In this document: positions 1 through 64,000 of the stretch, one piece after another
Numbering within the stretch: the first letter of the stretch is position 1
Layout: the number at the start of each line of letters is the position of its first letter
Assembly: GCF_030384885.1 (NCBI RefSeq)
Contig: NZ_CP128613.1
Direction: 5' to 3' (one strand)
From: Escherichia coli
GTDB taxonomy: Bacteria > Pseudomonadota > Gammaproteobacteria > Enterobacterales > Enterobacteriaceae
DNA: 64,000 bases
Program-made: the position numbers and the translations under genes
The notes under the pieces: generated by a model
Database searches by the model: none
Told to the model about the DNA's origin: nothing
Seen by the model: the letters and a program-made list of their open reading frames with translations, nothing else

Positions 1-940
<940 letters not shown>

Positions 941-1082
941 CATCTTGTTATCAGGGCTATTTACGCCCTGATTGTCTTTTGTTACTTACACAATAATTCA
1001 TTATTTTTATCATTTATCCTATAGCATTCACGAGGATTATCGCTAAACTATGCGGACTTGGAAATTTCCGTCAGTTAGGGTA

Positions 1083-2063
1083 ATGATGAGAGTAGAAAAT
1101 AATAATGTTTCTGGGCAAAACCATGACCCGGAACAGATTGATTTGATTGATTTACTGGTCCAACTATGGCGTGGCAAGATGACTATCATCATTTCCGTCA
1201 TTGTGGCTATTGCCCTGGCTATTGGATATTTGGCAGTAGCGAAGGAGAAATGGACGTCAACAGCAATTATCACTCAGCCCGATGTGGGGCAAATTGCTGG
1301 CTATAACAATGCCATGAATGTTATCTATGGTCAGGCTGCACCGAAAGTATCGGATTTGCAGGAGACGTTAATTGGTCGCTTCAGTTCTGCCTTCTCTGCA
1401 TTAGCAGAAACGCTGGATAATCAGGAAGAACCAGAAAAACTTACCATCGAACCTTCTGTTAAGAACCAGCAATTACCATTGACTGTTTCTTATGTTGGGC
1501 AAACTGCAGAGGGCGCACAAATGAAGTTGGCCCAATACATTCAGCAAGTTGACGATAAAGTGAATCAAGAGCTAGAAAAGGATCTCAAGGACAACATTGC
1601 TCTGGGACGGAAAAACTTGCAGGACTCTTTAAGAACACAGGAAGTGGTTGCGCAGGAACAGAAAGATCTGCGTATCCGTCAAATTCAGGAAGCGTTGCAG
1701 TATGCGAATCAGGCGCAGGTGACAAAGCCACAGGTTCAGCAGACTGAAGATGTGACGCAAGATACGTTATTCCTTTTGGGTAGCGAAGCGCTGGAGTCGA
1801 TGATTAAGCACGAGGCGACCCGTCCGTTGGTGTTCTCGCCAAACTACTATCAGACTCGTCAAAACCTGCTGGATATCGAAAACTTAAAGGTTGATGATCT
1901 TGATATTCATGCTTACCGTTATGTGATGAAACCGACGTTACCTATTCGTCGCGATAGCCCGAAAAAGGCAATTACCTTGATTCTGGCGGTGCTGCTGGGC
2001 GGCATGGTTGGCGCGGGGATTGTGTTGGGGCGTAACGCTCTGCGTAATTACAACGCGAAGTAA
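1083..2063 (+). CDS. wzzB: O-antigen chain length determinant (Wzz/Cld)
   Basis: ORF 1050..2063; internal start MMRVENNN; N- and C-terminal hydrophobic segments with a coiled periplasmic domain, position between ugd and his operon. Confidence 0.92.
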   Translation: MMRVENNNVSGQNHDPEQIDLIDLLVQLWRGKMTIIISVIVAIALAIGYLAVAKEKWTSTAIITQPDVGQIAGYNNAMNVIYGQAAPKVSDLQETLIGRFSSAFSALAETLDNQEEPEKLTIEPSVKNQQLPLTVSYVGQTAEGAQMKLAQYIQQVDDKVNQELEKDLKDNIALGRKNLQDSLRTQEVVAQEQKDLRIRQIQEALQYANQAQVTKPQVQQTEDVTQDTLFLLGSEALESMIKHEATRPLVFSPNYYQTRQNLLDIENLKVDDLDIHAYRYVMKPTLPIRRDSPKKAITLILAVLLGGMVGAGIVLGRNALRNYNAK

Positions 2064-2086
2064 TCTTTTCGGTTTTAAAGAAAAAG

Positions 2087-2119
2087 GGCAGGGTGGTGAC
2101 ACCTTGCCCGTTTTTTTTG
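2087..2119 (+). terminator. Rho-independent terminator after wzzB
   Basis: GC stem gggcagggtg/caccttgccc followed by a run of 8 T. Confidence 0.65.
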
Positions 2120-2150
2120 CCGGATGCGACAACAACATCGCATCCGGTCA
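2120..2150. repeat. REP-like palindrome
   Basis: gccggatgcg...cgcatccggtc dyad typical of repetitive extragenic palindromes. Confidence 0.5.
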
Positions 2151-2159
2151 GCACGCAAC

Positions 2160-2764
2160 TCACTGATGCCGTTTACGCAGGTTCTCAATCACCGTTGTTA
2201 AATCCAGATCCTGATCCTGCAACAACACCAGCAGGTGATACATCAAATCAGACGCCTCGTTGGTTAGCTCAAAGCGATCATGTACTGTCGCGGCCAGTGC
2301 GGTTTCCACGCCTTCTTCGCCCACTTTCTGCGCAATGCGTTTGGTGCCGCTGGCATACAGTTTGGCAGTGTAAGAGGTTTCCGGGTCGGCAGATTTGCGT
2401 TCGGCGAGCAGTTGTTCCAGTTGATAAAGGAACAGCCACTGGTGAGCGGTGTCGCCGAAGCAGCTGCTGGTGCCTTTGTGGCAGGTCGGGCCGATGGGAT
2501 TCGCCAGCAACAGTAACGTGTCGTTGTCGCAGTCCGGCGTAATATTTACTACGTTGAGGAAATTGCCCGACGTTTCGCCTTTGGTCCACAGTCGCTGTTT
2601 AGTGCGCGAGAAGAAGGTGACTTTGCCACTTTCGATGGTTTTGTCTAAGGCTTCCGGGTTCATATAGCCCAGCATTAACACTTCGCCGGATACCGCGTGT
2701 TGCACAATCACCGGCAGCAGTCCGTCGGTTTTTTCCCAGTCCAGTTCGCGACGTTGTTGTTCTG

Positions 2765-2771
<7 letters not shown>
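2160..2771 (-). CDS. hisI: bifunctional phosphoribosyl-AMP cyclohydrolase / phosphoribosyl-ATP pyrophosphatase
   Basis: 203 aa ORF, his operon order and overlapping stop/start with hisF. Confidence 0.95.
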
Positions 2772-4849
<2,078 letters not shown>

Positions 4850-4850
<1 letters not shown>

Positions 4851-5916
4851 TACAGCACTCCTTTAGACGAGGGCAGGGTGTCGCCTTCCACGCGGATAGC
4901 TTGGCGCAGGGTGCGACCAAAAGCTTTGAACAGGCTCTCTACACGGTGGTGATCGTTTTTACCTTTGGTTTTCAGGTGCAGGGTCACGCCCATGGTGTAT
5001 GAAAGCGAACGGAAGAAGTGCTCGATCATCTCGGTGCTGAGATCGCCCACGCGCTGGTAGGTAAACTCGGCTTTATATTCCAGGTGCGGGCGACCAGAGA
5101 TATCCAGCGCGCAGCGGGCAAGGCATTCGTCCATCGGCAGCACAAAACCGAAGCGGCAAATACCGCGTTTGTCGCCAAGAGCTATTTTTAACGCTTCGCC
5201 CAGCGCCAGACCGGTATCTTCGACAGTGTGGTGATCGTCGATATAGAGGTCGCCTTTAACGTTGATTTCCATACGGAAGCCGCCGTGGGTAGCAATCTGA
5301 TCCAGCATGTGATCAAAGAAGCCAACGCCGGTGTTAATCTTGCTGCCACCCTCGCGATCCAGCCACACCTGAACGTCAATCTGCGTCTCTTTGGTGTTGC
5401 GCACTACATGGGCATAACGATCGCGTTTAGTGAGCTGTTCGCCAATCATCGGCCAGTTCAGAGTATCGCGGTCGTAACGTAAACCATTAATGCCCATGTT
5501 TTCGGCCAGTTGAATATCGGTCGCGCGATCGCCAATAACATAACTGTTGGCACGATCCATCGCTTGCTCAGCCAGATAACGCTCCACCAGTTTGACTTTC
5601 GGCTTACGGCAGTCGCACTCATCGGCGGGCAGGTGTGGACAAATCAGCACTTCATCAAACTGCACGCCTTGCGAGGTGAAGATCTGCAACATCAGGTTGT
5701 GCGGGCCATCAAAATCCGCCTGCGGGAAACTTTGTGTTCCAAGACCATCCTGATTAGTGATCATCACCAGCTTGTAGCCCGCTTTTTGCAGCTTCAGCAG
5801 TTCCGGGATCACGCCCGGTTCAAAGGCGAGTTTGTCAAAACGGTCCACCTGAAAATCACTCGGCGGTTCGCTAATCAGGGTTCCATCGCGATCGATAAAA
5901 AGATACTTCTGACTCA

Positions 5917-5917
<1 letters not shown>
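4850..5917 (-). CDS. hisB: bifunctional histidinol-phosphatase / imidazoleglycerol-phosphate dehydratase
   Basis: ORF 4850..5920, start [13 protein letters not shown] (HAD motif), operon context. Confidence 0.95.
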
Positions 5918-8288
<2,371 letters not shown>

Positions 8289-8293
8289 GGCGA

Positions 8294-9193
8294 TCACTCC
8301 ATCATCTTCTCAATCGGCAGGACCAGAATCGAACTGGCACCCAGCGCTTTCAGTTTTTCCATCGTTTCCCAGAACAGGGTTTCGCTACTGACCATGTGCA
8401 TCGCTACGCGCTGTTGATCACCCGCCAGCGGTAGAATGGTTGGGCGTTCGGCACCTGGCAGCAGAGCGATGACTTCATCCAGTCGGTCGGTTGGTGCGTG
8501 CATCATGATGTATTTTGATTCGCGCGCCTGGATCACGCCCTGAATACGCGTCAGCAGTTTGTCGATCAGTTGCTGTTTGGATTCTTCCATTTCGCCATCG
8601 CGTTGGATCAGGCAGGCTTTCGAGCGGTAGATAACTTCGACTTCGCGCAGGCCGTTAGCTTCCAGCGTGGCACCGGTGGAAACCAGATCGCAAATCGCAT
8701 CCGCCAGGCCGGCGCGCGGCGCAACTTCGACAGAACCGTTCAGTAAGCAGGATTTAAAAGAGATGCCTTTCTGATCGAGATAACGCTTGAGCAGGTGAGG
8801 ATAAGAGGTGGCGATACGTTTACCGTTTAAGGAGAGCGGGCCGTCCCAGGCTTCATCAACCGGCGTTGCCAGCGAAAGGCGGCAGCCTCCGAAATCCAGA
8901 CGACGCAGGGTAAAGTAGCGCGGATCTTCACCCTGGGCGCGGCGGTTAAGCAGCTCTTCTTCCAGCACGTTTTCGCCGATAATCCCAAGGTCAACCACGC
9001 CGTCCATTACCAGACCGGGAATGTCGTCGTCACGTACGCGCAGAATATCAATCGGCATGTTTTCTGCCATCGCGATCAGGCGCTGGGTGTGAAGATTAAT
9101 TTTAATGCCGCAGCGCGCCAGTAATTCGCGTGAGTCATCACTTAAACGGCCGGATTTCTGCATAGCTATGCGTAAACGAGTGTTGTCTGTCAT
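8294..9193 (-). CDS. hisG: ATP phosphoribosyltransferase
   Basis: ORF 8294..9232, start [15 protein letters not shown], first gene of his operon. Confidence 0.95.
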
Positions 9194-9241
9194 TTTCTTA
9201 TTCCTCTTTAAACCTGTCTGAACCGTTAACAACCGCGCAAT

Positions 9242-9274
9242 AAAAAAGCCCCCGGAAGGTGATCTTCCGGGGGC
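9242..9274 (-). terminator. his operon attenuator hairpin
   Basis: On the minus strand gcccccggaag...cttccgggggc stem followed by U-run, between hisL and hisG. Confidence 0.8.
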
Positions 9275-9338
9275 TTTCTCATGCGTTCATGCACCACTGG
9301 AAGATCTGAATGTCTTCCAGCACACATCGCCTGAAAGA

Positions 9339-9389
9339 CTAGTCAGGATGATGGTGATGATGGTGGTGTTTAAATTGAACGCGTGTCAT
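9339..9389 (-). CDS. hisL: his operon leader peptide (MTRVQFKHHHHHHHPD)
   Basis: Minus-strand 16-codon ORF with seven consecutive His codons, directly upstream of attenuator. Confidence 0.93.
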   Translation of the reverse strand: MTRVQFKHHHHHHHPD

Positions 9390-9614
9390 AAAAGTCTCTG
9401 TGAATGTTTATTCAACTGATGTCTTTTAACCTAAACCACTTTCACGTTAGAAAGCAAGGGCTTTTTTATATATTTTATGGCGATGGATTTGTTTAATGAA
9501 TGAGCGGGGAAAGGAGAGGGCCAGGAGTGGCTACGTTAAAAAAGTAATCGTGAAAATATGTCTTTAAAACCCTCAAGAACATTGTGTTCTGTAACTAAAG
9601 TGGGCTTGGTTCCT

Positions 9615-9712
9615 GCCGGATGCGGCGTGAATGCCTTATCTGGTCTACAAATGTTGCCTAAATTCAATATATTGATGTTTTTGTAGGACTGATAAGCGGA
9701 GCGCATCAGGCA
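9615..9712. repeat. pair of REP elements (BIME-like)
   Basis: gccggatgcggcgtgaatgccttatctggtctaca and inverted copy tgtaggactgataagcggagcgcatcaggca in intergenic space. Confidence 0.55.
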
Positions 9713-9815
9713 ATTGTATATTTGCTAACAGTTTCGATTTCATTCATAGAATGAATTGTCAGTTTTGATACGCTAGCGTAGCCTTATAGATCTAAGGTGT
9801 ATCAGGAGATAACGG

Positions 9816-10640
9816 ATGAAAAAGGTCGCAATTGTCGGGTTAGGGTGGTTAGGCATGCCGCTGGCGATGTCACTTTCAGCGCGAGGCTGGCAAGTCACCG
9901 GGAGTAAAACCACACAAGATGGCGTCGAAGCGGCCCGAATGAGTGGCATTGATAGTTATCTGCTTCGTATGGAACCTGAGTTAGTTTGCGATTCTGACGA
10001 TCTGGATGCCCTGATGGATGCTGATGCGCTGGTCATCACGCTTCCGGCACGTCGTAGCGGCCCCGGCGATGAGTTCTATTTACAAGCGGTACAAGAGTTA
10101 GTGGATAGTGCGCTGGCTCATCATATTCCCCGCATTATTTTTACCAGCTCAACGTCTGTCTATGGCGACGCACAAGGCACCGTTAAAGAAACCACCCCGC
10201 GTAATCCGGTGACCAACAGTGGACGAGTATTAAAAGAACTTGAAGACTGGCTGCACAATTTACCCGGTACTTCAGTCGATATTCTGCGTCTTGCGGGCCT
10301 GGTCGGGCCGGAACGTCATCCTGGTCGCTTTTTTGCCGGAAAAACCGCACCTGATGGTGAACATGGTGTCAATTTAGTCCATTTAGAAGATGTTATTGGC
10401 GCTATCACCCTGTTGTTACAGGCACCTAAAGGCGGACACATCTATAATATATGTGCGCCAGCTCACCCTGCGCGTAATGTTTTCTATCCGCAAATGGCCC
10501 GTTTACTGGGGCTTGAACCTCCGCAGTTCAGAAATAGTCTGGACAGCGGCAAAGGTAAGATTATTGATGGCAGCCGGATTTGTAATGAACTGGGATTTGA
10601 ATACCAGTATCCCGATCCGCTGGTAATGCCGCTGGAGTAA
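9816..10640 (+). CDS. yeeZ: NAD-dependent epimerase/dehydratase family protein
   Basis: 274 aa ORF, N-terminal Rossmann GxxGxxG (VAIVGLGWLG), synteny. Confidence 0.88.
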   Translation: MKKVAIVGLGWLGMPLAMSLSARGWQVTGSKTTQDGVEAARMSGIDSYLLRMEPELVCDSDDLDALMDADALVITLPARRSGPGDEFYLQAVQELVDSALAHHIPRIIFTSSTSVYGDAQGTVKETTPRNPVTNSGRVLKELEDWLHNLPGTSVDILRLAGLVGPERHPGRFFAGKTAPDGEHGVNLVHLEDVIGAITLLLQAPKGGHIYNICAPAHPARNVFYPQMARLLGLEPPQFRNSLDSGKGKIIDGSRICNELGFEYQYPDPLVMPLE

Positions 10641-10685
10641 ACGATCACGCCAGCAGGACGCCGCATGCACTGCAAGGGGGCGTGT

Positions 10686-11615
10686 ATGAAACCACTGCTG
10701 GATGTATTGATGATCCTCGATGCCTTAGAAAAAGAAGGCAGTTTTGCGGCGGCGTCGGCCAAACTCTATAAGACGCCGTCCGCACTGAGTTACACCGTTC
10801 ACAAGCTGGAAAGCGACCTTAACATTCAATTGCTTGATCGTAGCGGTCACCGCGCAAAATTCACCCGCACCGGAAAAATGTTATTAGAGAAGGGGCGGGA
10901 AGTTCTGCATACCGTGCGAGAACTGGAAAAGCAGGCGATAAAACTGCATGAAGGCTGGGAAAACGAGCTGGTGATTGGCGTGGACGACACCTTCCCTTTT
11001 TCTCTTCTCGCGCCACTCATTGAAGCTTTTTATCAACATCATAGCGTGACGCGCCTGAAGTTTATCAATGGCGTGCTCGGTGGTTCCTGGGATGCCCTGA
11101 CTCAGGGACGAGCGGATATTATTGTTGGTGCGATGCATGAGCCACCATCTTCCAGTGAGTTTGGTTTTTCACGGTTGGGCGATCTTGAACAAGTCTTTGC
11201 GGTCGCGCCCCATCATCCGTTAGCCCAGGAAGAAGAACCGTTAAACCGTCGTATCATTAAGCGATATCGGGCGATTGTGGTAGGGGATACTGCGCAGGCA
11301 GGCGCTTCTACGGCCTCGCAACTTCTCGACGAACAAGAAGCCATTACCGTTTTCGATTTTAAAACCAAGCTGGAGCTGCAAATTAGCGGCCTTGGCTGCG
11401 GCTATTTACCCCGTTATCTGGCGCAACGTTTTCTCGATAGTGGCGCGTTAATCGAGAAGAAAGTGGTCGCCCAAACTCTCTTTGAACCTGTCTGGATTGG
11501 CTGGAACGAACAGACCGCAGGACTTGCCAGCGCCTGGTGGCGAGACGAGATTTTAGCAAATAGTGCGATCGCCGGTGTTTATACAAAATCTGATGACGGA
11601 AAATCAGCCATTTAA
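10686..11615 (+). CDS. yeeY: LysR-family transcriptional regulator
   Basis: ORF 10665..11615, internal start MKPLLDVL, N-terminal HTH plus LysR substrate domain. Confidence 0.88.
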   Translation: MKPLLDVLMILDALEKEGSFAAASAKLYKTPSALSYTVHKLESDLNIQLLDRSGHRAKFTRTGKMLLEKGREVLHTVRELEKQAIKLHEGWENELVIGVDDTFPFSLLAPLIEAFYQHHSVTRLKFINGVLGGSWDALTQGRADIIVGAMHEPPSSSEFGFSRLGDLEQVFAVAPHHPLAQEEEPLNRRIIKRYRAIVVGDTAQAGASTASQLLDEQEAITVFDFKTKLELQISGLGCGYLPRYLAQRFLDSGALIEKKVVAQTLFEPVWIGWNEQTAGLASAWWRDEILANSAIAGVYTKSDDGKSAI

Positions 11616-11881
11616 AGAAAAATTATTATGACAAGCCTCTCATTCTCTTGTCATTTCCCCCCCATTTAGGCACAATGCGCCGCTGTCAAAAAATGACTAA
11701 AAACCGACGTTTAATTAGCGTCGGTTATTTTTTGCTTCAAACCAATCATTCATACCAAGAGGCCGGGCTTCGTACCGGATAGATATTTACTAAAAATCGA
11801 CAGTTGTTGTCGCTGAGGAATCCAAAAAAATGGGGCAATTTTTTGCTTACGCGACGGTTATTACCGTAAAGGAGAATGACC

Positions 11882-13240
11882 ATGTCGCATAACGTTACTC
11901 CAAACACCTCTCGCGTGGAATTGCGTAAAACGCTTACGTTAGTTCCGGTTGTAATGATGGGTCTTGCCTATATGCAGCCGATGACGCTGTTTGATACATT
12001 TGGTATCGTTTCAGGCCTCACGGATGGTCATGTGCCGACAGCCTATGCGTTCGCATTGATTGCGATCCTGTTTACGGCTCTGAGCTACGGGAAGCTGGTT
12101 CGCCGCTATCCTTCTGCTGGCTCTGCATACACTTACGCCCAGAAATCCATTAGCCCGACCGTCGGCTTTATGGTGGGTTGGTCTTCTCTGCTCGACTATC
12201 TGTTCGCGCCGATGATCAACATTCTGCTGGCGAAAATCTATTTTGAAGCTCTGGTGCCTTCCATTCCATCGTGGATGTTTGTGGTGGCGCTGGTGGCCTT
12301 TATGACCGCCTTTAACCTGCGTAGTCTGAAATCCGTAGCGAACTTCAACACCGTCATCGTGGTGTTGCAGGTAGTGCTGATCGCGGTAATTCTGGGCATG
12401 GTAGTTTACGGCGTATTTGAAGGTGAAGGCGCTGGTACGCTGGCGAGCACTCGTCCGTTCTGGTCTGGTGATGCACATGTCATTCCGATGATCACTGGTG
12501 CGACGATTCTGTGCTTCTCCTTTACCGGCTTTGACGGCATCAGCAACTTGTCGGAAGAAACCAAAGATGCAGAGCGCGTGATCCCGCGTGCAATTTTCCT
12601 GACCGCGCTTATCGGTGGCATGATCTTCATCTTTGCAACTTACTTCCTGCAACTGTACTTCCCGGATATCTCTCGCTTTAAAGATCCGGATGCGTCACAG
12701 CCTGAAATCATGCTGTATGTTGCGGGTAAAGCGTTCCAGGTCGGCGCGCTGATCTTCTCCACCATTACCGTACTGGCGTCCGGTATGGCGGCGCACGCAG
12801 GCGTAGCGCGTCTGATGTACGTAATGGGTCGTGACGGCGTGTTCCCGAAAAGCTTCTTCGGTTATGTGCACCCGAAATGGCGTACTCCGGCAATGAACAT
12901 CATCCTGGTTGGCGCGATTGCCCTGCTGGCAATCAACTTTGACCTGGTAATGGCTACGGCGCTGATTAACTTTGGTGCGCTGGTGGCGTTCACCTTCGTT
13001 AACCTGTCGGTTATCTCGCAGTTCTGGATCCGTGAGAAGCGTAACAAGACGTTGAAAGATCACTTCCAGTATCTGTTCCTGCCGATGTGTGGTGCGCTGA
13101 CCGTTGGTGCGCTGTGGGTTAACCTGGAAGAAAGCTCAATGGTTCTGGGTTTGATCTGGGCGGCAATCGGTCTGATTTACTTGGCTTGTGTCACCAAGAG
13201 CTTCCGTAACCCGGTTCCGCAGTACGAAGACGTTGCATAA
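11882..13240 (+). CDS. plaP: APC-family putrescine importer
   Basis: ORF 11876..13240, start [11 protein letters not shown], 12-TM amino acid permease. Confidence 0.9.
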
Positions 13241-13280
13241 TCTTACAAGCCGGATGACATAATCATCCGGTAAATCTCAA

Positions 13281-13311
13281 AAAGCCGGAGTTTGTCGCTC
13301 CGGCTTTTTTG
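13281..13311. terminator. bidirectional terminator between convergent plaP and sbcB
   Basis: A-run, stem gccggag/ctccggc, T-run. Confidence 0.7.
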
Positions 13312-13313
13312 TT

Positions 13314-14741
13314 TCAGACGATCTCTTCCGCGTACTGCCAAAGCGCTTTTAACAGCGCCACTTTCTCTTTGTCATCGGCATATTGTTGTGCCAGCATCTG
13401 CAATTCATCAGCATAGCCCTGCAAAAACTCTGGCGTGAAAACCTGGCGGCGGTGCTCCAGCCAGCGTTGCTGCTCGGCATAATCCAGCGTCCCCGGGAAG
13501 TTGCGCGCCCGATAATTGAACAACAGCTTTTCAATCCGTTTATCAACAAAAGTGATATCCAGTGCCGGTAAATTACGCGGCTCGGTTTCCAGCACAATTT
13601 TCATTGCTGCACGATCGGCGTCACTGAAAAAGCCATTATAAAGCTGTGCATCCACGTTATCTGAAGGCGTAAACGGTTCGGCTTCGGCGAATATCGCCAC
13701 CACTTTTTCACGCACTTGCGGATTTTCACGCAGAATTTTCAGGTTATCGAGGCAATGCTGACGATTAATTCCCAGTCGGTCGGCATCTTCCGGGCGTAGC
13801 GTATTCGCCTGGGCCAGCACCGGACATTTATTGATATGCACCAGTTTAACCGGAACGGCGGCGTTATCGCCAAGATCGGCTTTTGCGGTATATAAACGCT
13901 CGCGCAATGTGTCGCTATCCAGCTCCAGTAATGGCGAAATGTCTCCTGCCAAATCCACCATAATTACGGCATTGCGATTTTCAGGATGCCACGCCAGCGG
14001 TGCCACCCAGCTGGTATTGCCACGCCATGCCCCAAACATTCCGGAAACGTGAACCAGGGGTTTCATCTGCGGAACATCAATCAACGCCATCAGTTTGTGT
14101 TTATTACGATGGGTAAAGAGATAATCAAACAGGCGTGGCTGACGCGTTTTTACCAGTTTCGCCATCGCAATAGTGGCGTACACATCAGCCATCGCATCGT
14201 GGGCGTTGCTATGTTCAATACCATTCGCTTTGGTTAAATGCTCAAGGCGAAAGCTCGGTAGACCGTCATCATTTTCAGGCCAGTTTATTCCTTCCGGGCG
14301 CAGGGCATAACAGGCACGCATAACATCCAGTAAATCCCAGCGCGAGTTATCATGCTGCCAGCTCCAGGCGTAAGGATCGTAGAAATTACGATAAAAAACG
14401 TTGCGTGTGACTTCGTCGTCGAAACGCACATTGTTGTAGCCCAGAATACAGGTCTTCGGTACGGTAAAAAGCGAGTGAATACGGGCGGCAAACGCGGCTT
14501 CGTTTTCTCCTTTCGCCCGTGCCTCCTGCGGGGTAATACCGGTAATTAATACTGCTTCAGGCTGGGGTAAATAGTCATCCGCGGGCTTGCAGTAAAAGAC
14601 TTCGGGTTCGCCGATGACATTGAATTCGTTATCAGTGCGAATGGCTGCGAACTGTGCAGGGCGATCTAACGCGGGGTGCGTTCCAAAGGTTTCGTAATCG
14701 TGAAACAAAAAGGTAGATTGTTGCTTACCGTCATTCATCAT
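13314..14741 (-). CDS. sbcB: exodeoxyribonuclease I
   Basis: ORF 13314..14789, start MMNDGKQQSTFLFHDYETFG (DEDDh exonuclease motif). Confidence 0.94.
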   Translation of the reverse strand: MMNDGKQQSTFLFHDYETFGTHPALDRPAQFAAIRTDNEFNVIGEPEVFYCKPADDYLPQPEAVLITGITPQEARAKGENEAAFAARIHSLFTVPKTCILGYNNVRFDDEVTRNVFYRNFYDPYAWSWQHDNSRWDLLDVMRACYALRPEGINWPENDDGLPSFRLEHLTKANGIEHSNAHDAMADVYATIAMAKLVKTRQPRLFDYLFTHRNKHKLMALIDVPQMKPLVHVSGMFGAWRGNTSWVAPLAWHPENRNAVIMVDLAGDISPLLELDSDTLRERLYTAKADLGDNAAVPVKLVHINKCPVLAQANTLRPEDADRLGINRQHCLDNLKILRENPQVREKVVAIFAEAEPFTPSDNVDAQLYNGFFSDADRAAMKIVLETEPRNLPALDITFVDKRIEKLLFNYRARNFPGTLDYAEQQRWLEHRRQVFTPEFLQGYADELQMLAQQYADDKEKVALLKALWQYAEEIV

Positions 14742-14943
14742 TAGGTTAAATCCGTTATTTCTGCTGTCTGCCAGAGTATCAAATATCACCGTGCTAATCA
14801 GCTTTAGCGCGACAATTTGGCAGCGAGTGGCAACAGATCATGTCAGATAAAAATGAGATAGTAGTCACATTTTCTTGCACTTTATTCCAGCCAGTTCATA
14901 AGTATTTCCGTAAAAAGAACAGCTATTTGAAACACCTGAGGGT

Positions 14944-16116
14944 TTGCTGTTGAAACGCCGTCTTATTATTGCTGCTTCTTTGTTCGTTTTTAATTTATCG
15001 TCTGGTTTTGCGGCGGAAAACATTCCTTTTTCACCTCAGCCTCCAGAGATTCATGCCGGGTCCTGGGTATTGATGGATTACACCACCGGTCAGATTCTCA
15101 CCGCGGGTAATGAGCATCAACAGCGCAATCCCGCCAGCCTGACAAAGCTGATGACGGGCTATGTTGTGGATCGCGCTATCGATAGTCATCGCATTACGCC
15201 AGACGATATTGTCACCGTGGGGCGTGATGCGTGGGCGAAAGATAATCCGGTGTTTGTCGGTTCTTCACTGATGTTTTTGAAAGAGGGCGATCGCGTATCG
15301 GTACGTGATTTAAGCCGTGGTTTAATTGTGGATTCCGGAAATGACGCTTGTGTTGCACTGGCTGACTATATTGCCGGTGGGCAACGGCAGTTTGTTGAAA
15401 TGATGAACAACTATGCCGAGAAGCTGCATCTCAAGGATACGCATTTTGAAACAGTGCATGGTCTGGATGCACCTGGCCAGCATAGCTCGGCTTATGATTT
15501 AGCTGTGCTTTCTCGCGCTATCATCCACGGCGAGCCCGAGTTTTATCATATGTACAGTGAGAAAAGCCTCACCTGGAACGGTATCACCCAGCAAAACCGT
15601 AACGGGTTATTGTGGGATAAAACCATGAATGTTGACGGCCTGAAAACGGGTCATACTTCTGGTGCCGGGTTTAATCTCATTGCTTCGGCTGTAGACGGGC
15701 AGCGTCGCCTCATTGCAGTGGTAATGGGTGCTGACAGCGCAAAAGGTCGTGAGGACGAGGCAAGAAAATTACTGCGTTGGGGGCAACAAAACTTTACTAC
15801 GGTGCAAATTTTGCACCGTGGGAAAAAGGTCGGGACGGAACGTATCTGGTATGGCGATAAAGAAAATATCGCCCTGGGAACGGAACAAGAGTTCTGGATG
15901 GTGCTACCTAAAGCCGAAATTCCACATATCAAAGCCAAATATACCCTTGATGGTAAAGAACTCACCGCGCCAATTAGCGCCCATCAGCGGGTAGGGGAAA
16001 TTGAACTTTACGACCGTGATAAACAGGTGGCGCACTGGCCGCTGGTTACCCTGGAATCTGTCGGGGAAGGCAGCATGTTTTCCCGCCTGAGTGATTATTT
16101 CCACCATAAGGCCTGA
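14944..16116 (+). CDS. dacD: D-alanyl-D-alanine carboxypeptidase (PBP6b)
   Basis: 390 aa ORF with signal peptide, SxxK motif (ASLTK) and SGN motif; TTG start region. Confidence 0.92.
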   Translation: MLLKRRLIIAASLFVFNLSSGFAAENIPFSPQPPEIHAGSWVLMDYTTGQILTAGNEHQQRNPASLTKLMTGYVVDRAIDSHRITPDDIVTVGRDAWAKDNPVFVGSSLMFLKEGDRVSVRDLSRGLIVDSGNDACVALADYIAGGQRQFVEMMNNYAEKLHLKDTHFETVHGLDAPGQHSSAYDLAVLSRAIIHGEPEFYHMYSEKSLTWNGITQQNRNGLLWDKTMNVDGLKTGHTSGAGFNLIASAVDGQRRLIAVVMGADSAKGREDEARKLLRWGQQNFTTVQILHRGKKVGTERIWYGDKENIALGTEQEFWMVLPKAEIPHIKAKYTLDGKELTAPISAHQRVGEIELYDRDKQVAHWPLVTLESVGEGSMFSRLSDYFHHKA

Positions 16117-16234
16117 CCTTTCTTTTGCAGCAGACTGGCAGGAGTGCGAGTCTGCTCGCATAATCAACACTCATTCCTTGTGGTTTTAATATTGCAACTA
16201 TACTGTATATAAAAACAGTATTGGTGGAGGTGTC

Positions 16235-16708
16235 ATGAACTACGAGATTAAGCAGGAAGATAAACGTACCGTTGCAGGTTTCCATCTTGTTGGCCCGTGG
16301 GAGCAGACGGTAAAGAAAGGTTTTGAGCAGTTGATGATGTGGGTAGATAGCAAAAATATCGTGCCGAAGGAGTGGGTTGCTGTCTATTACGACAATCCAG
16401 ATGAAACACCCGCCGAAAAATTACGCTGCGACACCGTCGTGACGGTACCGAATAACTTTACGCTCCCCGAAAACAGTGAGGGCGTCATTCTGACAGAAAT
16501 TTCAGGTGGTCAGTATGCGGTGGCGGTGGCGCGTGTAGTCGGTGATGATTTTGCTAAACCCTGGTATCAGTTCATTAATAGCCTCTTGCAGGACAGTGCT
16601 TATGAAATGTTACCAAAGCCCTGCTTTGAGGTTTATTTGAACAATGGCGCGGAAGAGGGGTACTGGGATATCGAAATGTATGTTGCGGTGCAGCCAAAAC
16701 ATCACTAA
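16235..16708 (+). CDS. sbmC: DNA gyrase inhibitor
   Basis: 157 aa [19 protein letters not shown], GyrI-like fold family. Confidence 0.92.
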
Positions 16709-16905
16709 TTCATCTCAGGGCGGTGTGTAACGCGATGACCACTCTTTTTTTGAAAGCGAAAAGAGTAAGATGCGCCTTTCAAATTTTTCGCTCCTGCCGG
16801 GAAATTACACTGTTCCCGGTATGTCCGTCGGATAATTCAGAGGCGCGCCTTCTGGCCGACAGATGTGTTATGAGCGCTTTTAATCTTCATTAACGGAGTT
16901 TCTGC

Positions 16906-17964
16906 GTGCGTGCCGATAAGTCATTAAGCCCGTTTGAAATCCGGGTATACCGCCATTACCGCATTGTGCATGGTACTCGGGTCGCGCTGGCATTCCTGCT
17001 CACTTTTCTCATTATCCGCCTGTTTACTATCCCGGAAAGCACCTGGCCGCTGGTCACCATGGTGGTGATTATGGGGCCAATCTCGTTCTGGGGTAACGTT
17101 GTCCCTCGCGCCTTTGAACGTATTGGCGGTACGGTGTTGGGGTCGATTTTAGGTCTTATCGCTCTGCAACTGGAGTTAATCTCGTTACCTCTGATGTTGG
17201 TCTGGTGCGCGGCGGCCATGTTCCTTTGTGGTTGGCTGGCGCTGGGCAAGAAACCGTATCAAGGTTTATTGATTGGGGTGACGCTGGCAATTGTTGTTGG
17301 TTCCCCGACAGGTGAAATTGATACGGCGTTATGGCGAAGCGGCGATGTGATCCTCGGCTCTTTACTGGCAATGTTGTTTACCGGTATCTGGCCACAAAGG
17401 GCGTTCATCCACTGGCGCATTCAACTGGCGAAAAGTCTGACCGAGTATAATCGGGTCTATCAATCTGCATTCTCACCGAACTTACTCGAACGCCCACGTC
17501 TGGAAAGCCATCTACAAAAACTCCTGACCGATGCCGTGAAAATGCGTGGGCTGATTGCGCCCGCCAGCAAAGAAACCCGTATTCCCAAATCGATATATGA
17601 AGGTATCCAGACCATTAATCGCAATCTGGTTTGTATGCTGGAGTTGCAAATCAATGCATACTGGGCCACGCGCCCCAGCCATTTCGTGTTATTGAACGCG
17701 CAAAAACTTCGTGATACCCAGCACATGATGCAGCAAATACTGCTGAGCCTTGTTCATGCGCTGTACGAAGGTAATCCGCAGCCGGTTTTTGCCAATACGG
17801 AAAAATTGAACGATGCTGTGGAAGAGCTGCGTCAGTTGCTCGATAACCACCATGACCTGAAAGTCGTGGAAACACCAATCTATGGTTATGTGTGGCTGAA
17901 CATGGAAACAGCGCATCAGCTTGAATTGCTATCGAATCTGATTTGCCGGGCCTTGCGCAAATAA
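16906..17964 (+). CDS. yeeA: FUSC-family inner membrane protein
   Basis: 352 aa ORF, multiple TM helices, synteny. Confidence 0.88.
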   Translation: MRADKSLSPFEIRVYRHYRIVHGTRVALAFLLTFLIIRLFTIPESTWPLVTMVVIMGPISFWGNVVPRAFERIGGTVLGSILGLIALQLELISLPLMLVWCAAAMFLCGWLALGKKPYQGLLIGVTLAIVVGSPTGEIDTALWRSGDVILGSLLAMLFTGIWPQRAFIHWRIQLAKSLTEYNRVYQSAFSPNLLERPRLESHLQKLLTDAVKMRGLIAPASKETRIPKSIYEGIQTINRNLVCMLELQINAYWATRPSHFVLLNAQKLRDTQHMMQQILLSLVHALYEGNPQPVFANTEKLNDAVEELRQLLDNHHDLKVVETPIYGYVWLNMETAHQLELLSNLICRALRK

Positions 17965-18135
17965 TTCCTGAACTTCAGAATCATCTTGCTGCTGCTTCGA
18001 TTCAGCAAGGATAAAGGGTATGATAGTGAAAAGGGATAAAAGCATTGTCATCTGCGGCAGCTATGAGTAATGTTGGCCCTAACGAATAGCGGTTGCTTAA
18101 ACGAATCCGACTCTCACATTATCAGGGGTATAAAA

Positions 18136-18465
18136 ATGGAAACTACCAAGCCTTCATTCCAGGATGTACTGGAATTTGTTCGTCTGTTCCGTCGTAAGAA
18201 CAAACTGCAACGTGAAATTCAGGACGTTGAGAAAAAGATCCGTGACAACCAGAAGCGCGTCCTGCTGCTGGACAACCTGAGTGATTACATCAAGCCGGGG
18301 ATGAGCGTTGAAGCAATCCAGGGCATCATCGCCAGCATGAAAGGTGACTATGAAGATCGCGTTGACGATTACATCATCAAAAATGCCGAGCTCTCCAAAG
18401 AACGCCGCGATATCTCCAAAAAGCTGAAAGCTATGGGCGAAATGAAAAACGGCGAAGCGAAGTAA
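18136..18465 (+). CDS. yeeX: UPF0265 family protein
   Basis: ORF 18070..18465 with internal start [14 protein letters not shown] and good RBS. Confidence 0.88.
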
Positions 18466-18565
18466 TTCCTGTTTTATTCAATGAGGGTTGCCCGGTAACC
18501 CTCATTGCTCATTGTTTCTTTTCTGTGTATCACCGTCATCACTCCCATCTGATAACCTATTGAAA

Positions 18566-18841
18566 TTAGCGACAGCCTTCTTCTGTATGCAGCAAGGCAA
18601 AAAGTTCTGTAACTCCATTGTTATTAACCGCACTGGTTACTAACACGTTGTGCGCTCCAGCTTCCCGTAACCAACATTTCACCAAAGATATTTGTTCCAT
18701 ACTGGCTAAATCTGCTTTGGTTACTACTCCAATGACCGGGCGATTCATTGACGAGGTAAAGCCTGGCGAAAAAGGTGACCACGGTGCGTCCGCATTAAGT
18801 ACCAGCGCGATAATGTCTGCTTCGCAGGCACTGACCAACAA
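18566..18841 (-). pseudogene. EutP/PduV-family GTPase C-terminal fragment (relic upstream of cobU)
   Basis: 91 aa ORF with ...[12 protein letters not shown]...[11 protein letters not shown]... resembling EutP/PduV C-terminus; no N-terminal P-loop present. Confidence 0.4.
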
Positions 18842-19333
18842 TGCACTGTAAAGGCGGCGATTTTATTGGTGAGGACTGGCAGCAAGATTTCCAGCCTCTT
18901 AACGGTGGGCCTGTGCAATCGTTATCAGATGCGTATAGCGATTATTCAGTGCTGCTATTGATAGCAGCTGAAAGCGAGATATCCGTTCCAGAATGGTTCC
19001 CTCATTCTGAGGGAACGACGGTAATTTTGATTGCAGAACACAATGCCCGTTTGCTGAATGGTCCGGCTGGTGGGGCTGTAGCATTAATCCATTATTTGAA
19101 TGAAATCTGTCATGCCAGAGAAACCGCTGTCAATGACGCATTTTGTCGGACGTTAACACGAGGAAGTCTGGCTATTCCGCAATGCCATCTTCTTTCGTAA
19201 TGGATTGAGAATGCTGGATTTTTAATTATATTACGCGCAGTATTAATCGCGTAAATGTTTTGCGGTCAGCAACGGTGGGGGATCCATTGTTCTGTTCAAT
19301 GAATACCATCATACAATTGAATCAGGAGTCGGT

Positions 19334-19879
19334 ATGATGATTTTGGTGACGGGGGGCGCACGGAGCGGGAAGAGTCGCCACGCAGAGGCGCTTATTGGGG
19401 ACTCTTCACAGGTTCTGTATATCGCCACCTCGCAAATCCTTGATGATGAGATGGCTGCACGGATAGAACATCATCGGCAAGGCCGCCCGGCTCACTGGCG
19501 CACAGTGGAGCGCTGGCAACATCTTGATGAATTAATTCATGCAGACATTAACCCGAATGAGGCTGTGTTGCTGGAATGCGTTACCACAATGGTGACTAAT
19601 CTGTTGTTTGATTATGGCGGCGATAAAGACCCTGATGAATGGGATTATCAGGCGATGGAACAGGCGATTAATGCTGAGATTCAGTCGTTGATTGCTGCCT
19701 GCCAACGTTGCCCCGCAAAGGTTGTATTAGTGACTAATGAAGTGGGAATGGGGATTGTGCCGGAGAGTCGTCTGGCACGACATTTTCGTGATATTGCCGG
19801 GCGGGTAAATCAGCAGCTGGCCGCTGCGGCAAATGAAGTATGGCTGGTGGTTTCGGGTATTGGAGTAAAAATCAAATGA
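19334..19879 (+). CDS. cobU: adenosylcobinamide kinase / adenosylcobinamide-phosphate guanylyltransferase
   Basis: 181 aa, P-loop GGARSGKS. Confidence 0.95.
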
Positions 19880-20619
19880 GTAAATTATTTTGGGCGATGC
19901 TCTCATTTATTACGCGTCTGCCTGTACCGCGTCGCTGGTCCCAGGGACTGGATTTCGAGCATTATTCTCGCGGTATTATTACTTTTCCTTTAATTGGATT
20001 ATTGCTTGGCGCGATTAGCGGGCTGGTCTTCATGGTGCTGCAGGCATGGTGTGGCGTACCACTGGCGGCATTGTTTAGCGTACTTGTGCTGGCGCTGATG
20101 ACCGGGGGATTCCACCTGGACGGCCTCGCTGATACCTGTGATGGCGTATTTTCTGCACGTAGCCGCGATCGCATGTTGGAAATCATGCGTGATAGCCGTT
20201 TAGGCACCCACGGCGGTCTGGCATTGATTTTTGTTGTACTGGCAAAGATTCTGGTGTTAAGCGAGCTGGCTTTGCGTGGCGAACCGATCCTTGCATCGCT
20301 GGCGGCAGCATGTGCGGTCAGCCGTGGGACTGCCGCATTATTGATGTATCGTCATCGTTATGCCCGAGAAGAAGGGCTTGGCAATGTGTTCATTGGCAAA
20401 ATTGATGGGCGACAAACCTGCGTCACACTCGGTTTAGCCGCTATTTTTGCTGCCGTATTATTGCCAGGTATGCATGGTGTGGCTGCTATGGTGGTGACGA
20501 TGGTGGCGATTTTCATCCTCGGTCAGCTTCTCAAACGTACGCTGGGCGGGCAAACCGGCGATACGCTGGGAGCAGCCATAGAGCTTGGTGAACTGGTCTT
20601 CCTGCTGGCACTGCTATAA
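19876..20619 (+). CDS. cobS: cobalamin 5'-phosphate synthase
   Basis: ORF 19840..20619, start MSKLFWAML overlapping cobU stop, polytopic membrane protein. Confidence 0.94.
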
Positions 20620-20630
20620 AGAGACGTGAC

Positions 20631-21710
20631 ATGCAAACACTTGCCAATTTACTGAATACGATCCCTGCCATCGATCCTGCCGCTATGTCGCGTGCACAAC
20701 GGCATATTGACGGGTTACTCAAACCTGTTGGTAGCCTGGGAAGGCTGGAGGCGCTTGGCGTACAACTGGCGGGAATGCCGGGGTTGAATGGCATACCGCA
20801 TGTGGGCAAAAAAGCGGTACTGGTTATGTGTGCCGATCACGGCGTCTGGGAGGAAGGGGTCGCTATTTCCCCAAAAGAAGTGACAGCCATTCAGGCTGAA
20901 AATATGACCCGCGGAACAACCGGCGTGTGTGTGCTGGCAGCACAAGCGGGCGCTTACGTCCACGTAATTGATGTTGGTATTGATACTGCTGAGCCTATCC
21001 CCGGGCTTATCAACATGCGTGTCGCACGAGGTAGCGGCAATATTGCTTCAGCTCCGGCAATGAGTCGCCGTCAGGCTGAAACGTTGCTTTTGGACGTCAT
21101 ATGCTATACGCGGGAGCTGGCAAAAAACGGTGTCACGCTGTTTGGTGTAGGTGAACTGGGGATGGCAAACACGACACCGGCAGCGGCGATAGTGAGCACA
21201 ATCACTGGCCGGGATCCTGAAGAAGTGGTTGGGATTGGCGCAAACCTGCCGACAGATAAACTGGCTAATAAAATTGATGTTGTGCGACGGGCGATTACGT
21301 TGAATCAACCAAATCCGCAGGATGGCGTTGATGTCCTGGCAAAAGTGGGTGGATTTGATTTGGTCGGAATGGCTGCCGTGATGTTAGGCGCTGCGTCCTG
21401 CGGTTTACCGGTGTTGCTGGATGGATTTCTTTCTTATGCTGCCGCGCTCGCAGCCTGCCAGATGTCTCCTGCAATCAAACCGTATCTCATTCCTTCTCAC
21501 CTGTCGGCAGAAAAAGGGGCGCGTATAGCGTTGTCGCATTTGGGGCTGGAGCCTTATCTCAATATGGATATGCGTTTAGGTGAGGGAAGTGGCGCAGCTC
21601 TGGCGATGCCCATCATCGAAGCTGCCTGTGCGATATACAACAGCATGGGCGAACTTGCTGCCAGTAATATTGTTCTACCGGGGAATACGACTTCTGATTT
21701 GAACAGTTAA
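20631..21710 (+). CDS. cobT: nicotinate-nucleotide--dimethylbenzimidazole phosphoribosyltransferase
   Basis: 359 aa ORF, operon context cobUST. Confidence 0.95.
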
Positions 21711-21774
21711 AAACGAAAAGTCTGATAAAAGCTATACTTATCGGATAGTATTCGCGACTTAGGAAAGGGACATG

Positions 21775-22707
21775 ATGCGTCGTGTAAATATTTTTTGCTC
21801 ATTTGCTCTACTTTTTGCCAGCCATAATAGCCTGGCGGTAACTTATCCATTACCTCCAGAGGGTAGCCGTTTAGTGGGACAGTCGCTTACTGTAACTGTT
21901 CCTGATCACAATACCCACCCGCTGGAGACTTTTGCCGCACAATACGGGCAAGGGTTAAGTAACATGCTGGAAGCGAATCCGGGCGCTGATGTTTTCTTGC
22001 CGAGGTCAGGCTCGCAACTCACCATTCCGCAGCAACTAATTTTGCCCGCCACTGCTCGTAAAGGGATTGTGATTAACGTCGCTGAGATGCGTCTTTATTA
22101 CTACCCTCCAGACAGTAATACTGTGGAAGTCTTTCCTATTGGTATCGGCCAGGCTGGGCGAGAAACCCCGCGTAACTGGGTGACTACCGTTAAACGTAAA
22201 CAAGAAGCACCAACCTGGACGCCAACGCCGAACACCCGGCGCGAATATGCGAAACGAGGGGAGAGTTTGCCCGCATTTGTTCCTGCGGGGCCTGATAATC
22301 CCATGGGGCTGTACGCGATTTATATTGGCAGGCTATATGCCATCCACGGTACCAATGCCAATTTTGGTATTGGGCTCCGGGTAAGTCAGGGCTGTATTCG
22401 TCTGCGCAATGACGATATCAAATATCTGTTTGATAATGTTCCTGTAGGTACTCGTGTACAAATTATTGATCAGCCAGTGAAATACACAACGGAACCGGAT
22501 GGATCAAAGTGGCTGGAAGTTCATGAGCCGCTGTCGCGCAACCGTGCGGAATATGAGTCAGACCGAAAAGTGCCTTTGCCAGTAACGCCATCTTTGCGGG
22601 CGTTTATCAACGGGCAAGAAGTTGATGTGAATCGCGCAAATGCTGCATTGCAGCGCCGATCAGGAATGCCTGTGCAAATTAGTTCTGGTTCAAGACAGAT
22701 GTTTTAA
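21775..22707 (+). CDS. ldtA: L,D-transpeptidase
   Basis: ORF 21772..22707, signal peptide, YkuD domain with catalytic SQGCIRL. Confidence 0.93.
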
Positions 22708-22762
22708 GAGCGTTGTTAATTAGAAAGCAAAAAGCCTTCTCGAAAGCAGGCTTTTTTGAATT

Positions 22763-22838
22763 TGGCTCCTCTGACTGGACTCGAACCAGTGACATACGGA
22801 TTAACAGTCCGCCGTTCTACCGACTGAACTACAGAGGA
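22763..22838 (-). tRNA. asnV: tRNA-Asn(GUU)
   Basis: 76-nt reverse complement of canonical tRNA-Asn sequence ending CCA. Confidence 0.97.
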
Positions 22839-23164
22839 ATCGTGTGAACGGGGCGCATATTAATGGCAGTGCATGGTGATGTCAAAGGGTGAAATGCATT
22901 TTTTTGTTTGTTTGCTGTCAATTTCAACAAAGTGGTGAGCTTTCAATCTTATTGGGTAATGAACCATCGTGGTGCATACCCTCCTTTTATAGGGCAGGGG
23001 AACGCGACAGCTGATTAAAGGAGCCAATGACGAATCTATCATAATCTCTTATTTGACAGTTGCTTAGCTTGTACATCAACGCCAAAATAAAACTGGCAAG
23101 CATCTTGCACTCTGGTTGTAAGTAATGGCGGCACTTGGGCCGATTCTTAAACACCGGAGGCAAC

Positions 23165-24082
23165 ATGAACTTCAGACGCTTGAAATACTTCGTAAAAATT
23201 GTAGATATTGGTAGCCTGACCCAGGCTGCTGAAGTATTGCATATCGCACAACCAGCGCTCAGTCAGCAGGTTGCCACACTGGAAGGTGAGTTAAATCAAC
23301 AACTTTTGATTCGCACAAAACGGGGCGTTACGCCAACTGACGCCGGAAAAATTCTCTATACCCATGCGCGGGCCATTTTACGTCAGTGTGAGCAGGCCCA
23401 ACTGGCGGTGCATAACGTTGGTCAGGCATTATCGGGGCAAGTCTCGATTGGCTTTGCGCCAGGAACCGCTGCGTCATCCATCACCATGCCTTTATTGCAG
23501 GCGGTTCGCGCTGAATTCCCGGAAATTGTTATTTATCTCCATGAAAATAGCGGTGCTGTGCTCAACGAAAAACTGATAAGCCACCAACTCGATATGGCAG
23601 TGATTTATGAGCATTCTCCTGTGGCTGGTGTTTCCAGTCAGGCTTTGCTGAAAGAAGATCTTTTCCTGGTAGGAACGCAAGATTGTCCGGGGCAAAGCGT
23701 TGATGTTAATGCTATAGCACAAATGAACCTCTTTCTCCCCAGCGATTACAGTGCCGTTAGACTTCGTGTTGATGAGGCTTTTTCCCTACGGCGGCTTACA
23801 GCAAAAGTTATTGGGGAAATTGAGTCTATTGCCACGCTTACCGCAGCAATTGCCAGCGGCATGGGCGTTGCAGTCTTACCCGAATCGGCCGCGCGTTCGT
23901 TATGTGGCGCAGTAAACGGATGGATGTCACGCATTACCACACCTTCAATGAGTCTCTCTTTGTCATTAAATTTACCCGCCAGAGCGAACTTATCACCACA
24001 GGCGCAAGCAGTGAAAGAGTTGTTAATGTCAGTGATGAGTTCTCCAGTGATGGAAAAAAGGCAGTGGCAATTGGTGAGCTAA
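23165..24082 (+). CDS. nac: nitrogen assimilation control LysR-family regulator
   Basis: ORF 23135..24082, start MNFRRLKYFVKIVDIGSLTQAA. Confidence 0.93.
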   Translation: MNFRRLKYFVKIVDIGSLTQAAEVLHIAQPALSQQVATLEGELNQQLLIRTKRGVTPTDAGKILYTHARAILRQCEQAQLAVHNVGQALSGQVSIGFAPGTAASSITMPLLQAVRAEFPEIVIYLHENSGAVLNEKLISHQLDMAVIYEHSPVAGVSSQALLKEDLFLVGTQDCPGQSVDVNAIAQMNLFLPSDYSAVRLRVDEAFSLRRLTAKVIGEIESIATLTAAIASGMGVAVLPESAARSLCGAVNGWMSRITTPSMSLSLSLNLPARANLSPQAQAVKELLMSVMSSPVMEKRQWQLVS

Positions 24083-24183
24083 GCGTTATATCGGGATGGA
24101 ATAAGATGCGGGTTTTTATTATTTGTTATGCCGGGCATTAAACTTTAACAATAACGTGATATCTGAACTGCCCGGAGTTTACC

Positions 24184-25134
24184 GTGAATTTCCAACAACT
24201 AAAGATAATCCGCGAGGCTGCACGTCAGGATTACAACCTGACAGAGGTTGCGAATATGCTTTTTACCTCACAGTCAGGCGTCAGCCGTCACATTCGGGAA
24301 CTGGAGGATGAACTTGGCATCGAAATATTTGTTCGACGAGGTAAGCGACTGCTGGGCATGACTGAACCGGGCAAAGCATTACTGGTCATTGCAGAACGTA
24401 TTCTGAATGAAGCCAGTAATGTTCGTCGGCTTGCAGACCTGTTTACCAACGATACGTCTGGCGTTCTCACTATTGCAACGACGCATACTCAGGCACGTTA
24501 TAGCTTGCCTGAGGTCATTAAAGCTTTTCGCGAACTTTTCCCGGAGGTTCGGCTGGAGCTAATCCAGGGGACGCCACAGGAAATTGCAACTTTGTTGCAA
24601 AATGGCGAAGCTGATATTGGTATCGCCAGCGAGCGTTTAAGTAATGACCCGCAGCTCGTCGCCTTCCCGTGGTTTCGTTGGCACCATAGTTTGCTTGTTC
24701 CACTCGATCATCCCTTGACGCAAATTATACCGTTGACGCTGGAATCAATAGCGAAGTGGCCGTTAATCACTTACCGACAGGGGATTACGGGGCGCTCACG
24801 TATTGATGACGCATTTGTCCGCAAAGGTTTGCTGGCAGATATTGTATTAAGTGCGCAGGATTCTGATGTCATTAAAACCTATGTTGCACTCGGGCTGGGG
24901 ATTGGATTAGTTGCCGAACAATCCAGCGGTGAACAAGAGGAAAAGAATTTAATCCGTCTGGATACGCGGCATCTTTTCGATGCTAATACTGTCTGGTTGG
25001 GACTCAAGCGAGGACAACTTCAGCGTAACTATGTCTGGCGCTTTCTGGAACTTTGTAATGCAGGACTGTCAGTTGAGGATATCAAGCGCCAGGTGATGGA
25101 GAACAGTGAAGAGGAAATTGATTATCAGATATAG
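24184..25134 (+). CDS. cbl: CysB-like LysR-family regulator
   Basis: 316 aa ORF MNFQQLKIIREAARQDYNLTEVA, CysB paralog. Confidence 0.93.
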   Translation: MNFQQLKIIREAARQDYNLTEVANMLFTSQSGVSRHIRELEDELGIEIFVRRGKRLLGMTEPGKALLVIAERILNEASNVRRLADLFTNDTSGVLTIATTHTQARYSLPEVIKAFRELFPEVRLELIQGTPQEIATLLQNGEADIGIASERLSNDPQLVAFPWFRWHHSLLVPLDHPLTQIIPLTLESIAKWPLITYRQGITGRSRIDDAFVRKGLLADIVLSAQDSDVIKTYVALGLGIGLVAEQSSGEQEEKNLIRLDTRHLFDANTVWLGLKRGQLQRNYVWRFLELCNAGLSVEDIKRQVMENSEEEIDYQI

Positions 25135-25135
25135 C

Positions 25136-25165
25136 AAAAAGCCCGCTATAAAAGCGGGCTTTTCA
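25136..25165. terminator. hairpin terminator between cbl and asnU
   Basis: aaaaagcccgctataaaagcgggctttt. Confidence 0.6.
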
Positions 25166-25171
25166 GAAATT

Positions 25172-25247
25172 TGGCTCCTCTGACTGGACTCGAACCAGTG
25201 ACATACGGATTAACAGTCCGCCGTTCTACCGACTGAACTACAGAGGA
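25172..25247 (-). tRNA. asnU: tRNA-Asn(GUU)
   Basis: 76-nt exact tRNA-Asn copy. Confidence 0.97.
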
Positions 25248-25407
25248 ATCGCTGTTGAGGCACATCTTAACGGCGAAAAATTTTTTGTCAAACCCGATTT
25301 TTAAATTCCTCAACTGTTTGCCGTTTCTATCAACAGTTTGTTGCATTTGCAGACAATTTGTCGGCAAAAATCTTTGCAGCTTTGCTGATTCTCCCTCATC
25401 ATTTGAA

Positions 25408-26895
25408 ATGTGGTTTCACTTTTTGCAATTAAGGTCGGCTTTGAATATCTCCTCTGCTTTACGCCAGGTTGTTCACGGCACTCGCTGGCACGCCAAACGC
25501 AAGAGTTACAAAGTGTTGTTCTGGCGCGAGATAACCCCGCTTGCTGTTCCTATCTTCATGGAGAACGCCTGTGTCCTGTTGATGGGTGTCCTGAGCACTT
25601 TTCTGGTCAGCTGGCTGGGAAAAGATGCGATGGCCGGCGTGGGATTGGCGGACAGCTTCAATATGGTCATTATGGCTTTTTTTGCAGCTATCGATCTTGG
25701 TACTACTGTCGTTGTGGCATTTAGTCTCGGTAAGCGGGATCGACGACGAGCGAGGGTGGCGACGCGACAGTCATTGGTGATCATGACGTTGTTTGCCGTA
25801 CTGTTGGCAACGCTTATTCATCATTTTGGCGAACAAATTATTGATTTCGTCGCGGGTGATGCCACGACAGAAGTTAAAGCACTGGCGTTGACTTATCTGG
25901 AGCTGACGGTACTCAGTTATCCAGCAGCTGCCATCACTTTGATTGGTAGCGGGGCACTTCGTGGTGCAGGGAATACGAAAATACCGCTACTGATTAACGG
26001 TAGCCTGAATATTCTTAATATTATTATTAGCGGCATATTGATTTACGGCCTTTTCTCCTGGCCGGGACTGGGATTTGTCGGGGCTGGGTTGGGGTTAACC
26101 ATTTCTCGTTATATTGGCGCAGTGGCAATTTTGTGGGTGCTGGCGATTGGTTTTAATCCTGCGCTAAGGATTTCGTTAAAGAGCTATTTTAAACCGCTGA
26201 ATTTTAGCATTATCTGGGAAGTCATGGGGATTGGTATTCCAGCGAGTGTCGAATCAGTGTTATTTACCAGTGGTCGGTTATTAACCCAAATGTTCGTTGC
26301 CGGGATGGGGACCAGTGTTATTGCCGGGAATTTTATCGCGTTTTCAATTGCGGCTCTTATCAACTTACCCGGAAGTGCGCTCGGCTCTGCTTCTACGATC
26401 ATTACAGGCCGAAGGTTGGGGGTAGGGCAGATAGCGCAAGCAGAGATTCAGTTGCGGCATGTGTTCTGGCTGTCCACTCTTGGATTAACGGCCATCGCCT
26501 GGCTAACGGCTCCCTTTGCTGGGGTTATGGCATCGTTTTACACCCAGGATCCACAGGTTAAACATGTCGTTGTGATTCTGATTTGGCTAAATGCTTTATT
26601 TATGCCTATTTGGTCTGCCTCATGGGTGCTACCCGCTGGATTTAAGGGTGCTCGCGATGCCCGTTACGCCATGTGGGTTTCTATGTTGAGCATGTGGGGT
26701 TGCCGGGTTGTAGTCGGTTATGTGCTGGGAATCATGCTTGGCTGGGGTGTGGTTGGTGTCTGGATGGGAATGTTTGCCGACTGGGCTGTGCGGGCCGTGC
26801 TGTTTTACTGGCGCATGGTTACTGGACGTTGGCTGTGGAAATACCCTAGATCTGAGCCGCAAAAGTGTGAAAAAAAGCCAGTTGTGTTGAAATAA
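25408..26895 (+). CDS. yeeO: MATE-family efflux transporter
   Basis: ORF 25255..26895 with internal start MWFHFLQLRS giving 495 aa; 12-TM MATE topology. Confidence 0.9.
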   Translation: MWFHFLQLRSALNISSALRQVVHGTRWHAKRKSYKVLFWREITPLAVPIFMENACVLLMGVLSTFLVSWLGKDAMAGVGLADSFNMVIMAFFAAIDLGTTVVVAFSLGKRDRRRARVATRQSLVIMTLFAVLLATLIHHFGEQIIDFVAGDATTEVKALALTYLELTVLSYPAAAITLIGSGALRGAGNTKIPLLINGSLNILNIIISGILIYGLFSWPGLGFVGAGLGLTISRYIGAVAILWVLAIGFNPALRISLKSYFKPLNFSIIWEVMGIGIPASVESVLFTSGRLLTQMFVAGMGTSVIAGNFIAFSIAALINLPGSALGSASTIITGRRLGVGQIAQAEIQLRHVFWLSTLGLTAIAWLTAPFAGVMASFYTQDPQVKHVVVILIWLNALFMPIWSASWVLPAGFKGARDARYAMWVSMLSMWGCRVVVGYVLGIMLGWGVVGVWMGMFADWAVRAVLFYWRMVTGRWLWKYPRSEPQKCEKKPVVLK

Positions 26896-26995
26896 ACGAC
26901 AAAGTGCAGATTATTTCAGCAAACGATTTCAAATTTAAAAAACAGGCTTTGACATTGTGGATGGGCGTCGCTAATATTCGCCTCGTTCTCACGAT

Positions 26996-27071
26996 TCCTC
27001 TGTAGTTCAGTCGGTAGAACGGCGGACTGTTAATCCGTATGTCACTGGTTCGAGTCCAGTCAGAGGAGCCA
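26996..27071 (+). tRNA. asnW: tRNA-Asn(GUU)
   Basis: 76-nt exact tRNA-Asn copy, plus strand. Confidence 0.97.
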
Positions 27072-27521
27072 AATTTTAGTTTTGAGACATCTCTATGAGT
27101 CTCAAGACAGTTAAAAAATAAAAATTATTTTTACCCGGTTATCTTGTAAAAAAGTGACTGGGTTTTTTGATTTCTGTGTTTTGTGCGCTTAATCGAGTCT
27201 CACGCTTCAGTGAGCAAATTGCCCCCCAACAGACATCACGATTCGCAAGGTCAAAAAATTCGTTCTGTGAAGTACCGTACAAAGGTATAGAGAAAAATGC
27301 CTTATGCGGGATGTTGCTGTCGCGTTTTTATCGGGAAACTAAACGTAATTGCCACTTTGTCTTCTGTAATCAGAAAAAGAAAACCTGGAATTTTAATAAA
27401 TATTATTTCTCTGGGACCGGTATTTTTATAATCAATATGACGAGTTGAATATTATATTTATTATAAGATTTATATGAAATTAAAGAAATCTGCCATAAAG
27501 ACAGATTTCTTTAAAATATAA

Positions 27522-28238
27522 TTAGAGATTTGCGACGTTATGATAAACTTTTTGAACATCGTCGTCATCTTCAAGGGCATCAACAAGCCCTTCAAAGATT
27601 TCTAAATCTTCTGGGGAAAGCTCAACTTCAGATTGAGCAATCATTTCTAATTCTGTTGTTGAGAACTCAGTGATTCCAGCTGCTTTTAGAGCCGCGATTC
27701 CTTTATGAAGGTCAGTAGGTTCAGTATAAATAACAATATTACCTTCTTCTTCAGTTACATCACGAACATCAACTTCAGCTTCAAGTAAAATTTCAAAAAT
27801 ATGGTCCGGGTCTGTACCTTTAAATACAATCACACCCGTATTGTCAAACATATAGCTGACAGAACCTGCCGCTCCGATATTGCCGCCTTTTTTATTGAAA
27901 ATTGTGCGAACGTTAGCAATCGTACGGTTAACATTTGAAGTCAAGGTTTCAGCGATAATCATTGAGCCATTAGGACCAAAGCCTTCATAACGGCCCTGCA
28001 CGAACGTTTCATCTCCGCCGCCTTTGGCTTTATCAATTGCTTTATCAATAACGTGCTTTGGAACTTGTGCCTGCTTCGCACGTTCAATAACGAATTTTAA
28101 AGATGTGTTTAATTCTGGATCGGGTTCACCTTGTTTGGCAGCAGCATAGATTTCTACACCGAATTTTGCATAAATTTTAGACGTTGCACCGTCTTTAGCC
28201 GTTTTTTTAGCAACAATATTGGCCCATTTACGTCCCAC
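27522..28238 (-). CDS. yeeN: YebC/PmpR-family transcriptional regulator
   Basis: 238 aa [20 protein letters not shown] typical of YebC family. Confidence 0.93.
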
Positions 28239-28579
28239 TGGAATGATCTCCTCGAAAATTTATTTACATTACTGGTAAATCGTTAACATGCGTTAATTCG
28301 GCATATTATATCATAACAGGAAAAATCTCGTCTATTAGAAATAAAAATATTCTAAATCCATAATCTTATATTTAATCTCATAAAAACTAATGTTGTTGGC
28401 GGATTTTTTTATAATTGTGTTTTGAAAGCATACTTGCTTTTAATATATGGAAATCATTAAGGCTATAATAAATCTCGTATCCGCCCCAGGAAGCAAACAG
28501 CCTGCTTTATTGCAGGCTATTTGCTGGATGACTTACTAAATCCTTCACATCTATTCCTGATAAAAAGGAACAGAACTTA

Positions 28580-30034
28580 TTACCGGAACGGCGGTTCATT
28601 AAAGGTTCGTAATTTACGTGAATGCAGTCGGTCGCCTTCTGCGCGCAGCAAATCGATCGCACGAATGCCAATTTGCAGGTGTTCGGAAATAGCGCCTTCA
28701 TAAAAACGGTTAGCCTGACCGGGAAGTTTAATCTCACCATGCAACGGTTTATCTGAAACACACAGTAGTGTCCCGTATGGCACGCGGAAACGATATCCTT
28801 GCGCGGCAATGGTTGCACTTTCCATATCAATTGCCACGGCACGGCTTAAGTTAAAACGAAGTGCAGAAGCTGAGTAACGTAATTCCCAGTTCCTGTCATC
28901 TGTGGTTACCACAGTGCCAGTACGTAGCCGCTGTTTAACTTCCTCTCCGGGCCTGCCGCTGACTAACTTGGTAGCGTCATAAAGCGCACGTTGCACTTCA
29001 GCAATGCTCGGAATAGGAATATCGGGCGGCAGTACCGCATCAAGAACGTGGTCATCGCGTAAATAAGCGTGTGCAAGTACATAATCTCCAATGGCCTGGC
29101 TTTCACGTAAGCCACCACAGTGACCAATCATCAACCAGACATCCGGGCGCAGCACCGCCAGATGATCGCAGATGGTTTTAGCATTTGACGGTCCCACGCC
29201 AATATTCACCAGAGTAATACCCTGACCATCGGCGGTAATTAAATGCCATGCAGGCATCTGATGTTTTTTCCATGCAAGGTCGGAAATGGCTTCTTCTGGC
29301 GCTTCGGTTTCGGCGGTGATCCAGTTCCCGCCAGCACAAGAAAGGGCAATGTAGGGACTATCAGGGTCGAGGATCTGGCTGCATCCCCAACGAACGAATT
29401 CATCCACATAACGTGTGTAGTTGGTAAACAAGACGAACGGCTGAAAATGTTCAACTGGCGTACCGGTATAATGGCGCAACCGTGCGAGGGAAAAATCAAC
29501 CCGGCGCGCATCAAAATGAGATAGCGGGGAGAATTCCGTTGGATGATAAATGCCGTCTGCAGTTTCATCGCCAATTTGCGCCAGTTCTGTTGTCGGGAAG
29601 TAGCGAGTTAATCCAGCGCTCATTGAGCGATCAAGTGTCAATTCAGAGCCATCGATGACATAAGGATAAGGGATTTCATGTTGCGAGGGTTGCACAGAAA
29701 TATGCGCACCATAATCCTGATAAAGCAACGTTAGTTGCTCATTCAGGTACGAACGAAAGAGAGTAGGGCGAGTAATCGTGGTGGTGTAGCTGCCTGCGTG
29801 AGTAAAACGACCAAATGCGCGCGTTTTGGGGGGATTTGTTGTGCTACCGTCCCAGGTTACGGTCAGTTATGGATAGACAAAAAGACCTTCTTTACGGGCA
29901 TTTTCATCAGGTAATTCGCCACTTTTAATATAGTTGCCAATGGCATTGCGTAAAGCGACTACAGATTGCTCATACAGCGCGTCGAGTTTTTCCAGTGCCT
30001 GAGCTGGGGTCAGACCGGAGCCCTTATTATTCAT
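28580..30034 (-). pseudogene. amn: AMP nucleosidase interrupted by an in-frame TAA at codon 56
   Basis: ORFs 29867..30190 (ends ...DENARKEGLFVYP*) and 28580..29728 are in the same frame; the interval between translates without further stops as Amn-like sequence. Confidence 0.85.
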
Positions 30035-30135
30035 GTGTGTCTCCTGTTCCATACAATTACCGCACTTCCGATAGTATGTCACAGGAATGTGAAACAAAAG
30101 TGTAAGGCGAAGATCGGATGATCTTCGCCTGACTA

Positions 30136-31452
30136 TCAAGCGTGTTGATTGTCTTTCATCAACAAAGCGGTTATTGCAGAAATGAGGCATCCAGCCAGCA
30201 AATAAATGGCGACGCTATGCCAGTTTCCAGCAAAATAAGTGATGAGTGCAGCAGCAATAAAAGGTGTAAATCCACCGCCGACCACACTGGCAACCTGATA
30301 TCCGACTCCAGCTCCACTATAGCGATAACTGGCACCAAACATTTCGGTAAACATCGGTTGTTGCACGCACACCACCATGTCATGCGCAATGTTTGCCAGC
30401 ATTATGGAGAAGAAAACTATCCAGAAAATAGATTGTGCTTCAAGCGCTATAAAGAAAGGAAATGCGCTCAACGTTCCGATTAACGCACCTGTGATATAAA
30501 CTCTGCGGCGACCAAAACGATCGGCAAGCCAGGCAAAACAGGGAATTGTCAGGCAGCTTAATCCACCTACCAGCAAACCAATATTGAGGAAAAGTTCGCG
30601 CGGTAACCCCATATTCTGGGTTGAATAATTAAGTGCGAAGGCGGTAACGATGTACATCGTCAGCAACTCGCACAGTCGTAGCGCAATAATCTTCAGAAAA
30701 GCACCGGGATGTCGTAACAGTGCTTCGATAACCGGGATGCGTTTTTGCGCTGCCGCTTGATTATGTTGCTGTTGTTCAAATTCCGCGGACTCCTCCATGC
30801 CATTACGCACCCACAATGCCCCCAGTACCAGTACGATGCTAAACAGGAAAGGAATGCGCCAGCCCCAGCTTAAAAACTGTTCGTCAGTCGTCATCATACT
30901 GATCAATGAAACCAGTCCGGTTGAAAGCAGTAAACCTACACCGTAACCAACTTGTACACCGCTACTGTAAAAGGCTTTTTTATTCTTAGGTGCGCTTTCA
31001 ACGGAAAGCAACGCTGCGCCTCCCCATTCGCCGCCGACGGCAAATCCCTGAATGGCACGCAGTGTCACCAGTAAAATGGGGGCCCACCAACCTATGGTCG
31101 AGAAGGAAGGAAGAATGCCAATCAAGGCTGTCGCGATGCCCATCATCCAGACGGTCAGCATTAACATGCGCTTACGTCCCAGTCGGTCGCCAAAGTGACC
31201 GAAAATGACACCGCCAAGTGGACGGAAAAGGAAGCCGACACCAAAGGTGGCAAATGCGGCGAGCGTTCCCATTGCCGGGCTGACTTGCGGGAAAAACTCG
31301 CGATTAAACACCAGTGCGGCGGTAATGCCATAGAGTAAAAAGTCATACCAGTCGACGACAGCTCCGGCGAAACTGCCAAACGCAGCTCGTCGGGCGCGAC
31401 TTAACGAAAGCGTCCCATCATCGGGACGAGTGGAGATGAGCGTGGTGTCCAT
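30136..31452 (-). CDS. shiA: MFS shikimate/dehydroshikimate transporter
   Basis: 438 aa ORF, MFS sugar-transporter signature (GHFGDRLGRKRMLM). Confidence 0.92.
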   Translation of the reverse strand: MDTTLISTRPDDGTLSLSRARRAAFGSFAGAVVDWYDFLLYGITAALVFNREFFPQVSPAMGTLAAFATFGVGFLFRPLGGVIFGHFGDRLGRKRMLMLTVWMMGIATALIGILPSFSTIGWWAPILLVTLRAIQGFAVGGEWGGAALLSVESAPKNKKAFYSSGVQVGYGVGLLLSTGLVSLISMMTTDEQFLSWGWRIPFLFSIVLVLGALWVRNGMEESAEFEQQQHNQAAAQKRIPVIEALLRHPGAFLKIIALRLCELLTMYIVTAFALNYSTQNMGLPRELFLNIGLLVGGLSCLTIPCFAWLADRFGRRRVYITGALIGTLSAFPFFIALEAQSIFWIVFFSIMLANIAHDMVVCVQQPMFTEMFGASYRYSGAGVGYQVASVVGGGFTPFIAAALITYFAGNWHSVAIYLLAGCLISAITALLMKDNQHA

Positions 31453-31757
31453 AATGATCCTGTTTGTACTGTCTTTTTATAATTAGTATGGAAAAGGTAA
31501 CTCACATTGCCGTCGATCTATAAACGAACCTTATGAGACTACCGCGCCAGAGCGCTTCTGCAAATGATTTTATGGCTGATTAACGGCAACATGAAAAATT
31601 CGATGGAAGATGAAATCGCAGGAGTTGCATAAGGATTGAGCAGAGCACCTACAGTTTTGAGATATGAAACATAAAAGTCCGCATATGCACAAAATTGCAC
31701 CCTGATGATTCTGATAGACTGCATTGCATTTTAACCAGTAGGGAGGCGAGGTTAGGT

Positions 31758-32828
31758 ATGTTTTTAGCATCATTGTTGAGACGTATTGCATTTAGTTACT
31801 ACGATTATAAAGCTAATAATTTCAATATTGGAAAAACAGACTTTGTTGTTATCCACATTCCCGATCAAATTGGCGATGCTATGGCCATCTTTCCAGTTAT
31901 TCGGGCGCTTGAATTGCATAAAATTAAGCATCTTTTAATTGTTACTTCGACTATTAATTTAGAAGTCTTTAATGCGCTCAAACTTGAACAGACTAAATTA
32001 ACATTAGTCACAATGACTATGCAGGATCACGCAACATTAAAAGAAATAAAAGATTTAGCGAAGAACATAACACAGCGATACGGTACGCCGGATCTTTGTA
32101 TAGAGGCGATGCGTAAAAAGAACCTGAAAACGATGTTATTTATCAGTCAGTTGAAAGCAAAAACGAATTTTCAGGTTGTCGGTTTAACCATGAAGTGCTA
32201 TTCCCCTTTGTGTAAGAACGCGTCCCGGATGGATCAGAATCTCAGGGCTCCCGTACCCATGACATGGGCGTTTATGATGCGTGAAGCGGGTTTTCCTGCA
32301 GTCAGGCCAATATATGAATTACCATTAAGCGAGCAGGTAATAAATGAAGTACGTGAGGAATTGTGCACTTTAGGATCTTACATTGCGCTTAATTTAGATG
32401 GCAGCGTGCAGGAACGCACATTTTCGTTATCAGTAGCTGAGAAACTCATCGCCAAAATTCAAAGTGATAATGATATGCCAATAGTCATTGTTCATGGACC
32501 AAAAGGGGAAGATAAAGCCCGGAAATTAGCGGGTTGTTATAATAATGTCTACCGGCTATCCTTATCACCCTCGATTAAACGTTCAGCAGCAATCATAAAA
32601 GATGCTTATATCGCAATAACCCCTGATACCTCAATATTACATATGGCAAGTGCCTATAATACCCCCGTCGTTGCAATTTATGCTGATTACAAAACGCGGT
32701 GGCCTGCGATGGCAGATATCTCGGAGTCAGTGGTCGTTGGGCAAAAAATTGATCATATAAGTTTGGATGAATTCGGAAAGGCGCTAAAAAGTGCTTTGGA
32801 GAGAGTATGTGCCAGTACTTACGTATAG
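31758..32828 (+). CDS. yeeL: glycosyltransferase family 9 (heptosyltransferase-like)
   Basis: ORF 31695..32828, probable start MFLASLLRR; GT9-like C-terminal motifs; apparently intact here. Confidence 0.7.
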   Translation: MFLASLLRRIAFSYYDYKANNFNIGKTDFVVIHIPDQIGDAMAIFPVIRALELHKIKHLLIVTSTINLEVFNALKLEQTKLTLVTMTMQDHATLKEIKDLAKNITQRYGTPDLCIEAMRKKNLKTMLFISQLKAKTNFQVVGLTMKCYSPLCKNASRMDQNLRAPVPMTWAFMMREAGFPAVRPIYELPLSEQVINEVREELCTLGSYIALNLDGSVQERTFSLSVAEKLIAKIQSDNDMPIVIVHGPKGEDKARKLAGCYNNVYRLSLSPSIKRSAAIIKDAYIAITPDTSILHMASAYNTPVVAIYADYKTRWPAMADISESVVVGQKIDHISLDEFGKALKSALERVCASTYV

Positions 32829-33207
32829 AAGGTAATGCCGATCTATGCTGAACAGGGGACATTAATACCCTGAGGTTGGTCAATCACCACAAAAAAAACC
32901 TTTGAATCAAAGCAATACTCACCGAATAATAAGGCAACCTGAACTTAAATCCCCGTTAACTGGCATACATTATTATGACTTGCACTGATGTAATTAGCTA
33001 AATATTATCGTGATTTGACTAAATAGCAAAAATGATAGCTATCAAAAATAGCTCATATACTTTGTTTCCCGCTGCCGTAGAATAGATGGTCCTTCCATGT
33101 TTCAAGCATTTATTCAAAAAAAAGGGGGCTCGACTGTCTTACGATAAACAGAGAGGGATTGTAAAGTCGAGTGCCCCTAATGGAGCACTCTATAAAAAAA
33201 TCAACAA

Positions 33208-36200
33208 TCAAATGTTTTTATAACATGTCACATGAGAAAATCCAAGTTTTGCCATTACGCTTTGCTCACCTGTTGCCAGGGAAATTTCGTATTGTTCATT
33301 GGAGTTTGCGGGACTAGATGACCAATACATATCTGAATAAAAATCGGCTTCATTCATGTAATGCCCCATATCTCCCCATTCACTGTACAATGTCCCTATA
33401 CCTCGGGAACGACCCTGGCTTAAAAGGCTTGCACGGGGAAGCATGTAGCCATTGCTACTGCAAAAATTTTCAGCAAGGCTGTATATCATGAAAGAATCGC
33501 CGGAGTTTACCCACCAACTCTTCACCCGGATTTCGTATATATAGCCAGGGCCTCCTGATTTTGGCGTCGCTGTAATCGTTACCCAACTGCTTCCGACATT
33601 TTTAAATGTCACTTTACCGGTAGCGTCAACATCGACCCAGGAGGCAGAGCTTGAAAACTCATAATCAGCCGCCGTTTTGCCCGGGGAAAAGTTGTCATTA
33701 TTCAACTGATAATAAGCCCCAGTGAACCCCTGCGAAGGGAATGTAGTTGTCGGTAGGTTAGCACCATTGACTAACACGGTACCGCTCATTATTTTGTCTT
33801 CTGCGCGAGTGAATTGTATTGTGGTACTCAGACCCGCTTGATGAACACCATTCAATACAGGGATCAGCGTTGCGATACCCTCTCCGCCTCCTATAACAGT
33901 GGCTTTGTAATCACCGTTGATATTTTGACTGTAATCAATTGCGCTAATTTTCACATAGGGCACGTTAGTACCTGATTGCACAAATTCCATCCCTTCAGAA
34001 ACTTTGATCGGATTGCCTGATATATCGTGCAAAACAAGATGTAGCTCAGCACTATCGGTATAGTCCCCTTTTAGTGATGACCGATTGTTCTTAAGGACGG
34101 ACTGCGAGGCGTCTGCCGGGCCTGCCACCAGCGTTATATTAGCTGTTTGCGTTGCACCTGTGCTCGTTCCTGCACTAACAGTTACGCTCCCAGTTCGCGC
34201 ACTTTTCAAGGTGGTTGTCGCAAATCCGTGTTGATCGGTCACCGCTGTTAATGACCCTAATGTGGCAGAGCCACTTTTTAATGCGAAGTTCACATTGACG
34301 CCTTCGACTTGGTTACCACTGCCGTCCTCAACAGTAGCCTTCAGCGTGCTGATATCGCTGTCGTTGGCAGTGATAGTTGACGGATCAGCGCTCAGGCTGA
34401 CCACATGGGCTGTGCTTTGGTTGCCAGTAACTTTCACGATTGTCTGCGCCTGAATAATTACGCCACTAGTGATAGATGCTGTAACCGTATACGTACCGAC
34501 TTTATTGCTGGTCAGAACGACTTGTGCCTCCCCGGAAGGATTGGTTTTCATTGTTTCGCTACTTAACGTTGCATCTTCTGGCGTTACGCTAAAGGTAACG
34601 AGTTCATTGTTCACTGGGGCCCCATTTGGATTGGTTAGCCTTACTGTCAGAGTTGAACCTAATGGGTCATTGATGCCGATAAGTGGACTTGATGCTGTGA
34701 GTGTCAGTTTTAAATCGATTACCACCAGGTCCTTCTCATAAGAGGAGCCATTCGCCAGGGATGCTTGCACAGTATACGAACCGTATCTATTGGGCGTCAT
34801 GGTGACCTCGGCTATACCCTGTGTATTCGTAGAGACCGTATCCTGACTAATGACCATGTTAAAAAATGACGGCTCTGCACTGAATGTCACAAGCTGTTCA
34901 GAAACTGGATTGCCAAACTGGTCGTCGACGTGCGCTTTAACCGCCAGGGGGGTTGCGACCATAACCTGACCTTCAGGCATTTCCAGACTGGTGATCGTCG
35001 CAGAATCAGCATCTGCTTTGACAGTCAACGTTTGCATGATGGTATCTGTAGGTGCATTTGCCAGATTAGCCACAACAATTTTCGTCCCTGCAATGGTGCT
35101 TGTTACAAGAATTTCTGCCTTACCCTGAGCATCTGTTTCAGCGGTGGTGTTACTCAGCGTGGCGGATAAGCCGCGGAAATTGACCTTGATGCCTTCTAAT
35201 GGATTGTCATAAGCGTCAGTGACACTTGCCGTCAGGGTCGCACCCTCGGTTGTGCTGGCGATTAATGAGCTTGATGATGCGGTAAAATCAGCCAGTTTAG
35301 CGGTACTCGCATCGGCAAGCAAAGTCACCGGCCTCGTATCACTGACACCATAACTGTCCACGCTGACCGTCACGGGATAGGTGCCGGACTTCGTACCGCT
35401 TAGTGTAACTTCCGCCTTGCCGTTGATGTCAGTAATGGCGGAACCGCCTTCTCCAAGAGTGAAGCTTGCACTCACATCTGCCGGTAGTGTGAATGTCACC
35501 GGCTCATTGGCTAACGGGTTGCCGTGTCCATCAGTCACCGTTGCCTGAAGTTGGGTCATCCCAACGTTATTGGCGATAAAGTTGTTCTCGGTAACGTTCA
35601 GATTAACCTGCGCTGTGAGCGTATCCGCAATAAAGTTCACCACCAACTGCTCACTCTTACCGCCAGCCATCGCTGCTGTCACGGTATGTGCTCCTGCTTT
35701 TGTACCTTTCAGTGTGACTTTCGCTTTGCCTTCAGCATCAGTAACCGCTTTACCGCCATCGCTCAGCGTGAAGTTTGCCCTCACATCTTCCGGGAGAGTA
35801 AATGTTACTTCAGTGTTGGCTATCGCATTGCCCTCTGTATCTGCGACTGTTGCTGTTAATGTCGTGAGATCGTTATTGTCGGCAATCACCGGATCTTTTG
35901 AGGCTCCCAGCGTGATTTCAGCATTCGCCACGTTCGGCACATAGGTCACTGTTTGTTGTATCGAATCGCCATTGTCGAGCGTTGCCGTCACTTGATAAAC
36001 CCCGGCTTTTGTAGCGGTAAAGCTTGCGTAAAAATGGCCGTAGGAGTTGGTAGTATATATAGCGTTATTACTGGGGGTCACACCTTCACTTGGCGAAACG
36101 CTGATGGTCACCTTATGTTGGGGTACACCGTTTCCGTAATTATCGTTTACCACAACATACAGATCGGTCGTGTTGCCTGCGGAGACTGTATCAGTAAGTG

Positions 36201-37251
36201 CTTGTAACAAGGTGATATGTGCCGTAGACGCATCAGCGTTGACATTAATTGATGTGCTAAGCGTGGAGCTACCATTTTCCAGACTGGCCTCAACGGTATC
36301 CGGCCTCCCTCCTGATTCTGCCGAGGAACGGGTATTGGTATAAGTGACGGTTGCCTTACCCTGTTCGTTCGTTACGGCTTGGCCGCCATTCGTCATTTCA
36401 GCAGAGTTTGTACTGCTGGTGAAACTCACAGTTACACCTTTCACCGGAAAGCTATTATTATCAACGACTGTCGCGGTGATGACGCTGCCGGTGCTATTCT
36501 GCGGGGTACCAGCGATTATGCTGTTTGGGACAGACGTCAACCCAATAATTTTTGCCGCAGCTGTGTCGCCAATAAAGTGCACAGTTTTGTGGTCGCTGGC
36601 ACCATTATTAGCAAGTGATACAGTGACCGTCTGCTCACCAAAGGCAACGCCTACGAGAGTGGCCTGCGCGATGCCAGACTCATTGGTATTACTCTCCCCT
36701 GGGGTGAGGGTGAGGCCTGAAGAGGCTGAGCTGAATGTTACCGGAAGATTGTTCACCTCATTGTCGAACTGGTCTTTAACCGTTGCAGTTAACGTTGCAC
36801 TATCGACGCCATTACCCGTGATCTCATCTTTTGACATCTGCAGGGCAACCTGAGCCGAGGTTTTGTCTGCCACAAATGTTACCGGCTGCGATTCACTGGC
36901 ATTGTTATTAATCAGCGTCGCGGTAACTGTATGCGTGCCCGCTTTTTTACCTTTGAGGGTGACATGCGCTTCCCCATTGGCTTGGGTGACGGTAATACCG
37001 TTATTTTCAAGGGTAAAGTTTGCCGCGACGTCTTGTGGCATGGTGAAATTCACCGCTATCCCCGCCACCGGATGATTCGACGGATCTTTCACTGTAGCTG
37101 TCAGCTGCACACTGTCGCTGTTATTCGTCACCACCTGGTGAGCAGGAATGTTCAGCGTGAGCCGCGCGTTGCTGGCATCGGGAGCAATATTGACTGTCTT
37201 CGAATCGCTATTGCCGTTAGGCAGAGTGGCTTCGGCTGTATGAACACCCAA
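33208..37251 (-). pseudogene. yeeJ: inverse-autotransporter adhesin, 5'-truncated (Big-domain array and C-terminal lectin-like domain retained)
   Basis: 1347 aa ORF of repeated bacterial Ig-like modules (VTLKGxKAGTHTVTA...) ending ...CYKNI; no signal peptide, LysM or beta-barrel region upstream; ORF abuts hypE fragment. Confidence 0.8.
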
Positions 37252-37286
37252 TACCGCGCCTTTTAGGGTAACTTCAGCAAACCGCC

Positions 37287-37535
37287 ATGGCAGCTAATAT
37301 GCTGGGTGTTGACGTCATTAATCTCGCTAATGAAGGTTGTTTGTGCCTGTTTGTTGAACCTGAGTATGCTCAGAAGGTACTACATTTGCTGCAGGAGCAT
37401 CCTGTCGGCAAGCACGCGACAATTATCGGCGAGATCACCGCTGTCTCGGGTACTGAAGTCTATATGATTGAAGCTGATGGAACACACACAGAAGTCGAGG
37501 AATTATATGGCGCAGAATTACCCAGACTCTGTTGA
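37287..37535 (+). pseudogene. HypE-like C-terminal fragment (ends with conserved PRxC)
   Basis: 82 aa ORF ...HPVGKHATIIGEI...ELPRLC matching HypE C-terminus including terminal Cys; N-terminal about 250 aa absent. Confidence 0.7.
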
Positions 37536-39885
37536 GCTTCACGAGACGCCGGAAACCCGGCGTTACCGCATCTGTGGGGTCGTTCAGGGCGTTGGATTTC
37601 GTCCCTTTGTTCACCGACTGGCCCGCACCTATGGTGCCACCGGCTGGGTGTTAAACGATTCAGAAGGCGTGTTGCTTGAGCTGCAGGCATCCGGCACGGT
37701 TATTGCCAGAATCATGGACAAACTGGTGACCGAGGCACCACCACTGGCAAAAATCATCAGTACGCAGGAAGTTAGCCCAACGGATACCAGAGCGCACTAT
37801 GAAACGTTCAGCATCCGTAAAAGCCGCGATCATACCAGCATGGACACGATTATCCCGCCAGATACCAACGTCTGCAGCGATTGCCTGCGCGAGATAAGCG
37901 ATCCTGATAATCATCGTTATCGTTACGCTTTCACCAATTGCACCAATTGTGGGCCGCGCTATTCCATTATTCTTGGTATGCCTTACGATCGTGCCCAGAG
38001 CACTATGCGTAAATTCCCTTTATGTCCAACCTGTGAGCGTGAATACAACGATATTGAGGATCGACGCTATCATGCCCAGCCCAATGCCTGCCCAGTTTGC
38101 GGCCCACAGTTGCAACTTACCGATCGACAGGGCACATCCGTTCACACAGATGATATTGTCAAATTTGCCATTACGAAACTAAAAGAAGGCGGAATTCTTG
38201 CAATAAAGAGCCTTGGTGGCTTTCATCTCGTGGCCGATGCTTGCAATGAGAATGCTGTCAATGAACTTCGGCAACGCAAGCGAAGAGACGCCAAACCTTT
38301 TGCAGTGATGGTCGCGGATGTGGAAAGCGCGTCGCGTATTGCTTTCATCCCCCCCTGTAATCACAAATTGCTGGAAAGCCCGCAGCGTCCCATTGTCTTG
38401 TTGTATAAGCGCAACGTCCTGCTGGCGAGTACCGTTGCGCCACATAATCCGAACATCGGTGTAATGCTGCCTTCAACGCCGCTTCAGCATTTATTGCTGG
38501 AAGACCCGTCTCTGCCGATCCTGATTATGACCAGCGGTAATATTTCCGGTCATCCGATCGTCTTTGACAACGACATGGCAATTAAGCAACTCGGGAAAAT
38601 CGCGGATTACTTCATTCTGAATAATCGCGATATTCATACGCGTGTTGACGATTCGGTGGTCCGCACGGTGTTTCGCAACGACGCCATTACCTCGCAGCTA
38701 TCGTTTTTGCGCCGCTCCCGCGGTTACGCGCCATACCCTATTCATCTACCTTACGCAGTGGATTCCGTTATCGCGCTCGGGGCGGAGCTAAAAAACACGA
38801 TCAGCATCGGCAAAGGAAAACAGGTTTTTCTGAGCCAGCATATTGGCGATCTTAAGAATAACGTGACTTTTAAATCACATATCGAATGTATTGATCATCT
38901 TCAAAACCTGCTGAACGTGAAGGCAAATGTCGTGGCCTGCGATTTGCATCCCTCTTTCCGCTCTACCCGGCATGCGCTGGAGAATTTAGAGCATCAGGTT
39001 GTTCAGGTTCAACACCATCACGCGCATATGGCATCCTGCATGGCGGAAAATGGCCTGTCAGGTACTACTCTAGGCGTAATTTTTGACGGTACAGGATATG
39101 GCACCGACGGCACCATTTGGGGCGGTGAGTTTCTCGTTGGTGATTTCGAAAAATTCGAGCGTGCAGGATGCTTGCGTTCAATGACCCTGCCCGGAGGCGA
39201 TCGGGCAGTTAAAGAGCCGCTGCGCGTCGGCATCTCCTTACTGGTGGAAACCTTCGGCGAAGATATCAGTACGCTCGCAGTACCAGGCTTGCAGGCGCTC
39301 CAGCCTCAGCAGCGCGATATATTCAGTAAAATGGCGACCAGAAAAATCAACACCACCACGACCAGCAGCATGGGCAGACTATTTGACGGCATCGCCGCGC
39401 TGATGGGCGTTTGCACTCAGGTGGAGTACGAAGCCCAGGCGGCCATTGAACTGGAAGCGCTGCTGCAGTGTAAACTTCATATGACGGCTCCGTTCAGCTA
39501 CATCATTGCCGATGTCGAGAATAAGCTCGAGGTGGATTATCGCCCGATGATAAGGGAACTGGTGCAATGCTTCAGCCAGCCCGGTTTTGATATGGCCGAA
39601 CTAAGTCGGCGCTTTCACTCTACCATCGTCGACATGATTTGCGAGGTCTGTAAACGTCTGGTGGCACGCTCAGGCACGCAACAAATTGTCCTGAGCGGCG
39701 GCGTGTTCTGCAATGAATTCATCCTCGTTAATTCTCTTAACAGTCTGGAGTCTTGTGGATTCCGGCCTTACAGCCATCAGTTAGTTCCGACTAACGATGG
39801 TGGTATTTCATTGGGGCAAGTGGTTATTGCTACCGCATACACTCGCGCAACGCGCAATAAAAATCTGGAGAGAGAAAATGCATAG
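37507..39885 (+). CDS. HypF-like carbamoyltransferase (acylphosphatase, two Zn-fingers, YrdC, Kae1 domains)
   Basis: ORF 37468..39885; RBS gagga before ATG 37507; acylphosphatase motif VQGVGFRPFV, two CxxC...CxxC pairs, YrdC and Kae1-like regions. Confidence 0.85.
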   Translation: MAQNYPDSVELHETPETRRYRICGVVQGVGFRPFVHRLARTYGATGWVLNDSEGVLLELQASGTVIARIMDKLVTEAPPLAKIISTQEVSPTDTRAHYETFSIRKSRDHTSMDTIIPPDTNVCSDCLREISDPDNHRYRYAFTNCTNCGPRYSIILGMPYDRAQSTMRKFPLCPTCEREYNDIEDRRYHAQPNACPVCGPQLQLTDRQGTSVHTDDIVKFAITKLKEGGILAIKSLGGFHLVADACNENAVNELRQRKRRDAKPFAVMVADVESASRIAFIPPCNHKLLESPQRPIVLLYKRNVLLASTVAPHNPNIGVMLPSTPLQHLLLEDPSLPILIMTSGNISGHPIVFDNDMAIKQLGKIADYFILNNRDIHTRVDDSVVRTVFRNDAITSQLSFLRRSRGYAPYPIHLPYAVDSVIALGAELKNTISIGKGKQVFLSQHIGDLKNNVTFKSHIECIDHLQNLLNVKANVVACDLHPSFRSTRHALENLEHQVVQVQHHHAHMASCMAENGLSGTTLGVIFDGTGYGTDGTIWGGEFLVGDFEKFERAGCLRSMTLPGGDRAVKEPLRVGISLLVETFGEDISTLAVPGLQALQPQQRDIFSKMATRKINTTTTSSMGRLFDGIAALMGVCTQVEYEAQAAIELEALLQCKLHMTAPFSYIIADVENKLEVDYRPMIRELVQCFSQPGFDMAELSRRFHSTIVDMICEVCKRLVARSGTQQIVLSGGVFCNEFILVNSLNSLESCGFRPYSHQLVPTNDGGISLGQVVIATAYTRATRNKNLERENA

Positions 39886-40618
39886 TTCTGCGAACCGTAT
39901 TGCCGCTGTTTTATTCGATATGGATGGTGTCCTTATTGATTCCAATGCGGTGATTGAGCGCGGCTGGGCTGAAGGCGCACAGATGTTTGGCAAGACGCTA
40001 ACGGAAGAGGATATCGTCAGGCATATTCACGGACAGCCCGGCCCGCATACCATTCGCGCCCTGTTCAGCGACCTTTCCCTGGAAGATCAAAAGAAGGTCC
40101 AGTCACATATCATCCACGTTGAAAATACCGCTGATTACGACCCGATCCCTGGAGTTAGCGAACTTATCCAGGCGTTGCATAAGGCTGGCATCAGTGTGGG
40201 GATTGTCACTAGCGGCTGGCGGTCGAAAATCGATCGTATTATGGAGATGCTGCAAATCACGCCCTGTATTTCAGTGATTGTCGAACGTGATGATGTCGTG
40301 CGCGGCAAGCCTTATCCCGATCCTTATCTGCTTGCCGCAGAGCGGTTTCATCTTGCACCGTCCAGAACACTGGTCTTTGAGGATTCAAGAAGCGGCGTAA
40401 CATCTGCTGTTACAGCAGGCGCAATTTGTGTTGGCATCGGTACAGACAGTCTGAAAGAGTGCGGTGCCGTGCTTGCAATTACAGATTTTCGTAATGTGAA
40501 AATCACCTCACAGACAGGCGAAAAAGTAGTGATTGCCTTTACTCCAGAGCACCAGATGGAGATGGAAACTCAGAGCTCTCGTAAGAAAACATCCTGTACC
40601 ACAAGAGAAGAGTGCTAA
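39878..40618 (+). CDS. HAD-superfamily hydrolase (beta-phosphoglucomutase-like subfamily IA)
   Basis: ORF 39797..40618, start MHSSANRIAAVLFDMDGVLIDS (DxDG motif), start overlaps hypF-like stop. Confidence 0.8.
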   Translation: MHSSANRIAAVLFDMDGVLIDSNAVIERGWAEGAQMFGKTLTEEDIVRHIHGQPGPHTIRALFSDLSLEDQKKVQSHIIHVENTADYDPIPGVSELIQALHKAGISVGIVTSGWRSKIDRIMEMLQITPCISVIVERDDVVRGKPYPDPYLLAAERFHLAPSRTLVFEDSRSGVTSAVTAGAICVGIGTDSLKECGAVLAITDFRNVKITSQTGEKVVIAFTPEHQMEMETQSSRKKTSCTTREEC

Positions 40619-50126: not shown

Positions 50127-50684
50127 TTAATTTTTGTTATTCACTGTTTTCTTTTTGTCCTTCAAGTAATAAGTTTTCATGAAAGTTAAACGATCACCAT
50201 TAAACATATAGTCTGGATTAATAAAATAATAGTTCTGTATCATGGTCTCAGCAATAAATTTCTTGTCAGCAAGTTCTTTCATCCCTTTGAAATATGTCGT
50301 TCTTGATATTTTTACAATCTCTTGATCAACAATATCGAATGACATTAATATCGTATCTGTATCTTTATTGTCTCTAATAGCAAGATACAGTATCTTAAAT
50401 ACTTTCTTACCTGATGAGGATAAACCCTCAATAGCTGATACGCCATCCACATAAAGCTTCACGAACTGTGTCTTGTCTACTTCCATTGACTGAAAGAAAC
50501 CACCATGCCCAACCTGTTCTCCTGTATTTTCATTTACTACGGCTAAGCGGTCTTTTCCTGTTGTGATACGTCTGATACCTGTTTTTGTATGTATATTTGT
50601 ATCATTAAGGAATGGGTTTTTTACATGGCGAGGTAGACCTCTTCTTGATTTCTTTACTTCCGTTTGTATCTTATTTTCTATCAT
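50127..50684 (-). CDS. hypothetical protein (possible DNA-binding / replication-initiator-like)
   Basis: 185 aa ORF with strong RBS aaaggag; adjacent to AT-rich repeat-containing region. Confidence 0.55.
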   Translation of the reverse strand: MIENKIQTEVKKSRRGLPRHVKNPFLNDTNIHTKTGIRRITTGKDRLAVVNENTGEQVGHGGFFQSMEVDKTQFVKLYVDGVSAIEGLSSSGKKVFKILYLAIRDNKDTDTILMSFDIVDQEIVKISRTTYFKGMKELADKKFIAETMIQNYYFINPDYMFNGDRLTFMKTYYLKDKKKTVNNKN

Positions 50685-51095
50685 GGTACTTACTCCTTTA
50701 TTTTTTTAGTTATACATTTAAGTAAATACTATATTTTGCGTGCAAGTCAATACTTAAAGTTTATATTTTTTAAAATAACTAACACTTGATGTTTTTACGT
50801 ATAAAACTTGTAGTGCTACAGAATATATACAAATAACACTTTATTATTTTTATTTGAGAATAGTTATCAACTTAAGTACCGGGATTCGGGACTTTAACTC
50901 CCGAGAGTGCGTACTTTGTTTTAAGCTATAGCTGGCTTGAGAGCAGTTTTCTTCTTCATTATTCAAATAGCGAAGCTTTGGATGACATTTTAAAGAATAT
51001 AATATTGGAAATAGTTCTTCTTTTTAGTTGATTGGTGCCTTATCAAAATGGCACCAGTGGTGTTATCTGTGTTATTTTTCCTACTATGTTATTAC

Positions 51096-51145
51096 AGCGA
51101 AGTGATTGTTGTATACAATCACGAACCGCTGCTACTATCGGGACT
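51096..51145. repeat. dyad-symmetric repeat copy A (GTGATTGT-n5-ACAATCAC followed by GAAnnGCTGCTA)
   Basis: Seen directly; shares about 40 nt with copy B. Confidence 0.8.
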
Positions 51146-51232
51146 GCTTGATTAATTTTACTTTAACTTTATATGCGTCTACGACGCGATCTTTTTTGGA
51201 TAAATCCAATATTAACAGGGGCAAGCCCTGTT

Positions 51233-51280
51233 CAGCAGAGTGATTGTTCGCAACAATCACGAAGTGCTGCTATCAAGGAT
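51233..51280. repeat. dyad-symmetric repeat copy B (GTGATTGTT-CGC-AACAATCAC followed by GAAGTGCTGCTA)
   Basis: Seen directly; perfect 9-bp inverted arms. Confidence 0.8.
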
Positions 51281-51602
51281 ATAGTTTTCCTATACGTTTA
51301 AGAGCAAATGCTATATGTCTAAAGGGAAAAACTATGTTTAAACATAGGATCTAAATTCAGCATCATGAGGAAAAGAGATCAAACAATGATCGAGTACTTT
51401 TCTTTTTATTTAAAAAACAGGAGATGAATAAAATAAAAATATCAGCGTCAGGGCGTAGCCGTGCGTAAGCACAGAGATAAAGATCTTTTCAATAAGAAGT
51501 TTAATAATCAGTAGTGAAATCATAAATAAAATAAAAATATATTTGATTTTTACGCCTGCGATAGAGTATTAAACAGTAATAAAATAATAAAAGGAAAATA
51601 TA

Positions 51603-51872
51603 ATGAACAATACCAAAATGATCACTCTCTTCCATCCACATGACAAAACACCATTTATAATCTGTATTGTAAACAAAGTAGAAGATACAGACCACGGATT
51701 GAAATTAACCCTTGAAAACGGCAACAATATTTGTGTCAATAATTATAGTCATTATCTGTTATCAGAGTCTGTAAGTCGTTGCGATAAACACAGGTTAAAA
51801 AATATTTATATTCGCTTGGTTTCAGAACTCACGCAGATGAGTGAAAAAACTATAAATTCGCAAATGTTATAA
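51603..51872 (+). CDS. hypothetical small protein
   Basis: 89 aa ORF with RBS aaaagga; no recognisable domain. Confidence 0.45.
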   Translation: MNNTKMITLFHPHDKTPFIICIVNKVEDTDHGLKLTLENGNNICVNNYSHYLLSESVSRCDKHRLKNIYIRLVSELTQMSEKTINSQML

Positions 51873-51950
51873 AATATCTATAAAGACATAATAAATATTT
51901 TTGATATTATGATTAGTTGCATGGTATTAAATAAAAACAGGAAAAATATC

Positions 51951-52355
51951 ATGCTAAAAATAAAAACAAAGATCTATATACCTACAACTTTAACAGGAAA
52001 CATGGATAAACACTATATCCCTGTTTTAGAGGATTTAAGAAAAGCGATATACAGCGACAGAATGTTATCAAGGCTTGCAGATAGCGGCAATATTGTTATC
52101 CATAGTTCAGTTGGGTATCCGGTTGCTAAATACAAAAATACGGGTATTAGCATAGGTATAGAACCATTGAATCCAATGATAAGACAAAATCTGACTCTTG
52201 GATATATTATGGTTGTCAGAAACGGAAAAGCATCACAGGAGATTAATGGTTTACTTAACAGGTCATTGCCAAAAGCAATAAGCACTTTTAAGGATCACAT
52301 CAATGAATATGAAGCAGTAAAAAGTAAAATGCGACAACAAACTATGATCTGGTAA
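51951..52355 (+). CDS. hypothetical protein
   Basis: ORF 51909..52355, internal ATG 51951. Confidence 0.45.
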   Translation: MLKIKTKIYIPTTLTGNMDKHYIPVLEDLRKAIYSDRMLSRLADSGNIVIHSSVGYPVAKYKNTGISIGIEPLNPMIRQNLTLGYIMVVRNGKASQEINGLLNRSLPKAISTFKDHINEYEAVKSKMRQQTMIW

Positions 52356-52469
52356 AATATTTAGTCTGATAACTACAGGAGAAGGATGAGCAATGGAAGG
52401 TAAGTTAATTTTTGTTCCGATGCAATACTACGGTTTCAATCCAATTACGATGAAACCGCTGCCGTTCCA

Positions 52470-53432
52470 TTGCTATCCATCCAGAACGTCATAGCCAATA
52501 CCGATCCGTTCTTTCTTCTCCGGTTCTTCCACCATACCGTTCTGATTGAAGAAGGAACAACGCTGGCAAGTATCTTTCTGGCAATAGAACCATGGAAGGC
52601 TTTGTTAGCAGCTTATCTGGACAGAGATGTTGGTGCTTATATAGATGAGGTAAGAAAACCGTCCGGGCCAACGGCATGGGATATTGAATGGATCGGAATT
52701 GACCGTCGAAGTTCGGTTTATCGCGCTTACAAGCGTCAGGATATGGAAGAAGGGGAGGATTTTTCGACCTATTTTAATCGCGAGCGCTTCCCGACTGATG
52801 AGCTTGACATAGAAAGTAGCTGTGATGCTTCCGGCTTTATCAAAGGAGATAAAGAACGCTGGAGTATCAGCGGCGATATTCAACAAATTAAAAATCTTCC
52901 TGTAATCCTCTATAGCAAACAGACATTAATGACTTCACCGAAAGACGGTTTGCTGAAGAAAAACGTATCGGGTGTGAAGAGTTCCAAGCACAGTTGCTTT
53001 GTTTATGGCGATACCTCGTTTTCTTTTAGAGAGGTTATGGAAGCCATCTTCATTAGTAGGCTGTTCTTCTATGCACCAAAAGACGCAGCCAGCAGCCTTG
53101 ATGAGCTGAAAGCGAGTCTGGCTGAACTGGAAGAAGAACGTGCTGAAAGCACAAATACGGAGTCGATCGGCAATGAAACAGGTGAAGAACCTACCATCGT
53201 CGTAGCCGACGGTGCTTTTGATTCGCTCGCTGCTCACATGGAGTCTGAAAAGCGGAGTGGCAATCCATTAAGAAGTTGTGCCAGCAGGAAGGAGGGCTGC
53301 CCATACGTATTGGCAACATCAAAATGGCTGAGCCTCCAGCGTTATAGCTATTTTAAGAAAAGAAATGATGTAAATATGCATCTGGTTTTTCTTTATAATG
53401 TAAGGATGTCCGATGAAACATCAGCATCGTGA
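52470..53432 (+). CDS. hypothetical protein, possibly frameshifted at N-terminus
   Basis: 320 aa ORF with only a TTG start and no SD; a 33-codon ORF with strong RBS (aggagaagg) begins at about 52393 in the -1 frame and overlaps. Confidence 0.45.
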   Translation: MLSIQNVIANTDPFFLLRFFHHTVLIEEGTTLASIFLAIEPWKALLAAYLDRDVGAYIDEVRKPSGPTAWDIEWIGIDRRSSVYRAYKRQDMEEGEDFSTYFNRERFPTDELDIESSCDASGFIKGDKERWSISGDIQQIKNLPVILYSKQTLMTSPKDGLLKKNVSGVKSSKHSCFVYGDTSFSFREVMEAIFISRLFFYAPKDAASSLDELKASLAELEEERAESTNTESIGNETGEEPTIVVADGAFDSLAAHMESEKRSGNPLRSCASRKEGCPYVLATSKWLSLQRYSYFKKRNDVNMHLVFLYNVRMSDETSAS

Positions 53433-53640
53433 ATGTTATCTGGTTAATAATTTTCTTATGTAATATTATCTATGCCATCTGGCTATGTTTTCAATTGTTT
53501 TAGTTCTCGACAACTGTTTTTATATCCAGTATGATTTTACTCGTATCCGGCAGAATATTTTTAGATGCTGTTTCATGAACTCCGGTTGAAAGGTTTATTC
53601 TCTACTTTTGGGAATAATAGTTAAAATGGAGATAAGTGTA

Positions 53641-55077
53641 ATGACGTTTAGTAATGAAATTGAAGTTTTCATAAAAGATTTTGTTAAAGATCTTGAAAAT
53701 GATTGTGCTGCTATTTTTTCTGGCGCAGGAATGTCTAAAAGTCAAGGTTATGTTGATTGGAAAGAATTACTTAGCGATATAGCAGAAGAACTTAGTTTAG
53801 ACATTAATAAAGAAGACGATCTAATATCGCTTGCTCAATTTCATGTTAATGAAAAGAAAGGGGCTACAAAACTCACAAGGAAGATAATCGAAGAGTTTTC
53901 TGAGCAAGCCGAGCCATCAGAGGTTCATAATATAATTGCTCGTTTACCGATTAAGACATTTTGGACAACAAACTATGACACTTTAATTGAAGATAGTCTG
54001 CGGAAAGTTTACAAAATTGCAGATGTAAAAAGAAACATAGATGATTTAAATACAACACGACCTAAGCGAGACGCGATAGTATATAAAATGCATGGTGATA
54101 TTTCGTCCCCATCCAAGGCTATTTTATATAAAGAGCAGTATGAAAAATACTACAGAACACACGCTTCATTTATCACCGCACTTAGCGGAGATTTAATATC
54201 AAAAACCTTTCTATTCATAGGGTTTAGTTTTACCGACCCAAATCTGGATTACATTTTGAGTCGTTTGTATACTCATTCTGGGGACAAGAGGACACACTAT
54301 TGCTTTATGAAGAATGAGGCTAATAATTCCCTAGATGATGAAGAAACAGTAAATTATAAGATCAGAAAACAAAAACTGCGAATCGATGATCTCAAGAGAT
54401 TTGGTATACAAGTATTATTAATAGATGAATATTCTGACATCCCTAAAATTCTAGCTAAGATAGAGCAATCATTTAAAAAGAAAACGATATTTATTTCTGG
54501 TAGTGCAGAAAAATATGGGGATCTTGAAAGACCTAAAGCATTAGATTTTATTCACACATTAGCATATGAGATTATAAAGAATAATTATAGGATAGTGAAT
54601 GGATTTGGATGGGGCGTCGGAAGTTCTGTGATAAATGGTGCGTTGGATGCAATTTATAGTAGGCCAGATAAATTATCAGAAGAACAGCTCATTGTTAGAC
54701 CATTTCCACAAACTGTCAGTAAGGGGAAAGATATTCAAGAACTTTGGGAGGAGTATAGACAGAGAATGATTCCTCTTGGTGGTATTGCATTGTTTATTTT
54801 TGGAAATAAACAAGAGGAAAATAATGATATAGTTAATGCTAGGGGAGTATTTAGAGAGTTTGAGATTGCTGTTCAACATGGCCTTGTACCAATTCCTTTA
54901 CCCAATACCGGGTATATGTCTAAATATATATTTGAACAAATATCACAAGATCCTAAGAAATATTATGGAAGTAATGAATGGATATATAATGATTTGTCTG
55001 AGCTTACTGAAAAAGATTTTTCGGTAAAAAAAACAATAGAAGTTGTAATAAAAATCATAAACAAACTGAATAAATAA
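53641..55077 (+). CDS. thsA: Thoeris ThsA-like protein (N-terminal SIR2 NADase, C-terminal SLOG domain)
   Basis: ORF 53608..55077; SIR2 motifs FSGAGMS, TTNYD, HGD; C-terminal Rossmann-like FISGSAEKYG... SLOG region; length matches ThsA. Confidence 0.85.
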   Translation: MTFSNEIEVFIKDFVKDLENDCAAIFSGAGMSKSQGYVDWKELLSDIAEELSLDINKEDDLISLAQFHVNEKKGATKLTRKIIEEFSEQAEPSEVHNIIARLPIKTFWTTNYDTLIEDSLRKVYKIADVKRNIDDLNTTRPKRDAIVYKMHGDISSPSKAILYKEQYEKYYRTHASFITALSGDLISKTFLFIGFSFTDPNLDYILSRLYTHSGDKRTHYCFMKNEANNSLDDEETVNYKIRKQKLRIDDLKRFGIQVLLIDEYSDIPKILAKIEQSFKKKTIFISGSAEKYGDLERPKALDFIHTLAYEIIKNNYRIVNGFGWGVGSSVINGALDAIYSRPDKLSEEQLIVRPFPQTVSKGKDIQELWEEYRQRMIPLGGIALFIFGNKQEENNDIVNARGVFREFEIAVQHGLVPIPLPNTGYMSKYIFEQISQDPKKYYGSNEWIYNDLSELTEKDFSVKKTIEVVIKIINKLNK

Positions 55078-55093
55078 TATATTAGGTGAAGTT

Positions 55094-55705
55094 ATGGCTC
55101 ATGAAACATTCATATCATATAAATATAGTGAAGCACAGGATTTAAGAGACAAAATTGTCAAGGCATTAGGAGATGACGCTGTTTACTATAAAGGGGAGAC
55201 ATCGGAGTCTCCTGATATAAGTAATACAACAGTAGATAATATAAAGAACAATCTTAAAAATATGATTTTCGGGACATCTGTTTTAATTGTTATTATTTCC
55301 CCGAATATGATTAAAAGTAAATGGATTGACTGGGAAATTGAATATGCATTGAAAGAATACAAGAGAGGAGGAACCACTTCCCGAACTAATGGCATTGTTG
55401 GTGTGATAATGAAGGTTAATAATAGCTATGACTGGTTAGTATCTTCTTCAATCAAGCCTGATGGATGTTCATCAAGAACTATTGATACAACTAAACTATA
55501 TGACATTATTAATAATAATAGGTTTAATTTAACTTCAGAAGATAAATATTGTTGCCCTGAGTGCAAATCATATGATCAATTGACTGGTTCTTATATTTCA
55601 TTGATAGAAGAAGACCGATTTTTAGCAGATGTATCTTCATACATTGAAAATGCCTATGAGAAATCTAAAAAATTAAGTTCCTACGATTTATATAAACAAA
55701 AATAG
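55094..55705 (+). CDS. thsB: Thoeris ThsB-like TIR-domain protein
   Basis: 203 aa, N-terminal FISYKYSEAQ and SKWIDWEIEYAL typical of bacterial TIR domains; 16 bp downstream of thsA. Confidence 0.8.
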   Translation: MAHETFISYKYSEAQDLRDKIVKALGDDAVYYKGETSESPDISNTTVDNIKNNLKNMIFGTSVLIVIISPNMIKSKWIDWEIEYALKEYKRGGTTSRTNGIVGVIMKVNNSYDWLVSSSIKPDGCSSRTIDTTKLYDIINNNRFNLTSEDKYCCPECKSYDQLTGSYISLIEEDRFLADVSSYIENAYEKSKKLSSYDLYKQK

Positions 55706-55754
55706 ATGATAACGGAAAAGGGCCACAATTATTTGTGGCCTATATATACACATA

Positions 55755-56132
55755 TTAATCAAGCAGGCCACGAGATGTCTTACTTGCAGTCTGACGAAAA
55801 TCATAACGTTCCGCAATATCACCTTTAAACCAGATATCCAGTGATTTAATGTGCGCCGTGTTGCTATTGGTCAACAGAGCAAGGCCCGGTATGTAGTTAG
55901 ATAGTTGGCTTTCTCCCGTCATACTTGAGTAGTTCCACATCTCCTGACCATCAGTCGTAGCGCGTGTTTGAGGCTCTCCAAAGGCAGCAAGAATTTCTTG
56001 TTGGGTAGTTTTTCCCTTGACGATTTTTAATTTAACCGTTTGATGATTTTCATCAGTTAGGGATTTATTACCATGAACGGTACAGCCACTAAGTGGTAAT
56101 ATGATAAAAATAGCAAGTAATAATTTTTTCAT
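55755..56132 (-). CDS. lipoprotein with SmpA/OmlA (BamE)-like domain
   Basis: Signal peptide with lipobox LSGC; ...KGKTTQQEILAAFGEP... resembles BamE fold family. Confidence 0.55.
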   Translation of the reverse strand: MKKLLLAIFIILPLSGCTVHGNKSLTDENHQTVKLKIVKGKTTQQEILAAFGEPQTRATTDGQEMWNYSSMTGESQLSNYIPGLALLTNSNTAHIKSLDIWFKGDIAERYDFRQTASKTSRGLLD

Positions 56133-56163
56133 TTTGTTCCATAATTAGATGAAAGGTGAGACG

Positions 56164-56652
56164 TTAGAAAACATACTTTTTAAATACCAGCATCCATCGC
56201 TCACAAAGTTCGTGATTTGAAGTGCTTTTATTTTTCAAGGGAACATTAACTTTCCACATGGGATTTTTAATATCATCGGTTAAAATATTTAGACCAGACC
56301 GTTTGTTTGCTGAAAGTTGTTCTCTCCAGTTAGCAATGGCCGCATTATTCATACCTCGTAATGTTCCATTGCCGTAAAACTTACCACCTTCTGAAAGCGT
56401 ATAATTTATTTCTCGAATTTGATCAAAAGTATATGTGCTATCTTTATCTTTATTGAAAATACGGACAGTATGTTTTTGAGTATCAATGACAATACCTGTC
56501 TGTTGGCATTGATACGAAAGAATGTCGCCGTCCAGAACTTCCGTGAAGCTGTTGTAGTGCTTTTTCTTCTGTATATCTGCTGCGGTCATGATAATGACGA
56601 AGAGCACCACTAAAAATACGATACCTGTTGCTTCCACTTTTACTTCCTCCAT
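56164..56652 (-). CDS. hypothetical membrane-anchored protein
   Basis: 162 aa ORF with one N-terminal TM helix; weak RBS. Confidence 0.45.
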   Translation of the reverse strand: MEEVKVEATGIVFLVVLFVIIMTAADIQKKKHYNSFTEVLDGDILSYQCQQTGIVIDTQKHTVRIFNKDKDSTYTFDQIREINYTLSEGGKFYGNGTLRGMNNAAIANWREQLSANKRSGLNILTDDIKNPMWKVNVPLKNKSTSNHELCERWMLVFKKYVF

Positions 56653-56769
56653 GTAAATGAGTTAAAGAGACTGAACCCGCTCACAGAGCTTTGCTTCGTT
56701 TTATACGTCCTACAGCACCAAACTCATGGCGTCGGTCTCGGCGTTGCAAGGCTATCAGAACTTGAAATC

Positions 56770-56912
56770 ATGATCGATATAAAAGATCGATAATTGCTTA
56801 TTGATAGATTCTAACGATTAAACAGATGATATCGATCGGCAATTAATTGTTATTATCGATCGAATATCAACTTATGATAGCTGCAAGCTATCATGTGGTC
56901 GTTTTTGATCGT
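56770..56912. promoter_or_regulatory. GATC-dense divergent intergenic region with repeated ATCGATCG motifs and a 21-bp near-palindrome
   Basis: Five GATC sites in about 140 bp; atgatagctgcaagctatcat near-palindrome at 56874..56894. Confidence 0.4.
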
Positions 56913-57069
56913 TTTAAACGATATGACGAGACGCTAAAAGAATTGAATCCTATCAATTGGTTAAGCGGTGGTTTTGCCATGTGATATCAGCCGGATCCCG
57001 CAACAACTCAAGCCCTGACCGGATTAGGTCAAAAATTTAGGCACTTTGATTATCAGGATGGACAAGCAG

Positions 57070-57600
57070 ATGAAGAAGATTTTACTCGTTGTAGGCGCAA
57101 CTCTGGCACTGGCGGGATGTGGTGAGAAAGGTGATTTTGAGAAGGCGATCAATGCCAAGATAGGGCAGGACAAATATTGCTTCTCGCTGGATAACAATAA
57201 CACCAGCTTCCCCATCCGTCTTGCCAAGCCACGACTTGATTCGACTGGCACAGGGACGAATTCAGTGATCCTCGACGGTTTTATTGAGCAGGGCCTGATG
57301 GTTTTTGAACAGGGCTATGATTCGAACGTATTAGGGATAACAGAGGAAGGCAAAAAAGCCAAAGTCTGGAGCACAAGAGACGGTGCTTGTGTAGGTCGTC
57401 GTGCTGTTGATGAGATTAAGGAATGGACGGAGCCGGGAAACGGTAATCAGAAAGTAGTTCGCGTGACTTATACGTGGAAGTTGGTTGACGTTCCGGGCTG
57501 GATTGACAAAAAAGCCTTCGCCAGCGTTAAAGGAATGAATGAACCTGCTGATGGTGCAATGAATCTTGTTAAAACAAGTAATGGCTGGAAAGCTAACTAA
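57070..57600 (+). CDS. hypothetical lipoprotein
   Basis: ORF 57046..57600, start MKKILLVVGATLALAGC (lipobox). Confidence 0.6.
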   Translation: MKKILLVVGATLALAGCGEKGDFEKAINAKIGQDKYCFSLDNNNTSFPIRLAKPRLDSTGTGTNSVILDGFIEQGLMVFEQGYDSNVLGITEEGKKAKVWSTRDGACVGRRAVDEIKEWTEPGNGNQKVVRVTYTWKLVDVPGWIDKKAFASVKGMNEPADGAMNLVKTSNGWKAN

Positions 57601-57695
57601 AAGGATGCTGGATCGTTAAATGCCCCTGCTACGCTGTGGAAAGTGACAGAAGGGGCATGAATTGTATTTCATTTAATGTAGTGAATGATATTTTA

Positions 57696-58268
57696 TTATA
57701 TCGATTTGTTAGATACTTTCATCAATTTCTCTTGAATTTTTCTTATTCTTTCAAGTTCTTCAACAATGGGATTTTTCTCGCCTTCACTTTGCATGAAAGG
57801 GCTTAAGTCTATATTGTTTTTTTCAACAACTTCTTTATTCATATAACTGTACGTTGCGGTTATTGTAAATTGTTGTGGTAACGGATTTTTCGATTCTCCA
57901 AAAATAACCCAACCTTGACCAAGGGCGAAGAATAACTCTTGATTGGGCGCTAAGCTATCAATAGTCGATGTAAAAATACTTGTTTCTTTTAGGTTTTTAG
58001 TTGGCTCATCGAACTGATAAAAATCCTTATCTAATTCTAATTTTACATTCAGGGCTGGTGTCTTACCGCTATTATAAATTTTCAGGTATAGGAATTGCGA
58101 GTGAGGTCTTACCATTGGCTGGATTATTATATAAGGACGAGACATTGCCTCGGTTTGCTCATTCATTATCTGAGCTGTTCGTTCGCTTATTCTCGACATC
58201 TTGTATGTCAAAAATGCATAAATTCCTGTAATGATAACAAGAATTGCTGTAAGTATTTCCATTGTCAT
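57696..58268 (-). CDS. hypothetical membrane-anchored protein
   Basis: 190 aa, N-terminal TM helix, strong RBS aggag. Confidence 0.55.
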   Translation of the reverse strand: MTMEILTAILVIITGIYAFLTYKMSRISERTAQIMNEQTEAMSRPYIIIQPMVRPHSQFLYLKIYNSGKTPALNVKLELDKDFYQFDEPTKNLKETSIFTSTIDSLAPNQELFFALGQGWVIFGESKNPLPQQFTITATYSYMNKEVVEKNNIDLSPFMQSEGEKNPIVEELERIRKIQEKLMKVSNKSI

Positions 58269-58314
58269 GATTAACTCCTAAGTATAATGATTCATACCAG
58301 TAAGGTATAATATT

Positions 58315-58809
58315 TTAACTATTATTGCATTTTTTTCTGTTGAATAGTTGATTATATCCAAGTTCCATTTCTTCAATAAAATCTTCATTAAATGTTGGAA
58401 ATCCACACGCCAGTGGTTCTTTCCCTCGAATTTTGAATAAGTTATAAAGATAACTACTTTCTTTATATGCGACATGAATGGCAGGATATGGCCTATTTTT
58501 TATAATCTTATTGTTTAGTTCCTTATCATTGATAATGTTATATTGATCCCCCGTTATATCAACTACAATATTATCTATCTCAAGCCAGTAATGGGTTATT
58601 TGACTATTTTTTCCGGTAGTTGCGCTAACTCCTTTTAGCTCACATTCAGGCCATAGGGTCAGAAAATGGTAAGAAAGAAGCATTGAGGTAAGCTTACAAC
58701 TCATAACAGGAAAACAGTCTATAACAAGACTGGTGTTCTTTTTATCACAACTTTCAATTAATCTACGAAGCTTAACTGCTTCTTCTTTTATTTCGATAAT
58801 GGTTGGCAA
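58315..58809 (-). CDS. hypothetical protein
   Basis: 164 aa, TTG start preceded by gggag RBS, 46 bp upstream of 57696..58268 on same strand. Confidence 0.5.
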   Translation of the reverse strand: MPTIIEIKEEAVKLRRLIESCDKKNTSLVIDCFPVMSCKLTSMLLSYHFLTLWPECELKGVSATTGKNSQITHYWLEIDNIVVDITGDQYNIINDKELNNKIIKNRPYPAIHVAYKESSYLYNLFKIRGKEPLACGFPTFNEDFIEEMELGYNQLFNRKKCNNS

Positions 58810-58887
58810 GATCAGCTCCCTAACTACATGATGTGCCGAGCATTTAATATATACGATACATAGGTCATTAAAAAGTATGTTCTAAAT

Positions 58888-64000: not shown

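What the first reader, a model, noticed from the sequence alone, without database searches (positions are those of the whole stretch)
9390..9815. No yefM–yoeB toxin–antitoxin between hisL and yeeZ; REP elements instead
The interval upstream of the his leader has no ORF of the size or sequence of the YefM/YoeB pair found at this position in K-12. It holds two REP-type palindromes. This records a variable accessory locus that is empty here.
Basis: partly seen in the sequence, partly recalled or inferred. Interest (0 to 1): 0.2.

Follow-up and report, generated by a model that had tools for sequence, protein, structure and literature searches.

The report
hisL–yeeZ spacer: REP pair, no toxin–antitoxin
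[quoted passage not shown] This is a common, old and already recognised kind of strain-to-strain difference.

Summary
The 426-bp interval 9390-9815 lies between hisL (9339-9389, minus) and yeeZ (9816-10640, plus). Its longest ORF is 56 aa. It has no tblastn or Pfam similarity to YefM or YoeB and no TGTACA operator. It holds two inverted REPs (9614-9649 and 9682-9712) separated by a 32-bp linker carrying AAATTCAATATATTG, which is BIME-1/RIP-like architecture.

"Empty" is only partly accurate. The site is dimorphic. A 211-bp core (9528-9738) here replaces a 652-bp yefM-yoeB cassette in K-12, between shared flanks (9389-9527 and 9739-9815). Among 5,426 complete E. coli genomes, 1,196 carry the REP core, including BL21 and O157:H7. 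The cassette is in 4,218 genomes and never on a plasmid.

Salmonella, Citrobacter, Enterobacter and Leclercia have only 162-178 bp at this position, with neither element. E. albertii and two unnamed Escherichia species carry the REP allele. E. whittamii carries the cassette. Both alleles are therefore old in the genus.

REPs at a toxin–antitoxin insertion site are already described for ccdO157. The finding is ordinary and of low interest.

The parts
8294..9193 (-). hisG, first structural gene of the his operon (context)
   Evidence: ORF; PGAP annotation of the identical genome.
9240..9363 (-). His leader / attenuator RNA (context)
   Evidence: Rfam RF00514, 131.6 bits against a gathering score of 49, E 3e-23.
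9339..9389 (-). hisL leader peptide MTRVQFKHHHHHHHPD (left border of the interval)
   Evidence: Sequence; annotation; identical in K-12.
9390..9527 (.). Left flank shared by both alleles. It contains the inferred his promoter on the minus strand (-10 TAGGTT = 9428-9433, -35 TTGCTT = 9452-9457). It also contains an Escherichia-only stretch at about 9471-9527.
   Evidence: 97.1% identical to K-12. The part up to about 9470 aligns with Salmonella, Citrobacter, Enterobacter and Leclercia. The promoter hexamers are read from the sequence and assigned from general knowledge of the his promoter; the simple scan did not flag them.
9528..9738 (.). Allele-specific 211-bp core that replaces the 652-bp yefM-yoeB cassette of K-12
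   Evidence: Alignment and blastn breakpoints. Found full length in 1,196 of 5,426 complete E. coli genomes. GC content is 38.9%.
9528..9613 (.). Locus-specific non-repeat part of the core, with no similarity elsewhere in E. coli genomes
   Evidence: In one search, matches at other loci cover only query positions 83-202, which is the REP pair. The ATG of the 42-aa ORF at 9558 is ACG in E. albertii.
9614..9649 (+). Z-type REP in inverted orientation (iREP), ending in CTAC at 9645-9648
   Evidence: Three stem substitutions relative to the copies in relatives. Weak hairpin, -4.9 kcal/mol.
9650..9681 (.). 32-bp linker with AAATTCAATATATTG (9660-9674). An IHF-like core ATCAATATATTG lies on the minus strand (9665-9676).
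   Evidence: the same motif sits in the cmoB-torZ REP pair of K-12. The strict IHF consensus WATCAANNNNTTR is missed by one base, C instead of W. Ton-Hoang 2012 describes BIME-1 linkers as conserved and frequently carrying an IHF site.
9682..9712 (+). Y-type REP, starting with GTAG at 9683-9686
   Evidence: (pairs I1 and I5). Hairpin -5.4 kcal/mol.
9739..9815 (+). Right flank shared by both alleles. It holds the palindrome ATTCAT-N7-ATGAAT (9741-9759), a candidate yeeZ -10 TAGAAT (9747-9752) and the Shine-Dalgarno AGGAG.
   Evidence: 100% identical to K-12. Conserved in other genera from about ATGAATTG onwards. The promoter-like site CTAACA-16-TAGAAT (9725-9752) straddles the junction; this is a consensus match only.
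9816..10640 (+). yeeZ (SDR family oxidoreductase), right border of the interval

Best explanation
The interval is the non-coding REP-pair allele of a dimorphic intergenic site in the genus Escherichia. The site lies between the divergently transcribed his operon and yeeZ.

Species outside the genus have a minimal spacer of about 165-178 bp that holds only the two promoter regions. In Escherichia the spacer gained extra DNA and now exists in two forms that share the same breakpoints.

- **REP form (this window).** A 211-bp core made of 86 bp of locus-specific sequence plus a single BIME-1/RIP-like unit (Z-type REP, 32-bp linker with an IHF-like site, Y-type REP).
- **Cassette form (K-12).** A 652-bp self-contained yefM-yoeB cassette with promoter, operator and both ORFs, ending at the yoeB stop codon with no terminator.

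The window encodes no toxin or antitoxin at this site. The two forms are exchanged between lineages by homologous recombination through the conserved his and yeeZ flanks. That explains why both forms occur inside single phylogroups.

Mechanistically, the REP pair here is most likely a slowly decaying relic of REP/BIME spread. Spread by the REP-associated tyrosine transposase is inferred, not shown. The pair probably still binds IHF. Its main consequence is indirect: yeeZ must be expressed from its own promoter at the junction, rather than by read-through from the yefM promoter as proposed for K-12.

Shown: the anatomy, the breakpoints, the absence of the toxin–antitoxin genes, the allele frequencies and the distribution across species. 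Inferred: the order of events (REP form older), IHF binding, the effect on yeeZ transcription and recombination as the means of spread.
For: - **Absence of the toxin–antitoxin pair:**
- **Breakpoints:** window 9389-9527 and 9739-9815 match K-12 at 97% and 100%; nothing between them matches.
- **Two near-exclusive alleles:** the 211-bp core is in 1,196 genomes and the cassette in 4,218 of 5,426, together 5,414; the cassette is never on plasmids.
- **Both forms within phylogroup A:** BL21 has the REP core and K-12 has the cassette.
- **Other genera:** the spacer from the hisL start to the yeeZ start is 162-178 bp in Salmonella, Citrobacter, Enterobacter, Leclercia and others, with no YefM/YoeB match.
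- **REP allele in other Escherichia species:** present with the same boundaries in E. albertii, Escherichia sp. E1V33 and MOD1-EC7003. Interval identity to the window is 91.5-95.5%, against 93-94% for yeeZ.
- **Cassette in E. whittamii:** 96.6% identical to K-12, against 93-95% for the flanks.
- **REP-pair architecture:** it matches the BIME-1 definition in Ton-Hoang 2012 and the cmoB-torZ element of K-12.
- **Literature:** toxin–antitoxin cassettes move as promoter plus ORFs without a terminator, and yeeZ is likely cotranscribed in K-12 (Ramisetty 2016, PMC5120126). REPs occupy the folA-apaH site that holds ccd in O157:H7 (Fraikin 2020, PMC7167474).
Against: - **Order of events is not proven.** Both alleles show divergence comparable to their flanks, so the cassette could be equally old. 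E. fergusonii, E. marmotae and E. ruysiae were not recovered by the scan.
- **Unusual position.** REP pairs usually lie at the 3' ends of transcription units. This one lies between divergent promoters, which the relic idea does not explain.
- **IHF site is imperfect.** The strict consensus is missed by one base.
- **Hairpins are weak.** Each REP hairpin alone is marginal.
- **No transcription data were available.**
- **Search limit.** The DNA search detects only copies at least about 85% identical, so a divergent yefM-yoeB paralogue elsewhere in this strain's genome cannot be excluded.
Confidence: 0.85

Rival explanations
1. Recent loss. The ancestor of this strain carried yefM-yoeB as K-12 does. 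The cassette was deleted and REPs later colonised the scar, like the decay described for chromosomal ccdO157.
For: The cassette allele is the majority form in E. coli, 78% of complete genomes. Toxin–antitoxin loci are known to decay and to be unevenly distributed.
Against: There is no remnant of yefM, yoeB or the operator in the core. The same 211-bp core, with the same junctions, occurs in E. albertii and two other Escherichia species at flank-like divergence. Within E. coli the core already shows 95-99% diversity across 1,185 genomes, which does not fit a recent event.
Confidence: 0.07
2. The 211-bp core encodes an unannotated small protein or small RNA. Candidates are the 42-aa ORF at 9558-9686 (plus), the 56-aa ORF at 9536-9706 (minus), or a transcript ending in the REP pair. 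On this view the site is not functionally empty.
For: REP pairs normally sit at the 3' ends of transcripts, so a short transcript ending there is conceivable. Promoter-like hexamers occur inside the linker. One study reports that most REPs are transcribed.
Against: Both ORFs run through the REP sequences. The ATG at 9558 is ACG in E. albertii. No Pfam match. No Rfam match beyond a sub-threshold REP-derived naRNA4 hit of 19.9 bits against a gathering score of 59.5. PGAP annotates nothing here in any genome listed.
Confidence: 0.06
3. Chance palindromes. The two hairpins are not REP family members but fortuitous GC-rich inverted repeats.
For: The individual hairpins are thermodynamically marginal, z -1.3 and -1.9.
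Against: The unit is 81% identical over 101 aligned columns to a REP-linker-REP unit at another locus, cmoB-torZ. It has GTAG and CTAC at the correct feet. 738 further genomes have their best match at 80-90% identity, and in the rows listed these lie at another locus and cover only the REP pair. Relatives carry near-consensus versions, for example MOD1-EC7003.
Confidence: 0.02

Closest known systems
yefM-yoeB locus of E. coli K-12 (b2017/b4539), between hisL and yeeZ
   Same: Same chromosomal site. The flanks are 97% (left) and 100% (right) identical, and the neighbouring genes are the same.
   Different: The 652-bp cassette (promoter, TGTACA operators, yefM, yoeB) is entirely absent. A 211-bp non-coding core with a REP pair takes its place.
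BIME-1 / RIP / RIB elements of E. coli (Y REP, long L linker with IHF site, Z1 REP), e.g. the cmoB-torZ element
   Same: Two inverted REPs with GTAG and CTAC feet. It is a single copy with a roughly 32-bp linker carrying AATTCAATATATTG, and is 81% identical to the cmoB-torZ unit.
   Different: It lies between two divergent promoters rather than at the 3' end of a transcription unit. The stems have decayed. The Z1 versus Z2 subtype and IHF binding were not established.
folA-apaH site: ccdO157 toxin–antitoxin system in O157:H7 versus REP sequences in other strains (Mine 2009, as reviewed by Fraikin 2020)
   Same: One intergenic site that holds a type II toxin–antitoxin cassette in some strains and REPs in others.
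   Different: A different toxin–antitoxin family and a different site. Here O157:H7 carries the REP form and K-12 the cassette form. The REP form is shown here to extend to other Escherichia species.

Membership tests
YefM-YoeB type II toxin-antitoxin system | Antitoxin ORF of the Phd/YefM family (about 83 aa) | tested here: not met
   The longest ORF in the interval is 56 aa. tblastn with K-12 YefM gives only a 9-residue match at E=39 inside the interval. Pfam is negative.
YefM-YoeB type II toxin-antitoxin system | YoeB toxin ORF (about 84 aa) overlapping the antitoxin stop codon | tested here: not met
   tblastn with K-12 YoeB gives a best E-value of 1.5 anywhere in the window and no match in the interval. 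Pfam is negative.
YefM-YoeB type II toxin-antitoxin system | Autoregulated promoter with paired TGTACA operator palindromes | tested here: not met
   TGTACA occurs twice in the K-12 interval and not at all in window 9390-9815.
REP / BIME-1 (RIP, RIB) | Two REP units in inverted orientation, one starting with GTAG and the other ending with CTAC | tested here: met
   CTAC at 9645 and GTAG at 9683. Inverted-repeat pairs I1 and I5.
REP / BIME-1 (RIP, RIB) | Sequence similarity to established E. coli REP units of Y and Z type | tested here: met
   GCCGGATGCGGCG and GCCTGATGCGCTC cores. 81% identity over 101 aligned columns to the K-12 cmoB-torZ element.
REP / BIME-1 (RIP, RIB) | Single copy with a long conserved L linker (as opposed to tandem arrays with short linkers in BIME-2) | tested here: met
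   One unit only, with a 32-bp linker that shares AATTCAATATATTG with the cmoB-torZ element. Definition taken.
REP / BIME-1 (RIP, RIB) | IHF binding site in the linker | tested here: inconclusive
   ATCAATATATTG matches ATCAANNNNTTR, but the strict WATCAANNNNTTR is missed at the first base. Binding cannot be tested with these tools.
REP / BIME-1 (RIP, RIB) | The Z unit is of subtype Z1 rather than Z2 | not tested
   The consensus sequences are in a figure of Ton-Hoang 2012 that the tools do not hold. The subtype is inferred only from the linker type.
REP / BIME-1 (RIP, RIB) | Imperfect palindrome able to form a stem-loop | tested here: inconclusive
   Single units fold at -4.9 and -5.4 kcal/mol, z -1.3 and -1.9. 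The whole pair folds with z -3.3. The stems carry substitutions relative to copies in related species.
REP / BIME-1 (RIP, RIB) | Extragenic location at the 3' end of, or within, a transcription unit | tested here: not met
   The location is extragenic, but it lies between the divergent hisL and yeeZ starts. This is a typical location, not a structural requirement of the family.

The most novel reading that the evidence does not exclude
The hisL-yeeZ site may be a long-lived dimorphism that crosses species boundaries. On this reading a toxin–antitoxin cassette and a REP pair are alternative occupants of exactly the same breakpoints. The cassette would then have entered by a REP- or palindrome-directed mechanism rather than at random. 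Two observations are consistent with this: a perfect 10-bp-stem palindrome spans the left junction in K-12, and the right junction falls at the yoeB stop codon. Together with the folA-apaH/ccd case, this would point to a general link between REP sites and integration of chromosomal toxin–antitoxin cassettes, whose mechanism is still unknown.
Probability: 0.2. Interest if true: 0.4.

Novelty: already known. Interest (0 to 1): 0.12.

Why it matters
It matters little on its own. It records that this strain lacks the chromosomal YefM-YoeB system, as do BL21, O157:H7 and about 22% of complete E. coli genomes. That is relevant when K-12 toxin–antitoxin or persistence results are extrapolated to other strains. 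It also bears on yeeZ expression, which may be driven by the yefM promoter in K-12 but cannot be here.

The one point of wider interest is the second documented case of a type II toxin–antitoxin cassette and REP sequences alternating at one intergenic site. Both forms are old in the genus. This could help to test how chromosomal toxin–antitoxin cassettes integrate.

Tried and rejected
- **Degraded cassette.** I looked for remnants of the cassette in the 211-bp core. blastn with word size 7 using the K-12 interval finds only the two flanks. An apparent resemblance of ATTGTGTTCTGTAAC to the yefM operator was judged to be chance because TGTACA is absent.
- **K-12 REP annotation.** I tried to type the REP pair from the REP/RIP annotation of K-12. 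The RefSeq feature tables returned for the hisL–yeeZ and cmoB–torZ regions list no repeat features there.
- **RIB/IHF paper.** I tried to read Boccard & Prentki 1993 (PMC413762). It is not held.
- **MITE hypothesis.** I considered that the Escherichia-specific insert is a MITE with terminal inverted repeats and a target duplication, because AATGAAT occurs at both ends and one search reports pair I2. I rejected this. The right-hand copy is ancestral sequence also present in Salmonella, and the insert ends are not inverted repeats.
- **Rfam.** Only the His leader passes threshold. The naRNA4 match at 9609-9645 (19.9 bits against a gathering score of 59.5) is generic REP similarity.
- **Terminators.** The terminator scan found nothing in 9200-9900. 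The scan also misses the known his attenuator terminator, so a negative result from it carries little weight.
- **Literature.** Searches for an explicit description of the hisL-yeeZ REP allele found none in the open-access library. Fiedoruk 2015 and Ramisetty & Santhosh 2016 (FEMS) are not held and may describe it.

Full report
**What is at the coordinates.** The window is E. coli chromosome. The 901 bases around the finding are 100% identical to strain 2013C-4282 (CP027579.1), and 5,423 of 5,426 complete E. coli genomes match the flanks. On the minus strand lie hisG (8294-9193), the His leader RNA (9240-9363; Rfam RF00514, 131.6 bits) and hisL (9339-9389). On the plus strand yeeZ starts at 9816. 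The finding's interval, 9390-9815, is exactly the 426-bp divergent spacer between the hisL and yeeZ start codons.

**Is yefM-yoeB absent?** Yes.
- K-12 has yoeB and yefM between yeeZ and hisL, in an 867-bp spacer.
- In the window the longest ORF inside the interval is 56 aa, against 83 and 84 aa for YefM and YoeB.
- tblastn with the K-12 proteins against all 64 kb, at a permissive setting, gives a best E-value of 0.8. Inside the interval there is only one 9-residue match at E=39.
- Pfam finds no family below E=0.1 in the six ORFs scanned (23-56 aa).
- The TGTACA operator hexamer occurs twice in the K-12 spacer and not at all here.

**Are there two REP palindromes?** Yes.
- The unit at 9614-9649 (TGCCGGATGCGGCGTGAATGCCTTATCTGGTCTACA) is a Z-type REP in the inverted orientation and ends in CTAC.
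- The unit at 9682-9712 (TGTAGGACTGATAAGCGGAGCGCATCAGGCA) is a Y-type REP and begins with GTAG.
- Between them is a 32-bp linker containing AAATTCAATATATTG.
- The whole unit is 81% identical over 101 aligned columns to the REP-linker-REP element between cmoB and torZ in K-12 and strain D1, including the linker motif.

By the definitions in Ton-Hoang et al. 2012 (PMC3333891), a single-copy Y plus Z pair with a long conserved linker that often carries an IHF site is a BIME-1. The linker here has ATCAATATATTG on the minus strand. This fits ATCAANNNNTTR but misses the strict WATCAANNNNTTR at the first base, so IHF binding is plausible but not shown. I could not test Z1 versus Z2.

The stems are decayed. 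Each hairpin alone is marginal (-4.9 and -5.4 kcal/mol, z -1.3 and -1.9). The copy in Escherichia sp. MOD1-EC7003 is near consensus. The pair as a whole folds better than all 200 shuffles (z -3.3).

**"Empty" is only partly the right word.** Alignment and blastn against K-12 show two shared flanks, 9389-9527 (97.1%) and 9739-9815 (100%). Between them the window has 211 bp (9528-9738, 38.9% GC) and K-12 has 652 bp (44% GC), with no similarity between the two. The K-12 segment is a compact cassette of about 145 bp of promoter and operator, then yefM, then yoeB. It ends at the yoeB stop codon (TGA|ACAG). This agrees with the statement that transferable toxin–antitoxin units consist of promoter/operator and ORFs without a terminator, and that yeeZ is likely cotranscribed (Ramisetty et al. 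2016, PMC5120126). The window segment is 86 bp of locus-specific sequence plus the REP pair and a short tail. Elsewhere in E. coli genomes only the REP-pair part finds matches.

**Population frequencies.** The 211-bp core is present at full length in 1,196 of 5,426 complete genomes. These include BL21 and many O157:H7, and most copies are 95-99% identical. The 652-bp cassette is present in 4,218 genomes, always chromosomal, at 95-100% identity. The two sets sum to 5,414, and independently gives 1,193 genomes with an unbroken match to the window allele. The two forms therefore behave as near-exclusive alleles of one site. Both occur within phylogroup A (K-12 versus BL21). The window's hisG and yeeZ are only about 96.5% identical to K-12. 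This fits the well-known high diversity and recombination around his-rfb (general knowledge). I did not map alleles on a tree.

**Which state is older?** A scan of one genome per species for the hisL coding pattern returned 48 loci.
- In Salmonella, Citrobacter, Enterobacter, Leclercia, Kosakonia, Atlantibacter and others, the distance from the hisL start to the yeeZ start is only 162-178 bp. (One Kosakonia locus, L049, has about 450 bp and was not examined.) No locus outside Escherichia has a YefM/YoeB match.
- Within Escherichia, E. albertii, Escherichia sp. E1V33 and Escherichia sp. MOD1-EC7003 have a 425-bp spacer that aligns end to end with the window, REP pair included. Interval identity is 91.5-95.5%, against 93-94% for yeeZ.
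- E. whittamii has the cassette. It is 96.6% identical to K-12, against 93-95% for the flanks.
- Both alleles share about 57 bp of Escherichia-only sequence at the left (about 9471-9527).

One allele therefore arose from the other by replacement of the core. Both are old, and neither is a recent deletion or insertion in this strain. I favour the REP form as the older one because it occurs in the most divergent species sampled. This is an inference. E. fergusonii, E. marmotae and E. ruysiae were not recovered.

**Likely function and consequences.** The his promoter region is in the shared, cross-genus conserved left flank, so it should be unaffected by the allele. The -10 TAGGTT (9428-9433) and -35 TTGCTT (9452-9457) on the minus strand are read from the sequence and assigned from general knowledge.

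On the yeeZ side, a promoter-like site CTAACA-16-TAGAAT (9725-9752) straddles the right junction. Its -10 is shared and its -35 is allele-specific. In K-12 yeeZ may also be read through from the yefM promoter. The most concrete predicted consequence of the allele is therefore a different transcriptional input to yeeZ.

The REP pair itself is best explained as a decaying relic of REP/BIME spread that may still bend DNA through IHF. Its position between divergent promoters is atypical for REP pairs, and I have no explanation for it.

**Comparison with what is known.** Uneven distribution of type II toxin–antitoxin systems among E. coli strains is established (Fiedoruk 2015, cited). A review states that toxin–antitoxin insertion sites are plastic, and that REP sequences occupy the folA-apaH site that holds ccd in O157:H7 (Fraikin et al. 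2020, PMC7167474). The present site is the same phenomenon with the roles of the strains reversed.

I found no open-access description of the hisL-yeeZ REP allele specifically, and two relevant papers are not held. The sequence is present in over a thousand public genomes, and nothing here is unexpected. I rate it already known and of low interest.

**Residual novelty.** At the K-12 left junction a perfect 10-bp-stem palindrome (GCTAAGAGGAC T GTCCTCTTAGC, -9.6 kcal/mol, z -4.3) has one arm largely in the shared flank and the other in the cassette. Combined with the exact reuse of breakpoints by a REP-containing alternative, this leaves open a REP- or palindrome-linked integration route for toxin–antitoxin cassettes. 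I give that reading a probability of about 0.2.

Noticed in passing
window 13241-13313: Only 73 bp separate the convergent plaP and sbcB genes. K-12 carries tsuA-tsuB (yeeE-yeeD, thiosulfate transporter and sulfurtransferase) at this position. This is another presence/absence difference from K-12 close to the finding.
   Followed up: partly
window about 18466-19333: Between tmaR and cobU there is only a EutP/PduV pseudogene fragment and a hypothetical ORF. K-12 has the 12.7-kb CP4-44 cryptic prophage here, with flu and the cbtA/cbeA toxin–antitoxin pair. The window therefore lacks two K-12 toxin–antitoxin loci within 10 kb.
   Followed up: partly
window about 37279-37283: The window is collinear and 99.99% identical with CP027579.1 up to 37283. 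It then lacks 7.1 kb of that genome: the 5' part of a 2,662-aa Ig-like adhesin gene, a LysR regulator, a cysteine hydrolase, hypE and the start of hypF. This leaves a truncated 1,347-aa ORF at 33208-37251.
   Followed up: partly
window about 43884-64000: After a tRNA-Ser gene the window departs from CP027579.1 into a low-GC island (31-43% GC). It holds a DUF6387 protein (44105-45007), a NACHT-domain protein (46832-48682) and a Thoeris-like pair: SIR2+STALD ThsA at 53608-55077 and TIR ThsB at 55094-55705. It also holds a MobA/MobL relaxase (58888-60369, minus), PilS (61713-62270) and a shufflon-type PilV-like protein (62323-63759). This looks like a mobilisable island carrying phage defence genes.
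   Followed up: partly
L001 3340-3366 (K-12, left junction of the yefM-yoeB cassette): A perfect palindrome, GCTAAGAGGAC T GTCCTCTTAGC (-9.6 kcal/mol, z -4.3), spans the junction between the shared flank and the cassette. Its left arm is mostly flank sequence that is also present in REP-allele species.
   Followed up: partly
window 9741-9759: A dyad ATTCAT-N7-ATGAAT lies just upstream of yeeZ, overlaps the candidate -10 and is conserved in all Escherichia alleles. It could be a regulator binding site; the LysR-type gene yeeY lies immediately downstream of yeeZ. This was not tested.
   Followed up: no
window 22763-27071 and 42720-42826: Four tRNA-Asn genes, 92-100% identical to one another in the repeated stretches, lie in this stretch. 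Integrase gene fragments sit next to the last one. These are classic island-integration sites.
   Followed up: no

Follow-up and report, generated by a model that had tools for sequence, protein, structure and literature searches.

In Escherichia coli, YeeE/TsuA and YeeD/TsuB form a route of thiosulfate uptake for which yeeD is required (PMC11073785). A delta-cysPUWA delta-yeeE double mutant did not grow on thiosulfate, and growth was lost only when cysPUWA was deleted as well (PMC11073785). In K-12 MG1655 the genes tsuA (yeeE, 1059 bp) and tsuB (yeeD, 228 bp) are located between plaP (yeeF) and sbcB, with a stop-to-stop distance of 1520 bp. To our knowledge, tsuAB has been studied only in K-12. 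We analyzed the same interval in a stretch of E. coli DNA of 64 kb, referred to here as the window, in which the convergent genes plaP and sbcB are separated by a short spacer that lacks tsuAB. With a probability of about 85%, we consider the window to carry a tsuAB-less haplotype that is one of two long-standing alternative states of this site, and neither a recent deletion nor an artefact. The feature is an ordinary and common gene-content polymorphism in a public annotated genome, and its importance for this particular window is very little.

Gene content of the plaP–sbcB junction

Both flanking genes are intact in the window. According to the open reading frames and the RefSeq annotation, plaP (11882-13240, plus strand) encodes a putrescine/proton symporter of 452 aa and ends with the stop codon TAA at 13238-13240. 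Its start is overlapped by yoeI, a small membrane-protein ORF (11830-11892, plus strand) which is taken from the RefSeq annotation of NZ_CP027579.1 (L002, 3031-3093, offset 8799). On the opposite strand sbcB (13314-14741, minus; ORF and RefSeq annotation) encodes exodeoxyribonuclease I with 475 aa and 99% amino acid identity to K-12, and the complement of its stop codon TGA is found as TCA at 13314-13316. The SbcB product matched the NCBIfam equivalog NF008746 (exodeoxyribonuclease I) with 816 bits. Neighbouring genes of the junction are those of DacD, SbmC, a LysR regulator (yeeY), yeeZ and hisG.

By sequence and ORF list, the spacer between the two stop codons comprises exactly 73 bp (13241-13313), in agreement with the roughly 70 bp of the original prediction. 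It contains no ORF, and a gene for a YeeE/YedE-family membrane protein is missing there. Moreover, tblastn searches of the whole 64-kb window with the K-12 proteins returned only chance matches for TsuA (E > 2) and only matches with E > 0.5 for the TusA-like TsuB. The proposal that this strain lacks the yeeD/yeeE module is thus supported at the locus. It had relied on a K-12 gene order with these genes between sbcB and plaP, and this order is correct, as tsuA and tsuB are found there in MG1655 and plaP and sbcB are not adjacent in the reference. Flanking genes and orientation are the same as in the K-12 interval, the PlaP proteins share one accession (WP_000019197.1), and in both cases a terminator core, CCGGAG...CTCCGG, with a T-run is located downstream of plaP. 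However, the window lacks a module of about 1.46 kb which in K-12-type genomes consists of the upstream or promoter region of tsuA with the motif ATAACC-N23-GGTTAT, tsuA, tsuB and a GC-rich hairpin, and whose site approximately corresponds to 13313/13314. Conversely, the window has an additional hairpin of 23 nt on the upstream side of the terminator.

Over 3.1 kb around the junction, the window matched the chromosome of E. coli 2013C-4282 (NZ_CP027579.1) with 100% identity, and the RefSeq annotation of this record contains yoeI, plaP and sbcB and nothing between plaP and sbcB. The sole other complete genome with at least 99% identity at the locus was 2020CK-00188, which is likewise 100% identical across the 3.1 kb. 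PMC10100065 lists strain 2013C-4282 among the members of cryptic clade I, the sister lineage of E. coli sensu stricto, as stx1-positive and completely sequenced. The plaP DNA of the window is 96.8% identical to that of K-12 and, as the PlaP proteins are identical, all differences are synonymous. With a distance of 3.0-3.4% from every sampled allele of E. coli sensu stricto and from E. whittamii, the plaP DNA (11882-13240) is an outlier, which fits the cryptic clade I background of 2013C-4282. Thirteen plaP mismatches are clustered in one 150-bp bin at about 12400-12549. Elsewhere in the window, the yefM-yoeB toxin-antitoxin pair, which in K-12 is located between hisL and yeeZ (L001:288-939, 652 bp), is absent, and its position (9528-9739) is occupied by about 211 bp without similarity to the K-12 segment.

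Hairpins and predicted terminator of the spacer

Folding of an 83-nt sequence with the spacer resulted in two hairpins on each strand, with -34 kcal/mol (z = -6.8) for the plus strand and -31.9 kcal/mol (z = -6.3) for the minus strand, and none of 200 shuffled sequences was as stable in either case. The fold supports the bidirectional terminator that had been predicted (13279-13313), but not the claim that it stands alone, as a second short hairpin is located at 13249-13271. This hairpin 1 is formed by a stem of 9 bp (GCCGGATGA / TCATCCGGT) and a loop of 5 nt. It is specific to the empty haplotype of Escherichia and missing both in K-12 and in the empty spacers of other genera, which carry different hairpins or REPs at its place. 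Hairpin 1 is REP-like and has the ends GCCGGAT...ATCCGGTAA in common with a true REP in the Kluyvera-like locus L046, but it comprises only 23 nt, whereas REP/BIME elements were defined as imperfect palindromes, about 35 nt in length, that have a head of the GCCGGATG type and belong to a family repeated elsewhere in the genome.

As predicted from the fold, hairpin 2 is a textbook bidirectional intrinsic terminator. It consists of A5 (13279-13283), the stem GCCGGAG/CTCCGGC (13284-13290 / 13298-13304) and T6-G-TT (13305-13313). The core stem forms a stable GC-rich stem-loop that is directly followed by a U-tract on both strands, namely TTTTTTGTT on the plus strand (13305-13313), which reaches up to the sbcB stop codon, and TTTTT on the minus strand, the complement of A5. 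Similar to bidirectional Rho-independent terminators in general, the GC-rich 7-bp core stem is extended by A:U pairs and framed by an upstream A-run and a downstream T-run, and each strand reads as a hairpin and then a U-tract; nothing is unusual about this sequence-based prediction. With an A-tract on one side and a T-tract on the other, the structure would stop both convergent transcripts. A simple terminator pattern scan missed it and reported only a weak site inside sbcB, and an Rfam scan of 12800-13800 gave no match at E <= 1.

The terminator is conserved throughout the family. The K-12 terminator downstream of plaP, AAACCGGAG-16 nt-CTCCGGTTTTTTT, is homologous to that of the window, and homologues of the form AACCGGAG...CTCCGGTTTTTTT follow plaP in K-12 and in 70+ loci of Enterobacteriaceae, among which both haplotypes are represented. 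The family form comprises an A-run, (A/G)CCGGAG, a loop, CTCCGG(T/C) and a T-run, and it occurs in nearly every species, with or without tsuAB. We infer that the terminator may serve both convergent genes, which is supported by this family-wide conservation. As it follows plaP in both states, the variable unit lies between the terminator and the sbcB stop codon; in tsuAB-positive loci this unit comprises the conserved upstream region of tsuA, tsuA, tsuB and the GC-rich hairpin. The conserved terminator provides a clean landmark for haplotype comparison. The notion that the spacer is unrelated to both K-12 intergenic regions turned out to be wrong, since the comparison of several genera revealed the terminator core as homologous. 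Outside the shared core, the spacer does differ from both regions.

Upstream of tsuA, all tsuAB-positive genera carry the inverted repeat ATAACC-N23-GGTTAT followed by GAATAATTT (K-12, L001:4523-4557). It is a candidate binding site of a regulator, which may be a LysR-type protein.

Distribution of the two junction states

The locus was present in 5424 of 5426 complete E. coli genomes. A tsuAB segment was found in 4209 of the 5426, an intact empty junction in 782 and an empty junction with IS200C in 433. Since these counts add up to 5424, that is to all genomes holding the locus, the three classes are exhaustive and mutually exclusive. The sum also argues, on counts and at the sensitivity of megablast, against a relocated tsuAB in genomes with an empty junction. 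Moreover, tsuAB is a single-copy segment: per genome it occupies 1 place in the median and never more than 2. About 22% of the complete E. coli genomes are devoid of tsuAB, among them those of EPEC E2348/69, MS 200-1 and one strain with a name suggesting ST131. The empty junction, which is also found in E. whittamii, is not peculiar to the strain of the window, a point that was missing from the original prediction.

We compared nine empty spacers, those of the window, p4A, AVS0747, 30859_5#62, MS 200-1, E2348/69, PS_131_S11, ET201 and E. whittamii. All of them represent one 73-bp sequence with 0-4 substitutions. The junctions of E2348/69 (EPEC, B2), ST131-like strains and E. whittamii have the same spacer as the window with 1-4 substitutions and the same convergent arrangement, whereas the plaP DNA of the window differs from all of them by 3.0-3.4%. 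The window sbcB groups with E2348/69-like (B2-like) alleles at about 99%, and ET201 carries the empty junction on K-12/A16-like flanks. As every empty junction of Escherichia that we examined has this one spacer haplotype, although the flanks differ, the empty state had a single origin in the genus. A recombination of plaP in E. whittamii (96.8% identity to E. coli, compared with 91% for sbcB) was considered and is not compelling, because plaP evolves at about half the rate of sbcB in every genus comparison.

In the 433 genomes, IS200C (712 bp; L003:2015-2726) is inserted exactly at the position corresponding to 13313/13314, between the T-run of the terminator and the sbcB stop codon. It is a later insertion into the empty haplotype, and the window, in contrast, carries none. 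E. coli HH45 shows an independent internal deletion in a haplotype of the K-12 type, which left a tsuA fragment and a truncated tsuB (L004:3179-4031). In Escherichia sp. MOD1-EC7003 the 3' end of an ORF that by eye is a putative IS transposase lies about 55 bp from the sbcB stop codon (L005:7426-7709); as the contig ends in this putative IS beside sbcB, the genome is uninformative on the junction state. In O157:H7 EC4115 sbcB is one codon shorter, and the gene after it is that of a tyrosine integrase where other strains have dacD (L094:4868-4968); this suggests that a prophage or an island has inserted upstream of sbcB.

The empty junction likely entails the loss of TsuAB-dependent thiosulfate uptake, judged from gene content. 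Such a strain would rely on the CysPUWA sulfate/thiosulfate ABC transporter, provided that cysPUWA is present, and growth on thiosulfate would be lost only if CysPUWA were disabled too. As roughly one in five complete E. coli genomes lacks tsuAB, EPEC E2348/69 and ST131-like strains among them, uptake through TsuAB is not a species-wide trait.

At the family level we examined 80 Enterobacteriaceae loci among the SbcB-scan matches listed, and in addition K-12; no locus of E. albertii, E. fergusonii, E. marmotae, E. ruysiae or Salmonella was among the matches listed. Among these matches and K-12, tsuAB was present exactly at the plaP–sbcB site in 22 loci and absent from 51, and 8 were uninformative. 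In most of the 51 tsuAB-less loci among the matches listed, plaP and sbcB are directly convergent. Both junction states occur within Citrobacter and within Kosakonia. A neighbour-joining tree of SbcB, again of the matches listed, required at least 10 state changes, and the Fitch root state was ambiguous.

PlaP falls into two allele classes with about 97% and about 87% amino acid identity to E. coli (L007-L084). The classes cut across species in Citrobacter and Enterobacter, and PlaP distances do not track those of SbcB (r = 0.18).

Origin of the empty haplotype

The junction represents an old presence/absence polymorphism, and whichever state is ancestral, that of the window is inherited and not recent in the strain. 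One account of its direction takes tsuAB as ancestral. A single deletion in an Escherichia ancestor, or a single donor, would have produced the 73-bp haplotype, which was then retained as a polymorphism or reached clade I, clade II and B2-type E. coli through homologous recombination. The family-level data favour this account. The genes are found at the identical site in at least nine genera, and pairwise distances of TsuA and SbcB are correlated (Mantel r = 0.78, 0/5000 permutations). Between K-12 and other genera, DNA identities are 74-80% for tsuA and 76-81.5% for sbcB, and the divergence of tsuAB also matches that of dacD. The GC content of K-12 tsuA (50.4%) equals that of its flanks (sbcB, 50.1%). 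The module thus does not stand out from its flanks in DNA identity or GC content, TsuA distances track those of SbcB, and tsuAB has the properties of a native segment of long residence. Signs of an insertion or deletion of tsuAB by a mobile element, such as target-site duplications, terminal repeats or a neighbouring transposase or integrase gene, were not detected at the K-12 module, which has no flanking repeats. The single spacer haplotype on different flank backgrounds, including the K-12-like flanks of ET201, is also in line with an ancestral tsuAB, and the independent partial deletion of tsuA in HH45 indicates that loss does occur. Nevertheless, a deletion haplotype would need to have crossed or outlasted two or three lineage splits, and the ambiguous Fitch root lends the account no help. 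Moreover, we found no deletion scar, flanking direct repeats or microhomology at the empty junction. When the 73-bp spacer was compared with the 1520-bp K-12 segment for tsuAB remnants or microhomology, the sole match apart from chance 7- to 10-mers was a terminator arm of 14 nt that both have. Overall, we regard an ancestral tsuAB as a tentative explanation that comes close to an even chance.

The reverse direction is that the empty state is ancestral for E. coli, clade I and clade II, and that tsuAB returned to non-B2 E. coli through homologous recombination with another Escherichia-like donor. Here it is the distribution inside Escherichia that is favourable by parsimony, as clade II (E. 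whittamii), clade I (the window) and the B2 strain E2348/69 all have an empty junction. We take clade II as the outgroup of E. coli sensu stricto, clade I as its sister lineage and B2 as one of its early-branching groups, and on this assumption one gain of tsuAB is the most parsimonious solution. The empty state is also the majority state among the matches listed (51 of 73), and presumably sbcB adjoins yeeF in Salmonella LT2 as well, which we counted in favour of an ancestral empty site. However, E. coli tsuAB is as far from tsuAB of Citrobacter and Kluyvera as sbcB is from theirs, and a foreign signature is not visible. The diversity of tsuAB within E. coli (1.2-1.4%) is, moreover, similar to that of plaP, which also speaks against a regain. 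A regain of tsuAB is therefore a reasonable candidate, although we would give it somewhat less than an even chance. Under an old polymorphism of either direction, strains would then have received the empty haplotype by descent, or by homologous recombination in the conserved genes on its two sides.

A more far-reaching idea is that presence and absence of tsuAB at this fixed site form a trans-species polymorphism of ancient date in Enterobacteriaceae, which is maintained because selection changes direction with sulfur ecology (e.g. gut thiosulfate); the tsuAB-less allele would then be typical of E. whittamii, of cryptic clade I and of E. coli of the B2 type. We consider this doubtful. If true, TsuAB would mark lineages and be linked to a niche phenotype that can be tested. 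No publication that connects yeeE with phylogroup B2 emerged from a literature search.

An assembly artefact, or a tsuAB module relocated elsewhere in the genome, is very improbable. Such a reading could draw on the fact that the direct analysis of this genome covered the 64-kb window only, but the sequence comes from a complete chromosome record, 2020CK-00188 is 100% identical across the 3.1 kb, and the three junction classes sum exactly to the locus-holding genomes with tsuAB as a single-copy segment. A recent deletion of tsuAB specific to 2013C-4282, roughly what the original prediction implied, has nothing in its favour beyond the absence itself and is refuted almost beyond doubt: the identical junction is shared by 1215 further complete genomes and by E. 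whittamii, and outside the common terminator core the spacer is unlike either intergenic region of K-12.

The plaP–sbcB site is a recurrent spot of indels and insertions in Enterobacteriaceae, with tsuAB in some species, with IS200C in some E. coli and with an EF-G paralogue insert in Klebsiella and Raoultella. At the site of the Klebsiella/Raoultella type, the insert comprises about 3 kb (L030:7426-10434; also L033, L034, L051, L052, L063 and L064), and next to an ORF of 145 aa without Pfam match it encodes the EF-G paralogue of 700 aa.

Follow-up and report, generated by a model that had tools for sequence, protein, structure and literature searches.

The 868-bp gap between yeeX (tmaR) and cobU is very probably the scar of a single, microhomology-mediated deletion that removed 17,254 bp from an ancestral Escherichia pdu+ locus. 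In the window, that is the whole stretch of 64,000 nucleotides of E. coli DNA analyzed here, the genes follow one another in the order dacD, sbmC, yeeA, yeeX (tmaR), gap, cobU, cobS, cobT, ldtA and tRNA-Asn. With yeeX ending at position 18465 and cobU starting at 19334, the gap covers 18466-19333, in agreement with the first-pass annotation of this sequence, which had described an interval of less than 900 bp. Feature annotations were taken from strain 2013C-4282 (PGAP), which is otherwise 99.99% identical to the window. The interval and its flanks comprise the following features:

18136-18465, plus strand: yeeX (tmaR), encoding a DUF496 protein, left flank (Pfam PF04363, E=2.3e-45; annotated as tmaR, WP_000450409.1, in 2013C-4282)
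18479-18507, no strand assigned: terminator-like hairpin with a perfect stem, between the convergent ends of yeeX and the pduV remnant (terminator scan: 13-pair stem plus T-rich tail)
18566-18862, minus strand: 3' fragment of pduV, pseudogene (PF10662, TIGR02528; PGAP, 'missing N-terminus')
18861-18864, no strand assigned: probable deletion junction with TTTT microhomology (colinearity with D9 on both sides)
18841-19200, plus strand: chimeric ORF of 119 aa, probably created by the deletion (ORF list; hypothetical protein WP_000543512.1)
18865-19200, plus strand: 3' 111 codons and stop of a CbiG-N-like gene (colinear with the D9 CDS at L003 19903-20340 from codon 35)
19201-19333, plus strand: conserved cobU leader with a sigma-70-like promoter match (promoter scan and four-haplotype alignment)
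19334-19879, plus strand: cobU, right flank, followed by cobS and cobT (PF02283, E=2.1e-64; annotation)

As a reference pdu+ locus, we used that of E. coli D9 (L003 coordinates). Between yeeX and cobU, D9 carries a complete pdu operon running from pduV to pduA on the minus strand, then pduF, pocR, an annotated cobalamin riboswitch and a 145-aa gene, followed by cobUST. Alignment revealed that window positions 18000-18864 correspond to D9 L003 1886-2750 (97.8% identity) and positions 18861-19900 to D9 L003 20001-21040 (98.0% identity). These alignments share the four bases TTTT, and the D9 interval is longer by exactly 17,254 bp. This microhomology occurs at each of the two breakpoints in D9 and as a single copy in the window, and reads GTTTT in the D9 and PE164 alleles. 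The junction joins codon ~49 of pduV to codon ~34 of the CbiG-N-like gene. The E. coli pdu+ loci of D9, EC6868 and LF82 share with the window the position, the flanks and the 3' ends of pduV and the CbiG-like gene, with 98% identity on each side, whereas the central segment is missing from the window. With it went 18 pdu genes in full, pduF, pocR and the riboswitch, together with the 5' part of pduV (~49 codons) and 33-34 codons at the start of the CbiG-like gene. A search with the deleted D9 segment across the window found no part of it elsewhere, and scanning 18000-19600 against Rfam at a permissive threshold returned no family and no riboswitch remnant.

D9 and EC6868 have intact copies of both genes hit by the breakpoints, pduV and the CbiG-like gene. 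Since an insertion could not have rebuilt two complete reading frames, the event is best read as a deletion, with the pdu+ state being ancestral. In the same line, the order pdu-pduF-pocR-144aa-cobS in E. albertii, the one outgroup species looked at in detail for this polarity argument, is the same as in D9. The ancestral locus would have consisted of yeeX and, convergent to it, pduV through pduA, followed in the direction of yeeX by pduF, pocR, the cobalamin riboswitch, the 145-aa CbiG-N-like gene and cobUST. One deletion at TTTT would then have left two truncated, convergently abutting gene ends, and the accidental fusion ORF at 18841-19200 would read over the junction between them. The pdu scar probably sits beside an older cbi loss, which had already left the CbiG-N-like relic, and the scar itself would have no function.

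On the minus strand, the first-pass annotation had recognized an EutP/PduV-like C-terminal fragment, and profile searches bore this out. The fragment matches PF10662 with E=4.5e-24 (profile positions 58-142 of 143) and TIGR02528 with E=1.3e-27 (96.8 bits, compared with a cutoff of 138); these are strong E-values, beyond what chance would give. It comprises the last 98 codons and the stop of a 147-aa PduV GTPase, that is only the C-terminal two thirds, and is 97% identical to residues 49-147 of the intact PduV of D9. Neither a P-loop (GxxxxGK[ST]) nor a DxxG motif is present in the fragment, the corresponding D9 motifs GPSQCGKTS and DTPGE being located in the deleted part. PGAP likewise labels 18566-18862 as an N-terminally truncated pseudogene. 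The element is a pseudogene fragment of the PduV/EutP family and not a member protein.

The plus-strand ORF, which the same annotation had listed as being of unclear origin, does exist, and its origin can now be given as the 3' part of the CbiG-N-like gene fused to antisense pduV. Its ATG at 18841 lies within antisense pduV and is, by chance, in frame with the CbiG-like remainder. The ORF begins with 8 new codons derived from antisense pduV, the junction falling at codons 7-8, and is colinear from the ninth codon onward with the 145-aa 'cobalamin biosynthesis protein' of D9, to which it is ~98% identical. Against NF004463 (cobalt-precorrin-5A hydrolase), the intact D9 protein scores E=2.3e-19 at positions 1-123 of 351 (69.8 bits), and the 119-aa window ORF E=2.6e-4 at positions 41-126 (20.2 bits). 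Both scores miss the 546-bit cutoff of this profile, and a protein of 145 aa stands against 351 profile positions; the protein resembles the N-terminal domain of CbiG and is no full-length, three-domain CbiG. The CbiG-N match came from NCBIfam only: Pfam scans of the 119-aa ORF and of the intact 145-aa D9 protein returned no family, and a comparison of the 145-aa protein with PDB sequences gave no match. Detectable homologues of the 145-aa protein, 136-145 aa in length, are restricted to Escherichia and Shigella; E. coli, E. albertii (144 aa) and E. marmotae each have the reading frame intact.

In pdu+ strains, the 145-aa gene is located directly downstream of the cobalamin riboswitch and upstream of cobUST; in the window copy, its first 33-34 codons, its promoter and the riboswitch are gone. 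Its dN/dS between D9 and E. albertii is 0.40, compared with 0.00-0.06 for pocR, pduF, pduA, pduC and cobS. Between two pdu+ E. coli the value is 0.13, and in pairs with at least one scar allele it ranges from 0.26 to 0.86, all from small counts. These ratios, with the counts being small, are a hint that some residual constraint may act on the gene in a pdu+ background. Conservation of an uninterrupted ORF in these three species and dN/dS values of 0.13 and 0.40 lend support to another reading, which we consider improbable: the gene would be no dead relic and would encode a living small protein of the cobUST operon for cobinamide salvage, under control of the riboswitch. If the protein were living, the scar allele of the window would represent a natural mutant combining an N-terminal truncation with a promoter swap. 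As a separate observation, D9 L003 19772-19820, which follows the riboswitch and belongs to the segment deleted from the window, translates to MAASFSSFIAVPTGT..., a stretch that presumably resembles the N-terminus of CbiA. HMM scans covering this post-riboswitch stretch, the 26-aa tail and the frames of the cobU leader returned nothing meaningful and did not confirm the CbiA resemblance. Were this CbiA start real, the pdu+ locus would hold nested relics, cbiA' and cbiG', followed by cobU.

In K-12, the same interval is occupied by the cryptic prophage CP4-44, as the first-pass annotation had stated. The yeeX-cobU interval of K-12 J53 measures 13,267 bp and contains agn43 (Ag43), yeeR, yeeS, cbeA/cbtA, yeeW, a GTPase pseudogene, a split TonB-receptor pseudogene, IS2 and IS5. 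BLASTN of the K-12 insert (L004 816-13503) against the 64-kb window gave no match, confirming the absence of CP4-44 and Ag43 sequence from the whole window, including the interval, in which no prophage-derived sequence was found. K-12 aligns to the window up to 18748 and resumes at 19029, leaving 280 bp (18749-19028), including the junction, that are absent from K-12. Shorter forms of both relics are kept in K-12, namely a 60-codon PduV end, which we take to be the gene named yoeF, and the 48-codon end of a 'cobalamin biosynthesis protein'.

This comparison bears on whether the window represents the locus before insertion of the island. A pristine empty attachment site, into exactly which the K-12 island inserted in a simple manner, would account for the complete lack of island sequence and for the position of both K-12 island boundaries (18748/18749 and 19028/19029) inside the yeeX-cobU interval, and entry of the island into a scar-type locus would have cost no more than 280 bp, compared with ~17.5 kb for a pdu+ locus. 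In the window, however, 280 bp with the scar junction separate the two island flanks. No intermediate exists either: among the ~4,580 genomes of neither scar nor pdu+ type, none keeps any part of window positions 18763-18962. The signs of an empty site are missing as well. Searches for att-site remnants detected direct repeats neither at the ends of the K-12 island nor in the interval, and no tRNA in the interval, the nearest being tRNA-Asn at 22763-22838, and a repeat search for inverted repeats in the interval returned the yeeX terminator hairpin at 18479-18507 alone. The left end of the K-12 island, in turn, abuts a transposase fragment, and its right end lies ~95 bp from IS5, which suggests an IS-associated replacement at the island ends. 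On balance, we regard the pristine-site reading as doubtful. The earlier proposal of a pre-insertion state stands insofar as no island sequence is present; the interval itself is a derived pdu-deletion scar, with the K-12 flanks 280 bp apart. That the island entered a scar-type locus, replacing 280 bp, rather than a pdu+ locus, with replacement of 17.5 kb, is a possibility that we put forward tentatively.

The opposite direction, in which a K-12-like ancestor lost CP4-44 by clean excision or deletion, had also been proposed and would fit a short interval devoid of island sequence. The window cannot be derived from K-12 by excision, though, because a deletion cannot restore the missing 280 bp (18749-19028), which are lacking in K-12-type, island-bearing genomes and are colinear with the intact pduV and CbiG-like gene of pdu+ strains. 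Single-nucleotide polymorphisms (SNPs) in the right flank and a 9-bp indel further set the window apart from K-12. We consider this origin very unlikely and refuted, barring re-import of the 280 bp by recombination from a scar-type donor, which would again trace the sequence to the scar allele. Along similar lines, the minus-strand fragment might be thought to be left over from the GTPase of CP4-44 itself, that is to be degraded prophage, since K-12 CP4-44 does contain a GTPase pseudogene (annotated 'GTPase family protein', presumably the gene named yeeP). There is next to no room for this idea: the fragment falls into the PduV/EutP family and shares 97% identity with PduV from a complete pdu operon that occupies the same place beside yeeX, and the BLASTN search with the K-12 island, GTPase pseudogene included, matched nothing in the window. 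The 'GTPase relic' of the first-pass annotation is therefore a real fragment, with its identity corrected to a pduV remnant unrelated to the GTPase pseudogene of the island.

To place the deletion scar in a population context, we used a set of 5,426 complete E. coli genomes. The whole 868-bp interval is intact in 201 of them (megablast) and split in most others. Likewise, a 200-bp probe centered on the junction aligned in one piece in exactly 201 genomes, a scar-junction frequency of 3.7%, and was split at bases 99-102 in ~646 others; pduC was found in 643/5,426 genomes. A probe for the K-12-type boundary between the PduV remnant and the island was covered in 4,158/5,426 genomes (~77%). The locus has three alternative alleles: pdu+, scar and CP4-44/PAI-cobU island.

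Five scar alleles, 4-7.5% apart, were read base by base. All have an identical junction and an adjacent A where pdu+ strains have G, whereas their flanking SNPs match different pdu+ haplotypes. The four bases just past TTTT (18865-18868) vary among the five alleles (ATTG, ATCC, ATCG, ATCT) more than their surroundings do. Because the junction and the A are shared and yet the flanking SNPs are those of different pdu+ haplotypes, the data point to an old scar allele of single origin that homologous recombination has carried between E. coli lineages. A divergence of 4-7.5% among scar alleles is high and needs great age or frequent recombination; independent, recurrent deletions are a less likely source of it, as the five alleles share the junction and the scar-specific base. 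Strain 503025 (L006 1501-1958) carries a fourth allele, with an even shorter interval of 458 bp and a further deletion of 410 bp corresponding to window positions 18741-19150, and the scar junction is gone. The left breakpoint of this deletion is only 8 bp away from the boundary of the K-12 island. We rejected the allele as a product of island excision, since the SNPs in its right flank are unlike those of K-12; more likely, a scar-type or pdu+ locus underwent a secondary deletion.

Directly upstream of cobU, the 133-bp leader (19201-19333) shows 0-2 differences from the window across the four-haplotype alignment, whereas the relic coding sequence upstream of it differs by ~5% plus a 9-bp indel among the four haplotypes. 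Between K-12 and the window, the 172 bp upstream of the leader contain 14 mismatches and a 9-bp indel. The promoter scan placed a sigma-70-like match, TTGAGA-16-TATATT, at 19205-19232 (10/12 matched). The leader at 19201-19333 is plausibly the proximal cobU promoter, and it is kept also in island-bearing strains such as K-12. With the control by PocR and the riboswitch upstream of cobUST lost, expression of cobUST would then proceed from this conserved proximal leader and promoter.

Several further observations concern other parts of the window and its relatives. Compared with 2013C-4282, the window lacks 7,155 bp, with a junction at 37279-37283 (5-bp overlap) that is covered in one piece by 0/5,426 complete E. 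coli genomes. This loss joins a truncated gene for a giant Ig-like adhesin, a yeeJ homologue, to the middle of a hypE-like gene; the adhesin ORF (33208-37251, minus strand) encodes 1,347 aa in the window, as opposed to 7,989 nt in 2013C-4282. After tRNA-Ser (~43,800), window positions 43884-64000 no longer match 2013C-4282, and the source strain therefore carries different DNA, presumably another island, at this tRNA-Ser. In the E. albertii contig (L008 10436-10957 and downstream), no gene is called at the place of cobU, and ldtA directly follows cobS with no cobT called; with pdu intact, this species may be in the process of losing its cobinamide-salvage operon.

Loss of cob/pdu functions in E. 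coli was reportedly described by Lawrence & Roth (J Bacteriol 1995, Genetics 1996), with cobUST kept, cbi lost and pdu lost in most strains. Relative to that account, the scar represents a within-species pdu-pocR deletion beside the older cbi loss, and the mapped junction and the frequency of 3.7% come from the present analysis. The interval occupied by CP4-44 in K-12 is also that of the ExPEC island PAI-cobU, the name given to a larger ExPEC version of the island with Hma and Fbp (review PMC7545054); the window differs from both in having no island sequence and in the extra 280 bp missing from island-bearing genomes. Gene tables of STEC O156:H25 and O182:H25 list yeeA, a hypothetical gene, yoeF, cobU and cobS with no island between them (PMC5359238), and presence or absence of pdu is a recognized polymorphism, with gain and loss of pdu in ST372 (PMC9997745). 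In these two papers the junction is unmapped and the ORFs are unidentified, whereas both are mapped and identified here for the window. Our literature search on pdu together with CP4-44 found no paper, and the papers naming yoeF give gene lists only. The scar is an ordinary allele, already annotated in ~200 public complete genomes and known in kind.

None of this should surprise a specialist, and its value is mainly corrective: neither the PduV fragment next to yeeX nor the 'cobalamin biosynthesis protein' stub that precedes cobU is a prophage gene, both being ancestral pdu/cbi remnants. The deletion would have abolished B12-dependent, microcompartment-based utilization of 1,2-propanediol, and a short interval accordingly predicts a strain unable to use this substrate. 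Use of 1,2-propanediol has been linked to gut colonization and host association (AIEC; canine ST372, PMC9997745). With its alternative pdu+, scar and island states, the locus may serve as a simple three-allele marker for E. coli population genomics.

What the first reader, a model, noticed from the sequence alone, without database searches (positions are those of the whole stretch)
29860..29872. In-frame nonsense codon in AMP nucleosidase (amn)
Amn-like translation runs continuously from the MNNKGSGLTPAQ start through to the C-terminus in one frame, except for a single TAA at codon 56 (…LFVYP*). The two ORF-track fragments are exactly in frame. This is a point nonsense mutation, not a frameshift, and probably inactivates amn unless translation reinitiates at a downstream start.
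Basis: seen in the sequence. Interest (0 to 1): 0.4.

Follow-up and report, generated by a model that had tools for sequence, protein, structure and literature searches.

The report
Single-base stop codon inactivating amn
One base change turns serine codon 56 of the well-known E. coli AMP nucleosidase gene (amn) into a stop codon, almost certainly knocking out this dispensable enzyme; it is an ordinary, strain-private loss-of-function mutation.

Summary
Its only in-frame interruption is a TAA at codon 56 (window 29867-29869).

The nearest intact allele, from E. coli 2013C-4282, differs from the window's 1,455-nt coding sequence by exactly one base. That base is C->A at nt 167 (TCA Ser -> TAA), window 29868. 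There is no frameshift, and promoter, ribosome-binding site and flanks are unchanged.

The allele looks private. It is absent from all 5,426 complete E. coli genomes, from GTDB species representatives, from JGI metagenome contigs, and from 30 other loci with truncated amn calls.

It is also young. Over 35.7 kb the window differs from 2013C-4282 by two substitutions and one ~7.1-kb deletion.

The stop falls in the N-terminal domain (Pfam 12-167), far ahead of the catalytic domain (266-431). The nearest in-frame restart codon is 141 nt downstream, and no restart codon has a Shine-Dalgarno match above background. A null allele is therefore the best reading.

amn is dispensable, and it is broken in other strains by other lesions (IS1 insertion, ±1 slips in a C6 run).

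The finding is ordinary and of low interest. Only the reads could exclude a base-call error.

The parts
28580..30034 (-). amn (AMP nucleosidase) reading frame: 484 codons plus stop, interrupted once, so a nonsense-type pseudogene
   Evidence: Translation. One base differs from the intact allele WP_001060255.1. Full-length match to PDB 1T8R. Pfam AMNp_N 12-167 and PNP_UDP_1 266-431.
29867..29869 (-). Premature ochre codon TAA at codon 56. The mutated base is 29868: T on the + strand where relatives have G, i.e. C->A on the coding strand, TCA Ser -> TAA.
   Evidence: The ancestral state TCA is seen in both closest relatives. No complete E. coli genome has the identical 61-mer.
29870..30034 (-). 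The only part still translatable from the native start: a 55-residue N-terminal fragment (MNNKGS...GLFVYP) covering about a quarter of the N-terminal domain
30041..30045 (-). Native Shine-Dalgarno AGGAG, 6 nt upstream of the ATG, unchanged from relatives
   Evidence: Sequence. Anti-SD duplex energy -7.4 kcal/mol. The 1,651-bp region is identical to 2013C-4282 except for base 29868.
28580..29866 (-). Codons 57-484, now untranslated from the native start. They hold the rest of the N-terminal domain and the entire PNP_UDP_1 catalytic domain, with no secondary lesions.
29621..29728 (-). Stretch holding the in-frame candidate restart codons: TTG103 (29726-29728), GTG114 (29693-29695), TTG132 (29639-29641), ATG138 (29621-29623). 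None has a recognisable ribosome-binding site.

Best explanation
A recent spontaneous G:C->T:A transversion (window 29868) changed Ser56 (TCA) of amn to an ochre stop (TAA) in this E. coli lineage. Ribosomes starting at the unchanged native start site release a 55-residue peptide, and the remaining 429 codons are not translated. Those codons include most of the N-terminal domain and the whole catalytic phosphorylase-fold domain. The strain therefore lacks AMP nucleosidase (AMP + H2O -> adenine + ribose-5-phosphate). The gene is a very young pseudogene with no secondary decay. Shown here: the single-base change, its derived state, its absence elsewhere, the domain consequences, and the lack of an internal ribosome-binding site. 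Inferred: loss of enzyme activity; destabilisation and Rho-dependent termination of the untranslated mRNA; and the physiological effect, namely slower AMP degradation and a somewhat larger adenylate/ATP pool, as reported for amn knockouts.
For: The window's CDS has one base difference from the closest intact allele and no indel. Both closest relatives carry TCA, so the TAA is derived. 0 of 5,426 complete E. coli genomes have the identical 61-mer. There were 0 hits for the 41-mer in GTDB species representatives and in JGI metagenome contigs. The allele was absent from 30 loci with N-terminally truncated amn calls. The surrounding 35.7 kb differs from 2013C-4282 by only 2 substitutions and no 1-bp indels, so the assembly is clean and the mutation is recent. 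The stop lies at residue 56, inside AMNp_N (12-167) and upstream of PNP_UDP_1 (266-431). The nearest in-frame restart is 141 nt downstream, and the internal starts have background-level SD pairing against -7.4 kcal/mol for the native start. The tRNAs in the window are wild-type Asn(GTT) x4 and Ser(CGA), so no suppressor is present locally. The gene is dispensable and is lost recurrently. IS1A splits amn in strain 100117, where it is annotated as a pseudogene. ±1 indels at the C6 run and other indels occur in other assemblies. A 1-bp insertion in amn fixed in a long-term stationary-phase lineage (PMC7858067). A knockout is viable, with about 30% more ATP and better cold tolerance (Morrison & Shain 2008, as cited in PMC3042610).
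Against: No reads are available, so a base-call or consensus error cannot be formally excluded. The allele was found in no second, independent sequence, which is what a private mutation predicts but also what an error predicts. Only the window was examined, so a suppressor tRNA elsewhere in the genome is not excluded. Catalytic-domain-only homologues exist (PDB 1YBF, 268 aa; PMC9584410), so a truncated product is not structurally absurd.
Confidence: 0.85

Rival explanations
1. The TAA is a sequencing or consensus error, and the real genome has TCA and an intact amn.
For: The allele occurs in no other sequence searched. The CDS is otherwise identical to an intact allele.
Against: The site (CCATAACTG) is not in a homopolymer or repeat. 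The flanking 35.7 kb shows no single-base indels and only one other substitution against the nearest relative. Error-prone assemblies instead show ±1 slips at the amn C6 run and split neighbouring genes. Substitution errors are rare in finished assemblies (general knowledge).
Confidence: 0.09
2. The stop is real, but an N-terminally truncated, possibly deregulated, catalytic-domain protein is made from an internal start (TTG103, GTG114, TTG132 or ATG138) and keeps some AMP nucleosidase activity.
For: The downstream 382-codon ORF is intact and contains the whole PNP_UDP_1 domain. Natural homologues lacking the N-terminal domain exist (1YBF; PMC9584410).
Against: The nearest restart codon is 141 nt from the stop. 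Anti-SD pairing at all internal starts is at background level. Each candidate start would leave a partial N-terminal domain fragment (65 or 30 residues of the 154-position profile), which is likely to misfold. Untranslated mRNA downstream of an early stop is normally subject to Rho termination and decay (general knowledge).
Confidence: 0.03
3. The stop is real but is read through, either by an ochre suppressor tRNA elsewhere in the genome or by context-dependent readthrough, giving useful amounts of full-length enzyme.
For: The stop follows a proline codon (CCA-TAA-C), and C-terminal proline is known to slow termination (general knowledge). The rest of the genome was not inspected.
Against: UAA is recognised by both release factors and is the least leaky stop in E. 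coli (general knowledge). No recoding mechanism in E. coli uses UAA. The five tRNAs in the window have wild-type anticodons. Ochre suppressors are rare and costly in natural isolates (general knowledge).
Confidence: 0.03

Closest known systems
E. coli K-12 amn (AMP nucleosidase, EC 3.2.2.4; PDB 1T8R/1T8S/1T8W/1T8Y)
   Same: The protein is the same length (484 codons) and nearly identical in sequence, with Ser at position 56. It has the same two-domain architecture and the same shiA-amn-yeeN neighbourhood.
   Different: The window's copy has TAA instead of TCA at codon 56 and so cannot make the full-length protein.
Engineered or laboratory amn loss-of-function alleles (the Morrison & Shain 2008 knockout; a 1-bp insertion fixed in long-term stationary phase, PMC7858067)
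   Same: These are loss-of-function alleles of the same non-essential gene. The expected phenotype is the same: viable cells with an altered adenylate pool.
   Different: Those are a deletion and a frameshift made or selected in laboratory K-12-type strains. This one is a point nonsense mutation in a natural-lineage genome, and its phenotype has not been measured.
Other naturally disrupted amn alleles in E. coli assemblies
   Same: They show that amn is broken repeatedly in E. coli. Examples are IS1A insertion in strain 100117 (annotated pseudogene), IS1 at about nt 90, ±1 indels at the C6 run at nt 202 (codon 68), and indels at codons 116-133.
   Different: None of them carries S56*. Most are indel or IS lesions, and some are probably long-read homopolymer errors. 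The window's C6 run (29828-29833) is intact.

Membership tests
AMP nucleosidase (Amn, EC 3.2.2.4) | N-terminal Amn-specific domain (Pfam PF10423 AMNp_N) | tested here: met
   The one-base-different intact allele scores 173.9 bits at residues 12-167. The window encodes the same residues, apart from the stop at 56.
AMP nucleosidase (Amn, EC 3.2.2.4) | C-terminal nucleoside phosphorylase-fold catalytic domain (PF01048 PNP_UDP_1) | tested here: met
   Scores 76.9-77.9 bits at residues 266-431, and is present and undamaged in the window's downstream ORF.
AMP nucleosidase (Amn, EC 3.2.2.4) | Orthology to the structurally and biochemically characterised E. coli enzyme | tested here: met
   Aligns 1-484 to 1-484 of PDB 1T8R at 1118 bits. 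Synteny with shiA and yeeN is conserved.
AMP nucleosidase (Amn, EC 3.2.2.4) | Uninterrupted reading frame able to produce the two-domain protein | tested here: not met
   In-frame TAA at codon 56. The locus is therefore an amn pseudogene, not a functional amn gene.
AMP nucleosidase (Amn, EC 3.2.2.4) | AMP hydrolysis to adenine and ribose-5-phosphate | not testable with these tools
   This needs an enzyme assay on extracts of the strain.
Nonsense-type (point-mutation) pseudogene | Premature in-frame stop where intact orthologues have a sense codon, with no frameshift | tested here: met
   TCA->TAA is the only difference from the closest allele. The sense codon is present in both nearest relatives. 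No complete E. coli genome has the identical 61-mer.
Nonsense-type (point-mutation) pseudogene | No rescue by reinitiation, suppression or recoding | tested here: inconclusive
   There is no internal SD and the first restart codon is 141 nt away. The window holds no suppressor tRNA. The rest of the genome and actual protein output could not be examined.
Nonsense-type (point-mutation) pseudogene | The mutation is real at read level | not testable with these tools
   Reads are unavailable. Indirect support comes from a clean surrounding assembly with no 1-bp indels in 35.7 kb.

The most novel reading that the evidence does not exclude
The amn knockout is adaptive rather than neutral decay. Loss of AMP nucleosidase would have been selected in this lineage because it conserves the adenylate pool and raises ATP, as in the cold-tolerant knockout and the stationary-phase-evolved frameshift. 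It may belong to a wider pattern of lineage-specific gene loss, together with the nearby 7-kb deletion, and of G:C->T:A mutations. Alternatively, a catalytic-domain-only Amn could be expressed from an internal start as an unregulated enzyme.
Probability: 0.1. Interest if true: 0.3.

Novelty: new member of a known kind. Interest (0 to 1): 0.1.

Why it matters
It matters little outside strain-level annotation. For annotation, amn in this genome should be marked as a pseudogene (S56*, ochre), not split into two "AMP nucleosidase" genes or given an N-terminally truncated CDS. Many public records make that mistake: hundreds of contigs carry 382-, 371- or 347-aa "AMP nucleosidase" calls. For physiology, the strain is predicted to be a natural Δamn. 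Its AMP catabolism and purine salvage should be altered, and its ATP modestly raised. The allele could serve as a lineage marker. It also adds one data point showing that amn is dispensable and repeatedly lost in E. coli.

Tried and rejected
1. I looked for the same allele elsewhere and found none.
- The 61-mer matched no complete E. coli genome exactly.
- The 41-mer had no hits in GTDB species-representative genomes or in JGI metagenome contigs.
- An exact look-up of the 55-aa N-terminal product returned a single hit, which is a contig-end artefact: the contig ends at codon 55 with no stop.
- The 107-aa upstream-extended ORF is not in the protein collection.

2. The C-terminal products of 382, 371 and 347 aa are in the collection, on hundreds of contigs. 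This first suggested a shared lineage allele. Inspection of 30 such loci showed different lesions: ±1 at the C6 run at nt 202, IS1, and other indels. None had S56*. I rejected the idea that they are the same allele.

3. I first suspected a Shigella origin, meaning pseudogene-rich genome decay. I dropped this because the window is 99.99% identical over 35.7 kb to the E. coli strain 2013C-4282. I did not scan the window for IS elements, so that point is untested.

4. Recoding by selenocysteine or pyrrolysine is not applicable to UAA.

5. A frameshift is rejected, because there is no indel.

6. A polar effect on yeeN is considered unlikely. There is a 341-nt gap and a good promoter-like site (10/12, with extended -10 TG) at 28334-28305 upstream of yeeN. 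This was not tested.

7. The Morrison & Shain 2008 paper could not be opened. It is cited second-hand through PMC3042610.

Full report
**Observation**

The region holds amn on the minus strand. The ATG is at window 30034, preceded by AGGAG at 30041-30045. Translating 30034->28577 gives one continuous Amn frame of 484 codons ending in TAA-TAA. It has one internal stop after ...KEGLFVYP, at codon 56. The ORF list shows the two pieces in the same frame. One is the N-terminal piece ending at 29867. The other is a 382-codon ORF (28580-29728) that opens only at the first TTG after the stop.

**What changed**

Megablast of the 1,651-bp locus against 5,426 complete E. coli genomes found a full-length match in 5,408 of them. 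None was identical, and the best two were 99.9%. The amn CDS of the best hit is E. coli 2013C-4282, annotated as intact AMP nucleosidase WP_001060255.1. It differs from the window's CDS by exactly one base in 1,455. That base is nt 167, TCA (Ser56) -> TAA, window 29868. There is no indel. The 5' region, ribosome-binding site and 3' flank are identical.

**How widespread and how old**

- A 61-mer centred on the stop matched 5,020 genomes, all with at least one mismatch. No complete E. coli genome carries the allele.
- The 41-mer containing the TAA has no exact match in the GTDB species-representative genomes or in JGI metagenome contigs.
- The exact 55-aa N-terminal product was found once, but only because a short contig ends at that point (L004).
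- N-terminally truncated "AMP nucleosidase" products with the window's exact C-terminal sequence (382, 371 and 347 aa) exist on hundreds of contigs.
- The 30 such loci I retrieved all have other lesions, and none has S56*. The lesions are ±1 at a C6 run at nt 202 (codon 68), IS1 at about nt 90, and various indels at codons 116-133.

The window is 99.99% identical to 2013C-4282 across 8144-43883 (35.7 kb). It differs by two substitutions, 22738 and 29868, and one deletion of about 7.1 kb. The second-closest genome (2020CK-00188) agrees with 2013C-4282 at both substituted sites, so both window alleles are derived. Both are G->T on the plus strand. The nonsense mutation is therefore recent and, in the data reachable here, private to this genome. 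The lack of any secondary lesion in the remaining 428 codons fits that.

**Real or error**

Reads are not available, so this cannot be settled here. Three things argue for a real mutation:

- The site is not in a homopolymer or repeat.
- The surrounding 35.7 kb has no single-base indels against its nearest relative.
- The error-prone C6 run of amn (29828-29833) is intact, whereas it is slipped in many long-read assemblies.

I put the error hypothesis at about 9%.

**Consequence**

Pfam places the Amn-specific N-terminal domain at residues 12-167 and the phosphorylase-fold catalytic domain at 266-431. The protein aligns end to end with the solved E. coli enzyme 1T8R, which has Ser at position 56. 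[quoted passage not shown]

A stop at codon 56 leaves a 55-residue peptide and removes everything catalytic. The in-frame restart codons are TTG103, GTG114, TTG132 and ATG138, and the nearest is 141 nt past the stop. Their anti-Shine-Dalgarno pairing energies are -1.9, -2.8, -2.1 and +0.6 kcal/mol. These lie within the background for all codons of the gene (-1.6 +/- 2.3), against -7.4 for the native start. Reinitiation is therefore unlikely. Each restart would also leave a broken N-terminal domain fused to the catalytic domain.

UAA is not used for recoding in E. coli, and the five tRNAs in the window have wild-type anticodons. A suppressor elsewhere in the genome cannot be excluded. From general knowledge, the long untranslated 3' portion should be prone to Rho-dependent termination and decay. 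The fragment ends in Tyr-Pro, and this may make termination slow and lead to SsrA tagging. Both points are inferences.

yeeN lies 341 nt downstream and has its own strong promoter-like site at 28334-28305. I therefore expect no important polar effect.

**Expected physiology**

Amn hydrolyses AMP to adenine and ribose-5-phosphate and is the bacterial route for AMP degradation (PMC9584410). An E. coli amn knockout is viable, has about 30% more ATP and is more cold tolerant (Morrison & Shain 2008, cited in PMC3042610). I could not open the original paper. A 1-bp insertion in amn fixed in one lineage of a 1,200-day stationary-phase culture (PMC7858067). Natural strains with IS1A-split amn are annotated as pseudogenes, for example strain 100117. 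Loss of amn is thus tolerated, recurrent and possibly sometimes advantageous. Nothing here shows selection in this lineage.

**Comparison and novelty**

The locus is an orthologue of E. coli amn by sequence, domains and synteny. It fails the one requirement for a functional member, an open reading frame. It is a nonsense-type pseudogene of a well-characterised, non-essential gene. The specific allele (S56*, ochre) was not found anywhere else, but the kind of event is entirely ordinary. The practical value lies in annotation: mark it as a pseudogene, and do not call a truncated "AMP nucleosidase". It may also serve as a lineage marker.

**Verdict**

- Best explanation, at about 0.85: a real, recent null mutation.
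- Rivals: a base-call error (about 0.09), a truncated active product (about 0.03), and readthrough or suppression (about 0.03).
- Interest is 0.1.

Noticed in passing
window 37279-37283 (junction); affected ORFs 33208-37251 (-) and 37468-39885 (+): The window lacks about 7.1 kb that both closest relatives have (7,155 bp in 2013C-4282, 7,049 bp in 2020CK-00188). The deletion removes the 5' ~3.9 kb and promoter of the 2,662-aa Ig-like adhesin gene (yeeJ-like), a LysR regulator, a cysteine hydrolase and most of a hypE-like gene. It leaves a 1,347-codon C-terminal adhesin remnant. This is a second lineage-specific loss-of-function event 7 kb from amn.
   Followed up: partly
window 22738: This is the only other substitution against 2013C-4282 in 35.7 kb. 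It is intergenic, between the ldtA stop (22707) and the 3' end of tRNA-Asn (22763). Like the amn mutation it is G->T on the + strand and derived. Two of two private SNPs being G:C->T:A is the oxidative-damage or mutY/mutM-type signature, but n=2 proves nothing.
   Followed up: partly
window 29828-29833 (amn codons 67-69, CCCCCC run, minus strand): This C6 homopolymer is the commonest site of amn disruption in other public assemblies. 16 of the 30 retrieved loci have a ±1 indel at the run (nt 202), and two more have a +1 insertion a few bases downstream (nt 208, nt 228). Many of these are in assemblies whose neighbouring genes are also split, so a good share are probably sequencing errors. The run is intact in the window.
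   Followed up: partly
window 25141-26967 (yeeO and flanks): There is a cluster of 26 differences from 2020CK-00188, but the stretch is identical to 2013C-4282. This is a short recombination patch over yeeO between otherwise near-identical genomes.
   Followed up: partly
window 43884-64000: Sequence directly downstream of tRNA-Ser(CGA) (43794-43883) is absent from both closest relatives at this site. It is about 95% identical to chromosomal islands in other E. coli that carry a MobQ relaxase, a PilV shufflon adhesin, a SIR2-family protein and DUF6387. It is probably an integrative mobilisable island at serU.
   Followed up: no
window 1-11054: The his operon is only 98.9% identical to 2020CK-00188, and the wzzB/ugd flank (window 11-2129) only 87%. 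The rest of the window is more than 99.9% identical. This indicates O-antigen-region recombination and a different serogroup.
   Followed up: no
public protein records (cluster): Hundreds of contigs carry 382-, 371- or 347-aa proteins named 'AMP nucleosidase' that are really the downstream halves of disrupted amn genes. This is a systematic annotation artefact.
   Followed up: partly

What the first reader, a model, noticed from the sequence alone, without database searches (positions are those of the whole stretch)
31758..32828. Apparently intact family-9 glycosyltransferase (yeeL) where K-12 carries a disrupted copy
A single 356-codon ORF with heptosyltransferase-like C-terminal motifs is present between shiA and yeeJ. 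I recall yeeL being annotated as a split pseudogene in K-12. An intact copy next to an adhesin gene could modify LPS core or glycosylate a surface protein.
Basis: partly seen in the sequence, partly recalled or inferred. Interest (0 to 1): 0.3.

Follow-up and report, generated by a model that had tools for sequence, protein, structure and literature searches.

The report
Intact yeeL glycosyltransferase gene; ordinary E. coli state
The window carries an undamaged copy of yeeL, an uncharacterised sugar-transferring enzyme gene that laboratory E. coli K-12 has lost to a single stop codon. The undamaged form is the usual state in E. coli, is already annotated, and shows no real tie to the neighbouring adhesin gene.

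Summary
Window 31758..32828 (+) is one uninterrupted 356-codon ORF between shiA and a yeeJ remnant. It is identical to RefSeq WP_000477870.1 ("glycosyltransferase family 9 protein") of E. coli 2013C-4282. The K-12 orthologue is a pseudogene with one nonsense change, CAA to TAA at codon 235.

This is not unusual:
- yeeL DNA is present in about 97% of 5,426 complete E. coli genomes.
- It was intact in 10 of 15 sampled genomes.
- The exact K-12 stop allele occurs in 765 genomes (14%).

The adhesin link is not supported:
- Pseudocitrobacter has shiA-yeeL-mtfA with no yeeJ.
- None of seven contexts outside the E. coli yeeL locus has an adhesin beside the homologue.
- Seven of the ten sampled genomes with intact yeeL have a degraded yeeJ.
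- YeeJ works in K-12, where yeeL is dead.

Distant relatives sit in surface-glycan clusters, which favours an accessory envelope-glycan role. That role is untested. Low interest; already known.

The parts
31758..32828 (+). yeeL ORF, 356 codons plus TAG. It encodes an intact GT9-family (GT-B fold) glycosyltransferase identical to WP_000477870.1.
31748..31752 (+). Shine-Dalgarno-like GAGGT, 6 nt upstream of the ATG
   Evidence: read directly from the sequence
31453..31757 (.). shiA-yeeL divergent intergenic region (305 bp). The simple scan found no consensus sigma-70 promoter for yeeL here.
31872..31877 (+). Codons G39-D40. This is an invariant G-D motif just after the first beta-strand and is inferred to be the catalytic base equivalent to WaaC G12-D13.
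   Evidence: Invariant in 27 and in 17 homologues. Position after strand E29-33. A permissive, non-significant hhalign places D40 on WaaC D13. Role of Asp13: bioRxiv 10.1101/2021.06.16.448588.
32391..32423 (+). Codons 212-222 (N-L-D-G-S-V-Q-E-R-T-F), the donor pyrophosphate-binding segment. G215-S216 align to WaaC T187-T188 and R220 aligns to WaaC K192.
   Evidence: hhalign; invariance
32460..32462 (+). Codon 235, CAA (Gln) in the window. This is the position that is TAA in K-12 MG1655, KOr024 and ABW_A32.
32625..32654 (+). Codons 290-299 (D-T-S-I-L-H-M-A-S-A), the GT9 sugar-binding signature. D290 aligns to WaaC D261 and H295 to WaaC H266.
   Evidence: hhalign; invariance
32808..32810 (+). 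Codon 351, TGT (Cys), where the common E. coli allele has the stop TGA. This one-base difference accounts for 356 aa versus 350 aa. Both alleles share the next in-frame TAG.
30136..31452 (-). shiA (shikimate transporter), the upstream divergent neighbour
33208..37251 (-). 3' fragment of the long-variant yeeJ inverse-autotransporter gene (at most 1,347 codons). In the window its 5' half is missing.

Best explanation
The ORF is the intact orthologue of E. coli yeeL. It encodes a cytoplasmic enzyme of about 40 kDa with a GT-B fold from CAZy family GT9. It represents the ordinary functional state of a dispensable accessory gene. K-12 lost that gene through one nonsense mutation (Gln235 to stop), which removes most of the donor-binding domain.

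Inferred mechanism, by analogy with WaaC:
- The C-terminal Rossmann domain binds an ADP-heptose-type nucleotide sugar. G215-S216 and R220 would contact the pyrophosphate. D290, T291, S292 and H295 would contact the sugar.
- The invariant Asp40 in the N-terminal domain would deprotonate an acceptor hydroxyl for an inverting transfer.

The acceptor is not YeeJ. The most likely acceptor is an envelope glycolipid or glycan, such as a conditional LPS-core-type decoration, made independently of the waa cluster.

Shown here: gene integrity, fold, motif conservation, purifying selection, population frequency, and lack of linkage to yeeJ. Inferred only: donor identity, catalytic roles of individual residues, acceptor class, and expression.
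For: Integrity and identity.

GT9 membership:
- Pfam PF01075 scores above its gathering threshold.
- The AlphaFold model is confident, with pLDDT 84.6 and pTM 0.85.
- Foldseek's top hits are GT9 structures: 3tov, WaaF 1psw, and WaaC 6dfe/2gt1/2h1h.

Active-site conservation:
- hhalign maps R220, D290 and H295 onto WaaC K192, D261 and H266, and G215-S216 onto T187-T188.
- D40, G215, S216, R220, D290, T291 and H295 are invariant in 27 homologues down to 36% identity.
- D40, D290, T291 and H295 stay invariant down to 22% identity.

Purifying selection: dN/dS is 0.14 against K-12 and 0.16 against EDL933.

The intact state is normal:
- 10 of 15 sampled genomes are intact.
- A single 90%-identity cluster of 350-aa proteins has 10,923 member sequences.
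- The K-12 stop allele is an exact match in 765 of 5,426 genomes.

Independence from yeeJ. Published work finds intact yeeJ in only 35-40% of genomes (PMC5595812, PMC6714894), against yeeL DNA in 97%.

Envelope-glycan leaning:
- P0110 (35% identity, E 7e-95 to the family profile) lies among GT2, GT4, GT9, Wzy_C, WecG and Bac_transf genes.
- P0126 lies next to a GT4-deacetylase gene, acyltransferase genes and another GT9 gene.
- P0133 is a fusion of Wzy_C (O-antigen-ligase-like) with a YeeL-like domain.
Against: - No expression evidence exists. The promoter scan found no consensus sigma-70 site in the 305-bp upstream region. The gene has low G+C, 0.38-0.41, as expected for silenced foreign DNA.
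- The gene is repeatedly inactivated: the nonsense allele, a frameshift in MBT-5, an IS66 insertion in 2013C-3181 and an IS1 insertion in UID2404240038. Many short partial Shigella sonnei entries also exist, though these may simply be contig-truncated. Any function is therefore dispensable.
- Scores against the LPS heptosyltransferase I, II and III equivalog models are far below their cut-offs.
- The N-terminal, acceptor-binding half has no significant sequence match to WaaC.
- To my knowledge, and not tested here, the published core structures of E. coli are fully accounted for by waa genes. An LPS role would then have to be minor or conditional.
- The glycan-cluster contexts come from relatives at only 25-35% identity on metagenomic contigs. 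The P0133 fusion could be a gene-calling artefact.
Confidence: 0.6

Rival explanations
1. YeeL is a protein O-heptosyltransferase that glycosylates the neighbouring inverse autotransporter adhesin YeeJ, as TibC does for TibA and AAH does for AIDA-I.
For: - In E. coli, yeeL lies next to yeeJ and converges on it.
- GT9 enzymes can be protein heptosyltransferases (PMC4358343).
- The divergence of the window allele rises from the flanks towards yeeL and yeeJ. dS is 0.07-0.18 in yeeN, amn and shiA, and 0.33 in yeeL. yeeJ is 87% identical at the nucleotide level. The two genes therefore share a variable segment.
Against: - Adjacency is not conserved. Pseudocitrobacter has shiA-yeeL-mtfA. The P0044 lineage has hchA-yeeL-mtfA. 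In E. albertii the homologue lies in a tonB/yciA-type neighbourhood, as I read it from Pfam hits. In P0069 it lies between a malic-enzyme gene and eut genes. Erwinia, Rosenbergiella and Halomonas have further arrangements. None has an autotransporter nearby.
- Of 10 sampled genomes with intact yeeL, 7 have a degraded yeeJ. Three of the 5 genomes with a dead yeeL keep yeeJ intact.
- Both YeeJ variants are surface-displayed and promote biofilm in K-12, which lacks YeeL (PMC5595812).
- The BAHT hallmarks are absent. There is no N-terminal beta-barrel. There is no four-Cys iron finger: the Cys residues are at 114, 147, 152, 203, 260 and 351, and only C114 and C147 are invariant, both in the N-domain.
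- Structural similarity to TibC is clearly lower than to WaaC and WaaF.
- The family profile does not hit TibC in the PDB at E of 10 or less.
- In the window itself, yeeJ lacks its 5' half.
Confidence: 0.07
2. The gene is an evolutionary relic. It is a silent, horizontally acquired ORF that happens to be still intact in this strain but performs no function and is on its way to loss, as in K-12.
For: - Independent inactivations are frequent: the nonsense allele in 765 genomes, a frameshift, and IS66 and IS1 insertions.
- G+C is low.
- No promoter-like site lies upstream.
- The distribution among Enterobacterales is patchy and the locus varies.
Against: - dN/dS is 0.14-0.16 over dS of 0.26-0.33. 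This shows long-term purifying selection on the protein.
- All putative catalytic residues are invariant across genera.
- The gene is retained in about 91-97% of E. coli genomes, which is far more than its neighbour yeeJ.
Confidence: 0.15
3. YeeL is a canonical LPS inner-core heptosyltransferase paralogue, a spare WaaC, WaaF or WaaQ.
For: The best NCBIfam and PDB sequence matches are heptosyltransferase I and II. The closest folds are WaaF and WaaC.
Against: - Scores are 36.2 against a cut-off of 185.3 (HepI), 20 against 134.6 (HepII) and 16.9 against 170.2 (HepIII).
- Identity to WaaC and WaaF is 12-15%.
- The protein has a family-specific 28-residue N-terminal extension with an invariant D16-Y17. 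It also has a conserved loop at 142-163 that the model does not resolve confidently. I take this loop to be an insertion relative to WaaC, but that was not shown by residue-level alignment.
- The gene lies outside the waa cluster.
- It is dispensable in K-12, whose core is complete.
Confidence: 0.08

Closest known systems
E. coli LPS heptosyltransferases WaaC (HepI; PDB 2GT1, 2H1H, 6DFE) and WaaF (HepII; PDB 1PSW), CAZy GT9
   Same: - C-terminal donor-site residues are conserved position for position. G215-S216 match T187-T188, R220 matches K192, D290 matches D261 and H295 matches H266.
- A G-D motif follows strand 1, as at WaaC G12-D13.
- Similar size, 356 aa against 326-348 aa.
   Different: - Only 12-15% identity.
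- Far below the equivalog cut-offs.
- The N-terminal acceptor domain is not alignable by sequence.
- It has an extra N-terminal helix with invariant D16-Y17 and a conserved Cys-containing loop at 142-163.
- The gene is outside the waa cluster, stands alone, is dispensable and is often inactivated.
Veillonella parvula GT9 protein (PDB 3TOV; function uncharacterised)
   Different: It shares 15% identity and has no known function, so it gives no functional transfer.
Bacterial autotransporter heptosyltransferases (BAHT: TibC, AAH; PDB 4RAP)
   Same: Both have a GT9-related catalytic core that uses ADP-heptose. In both cases the gene sits next to an adhesin gene in E. coli.
   Different: - YeeL has no N-terminal beta-barrel, no beta-hairpin thumb and no four-Cys iron finger. 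These features are described in PMC4358343. They are absent from the YeeL model and Cys pattern.
- The profile gives no sequence hit.
- Adjacency to the adhesin is not conserved.
- The neighbour is an inverse (type Ve) autotransporter, not a classical one.
K-12 yeeL pseudogene (annotated 'glycosyltransferase family 9 protein, internal stop')
   Same: It is orthologous and sits at the same locus between shiA and yeeJ. It shares 90.7% nucleotide and about 90% amino-acid identity.
   Different: - K-12 has TAA at codon 235, whereas the window has CAA.
- The window allele belongs to a rare allele class. About 16 of 5,426 genomes are at least 97.7% identical to it.
- The window allele reads through the usual TGA stop, which is TGT here, for 6 more codons.

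Membership tests
CAZy/Pfam glycosyltransferase family 9 (PF01075) | Match to the family HMM above the curated gathering score | tested here: met
   30.7 bits against a cut-off of 22, E 2.5e-7, covering residues 230-320 only
CAZy/Pfam glycosyltransferase family 9 (PF01075) | GT-B fold (two Rossmann-like domains) most similar to solved GT9 structures | tested here: met
   [not shown]
CAZy/Pfam glycosyltransferase family 9 (PF01075) | C-terminal ADP-heptose-binding residues: the equivalents of WaaC T187/T188, K192, D261, T262 and H266 | tested here: met
   G215/S216, R220, D290, T291 and H295 align to these residues. They are invariant in 27 homologues.
CAZy/Pfam glycosyltransferase family 9 (PF01075) | N-terminal catalytic Asp (WaaC Asp13) in a G-D motif after strand 1 | tested here: inconclusive
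   G39-D40 is invariant and lies directly after predicted strand 29-33. A permissive hhalign places D40 on D13, but with E 0.27 and probability 0.2%. No residue-level structural superposition was available.
CAZy/Pfam glycosyltransferase family 9 (PF01075) | Demonstrated glycosyl (heptosyl) transfer from a nucleotide sugar | not testable with these tools
   Needs an enzyme assay.
LPS heptosyltransferase I/II/III equivalogs (WaaC, WaaF, WaaQ) | Score above the NCBIfam equivalog cut-off | tested here: not met
   TIGR02193 scores 36.2 against 185.3. TIGR02195 scores 20 against 134.6. TIGR02201 scores 16.9 against 170.2. The RfaC, RfaF and RfaQ models score 12-16 against 437-569.
LPS heptosyltransferase I/II/III equivalogs (WaaC, WaaF, WaaQ) | Encoded in the waa (rfa) core-biosynthesis cluster | tested here: not met
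   The gene lies between shiA and yeeJ. In other genera it lies at unrelated loci.
Bacterial autotransporter heptosyltransferases (BAHT; TibC/AAH) | N-terminal flattened beta-barrel domain (TibC residues 1-97) | tested here: not met
   The model shows helix 2-13 and then the Rossmann strand at 29-33. There is no beta-barrel. Feature taken from PMC4358343.
Bacterial autotransporter heptosyltransferases (BAHT; TibC/AAH) | Iron-finger insertion with four conserved Cys in the C-lobe (TibC C339, C342, C358, C370) | tested here: not met
   The C-terminal domain has only C203, C260 and C351, none of them conserved. The invariant Cys residues are C114 and C147, both in the N-domain.
Bacterial autotransporter heptosyltransferases (BAHT; TibC/AAH) | Conserved genetic linkage to the cognate autotransporter substrate | tested here: not met
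   None of the seven contexts examined outside the E. coli yeeL locus has an autotransporter beside the homologue. yeeL and yeeJ are retained independently in E. coli.
Bacterial autotransporter heptosyltransferases (BAHT; TibC/AAH) | Dodecameric ring assembly; heptosylation of Ser residues in a passenger domain | not testable with these tools
   Needs biochemistry.

The most novel reading that the evidence does not exclude
The YeeL family is a small, distinct GT9 clade. Only 36 representatives at 50% identity reach E of 1e-30 or better among 1.84 billion proteins. The clade has its own N-terminal D-Y helix and a conserved Cys/His-bearing loop. It might glycosylate an acceptor class not yet known for GT9 enzymes, either a conditional non-waa decoration of LPS or another envelope glycolipid, or a non-autotransporter protein. 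If so, K-12 and about 14% of sequenced E. coli would differ from wild strains in an unrecognised surface modification.
Probability: 0.15. Interest if true: 0.45.

Novelty: already known. Interest (0 to 1): 0.15.

Why it matters
The finding matters little as it stands. The gene, its GT9 assignment and the K-12 pseudogene status are already in RefSeq annotation. K-12 yeeL is even used as a neutral integration site in strain engineering (PMC11566304).

Three points are modestly useful:
- K-12 is the exception rather than the rule for yeeL.
- The attractive adhesin-glycosylation idea can be set aside on comparative grounds.
- No member of this narrow GT9 clade has been characterised. An E. coli strain with the intact allele, or K-12 with the TAA repaired to CAA, would be a cheap entry point to find its acceptor.

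Tried and rejected
- Promoter and terminator scan of 31300-33300. It found no promoter-like site upstream of yeeL and fewer sites than in the shuffles, so it says nothing about expression.
- Sequence search of the PDB with the family profile. The top hits were artificial alphaRep proteins that match the short 'IGDxxAxxPxIxxL' stretch repeatedly. I rejected these as spurious. Only weak WaaC and WaaF hits remained.
- hhalign of the N-terminal half against WaaC. The result was not significant, at E 0.27. A plain Smith-Waterman alignment gave a shifted, meaningless alignment. The D40 to D13 equivalence therefore remains an inference.
- Foldseek against AFDB50. The library was unavailable.
- Literature searches for yeeL. 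The results were mostly noise from author names, or uses of K-12 yeeL as an integration locus. I found no functional study. The two YeeJ papers mention neither yeeL nor glycosylation.
- The possibility that the window comes from a divergent Escherichia species. I rejected this because the flanking genes are 95-98.5% identical to K-12. Only the yeeL-yeeJ segment is divergent.

Full report
**1. Observation**

Window 31758..32828 (+) is a single ORF of 356 codons plus TAG. It starts at an ATG that follows GAGGT by 6 nt. shiA (30136..31452, -) lies upstream and is divergent. The 3' end of a yeeJ-type inverse-autotransporter gene (33208..37251, -) lies downstream.

The stretch 31500-33100 is 100% identical to E. 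coli 2013C-4282 (NZ_CP027579.1). There the ORF is annotated as 'glycosyltransferase family 9 protein', WP_000477870.1.

The K-12 MG1655 orthologue is flagged as a pseudogene with an 'internal stop'. My translation puts the stop at codon 235. K-12 has TAA where EDL933 and the window (32460-32462) have CAA. The K-12 product would lack residues 236-350, which form most of the donor-binding domain.

The K-12 lesion is one nonsense codon.

**2. How unusual the intact copy is**

It is not unusual.
- yeeL DNA is found in 5,267-5,282 of 5,426 complete E. coli genomes. One place covers at least 80% of the query in 4,921-4,938 of them.
- I sampled 15 genomes spread down the similarity ranking and checked their annotation and translation. 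Ten have an intact gene.
- Five are disrupted. Three carry the same codon-235 stop (K-12, KOr024, ABW_A32). MBT-5 has a 1-bp frameshift. 2013C-3181 has an IS66 insertion.
- One further genome, UID2404240038, has an IS1 insertion.
- The exact K-12 59-mer containing TAA occurs in 765 of 5,426 genomes, or 14%.
- One 90%-identity cluster of 350-aa proteins alone holds 10,923 member sequences.

The window allele is unusual only as an allele.
- It is about 90-91% identical in nucleotides to the common alleles. Only about 16 genomes are at least 97.7% identical to it.
- Synonymous divergence from K-12 rises along the locus: 0.07 in yeeN, 0.14 in amn, 0.18 in shiA and 0.33 in yeeL. yeeJ is about 87% identical in nucleotides. 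yeeL therefore sits at the edge of a hypervariable yeeJ segment.
- The six extra C-terminal residues come from TGT at the position of the usual TGA stop. Both alleles share the next in-frame TAG.

**3. What the protein is**

- Pfam GT9 matches residues 230-320 above the gathering threshold.
- The NCBIfam models for heptosyltransferases I, II and III and for RfaC, RfaF and RfaQ match only weakly, far below their cut-offs.
- An AlphaFold model built from a 27-sequence family alignment is confident, with pLDDT 84.6 and pTM 0.85. It shows two Rossmann-like domains, an extra N-terminal helix (2-13) and one low-confidence loop (142-163).
- Profile alignment to WaaC covers YeeL 204-346 against WaaC 176-319, with probability 95.9% and E 5.7e-9. 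The WaaC sequence was verified against 2GT1.
- That alignment places G215-S216 on T187-T188, R220 on K192, D290 on D261 and H295 on H266. In WaaC, these residues bind the pyrophosphate and heptose of ADP-heptose (bioRxiv 10.1101/2021.06.16.448588).
- These residues are invariant in all 27 family members down to 36% identity. D40, D290, T291 and H295 remain invariant in 17 relatives down to 22% identity.
- G39-D40 lies directly after the first predicted strand, as G12-D13 does in WaaC, where Asp13 is the catalytic base. This equivalence is an inference. The N-terminal halves do not align significantly.
- dN/dS between the window allele and other E. coli alleles is 0.14-0.16.

Taken together, this is a selectively maintained GT9 enzyme that is probably active. 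It is a distinct clade rather than a copy of WaaC, WaaF or WaaQ.

The family is narrow. A profile search of 1.84 billion representatives found 36 at E of 1e-30 or better and 414 at E of 1e-10 or better. Named members come from Escherichia, Shigella, Pseudocitrobacter, Erwinia, Rosenbergiella and Halomonas.

**4. The adhesin hypothesis**

Four lines of evidence argue against a YeeJ-modifying role.

(a) Synteny. Pseudocitrobacter has ldtA-yeeO-amn-shiA-yeeL-mtfA, which is the E. coli order without yeeJ. This suggests, by inference, that yeeJ was inserted next to a pre-existing yeeL. The YeeJ paper notes that yeeJ lies by the asnT integration hot-spot (PMC5595812). The other contexts differ again:
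- The 73%-identical P0044 lineage has hchA-yeeL-mtfA-shiA.
- In E. albertii the homologue sits in a neighbourhood that I read from Pfam hits as tonB to yciA.
- In P0069 it sits between a malic-enzyme gene and eut genes.
- Erwinia, Rosenbergiella and Halomonas have further contexts.
None of the seven contexts has an autotransporter nearby.

(b) Co-retention. Of the 10 sampled genomes with intact yeeL, only 3 have an intact yeeJ. Of the 5 with a dead yeeL, 3 keep yeeJ intact. Published surveys find intact yeeJ in 35-40% of genomes (PMC5595812, PMC6714894), against about 97% for yeeL DNA.

(c) Function. Both YeeJ length variants reach the surface and promote biofilm when expressed in K-12, which has no functional YeeL (PMC5595812).

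(d) Family features. [quoted passage not shown] The YeeL model has none of these. Its only invariant cysteines, C114 and C147, are in the N-domain. The family profile does not hit TibC in the PDB at E of 10 or less.

In the window itself, yeeJ is also only a 3' fragment (see section 7).

**5. Most likely role**

The gene stands alone in every close relative, so context gives no acceptor. More distant full-length relatives do give a hint.
- P0110 (35% identity, E 7e-95 to the family profile) lies among genes for GT2, GT4, a second GT9, two Wzy_C proteins, WecG and Bac_transf.
- P0126 lies beside genes for a GT4-deacetylase, a hexapeptide protein, an acyltransferase and another GT9.
- P0133 is a 777-aa protein with an N-terminal Wzy_C (O-antigen-ligase-like) domain fused to a full-length YeeL-like domain, next to a GT4-deacetylase gene.

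These contexts favour an envelope glycolipid or glycan acceptor, as with LPS or LOS core, over a protein. I therefore propose that YeeL is an accessory ADP-heptose-type GT9 transferase. It would add a non-essential, possibly conditional decoration to an envelope glycan.

The weak points are these:
- There is no expression evidence. No promoter-like site was found, and G+C is low at 0.38-0.41.
- The gene is often lost.
- The acceptor domain is divergent.
- To my knowledge, which was not tested here, the waa genes already account for known E. coli core structures.

**6. Novelty and score**

The gene, its family assignment and the K-12 pseudogene are already in public annotation. K-12 yeeL is used as a neutral integration site (PMC11566304). 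I found no functional study of any YeeL-family protein in the searched library. The biochemical function therefore remains open, but the finding as stated is ordinary. Interest is 0.15.

**7. Noticed in passing**

The window equals NZ_CP027579.1 on both sides but lacks about 7.16 kb of it, record positions about 492137-499295. The junction is at window 37279-37283.
- Lost are the 5' half of yeeJ, a LysR regulator gene, a cysteine hydrolase gene and the 5' part of hypE.
- No complete genome in the collection has this junction.
- It could be a real deletion in a sister isolate or an assembly difference.

Noticed in passing
window 37279-37283 (junction); affects 33208-37251 and 37279-37800: Relative to the otherwise identical complete genome NZ_CP027579.1, the window lacks about 7.16 kb (record positions about 492137-499295). 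This fuses the middle of yeeJ to the 3' part of hypE. Lost are the yeeJ start, signal peptide, LysM and beta-barrel regions, a LysR regulator gene and a cysteine hydrolase gene. None of the 5,426 complete genomes carries this junction. It may be a real deletion, a different assembly version or an artefact.
   Followed up: partly
window ~37279-42826: A small island sits next to a tRNA-Asn gene. It encodes hypE/hypF-like carbamoyltransferase maturation genes, a HAD hydrolase and an MFS transporter, and it carries integrase and Arm-domain remnants. In the reference genome it also has LysR and cysteine hydrolase genes. Only about 16 genomes share it over at least 80% of a 6-kb query. It looks like a secondary-metabolite or cofactor cassette at the asnT integration hot-spot and was not examined further.
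   Followed up: no
window 27522-37251: Divergence from K-12 forms a gradient across the locus. dS is 0.07 in yeeN, 0.14 in amn, 0.18 in shiA and 0.33 in yeeL, and yeeJ is about 87% identical in nucleotides. The pattern suggests an old recombinant allele block centred on yeeJ. The window's yeeL allele class is rare, with about 16 of 5,426 genomes at least 97.7% identical.
   Followed up: partly
window 32181-32246 (YeeL residues 142-163) and codons 33, 114, 147, 152: The only low-confidence part of the model is a loop whose sequence is nevertheless strongly conserved (C147, S156, D159, Q160, R163). H33 and C152 are replaced in both Halomonas sequences (C152 also in P0085), whereas C114 and C147 are invariant. 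This could be a metal site or an acceptor-binding lid. It could not be checked without model coordinates.
   Followed up: no
L027:1955-4288 (protein P0133): A metagenomic 777-aa protein fuses a Wzy_C (O-antigen-ligase-like) membrane domain to a full-length YeeL-like GT9 domain (E 1.4e-40). It lies next to a GT4/polysaccharide-deacetylase gene. It is a possible Rosetta-stone clue to an envelope-glycan role. It is a single contig, so a gene-calling fusion cannot be excluded.
   Followed up: partly
L007:10001-11059 (E. albertii), L024:9001-10083: YeeL homologues at 63-66% identity occupy quite different chromosomal sites in other taxa. In E. albertii the neighbourhood, as I read it from Pfam hits, is tonB to yciA. 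In an unnamed enterobacterium the gene lies between a malic-enzyme gene (maeB-like) and eut genes. Together with the low G+C of 0.38-0.41, this suggests that the gene moves horizontally as a single-gene unit.
   Followed up: partly
window ~22759-22862, 25167-25255, 26972-27083, 42715-42826: Four tRNA-Asn-like copies lie within 20 kb. These are the asnT/U/V/W region, a known integration hot-spot. In several sampled genomes the yersiniabactin island (HPI) lies beside the yeeJ remnants instead.
   Followed up: no

Follow-up and report, generated by a model that had tools for sequence, protein, structure and literature searches.

A 7,159-bp deletion leaves abutting remnants of a yeeJ-type adhesin gene and a hypE paralogue in Escherichia

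Microhomology-associated illegitimate deletions, and the pseudogenes that go with them, are familiar from enterobacterial genomes, where they arise by RecA-independent slippage or alternative end-joining. Two protein families are relevant to the deletion described here. The first is that of the inverse autotransporters (type Ve secretion, intimin/invasin/YeeJ family), which require an N-terminal signal peptide and a β-barrel to bring the passenger to the cell surface (PMC5595812, PMC6714894). The architecture of one member, YeeJ, and the roles of its LysM domain and β-barrel have been described (PMC5595812), and its last ~130 residues have been described as C-type lectin-like (PMC5595812, PMC6714894). 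Besides YeeJ, the members with a periplasmic LysM domain include intimin, IatC and IatD. Published variation in yeeJ is confined to presence or absence of the gene and to two length variants, and the truncation reported below is absent from those accounts (PMC5595812, PMC6714894). The second is the HypE/HypF pair of [NiFe]-hydrogenase maturation, in which HypF uses carbamoyl phosphate to carbamoylate the C-terminal cysteine of HypE and HypE-thiocyanate then forms from HypE-S-carbamoyl (PMC4506123, PMC12130793). A full-length HypE has AIRS N- and C-domains, which bind ATP and carry out the dehydration of the S-carbamoyl group.

We analysed a 64-kb stretch of E. coli DNA (the window) that holds parts of genes from both families. 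Flanked by GT9/yeeL-shiA on one side and by asnT on the other, the yeeJ-type gene occupies the locus of the published yeeJ (Martinez-Gil et al. 2017, PMC5595812; Goh et al. 2019, PMC6714894). In its intact allele, signal peptide, LysM-like segment, IAT_beta, Big_1/Invasin_D3 array and C-terminal domain follow one another as in YeeJ, and at 7,989 bp the intact gene fits the long UMN026-type yeeJ variant (7,077 + 906 bp) by locus, architecture and length. In contrast, the copy in the window is without residues 1-1306 and without its own upstream region. We found no paper that describes this allele, and the event itself is an ordinary deletion with pseudogenisation.

The deletion and its junction

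We used two intact references, the corresponding loci of strains 2013C-4282 (L004) and MFDS1022581 (L001). 2013C-4282 carries stx1 and belongs to Escherichia cryptic clade I (PMC10100065). In both references the gene order is shiA, a GT9 gene, the 7,989-bp Ig-like/yeeJ gene (minus strand), a LysR regulator gene (minus strand), a cysteine-hydrolase gene, hypE, hypF, HAD, MFS, integrase remnants, tRNA-Asn and mtfA. The features of the window that bear on the deletion are as follows.

31758-32828, plus strand: glycosyltransferase family 9 (GT9) gene at the yeeL position (L004 7319-8389), convergent with yeeJ and part of the conserved left context
33208-37280, minus strand: 5'-truncated yeeJ-type inverse-autotransporter gene, identical to L004 8769-12841
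37279-37280, no strand: deletion junction, an AA common to both parental flanks, with the breakpoint ambiguous within AA and 7,159 bp missing
37281-37535, plus strand: hypE remnant, codons 260-343 and stop, 100% identical to L004 20003-20257
37507-39885, plus strand: intact hypF paralogue of 792 aa, 100% identical to the 2013C-4282 gene (TIGR00143, 788.5 bits against a cut-off of 466.1)
39878-40618, plus strand: intact HAD-family hydrolase gene, mapped from the L004 annotation (22600-23340), with HAD-IA family matches
40618-41811, plus strand: intact MFS transporter gene, mapped from the L004 annotation (23340-24533)
42263-42565, no strand: two integrase remnants (Phage_int_SAM_2 and Arm-DNA-binding fragments by Pfam) at the island end, pseudogenes in L004 (24985-25287)
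42727-42802, minus strand: tRNA-Asn (asnT position) adjoining the island, from the L004 annotation (25449-25524) in the colinear flank

A base-by-base comparison with 2013C-4282 gave two colinear flanks. Window positions 24440-37280 correspond to L004 1-12841 (12,841 bp) with a single mismatch at 29868, and positions 37279-43883 correspond to L004 20001-26605 (6,605 bp) with zero mismatches. Between them L004 12842-20000, a segment of 7,159 bp, is missing from the window. Window positions 1-24000 are also 100% identical to 2013C-4282, and comparison with MFDS1022581 gave the same colinear arrangement. The sole difference in the left flank, at window position 29868, introduces a private stop codon into amn (S56*). 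Beyond tRNA-Ser at 43883, on the right-hand side, the window carries an integrative island that is absent from 2013C-4282.

An earlier note on this DNA had proposed that yeeJ lost its 5' half and hypE its 5' part in a deletion, and alignment with 2013C-4282 and MFDS1022581 supports this. The losses it named are correct but incomplete, as the LysR and cysteine-hydrolase genes and both intergenic control regions were also removed. From yeeJ (2,662 codons) the deletion took codons 1-1305 and the first base of codon 1306, a part that encodes the signal-peptide-like N-terminus, the LysM-like segment, the IAT_beta barrel and ~7 Ig-like domains. The 768-bp yeeJ upstream region, the whole LysR regulator gene, the 226-bp divergent LysR/hydrolase intergenic region, the whole 199-codon cysteine (isochorismatase-family) hydrolase gene and codons 1-259 of the 343 of hypE went with it. 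The missing protein parts were not found elsewhere in the 64-kb window by tblastn, in which the only matches were to paralogous Ig repeats and to nac and cbl, two unrelated genes of the LysR family.

The island is rare: 16 of the 5,426 complete genomes carry it, each in intact form, and in these the missing 7,159 bp completes both truncated ORFs exactly. By the formal symmetry of indels, the window could instead be ancestral and the 7,159 bp an insertion in strains like 2013C-4282. This symmetry is all that speaks for an insertion, which we regard as vanishingly improbable. With the extra DNA, two opposite-strand ORFs become complete and in frame, one for a yeeJ product of 2,662 aa with signal peptide and β-barrel and one for a hypE product of 343 aa (415 bits, TIGR02124); the segment has neither terminal repeats nor mobility genes, and intact yeeJ is found without the island in many E. 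coli. Since the extra DNA completes two opposite-strand ORFs, the polarity of the change is unambiguous. The 7,159-bp deletion is real, and its boundaries, size and polarity are established.

At the junction, the match to the left parent extends as far as 37280 and the match to the right parent begins at 37279, which leaves an overlap of 2 bp (AA). The yeeJ-side parental sequence reads ...GGGTAACTTCAGCAA up to the breakpoint and CACCACTG... beyond it, and RMDEC465, which carries another long-variant yeeJ allele, has the same sequence on this side. The hypE-side parental sequence reads ...CATACAGCCGGAA before the breakpoint and ACCGCCATGG... after it. The window reads ...GGGTAACTTCAGCAAACCGCCATGG... 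across the junction. The parental flanks explain every base, and we found no filler DNA, IS end, target duplication, att-like repeat or mobile-element sequence at the junction. The check for microhomology suggested earlier thus returned these 2 bp, and a local alignment of ±100 bp around the endpoints gave no longer homology (score 14 against 10.6 ± 1.7 for shuffled sequences, with a maximum of 15).

The yeeJ and hypE remnants therefore lie head to head at 37280/37281 with zero spacer. The earlier note had placed a few tens of bp between them, which is wrong, as yeeJ DNA runs through 37280 and hypE DNA starts at 37279. It had also described the junction as fusing yeeJ to hypE. The remnants do abut, but they are divergent and a fusion protein is therefore impossible.

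We consider it highly probable that these strains carry a single 7,159-bp deletion, made by RecA-independent illegitimate recombination at the AA dinucleotide in a recent sub-lineage of Escherichia cryptic clade I. In such an event, replication slippage or end-joining at the 2-bp AA would have acted once in a recent clonal sub-lineage, with one endpoint in a Big-domain repeat of yeeJ (codon 1306 of 2,662) and the other in codon 259 of the hypE paralogue, and everything between the endpoints would have been lost in one step. The locus has the colinear flanks, the seamless junction and the short shared sequence of an illegitimate deletion, and its two endpoints are without long repeats, IS ends or att sites. 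From the sequence we infer the mechanistic class, which would be RecA-independent slippage or end-joining. The deletion is also likely to be very recent, as its flanks hardly differ from those of the intact relative and the remnant ORFs are undecayed. A 2-bp match is about the level expected by chance at any junction; dependence on microhomology would be unprovable from it, and a multi-step history that left no trace may be possible.

A real deletion could also be the work of a mobile element or a site-specific system (for example an IS that was then lost, or aberrant action of the island integrase), or have taken two or more successive steps. The integrase remnants at the island end adjoin tRNA-Asn, IS2, IS3, IS5 and ISAs1 are among the IS frequent nearby in relatives, and the cassette has decayed independently in other lineages. 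However, the parental flanks account for all junction bases with no IS end, target duplication or att-like repeat, the integrase genes are themselves fragments, and IS-mediated adjacent deletions normally keep the IS at the junction. A mobile-element or stepwise origin is thus improbable, and a single illegitimate deletion remains the preferred reading.

Carriers of the junction

If the assembly had joined the wrong contigs or collapsed repeats within the Big-domain array, the strain could in reality be intact. The yeeJ gene is indeed internally repetitive: window positions 36731-37284 also align at 82% to the next repeat in L001, and neighbouring yeeJ repeat units are 77% identical by tblastn. 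Moreover, no complete RefSeq E. coli genome (0/5,426) covers both halves of a 2-kb junction query in one place. In those genomes the query is split, with bases 1-984 matching genes for an 'Ig-like domain-containing protein' and bases 980-2001 matching 'hypE/hypF'.

Carriers were found by exact-protein look-up of both remnant ORFs among draft and Logan assemblies. The 82-aa hypE product was found on 22 contigs, a 78-aa version on 4 and the 1,347-aa yeeJ product on 9. The exact 36-nt junction string was present in 11 fetched loci from 10 distinct datasets, namely the NCBI assemblies GCA_904842275.1, GCA_051323845.1 and GCA_025828115.1, the ENA assembly ERZ13616183 and six Logan assemblies. The carrier sequencing runs include SRR19266938, SRR18593988, SRR14995614, SRR35948513, SRR17241682 and SRR16894925. 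The string had no match among the GTDB one-genome-per-species representatives, as expected for a within-species variant, and none among the JGI metagenome contigs. The 78-aa 'AIR synthase-related protein' (P0002) was entertained as a second independent truncation and rejected; it comes from the same junction with another start-codon call.

An assembly artefact, a possibility raised in the earlier note, is excluded by these carriers because the identical junction is present in 10 independent datasets from different assembly pipelines. In addition, the right endpoint lies in unique hypE sequence outside any repeat, and repeat collapse is unable to remove the LysR, hydrolase and hypE 5' sequences. 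We therefore rate a misassembly as extremely unlikely and continue with a real deletion.

Over 5-23 kb the carrier loci show 0-4 substitutions relative to the window, a closeness that indicates one tight clone. The exact junction string can serve as a clonal marker for this sub-lineage of cryptic clade I, a clade to which attention has been drawn as an emerging source of STEC/ETEC-type pathogens (PMC10100065). One metagenome contig (L008) has the junction within a 6-kb identical core between divergent flanks; such a mosaic would need either later recombination or chimeric assembly as its explanation.

The yeeJ and hypE remnants

The yeeJ remnant begins with the final 2 nt of codon 1306 and continues through codons 1307-2662 to the stop. 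On the minus strand its frame runs from the stop at 33208-33210 and, as noted before, stays open to 37293, where an in-frame TAG at 37294-37296 closes it. The final 13 nt of this open frame (37281-37293) are hypE-derived DNA read on the opposite strand. Gene callers predict a 1,347-aa product with a TTG start at 37251. Its NCBI entry is CAD6032200.1, 'putative invasin', and some of the proteins that cluster with it at 90% identity bear the NCBI name 'inverse autotransporter adhesin-like protein YeeJ'.

We found that the only Pfam domains in the remnant are Big_1, Invasin_D3 and Invasin_D4. Its last 1,200 residues contain at least nine Big_1 matches together with Invasin_D3 matches and one Invasin_D4 match, and the last ~130 residues have no Pfam match. 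The intact allele, in contrast, begins with a signal-peptide-like N-terminus (MATKKRSGEE...LVFPMAAAAQG) and has IAT_beta (PF11924) at residues 144-419 with E = 2.8e-113. It also has a LysM-like segment at about residues 70-118, judged by eye and from the literature, as Pfam LysM was absent among the matches listed. Measured against type Ve proteins, the remnant retains the tandem Big_1/Invasin_D3 passenger with its C-terminal capping domain and has none of the signal peptide, the LysM and the 12-stranded IAT_beta β-barrel.

The earlier statement that the signal peptide, LysM and β-barrel are missing is thus borne out, both by Pfam analysis of the remnant and by tblastn of the window, in which no copy of the N-terminal 430 residues of intact YeeJ was found anywhere in the 64 kb. 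A search for an upstream continuation of yeeJ with a signal peptide likewise returned nothing in the window. The export parts lie in the deleted segment, which supports the earlier view that the adhesin cannot be exported in its present form. Because type Ve secretion needs the lost signal peptide and β-barrel, and because the upstream region of the gene is gone, the remnant is probably a dead, promoterless and non-exportable gene, a pseudogene rather than a functional member of the family. Adhesin typing based on the 3' part of yeeJ would wrongly call these strains YeeJ-positive.

On the hypE side, the first ATG of the remnant is at 37287, where the earlier note had the hypE fragment start on the opposite strand, and it opens an ORF of 82 codons. 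This ORF keeps the frame of the intact gene, corresponds to HypE residues 262-343 and overlaps the start of the next plus-strand ORF of ~800 codons. The only domain match of its product is a partial AIRS_C. It thus falls short of the full-length AIRS N- and C-domains of a HypE, and it ends in ...GAELPRLC and so retains the C-terminal cysteine in the PR(I/L)C motif. The product has been deposited as 'AIR synthase-related protein' (CAD6032225.1 and others). For annotation, the 1,347-aa 'putative invasin' and this 82-aa protein are best read as remnants of one deletion, not as genes.

For hypF, the HypE partner, the operon start and the LysR regulator are all lost. Because HypE is reduced to 84 codons, and because the apparent operon has lost its first gene as well as its regulator, the island pathway should be abolished, which would leave hypF-HAD-MFS as an orphaned operon tail. 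hypE was independently inactivated by Q251* in another sample (L006).

Transcription of what is left could still occur. A consensus scan, whose counts are near chance and lend weak support, gave no sigma-70-like site on either strand between 36800 and 38000. The same kind of scan gave candidate divergent promoters in the deleted LysR/hydrolase intergenic region, again with a count near chance, and, with counts near chance, no terminator-like site between the GT9 gene and the yeeJ 3' end. Read-through could therefore still transcribe the 1,347-codon ORF and the intact hypF-HAD-MFS genes.

The remnants might be alive, with the 1,347-codon ORF translated from an internal start into a new cytoplasmic or otherwise exported Ig-repeat protein and hypF-HAD-MFS expressed by read-through, as new functional units. 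In every carrier where they were called, the two remnant ORFs are intact and without change, hypF, HAD and MFS are 100% intact, and the scan placed no terminator-like site between the region and the GT9 gene upstream of it. However, the scan placed no promoter-like site near the junction, the yeeJ ORF is without signal peptide or translocator, and the missing decay is explained by youth, with one substitution over 19.4 kb of flank. Moreover, PGAP-annotated carrier assemblies (L007 and L046) have no protein call for the yeeJ remnant. We thus judge functional remnants to be very unlikely, and treat both yeeJ and hypE as pseudogenes below.

The hydrolase-HypE-HypF module and comparison with known systems

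The earlier note had referred to a hypE-hypF island. An intact island does exist in other genomes, but it is an accessory cassette associated with asnT and is unrelated to the hydrogenase hyp operon. The hydrolase-HypE-HypF triad recurs with conserved order and orientation, also in other phyla, and we found it in Raoultella, Citrobacter, Escherichia sp. E1V33, Buttiauxella, Lonsdalea, Hafnia, Photobacterium, Sorangium and ~18 actinomycetes; the fetched Raoultella locus ends within hypE, and in Lonsdalea hypE and hypF are fragmented. At high-GC loci, antisense artefacts of naive longest-ORF calling (clusters c3, c6, c11, c12, c15 and c17) were discarded and replaced by GC3-filtered ORFs. The neighbours of the triad at these loci include genes for NRPS, type II thioesterase, ATP-grasp ligase, DABA-type aminotransferase, threonine-transaldolase-like proteins and peptide exporters. 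Among the locus neighbours in Hafnia, Streptomyces, Sorangium and Amycolatopsis there was no HypC or HypD. The cassette occurs without hypE/hypF in one Gilliamella and one Kluyvera genome.

Our search of the literature on the function of a cassette of HypE/HypF with an isochorismatase-type hydrolase found only a passing remark in a genome-mining study of 2020, which recorded orphan hypE/hypF beside an ATP-grasp gene in Streptomyces (PMC7794033). We suggest tentatively, and with somewhat less than even confidence, that the deletion knocks out both an adhesin and a horizontally spread module that perhaps uses carbamoyl/thiocyanate chemistry on a small molecule or peptide, not on a hydrogenase, and that the deletion lineage and 2013C-4282 form a natural pair of knock-out and wild type in which the product of the module could be sought. 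As the intact strain is virtually isogenic, the two would offer a natural loss-of-function comparison for the conserved hydrolase-HypE-HypF module.

Compared with the [NiFe]-hydrogenase proteins (PMC4506123, PMC12130793), both island proteins pass the NCBIfam equivalog cut-offs, intact HypE (343 aa) with 415 bits against 251.6 for TIGR02124 and HypF with 788 against 466. The C-terminal cysteine of island HypE lies in PRLC where the canonical motif is PRIC (PMC12130793). Unlike the hydrogenase hyp system, the island has no hypA, hypB, hypC, hypD or hydrogenase genes nearby, and its HypE and HypF are instead partnered with a cysteine hydrolase, an HAD hydrolase, an MFS transporter and a LysR regulator.

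The event itself resembles other microhomology-associated illegitimate deletions. As in these, the deletion in the window is of kilobase scale, cuts genes on both sides and leaves a seamless junction with 2 shared bp and no filler or mobile element. It is set apart from typical cases only by the availability of a complete genome from a virtually isogenic intact relative, 2013C-4282.

The amn gene, tRNA genes and the island past tRNA-Ser

We compared the window with 2013C-4282, an intact and virtually isogenic relative from Escherichia cryptic clade I. Over the 12.8-kb left flank we found a sole difference, a G to T change at 29868, which converts codon 56 of amn from TCA (Ser) to TAA (stop). 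Since codon 56 is now a stop, amn is split in the window's ORF listing. Two other deletion carriers, L012 and L013, have the wild-type G at this position, so the amn stop is private to the genome from which the window comes. Features of this region and of the tRNA-Asn genes are as follows.

28580-30034, minus strand: amn (AMP nucleosidase)
31758-32828: yeeL position, occupied by a GT9 glycosyltransferase gene with an intact ORF of 356 codons
about 22756-22862: further tRNA-Asn copy
25172-25247: tRNA-Asn
26996-27071: tRNA-Asn
42727-42802: tRNA-Asn

In K-12, yeeL is a pseudogene. The scattered tRNA-Asn copies are near-identical and occupy the asnU, asnW, asnT and asnV positions. The hypE-hypF island adjoins one of them, and two overlapping integrase fragments lie at 42263-42565.

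Directly past tRNA-Ser (serU position), the window has in 43884-64000 an integrative island that 2013C-4282 does not carry. Its best matches elsewhere reach only ~94% identity, and there the annotations include a MobQ relaxase, a SIR2-family protein, a PilV shufflon adhesin and DUF6387. At the same position the L012 contig carries DUF6387, AlpA, an H-NS-like protein and a NACHT protein. This may be a mobilisable island of the defence type.

A mosaic carrier and other damaged cassettes

Another carrier, L008 (ENA ERZ13616183 NODE_98), aligns to the window over 34091-43534. The two are identical over ~36400-42400, the junction included, while the distal yeeJ remnant (34091-36400) diverges by ~10% and the sequence past 42400 by 1-3%. 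L008 is a mosaic, to be explained either by transfer of the deletion allele through homologous recombination or by a chimeric metagenome assembly.

Damage to the cassette was also found at other loci. The hypE paralogue of L006 (Logan SRR30235506, 5218-6249) carries the nonsense mutation Q251* (CAG to TAG), and by this other route yields the same 82-aa downstream ORF as the window. In L006 yeeJ is not adjacent to the island; the genes preceding LysR encode EIIC-GAT, ribulose-phosphate epimerase, SDR and SIS proteins, and the MFS gene is followed by a longer integrase gene. The inactivation of hypE in L006 is an event independent of the window's deletion. Two further variants lack hypE and nearly all of hypF.

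L020 (Gilliamella sp. WF3-4), 7000-9700: cassette variant
L044 (Kluyvera intermedia), 6880-9000: cassette variant

Both retain LysR, HAD and MFS, and the hydrolase is either present or reduced to a fragment. They point to additional independent deletions within this cassette.

The hydrolase-HypE-HypF module

We used the following loci for comparison of the island.

2013C-4282 locus, 17525-24533: intact hypE-hypF island
window, 37281-41811: island portion left
L016-L044: related loci

We found a conserved triad, made up of a cysteine hydrolase (isochorismatase family), HypE and HypF, whose order and strand are kept in Enterobacterales, Photobacterium, Sorangium and about 18 actinomycetes. Around the triad, related loci carry genes for NRPS, type II thioesterase, ATP-grasp ligase, DABA-type aminotransferase, threonine-transaldolase-like and peptide ABC-exporter proteins. 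Neither HypC nor HypD was present among the triad neighbours scanned. The hypE-hypF island is no operon of hydrogenase genes; its triad appears to form an uncharacterised module for biosynthesis, which would employ HypEF carbamoyl/cyano chemistry. Our literature searches on such a HypE/HypF-hydrolase module turned up only a passing remark, which places orphan hypE/hypF beside an ATP-grasp gene in Streptomyces (PMC7794033).

What the first reader, a model, noticed from the sequence alone, without database searches (positions are those of the whole stretch)
50127..51600. AT-rich segment with paired dyad-symmetric direct repeats next to a possible Rep-like gene
Upstream of the 50127..50684 gene lies about 900 bp of very AT-rich DNA containing two copies, about 140 bp apart, of a roughly 40-bp element. 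Each copy has a palindrome (GTGATTGT…ACAATCAC with 8–9 bp arms) followed by the conserved GAAnnGCTGCTA. The layout resembles iteron or operator arrays of plasmid replication or partition origins, suggesting a vestigial replicon, but the elements could also be operators or small RNA genes.
Basis: partly seen in the sequence, partly recalled or inferred. Interest (0 to 1): 0.5.

Follow-up and report, generated by a model that had tools for sequence, protein, structure and literature searches.

The report
Conserved hairpin pair in mobilizable island
The two repeats are real: they are copies of an undescribed, highly conserved hairpin element carried by a family of mobilizable genomic islands in about 14% of complete E. 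coli genomes and many other enterobacteria, and they most likely act as folded single-stranded-DNA signals on the transferred strand rather than as binding sites for the neighbouring Rep-like protein.

Summary
Two 40-nt copies (51095-51134 and 51233-51272, 138 nt apart) each hold GTGATTGT-N5-ACAATCAC followed by NAANNGCTGCT. None are expected by chance.

The window's island is an EARL (ROD21-like) excisable, mobilizable island. Its 185-aa "RepL" is the SEN1990 homolog.

The element occurs in 753-778 of 5426 complete E. coli genomes and in 29 other Enterobacterales species. It was not found in phage records, and its few plasmid-collection hits are EARL-type islands or chromosome-sized records.

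Across 64 distinct copies:
- the 8-bp arms are almost invariant;
- the centre varies freely;
- a CTG always lies 6 nt after the arm;
- every copy is on the strand that carries the MOBQ-type oriT nick region next to mobQ.

Some islands carry an extra copy about 500 nt downstream of oriT. The Rep-like neighbours fall into two very divergent families, each with its own 21-23-bp iteron arrays, while the hairpins stay constant. So A and B are not the iterons.

Best reading (about 0.35): strand-specific single-strand initiation or sso-like signals, resembling phage G4/alpha3 complementary-strand origins, set beside a Rep-plus-iteron module.

Rivals are a double-stranded operator, a structured RNA, and a secondary relaxase site. 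Nothing has been tested experimentally.

The parts
50127..50684 (-). RepL-like (SEN1990-type) winged-helix gene, 185 aa
   Evidence: ORF. Weak Pfam RepL hit, E 3.2e-5. PGAP names homologs RepL. 49% identical to the Rep candidate of small circular MobV plasmids.
50777..50850 (.). Two 20-nt direct repeats (AACTAACACTT.../AAATAACACTT...), a weak candidate for this Rep family's own binding sites. They occupy the spacer position where other islands carry clear 21-23-bp iteron arrays.
   Evidence: The iteron arrays are in L003, L004 and L005. The assignment in the window is an inference.
51034..51079 (+). Hairpin GGTGCC...GGCACC followed by a T-rich run; terminator-like on the + strand
   Evidence: Conserved in several islands.
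51095..51134 (+). Hairpin element A. Outer stem CAGCG/CGCTG; inner stem GTGATTGT/ACAATCAC (51102-51109 / 51115-51122); CTG at 51129-51131.
51175..51197 (+). Small GC hairpin GCGTC-TAC-GACGC followed by T6; terminator-like. One stem pair covaries (G-C in 14 sequences, T-A in 7).
51197..51208 (.). Palindrome TGGATAAATCCA. The minus strand reads TTATCCAAA, an 8/9 match to the DnaA box. Invariant in the 22-sequence alignment but degenerate in the single-copy clade.
51215..51231 (+). GC hairpin ACAGGG-GCAAG-CCCTGT directly 5' of element B. It travels with B in dispersed copies and shows a few compensatory changes.
51233..51272 (+). Hairpin element B, the core type kept in single-copy islands. Outer stem CAGCA/TGCTG; inner stem 51240-51247 / 51253-51260; CTG at 51267-51269.
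51278..51351 (+). Conserved block GATATAGTTTTCCTATACGTTTAAGAGCAAATGCTATATG, then palindrome CTATGTTTAAACATAG plus GATC
   Evidence: Absent from the minimal modules in L020, L016 and L037.
51443..51475 (+). Conserved block with two DNA mini-hairpin motifs, GCGTAGC (51453) and GCGTAAGC (51463). Other islands add a third, GCGTTAGC.
   Evidence: Motif definition, and its presence at the G4 and alpha3/St-1 primase origins, are from PMC13037366.
51603..51872 (+). orf89, a conserved small gene of unknown function to the right of the element in many islands
   Evidence: No Pfam, NCBIfam or PHROG match.
60488..60518 (+). Candidate canonical oriT. Inverted repeat ACACTGC-GTA-GCAGTGT followed by ATAGGTGGGCATTG, lying between mobQ (minus strand) and traD (plus strand).
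   Evidence: the repeat covaries and the core is invariant. Same layout as pTiC58 and IncQ oriT. The nick itself was not mapped.
58888..60369 (-). MOBQ relaxase gene
   Evidence: NCBIfam MobQ, E 2.5e-74, above the curated cut-off.

Best explanation
Elements A and B are strand-specific DNA hairpin signals. They sit on the strand of an EARL (ROD21-like) mobilizable island that is nicked at oriT and transferred.

When that strand is single-stranded, several structures fold and stay free of SSB: each hairpin (8-bp inner stem, asymmetric internal loop, short outer stem), the GC hairpin in front of B, and the downstream mini-hairpin block. That single-stranded state arises after conjugative entry, or during replication driven by the neighbouring Rep-like protein.

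The folded structures then direct synthesis of a primer that starts at or near the invariant CTG, 6 nt 3' of the stem. The complementary strand is made from that primer. In function this is a single-strand initiation signal (ssi) or single-strand origin (sso), built like the primase-dependent complementary-strand origins of phages G4 and alpha3.

The variable 21-23-bp repeat arrays between the Rep-like gene and element A are the likelier Rep binding sites. The whole intergenic region would then be a Rep-iteron module joined to a conserved, host-read priming module.

What is shown: the anatomy, the conservation, the strand consistency, and the dispersal of copies to oriT-proximal positions. What is inferred: which strand is transferred, that the DNA acts in single-stranded form, and the priming itself.
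For: 1. All 64 distinct copies share an almost invariant 8-bp stem, a free centre (5 nt in 62 copies, 6 nt in 2) and a CTG exactly 6 nt after the stem. The flanks are asymmetric, with about 2 nt against 4 nt between the inner and outer stems.

2. Every copy lies on one strand, tandem duplicates of the B module included.

3. That strand carries the oriT-like site: an inverted repeat followed by TATA(A/G)GTGGGCATTG, between mobQ and traD. This is the layout of the pTiC58 and IncQ oriT, whose sequences I recalled and then confirmed at 100% identity with the same gene arrangement. The relaxase domain hits MobQ and TraA_Ti.

4. Orientation relative to mobQ/oriT holds even where the Rep-like gene is on the other side and the other strand (L020, L033, L005).

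5. Minimal units (GC hairpin plus B hairpin plus CTGCT) occur elsewhere in the same orientation. One is about 500 nt 3' of oriT in L037, one is upstream of cargo and traD in L016, and a decayed copy in L036 still keeps the CTG.

6. The L037 copy has a compensatory stem change, GTGATTGC/GCAATCAC. Neighbouring hairpins show compensatory pairs, for example G-C 14 versus T-A 7.

7. The conserved downstream block consists of GCGNAGC/GCGNNAGC DNA mini-hairpin motifs, which are strand-specific. The review PMC13037366 places GCGAAAGC (G4) and GCGTTAGC (alpha3, St-1) at the primase start hairpin. The phage records show hairpin I followed by CTA-CTG (G4) and CTC-CTGCTA (alpha3).

8. The island's + strand has 7 such motifs against 2 on the minus strand, with about 2.5 expected per strand. 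Five of the 7 lie in the two conserved non-coding regions.

9. The hairpins stay invariant while the adjacent Rep-like proteins diverge into two families, each with its own iterons. That fits recognition by a conserved host factor.

10. The region is hairpin-rich: z = -5.0 when folded as ssDNA.
Against: - No experiment bears on it.
- Covariation inside A and B is almost nil, because the stems are invariant rather than covarying (covariation term -0.14). That pattern would equally fit sequence-specific protein binding to duplex DNA.
- At the fifth outer pair, uncompensated A-C cases (6) outnumber G-T cases (3).
- G4 and alpha3 hairpin I stems differ from each other, so DnaG alone would not explain an invariant stem sequence.
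- The CTG lies inside the predicted outer stem.
- The resemblance to G4-type origins is architectural, with no sequence homology beyond CTGC(T)A.
- The copies' common orientation also matches the direction of the rightward operons, so it does not point uniquely to the transferred strand.
- The nick strand is inferred by analogy, not mapped.
- Folding z-scores are similar for both strands.
Confidence: 0.35

Rival explanations
1. Double-stranded protein-binding sites. The 21-bp palindromes would be operators or origin sites for a dimeric DNA-binding protein, such as the RepL-like winged-helix protein, another conserved island protein, or a host factor. Bound protein would regulate the divergent repL-DUF4756-hns and orf89 operons, or form part of a duplex replication origin.
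For: - The half-sites are nearly invariant and the centre is uncontacted and variable, which is the classic operator pattern.
- There are 2-3 copies in an intergenic region between divergent gene sets.
- A winged-helix gene is always adjacent (PMC10655114).
- A DnaA-box-like palindrome and several GATC sites lie nearby.
- The extra copies lie upstream of the cargo/traD operon, which could mean co-regulation.
Against: - The adjacent Rep-like proteins are too divergent (two families, 15% identity in the hhalign match) to share one invariant site. They also have their own family-specific iteron arrays.
- The flanks are conserved but asymmetric.
- The centre length varies between 5 and 6 nt.
- All copies keep one orientation, which a symmetric site does not require.
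- The sites lie more than 200 bp from the only promoter-like matches.
- The DnaA-like box is lost in the single-copy clade.
- No candidate regulator was identified.
Confidence: 0.27
2. A structured RNA. The conserved block would be transcribed from the + strand as one or two small RNAs, or as a long leader of the orf89 operon. A and B would then be RNA hairpins, and the hairpin-plus-T-run sites would be intrinsic terminators.
For: - There are two terminator-like sites on the + strand, against 0.5 expected. One shows a compensatory pair.
- Some loops are of GNRA type (GCAA, GTAA).
- Folded as + strand RNA, z = -5.2.
- As a precedent, another mobilizable island (SGI1) needs a self-encoded small RNA for mobilization (PMC9299015, abstract seen).
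Against: - No Rfam family matches at E <= 1.
- No conserved promoter precedes A, B or the dispersed units. The one promoter-like match on the + strand sits in the variable loop of A.
- Many loops are GNNA or GNA types, typical of DNA mini-hairpins rather than GNRA.
- The overall RNAalifold covariation term is negligible.
- The T-run is degenerate in many islands.
Confidence: 0.15
3. Secondary sites for the island's MOBQ relaxase. Each would be a hairpin followed by (T/G)AAGTGC, mimicking an oriT nick region, and would serve as alternative initiation, termination or recombination sites.
For: - In many islands B reads hairpin plus TAAGTGCTGCT.
- The IncQ oriT reads hairpin plus TAAGTGCGCCCT.
- The island's own oriT reads hairpin plus ATA(A/G)GTGGGC.
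- All of these lie on the same strand.
Against: - Beyond TAAGTG the cores differ: CTGCT against GGCATTG. Copy A reads GAACCGC or GAAGCGC.
- A functional nick site in direct repeat with oriT would abort transfer or delete DNA, whether 500 nt away (L037) or 9 kb away (window).
- The oriT inverted repeat covaries freely with the same conserved relaxase, whereas the A and B stems are invariant.
Confidence: 0.08

Closest known systems
Primase-dependent complementary-strand origins of phages G4, alpha3, St-1 (G4-type single-strand initiation signals)
   Same: - Both are strand-specific clusters of hairpins on a DNA strand that enters the cell single-stranded.
- Both have a stable hairpin followed within a few nucleotides by CTG(C): G4 has CTA-CTG-C, alpha3 has CTC-CTGCTA, and here it is NAANNG-CTG-CT.
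- GCGNAGC/GCGNNAGC mini-hairpin motifs are present, and GCGTTAGC is shared with alpha3 and St-1.
Sources.
   Different: - There is no sequence homology in the stems.
- The CTG is 6 nt from the stem rather than 2-3 nt, and lies inside a predicted outer stem.
- The mini-hairpin motifs lie 35-180 nt away, not in the hairpin next to the CTG.
- The stems are invariant here.
- The element has 1-3 copies.
- Priming has not been tested.
Single-strand origins (sso) of rolling-circle plasmids and ssiA/ssiB of RSF1010
   Same: Both are orientation-specific, hairpin-rich non-coding regions next to a rep gene. They are needed to convert the displaced or transferred strand to duplex DNA, and in mobilizable plasmids they sit on the transferred strand (established knowledge). 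The Rep-like family here also occurs on small MobV plasmids that have a hairpin-rich region upstream of rep.
   Different: - None of the ssoA signatures (RSB, CS-6) was recognised by eye, and there is no similarity to the ssiA sequence as I recall it.
- No island-encoded primase was seen.
- The host element is a chromosomal island, and its replication has not been detected (PMC10655114).
Iterons and operators of iteron-type plasmid origins
   Same: These are direct repeats next to a Rep-like gene in AT-rich DNA. Related islands do carry true 21-23-bp iteron-like arrays in this intergenic region.
   Different: - A and B are 138 nt or more apart and are not phased at 21-23 bp.
- They do not co-vary with the Rep family.
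- They are internally palindromic with asymmetric flanks.
- Copies also occur far from any rep gene.
MOBQ oriT (RSF1010/R1162, pTiC58)
   Same: Both show a hairpin directly followed by (T)AAGTGC on the nicked strand.
   Different: The rest of the nick core differs. The island also has a better, separately conserved oriT next to mobQ.

Membership tests
EARL (Enterobacteriaceae-associated ROD21-like) excisable/mobilizable genomic islands | Conserved gene set: MobA/MobL (MOBQ) relaxase plus TraD homolog, type IV pilin genes, H-NS homolog, tRNA-adjacent integration, AlpA-type RDF (PMC6035254) | tested here: met
   MobQ E 2.5e-74. traD (frameshifted), pilS- and pilV-like ORFs. H-NS ORF. tRNA-Ser at the left end. 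Syntenic E. coli islands are annotated accordingly. The integrase lies outside the window.
RepL family (Pfam PF05732), for the adjacent protein | Significant match to the RepL profile | tested here: inconclusive
   One domain, E 3.2e-5, 23.9 bits, covering model positions 11-125 of 164. No NCBIfam model hit. PMC10655114 reports under 19% identity to firmicute RepL proteins.
RepL family (Pfam PF05732), for the adjacent protein | Acts as a replication or maintenance protein | not testable with these tools
   Indirect support: 49% identity to the only Rep candidate of circular 3.5-kb MobV plasmids. Against: deleting SEN1990 did not change ROD21 copy number or the excised fraction (PMC10655114).
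Iteron array of a plasmid origin (for elements A and B) | Tandem direct repeats of about 17-23 bp, phased at about 21-23 bp, and specific to the cognate Rep | tested here: not met
   A and B are 137-164 nt apart, sometimes about 300-500 nt. They stay invariant across two Rep-like families. Separate arrays with 21-23-bp spacing do co-vary with the Rep family.
G4-type single-strand initiation signal | Strand-specific hairpin(s) with a 5'-CTG-3' primer start just 3' of a hairpin | tested here: met
   The CTG is 6 nt after the inner stem in 64 of 64 distinct copies, all on one strand. G4 and alpha3 were read for comparison.
G4-type single-strand initiation signal | Located on a strand that exists single-stranded in vivo | tested here: inconclusive
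   The copies share a strand with the oriT-like inverted repeat plus nick core, whose gene layout matches pTiC58 and IncQ. The nick itself is not mapped.
G4-type single-strand initiation signal | SSB- and DnaG-dependent site-specific primer synthesis, orientation-dependent | not testable with these tools
   Needs an in vitro priming assay or an M13 minus-origin-deleted rescue assay.
Known RNA families (Rfam 15) | Covariance-model match | tested here: not met
   No match at E <= 1 in 49000-53000 on either strand.
MOBQ oriT nick site (for elements A and B) | Inverted repeat followed by the family nick core (..AGTGCGCCCT, or this island's GTGGGCATTG) | tested here: not met
   Only (T/G)AAGTG is shared. 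The remainder is CTGCT against GGCATTG at the island's own oriT and CGCCCT in IncQ.

The most novel reading that the evidence does not exclude
The roughly 60-nt two-hairpin unit (GC hairpin plus the GTGATTGT hairpin with its internal loop and GCTGCT tail) is a new, island-specific single-strand element. It would be read sequence-specifically by a dedicated protein, either island-encoded or host.

One possibility is a hairpin promoter or loading site on the incoming transferred strand. It could switch on the leftward repL-DUF4756-hns operon, for which that strand is the template, and so establish or silence the island in a new host. A new structured regulatory RNA of EARL islands is the other possibility.
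Probability: 0.15. Interest if true: 0.7.

Novelty: new variant of a known kind. Interest (0 to 1): 0.5.

Why it matters
EARL islands (ROD21 of S. Enteritidis, ICEKp258.2 of K. pneumoniae ST258, and islands of EPEC) carry virulence and defence cargo and move between enterobacteria; related copies of this non-coding region were found here in the CFT073, Nissle 1917 and O127:H6 records. Their cis-acting DNA has not been described: neither oriT nor this region is described in the literature I could search.

This analysis identifies two things. The first is a likely oriT next to mobQ. The second is a more unusual conserved hairpin module, present in about 14% of complete E. coli genomes.

If the module is the priming or establishment signal of the transferred strand, it becomes a handle for measuring or blocking island establishment in recipients. 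It would also explain why a Rep-like gene persists in islands that do not detectably replicate in donors.

Tried and rejected
- **Rfam scan** of 49-53 kb on both strands at E <= 1: nothing.
- **Phage collection:** no match.
- **Plasmid collection:** only EARL-type islands, some in chromosome-sized records filed as plasmids and one integrated in a large Klebsiella plasmid, plus chance 25-nt Staphylococcus hits.
- **Promoter search:** I looked by eye, and with the pattern scan, for conserved sigma-70 promoters on both strands around A, B and the 45-nt block. No conserved -10/-35 pair turned up. The minus-strand candidate TTGCTC-N18-TATAT(T/C) loses its last T in the window.
- **Long Frpo-like hairpin promoter:** the ssDNA fold gives only local hairpins.
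- **DnaA box as a universal feature:** rejected, because the TGGATAAATCCA palindrome is degenerate in the single-copy clade.
- **Covariation in A and B:** essentially none, since the stems are invariant, so covariation cannot prove folding.
- **Known operator consensus sequences**, compared from memory (CRP, Fur, LexA, matS, Ter, dif, 434): none fits.
- **orf89, orf148, orf320:** no family in Pfam, NCBIfam or PHROGs.
- **Literature searches** for ROD21/EARL with oriT or sRNA found no description of this region. PMC10655114 only remarks on a long non-coding region upstream of SEN1990 homologs.
- **Not run:** structure prediction of the Rep-like protein, because published models already exist, and the metagenome scan.
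Full report
**1. The observation**

A 185-codon gene lies at 50127-50684 on the minus strand. Next comes a 918-bp non-coding stretch with GC of 0.27-0.38. It contains two 40-nt copies:
- Copy A is CAGCGAAGTGATTGTTGTATACAATCACGAACCGCTGCTA at 51095-51134.
- Copy B is CAGCAGAGTGATTGTTCGCAACAATCACGAAGTGCTGCTA at 51233-51272.

The copies are 80% identical and 138 nt apart. The composite pattern matches nowhere else in the window, and no shuffle produced a match. Each copy also has a 5-bp outer stem in the same register: CAGCG/CGCTG in A and CAGCA/TGCTG in B.

**2. Where the window comes from**

The region matches chromosomes of 687-778 of 5426 complete E. coli genomes, including CFT073, Nissle 1917 and an O127:H6 strain, and no E. 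coli plasmids.

In the best-annotated relative the island starts at a tRNA-Ser next to mtfA and the yersiniabactin island. Its gene order is: AlpA-type HTH, H-NS paralogs, DUF4756, "RepL", the non-coding region, small unknown genes, cargo, MobQ relaxase, TraD, type IV pilin and PilV.

This gene set defines the EARL (Enterobacteriaceae-associated ROD21-like) excisable, mobilizable islands (PMC6035254). The "RepL" is the homolog of SEN1990 of ROD21. That protein has been modelled as a winged-helix protein, and its deletion changed neither ROD21 copy number nor the excised fraction. The same paper notes, without analysing it, that these genes have a long non-coding region upstream (PMC10655114).

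In the window the island begins after tRNA-Ser at 43794-43883.

**3. Conservation of the element**

An exact-pattern scan of one genome per species found the element in 29 species of Enterobacterales. These include Pluralibacter, Pectobacterium, Brenneria, Serratia, Dickeya, Citrobacter, Yersinia, Salmonella arizonae, Klebsiella, Kluyvera and Erwinia. It was not found in phage records. Its few plasmid-collection hits are EARL-type islands or chromosome-sized records.

Alignments of divergent islands show a conserved non-coding block of about 400 nt. In order it contains:
- a terminator-like hairpin;
- element A;
- a small GC hairpin followed by a T-run;
- the palindrome TGGATAAATCCA;
- a GC hairpin (ACAGGG...CCCTGT);
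- element B;
- a 45-nt invariant block;
- a CTATG...CATAG palindrome followed by GATC;
- an AT-rich spacer;
- a block reading GGGCGTAGCCGTGCG(N2)AGCAC, followed in many islands by ATGAGCGTTAGCTCAT.

Across 64 distinct copies of the A/B element:
- the 8-bp arms are almost invariant;
- the centre is free in sequence, 5 nt long in 62 copies and 6 nt in 2;
- a CTG lies exactly 6 nt after the arm in all 64;
- the fifth outer pair is G-C in 19, A-T in 30, G-T in 3 and A-C in 6.

Islands with a single copy keep the B type together with its preceding GC hairpin. Several islands have tandem duplications of the whole B module.

**4. What the element is not**

It is not the iteron set of the adjacent protein.
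- The genes that flank the element fall into two families that phmmer does not connect. A profile comparison aligns them only weakly, over the winged-helix region (E 0.01, 15% identity).
- Members of one family can sit on either side and on either strand.
- Each island type has its own array in the spacer between the gene and element A. L003 has 4 copies of CTATGTTCGAACATAG at 22-23-bp spacing. L004 has repeats of GTTTCCACAGAAGAAACTT at 21-bp spacing. L005 has AGTTATAG/AACTATAA repeats.
- These arrays co-vary with the protein family. A and B do not.

It is not a known RNA family. I found no promoter conserved in front of A, B or the dispersed units.

It is probably not a relaxase site, although B often reads hairpin plus TAAGTGC, as the IncQ oriT does.
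- The island has a better oriT candidate.
- The sequence beyond TAAGTG differs.
- A second nick site in direct repeat with oriT would be harmful.

**5. The oriT and the transferred strand**

Between mobQ (58888-60369, minus strand) and traD lies a highly conserved segment. It has an inverted repeat, ACACTGC-GTA-GCAGTGT (60488-60504), followed by ATAGGTGGGCATTG. In Pectobacterium and Yersinia islands the repeat reads ACGCTCAC-GAA-GTGAGTGT, which is compensated, and the following core TATAAGTGGGCATTG is unchanged.

I recalled the IncQ oriT (CCAGTTTCTCGAAGAGAAACCGG-TAAGTGCGCCCTCCC) and the Ti-type oriT (GGCGTCGCGTCAGCGACG-TATAATTGCGCCCTTG). Both are present at 100% identity in IncQ plasmids and in pTiC58. 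Written in that orientation, the relaxase gene lies to the left on the opposite strand and the accessory genes (mobC; traC-traD) lie to the right on the same strand. The window has the same layout.

From established knowledge of RSF1010, the nick lies 3' of the repeat on the strand as written. On that basis the + strand of the window would be the transferred strand. This step is an inference. All copies of the hairpin element lie on this strand.

**6. Dispersed copies**

- In E. coli strain 74-2 (L037), an IS3-associated deletion has removed the region next to the Rep-like gene. A complete unit (ACAGGGC-CTT-GCCCTGT, then CAGCA-AT-GTGATTGC-TTGCG-GCAATCAC-TAAG-TGCTG-CT) sits about 500 nt 3' of oriT in the same orientation. 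Its innermost stem pair has changed on both sides, from T-A to C-G.
- A Klebsiella island has a decayed copy between oriT and traD that still keeps the CTG at the same distance.
- A Pectobacterium island has a unit upstream of cargo and traD.

The mobile unit is therefore the two-hairpin segment of about 62 nt. Its orientation relative to oriT is kept even when its neighbours change.

**7. Pointers to a single-stranded DNA function**

- The downstream conserved block consists of GCGTAGC and GCG(N2)AGC motifs, plus GCGTTAGC in many islands.
- According to the review PMC13037366, GCGNAGC and GCGNNAGC are the "mini-hairpin" DNA motifs. They form unusually stable structures with a sheared G-A pair and bind SSB poorly.
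- The same review reports these motifs at the site where primase starts on phage G4 (GCGAAAGC) and on St-1 and alpha3 (GCGTTAGC).
- The phage records show hairpin I followed by CTA-CTG-C in G4, with the primer annotated at 3970-3997, and by CTC-CTGCTA in alpha3.
- Elements A and B have the same logic: a stable hairpin, then NAANNG, then CTG-CT(A).
- The motif is strand-specific. The island has 7 on the + strand and 2 on the minus strand, with about 2.5 expected per strand. Five of the 7 lie in the two conserved non-coding regions, one of them at the tip of the oriT repeat.
- The small hairpins next to B show compensatory changes: G-C in 14 sequences against T-A in 7 at one pair, and single cases at others.
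- The region folds far better than shuffles (z about -5), but it does so on either strand.

**8. The Rep-like protein**

The Pfam RepL match is weak (E 3.2e-5). However, a database search found many homologs at 45-55% identity on contigs of 1-5 kb.

Two such contigs are 3688 nt long with a 141-nt terminal overlap, which makes them 3547-bp circles. They encode a MobV relaxase, two tiny ORFs and this protein: 49% identity, E 1e-61. The protein is thus the only evident replication candidate on these circles. Their region upstream of rep is also hairpin-rich.

So the family very likely includes true plasmid initiators. The island module (Rep-like gene plus family-specific iterons) therefore looks like a replicon, or a former one.

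**9. Most likely mechanism**

I propose (confidence about 0.35) that A and B are single-strand initiation signals, together with the GC hairpin and the mini-hairpin block. On the transferred + strand they fold, remain free of SSB, and direct primer synthesis at or near the invariant CTG. Synthesis then proceeds leftward over the DNA that has already entered, and around the re-circularised island. The same signals would serve any Rep-driven replication that exposes this strand.

Which enzyme reads them is not known. It could be DnaG alone, a PriA-type primosome or RNA polymerase.

Recognition by a conserved host factor would explain why the element stays constant while the Rep-like proteins and their iterons diverge. 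It does not explain why the stem sequence itself is invariant, which is the main weakness of the model.

The strongest rival (about 0.27) is a double-stranded operator or origin site for an unidentified conserved protein. A structured RNA (about 0.15) and a secondary relaxase site (about 0.08) follow.

**10. Novelty and verdict**

I found no description of this element in the searchable literature, nor any in Rfam.
- If it is an ssi/sso, it is a new variant of a known kind of signal, in a new setting: a chromosomal mobilizable island.
- If it is read by a dedicated protein, or acts as a hairpin promoter for the repL-DUF4756-hns operon (for which the transferred strand is the template), it would be more novel.

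The finding is real, widespread and uncharacterised. Its function remains inferred.

Noticed in passing
window 60488-60518 (+): Likely oriT of the island: an inverted repeat with compensatory variation between genera, followed by the invariant TATA(A/G)GTGGGCATTG. It lies between mobQ and traD in the same layout as the pTiC58 and IncQ oriT. The searchable EARL literature does not describe it.
   Followed up: yes
window 61013-61318 (+): traD is frameshifted in this window. Its 42 N-terminal codons end at a TAA (61139), and the conserved C-terminal part continues in another frame from 61141. The gene is intact in the E. coli relative L001. This is either a pseudogene or a sequencing error.
   Followed up: partly
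window 49998-50045: Six tandem copies of the 8-mer TTAGCTCT, in the intergenic region between the DUF4756 gene and the 3' end of the repL-like gene. This could be a slippage-prone tract.
   Followed up: no
window 46832-48682, 53608-55077, 55094-55705: Defence-type cargo surrounds the element. To the left is an ORF that looks like a NACHT-type NTPase (by eye; a syntenic E. coli island has a gene annotated that way). To the right is a SIR2-like protein (N-terminal match to NCBIfam Dsr2, E 3.9e-19), followed by a 203-aa protein that looks TIR-like by eye. That pair could be Thoeris-like. In relatives, DotA/TraY and restriction genes occupy this position.
   Followed up: partly
L051/L052 (metagenome contigs, 3688 nt with 141-nt terminal overlap): Circular MobV plasmids of 3547 bp, 59% GC. 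Their only Rep candidate is 49% identical to the island's RepL-like protein, and the region upstream of rep is full of GC hairpins.
   Followed up: partly
L003 3766-3854; L004 3831-3912; L005 3705-3818: Iteron-like arrays with 21-23-bp spacing between the Rep-like gene and hairpin A. They differ with each Rep-like subfamily. The L003 palindrome CTATGTTCGAACATAG recurs as a single conserved copy downstream of element B in many islands (window 51332-51347).
   Followed up: partly
window 50970-50976 (+): GCGAAGC, the canonical extra-stable DNA mini-hairpin heptamer. It lies in the spacer between the repL-like gene and element A, on the same strand as the other motifs.
   Followed up: no
window 60396-60430 (+): A conserved segment directly upstream of the mobQ start: ATGCTGCTGTTAG followed by the 8-bp-stem hairpin AGTTTTTC-GTAA-GAAAAACT. 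It shares the octamer ATGCTGCT with the 3' flank of some A copies. Its meaning is unknown.
   Followed up: no
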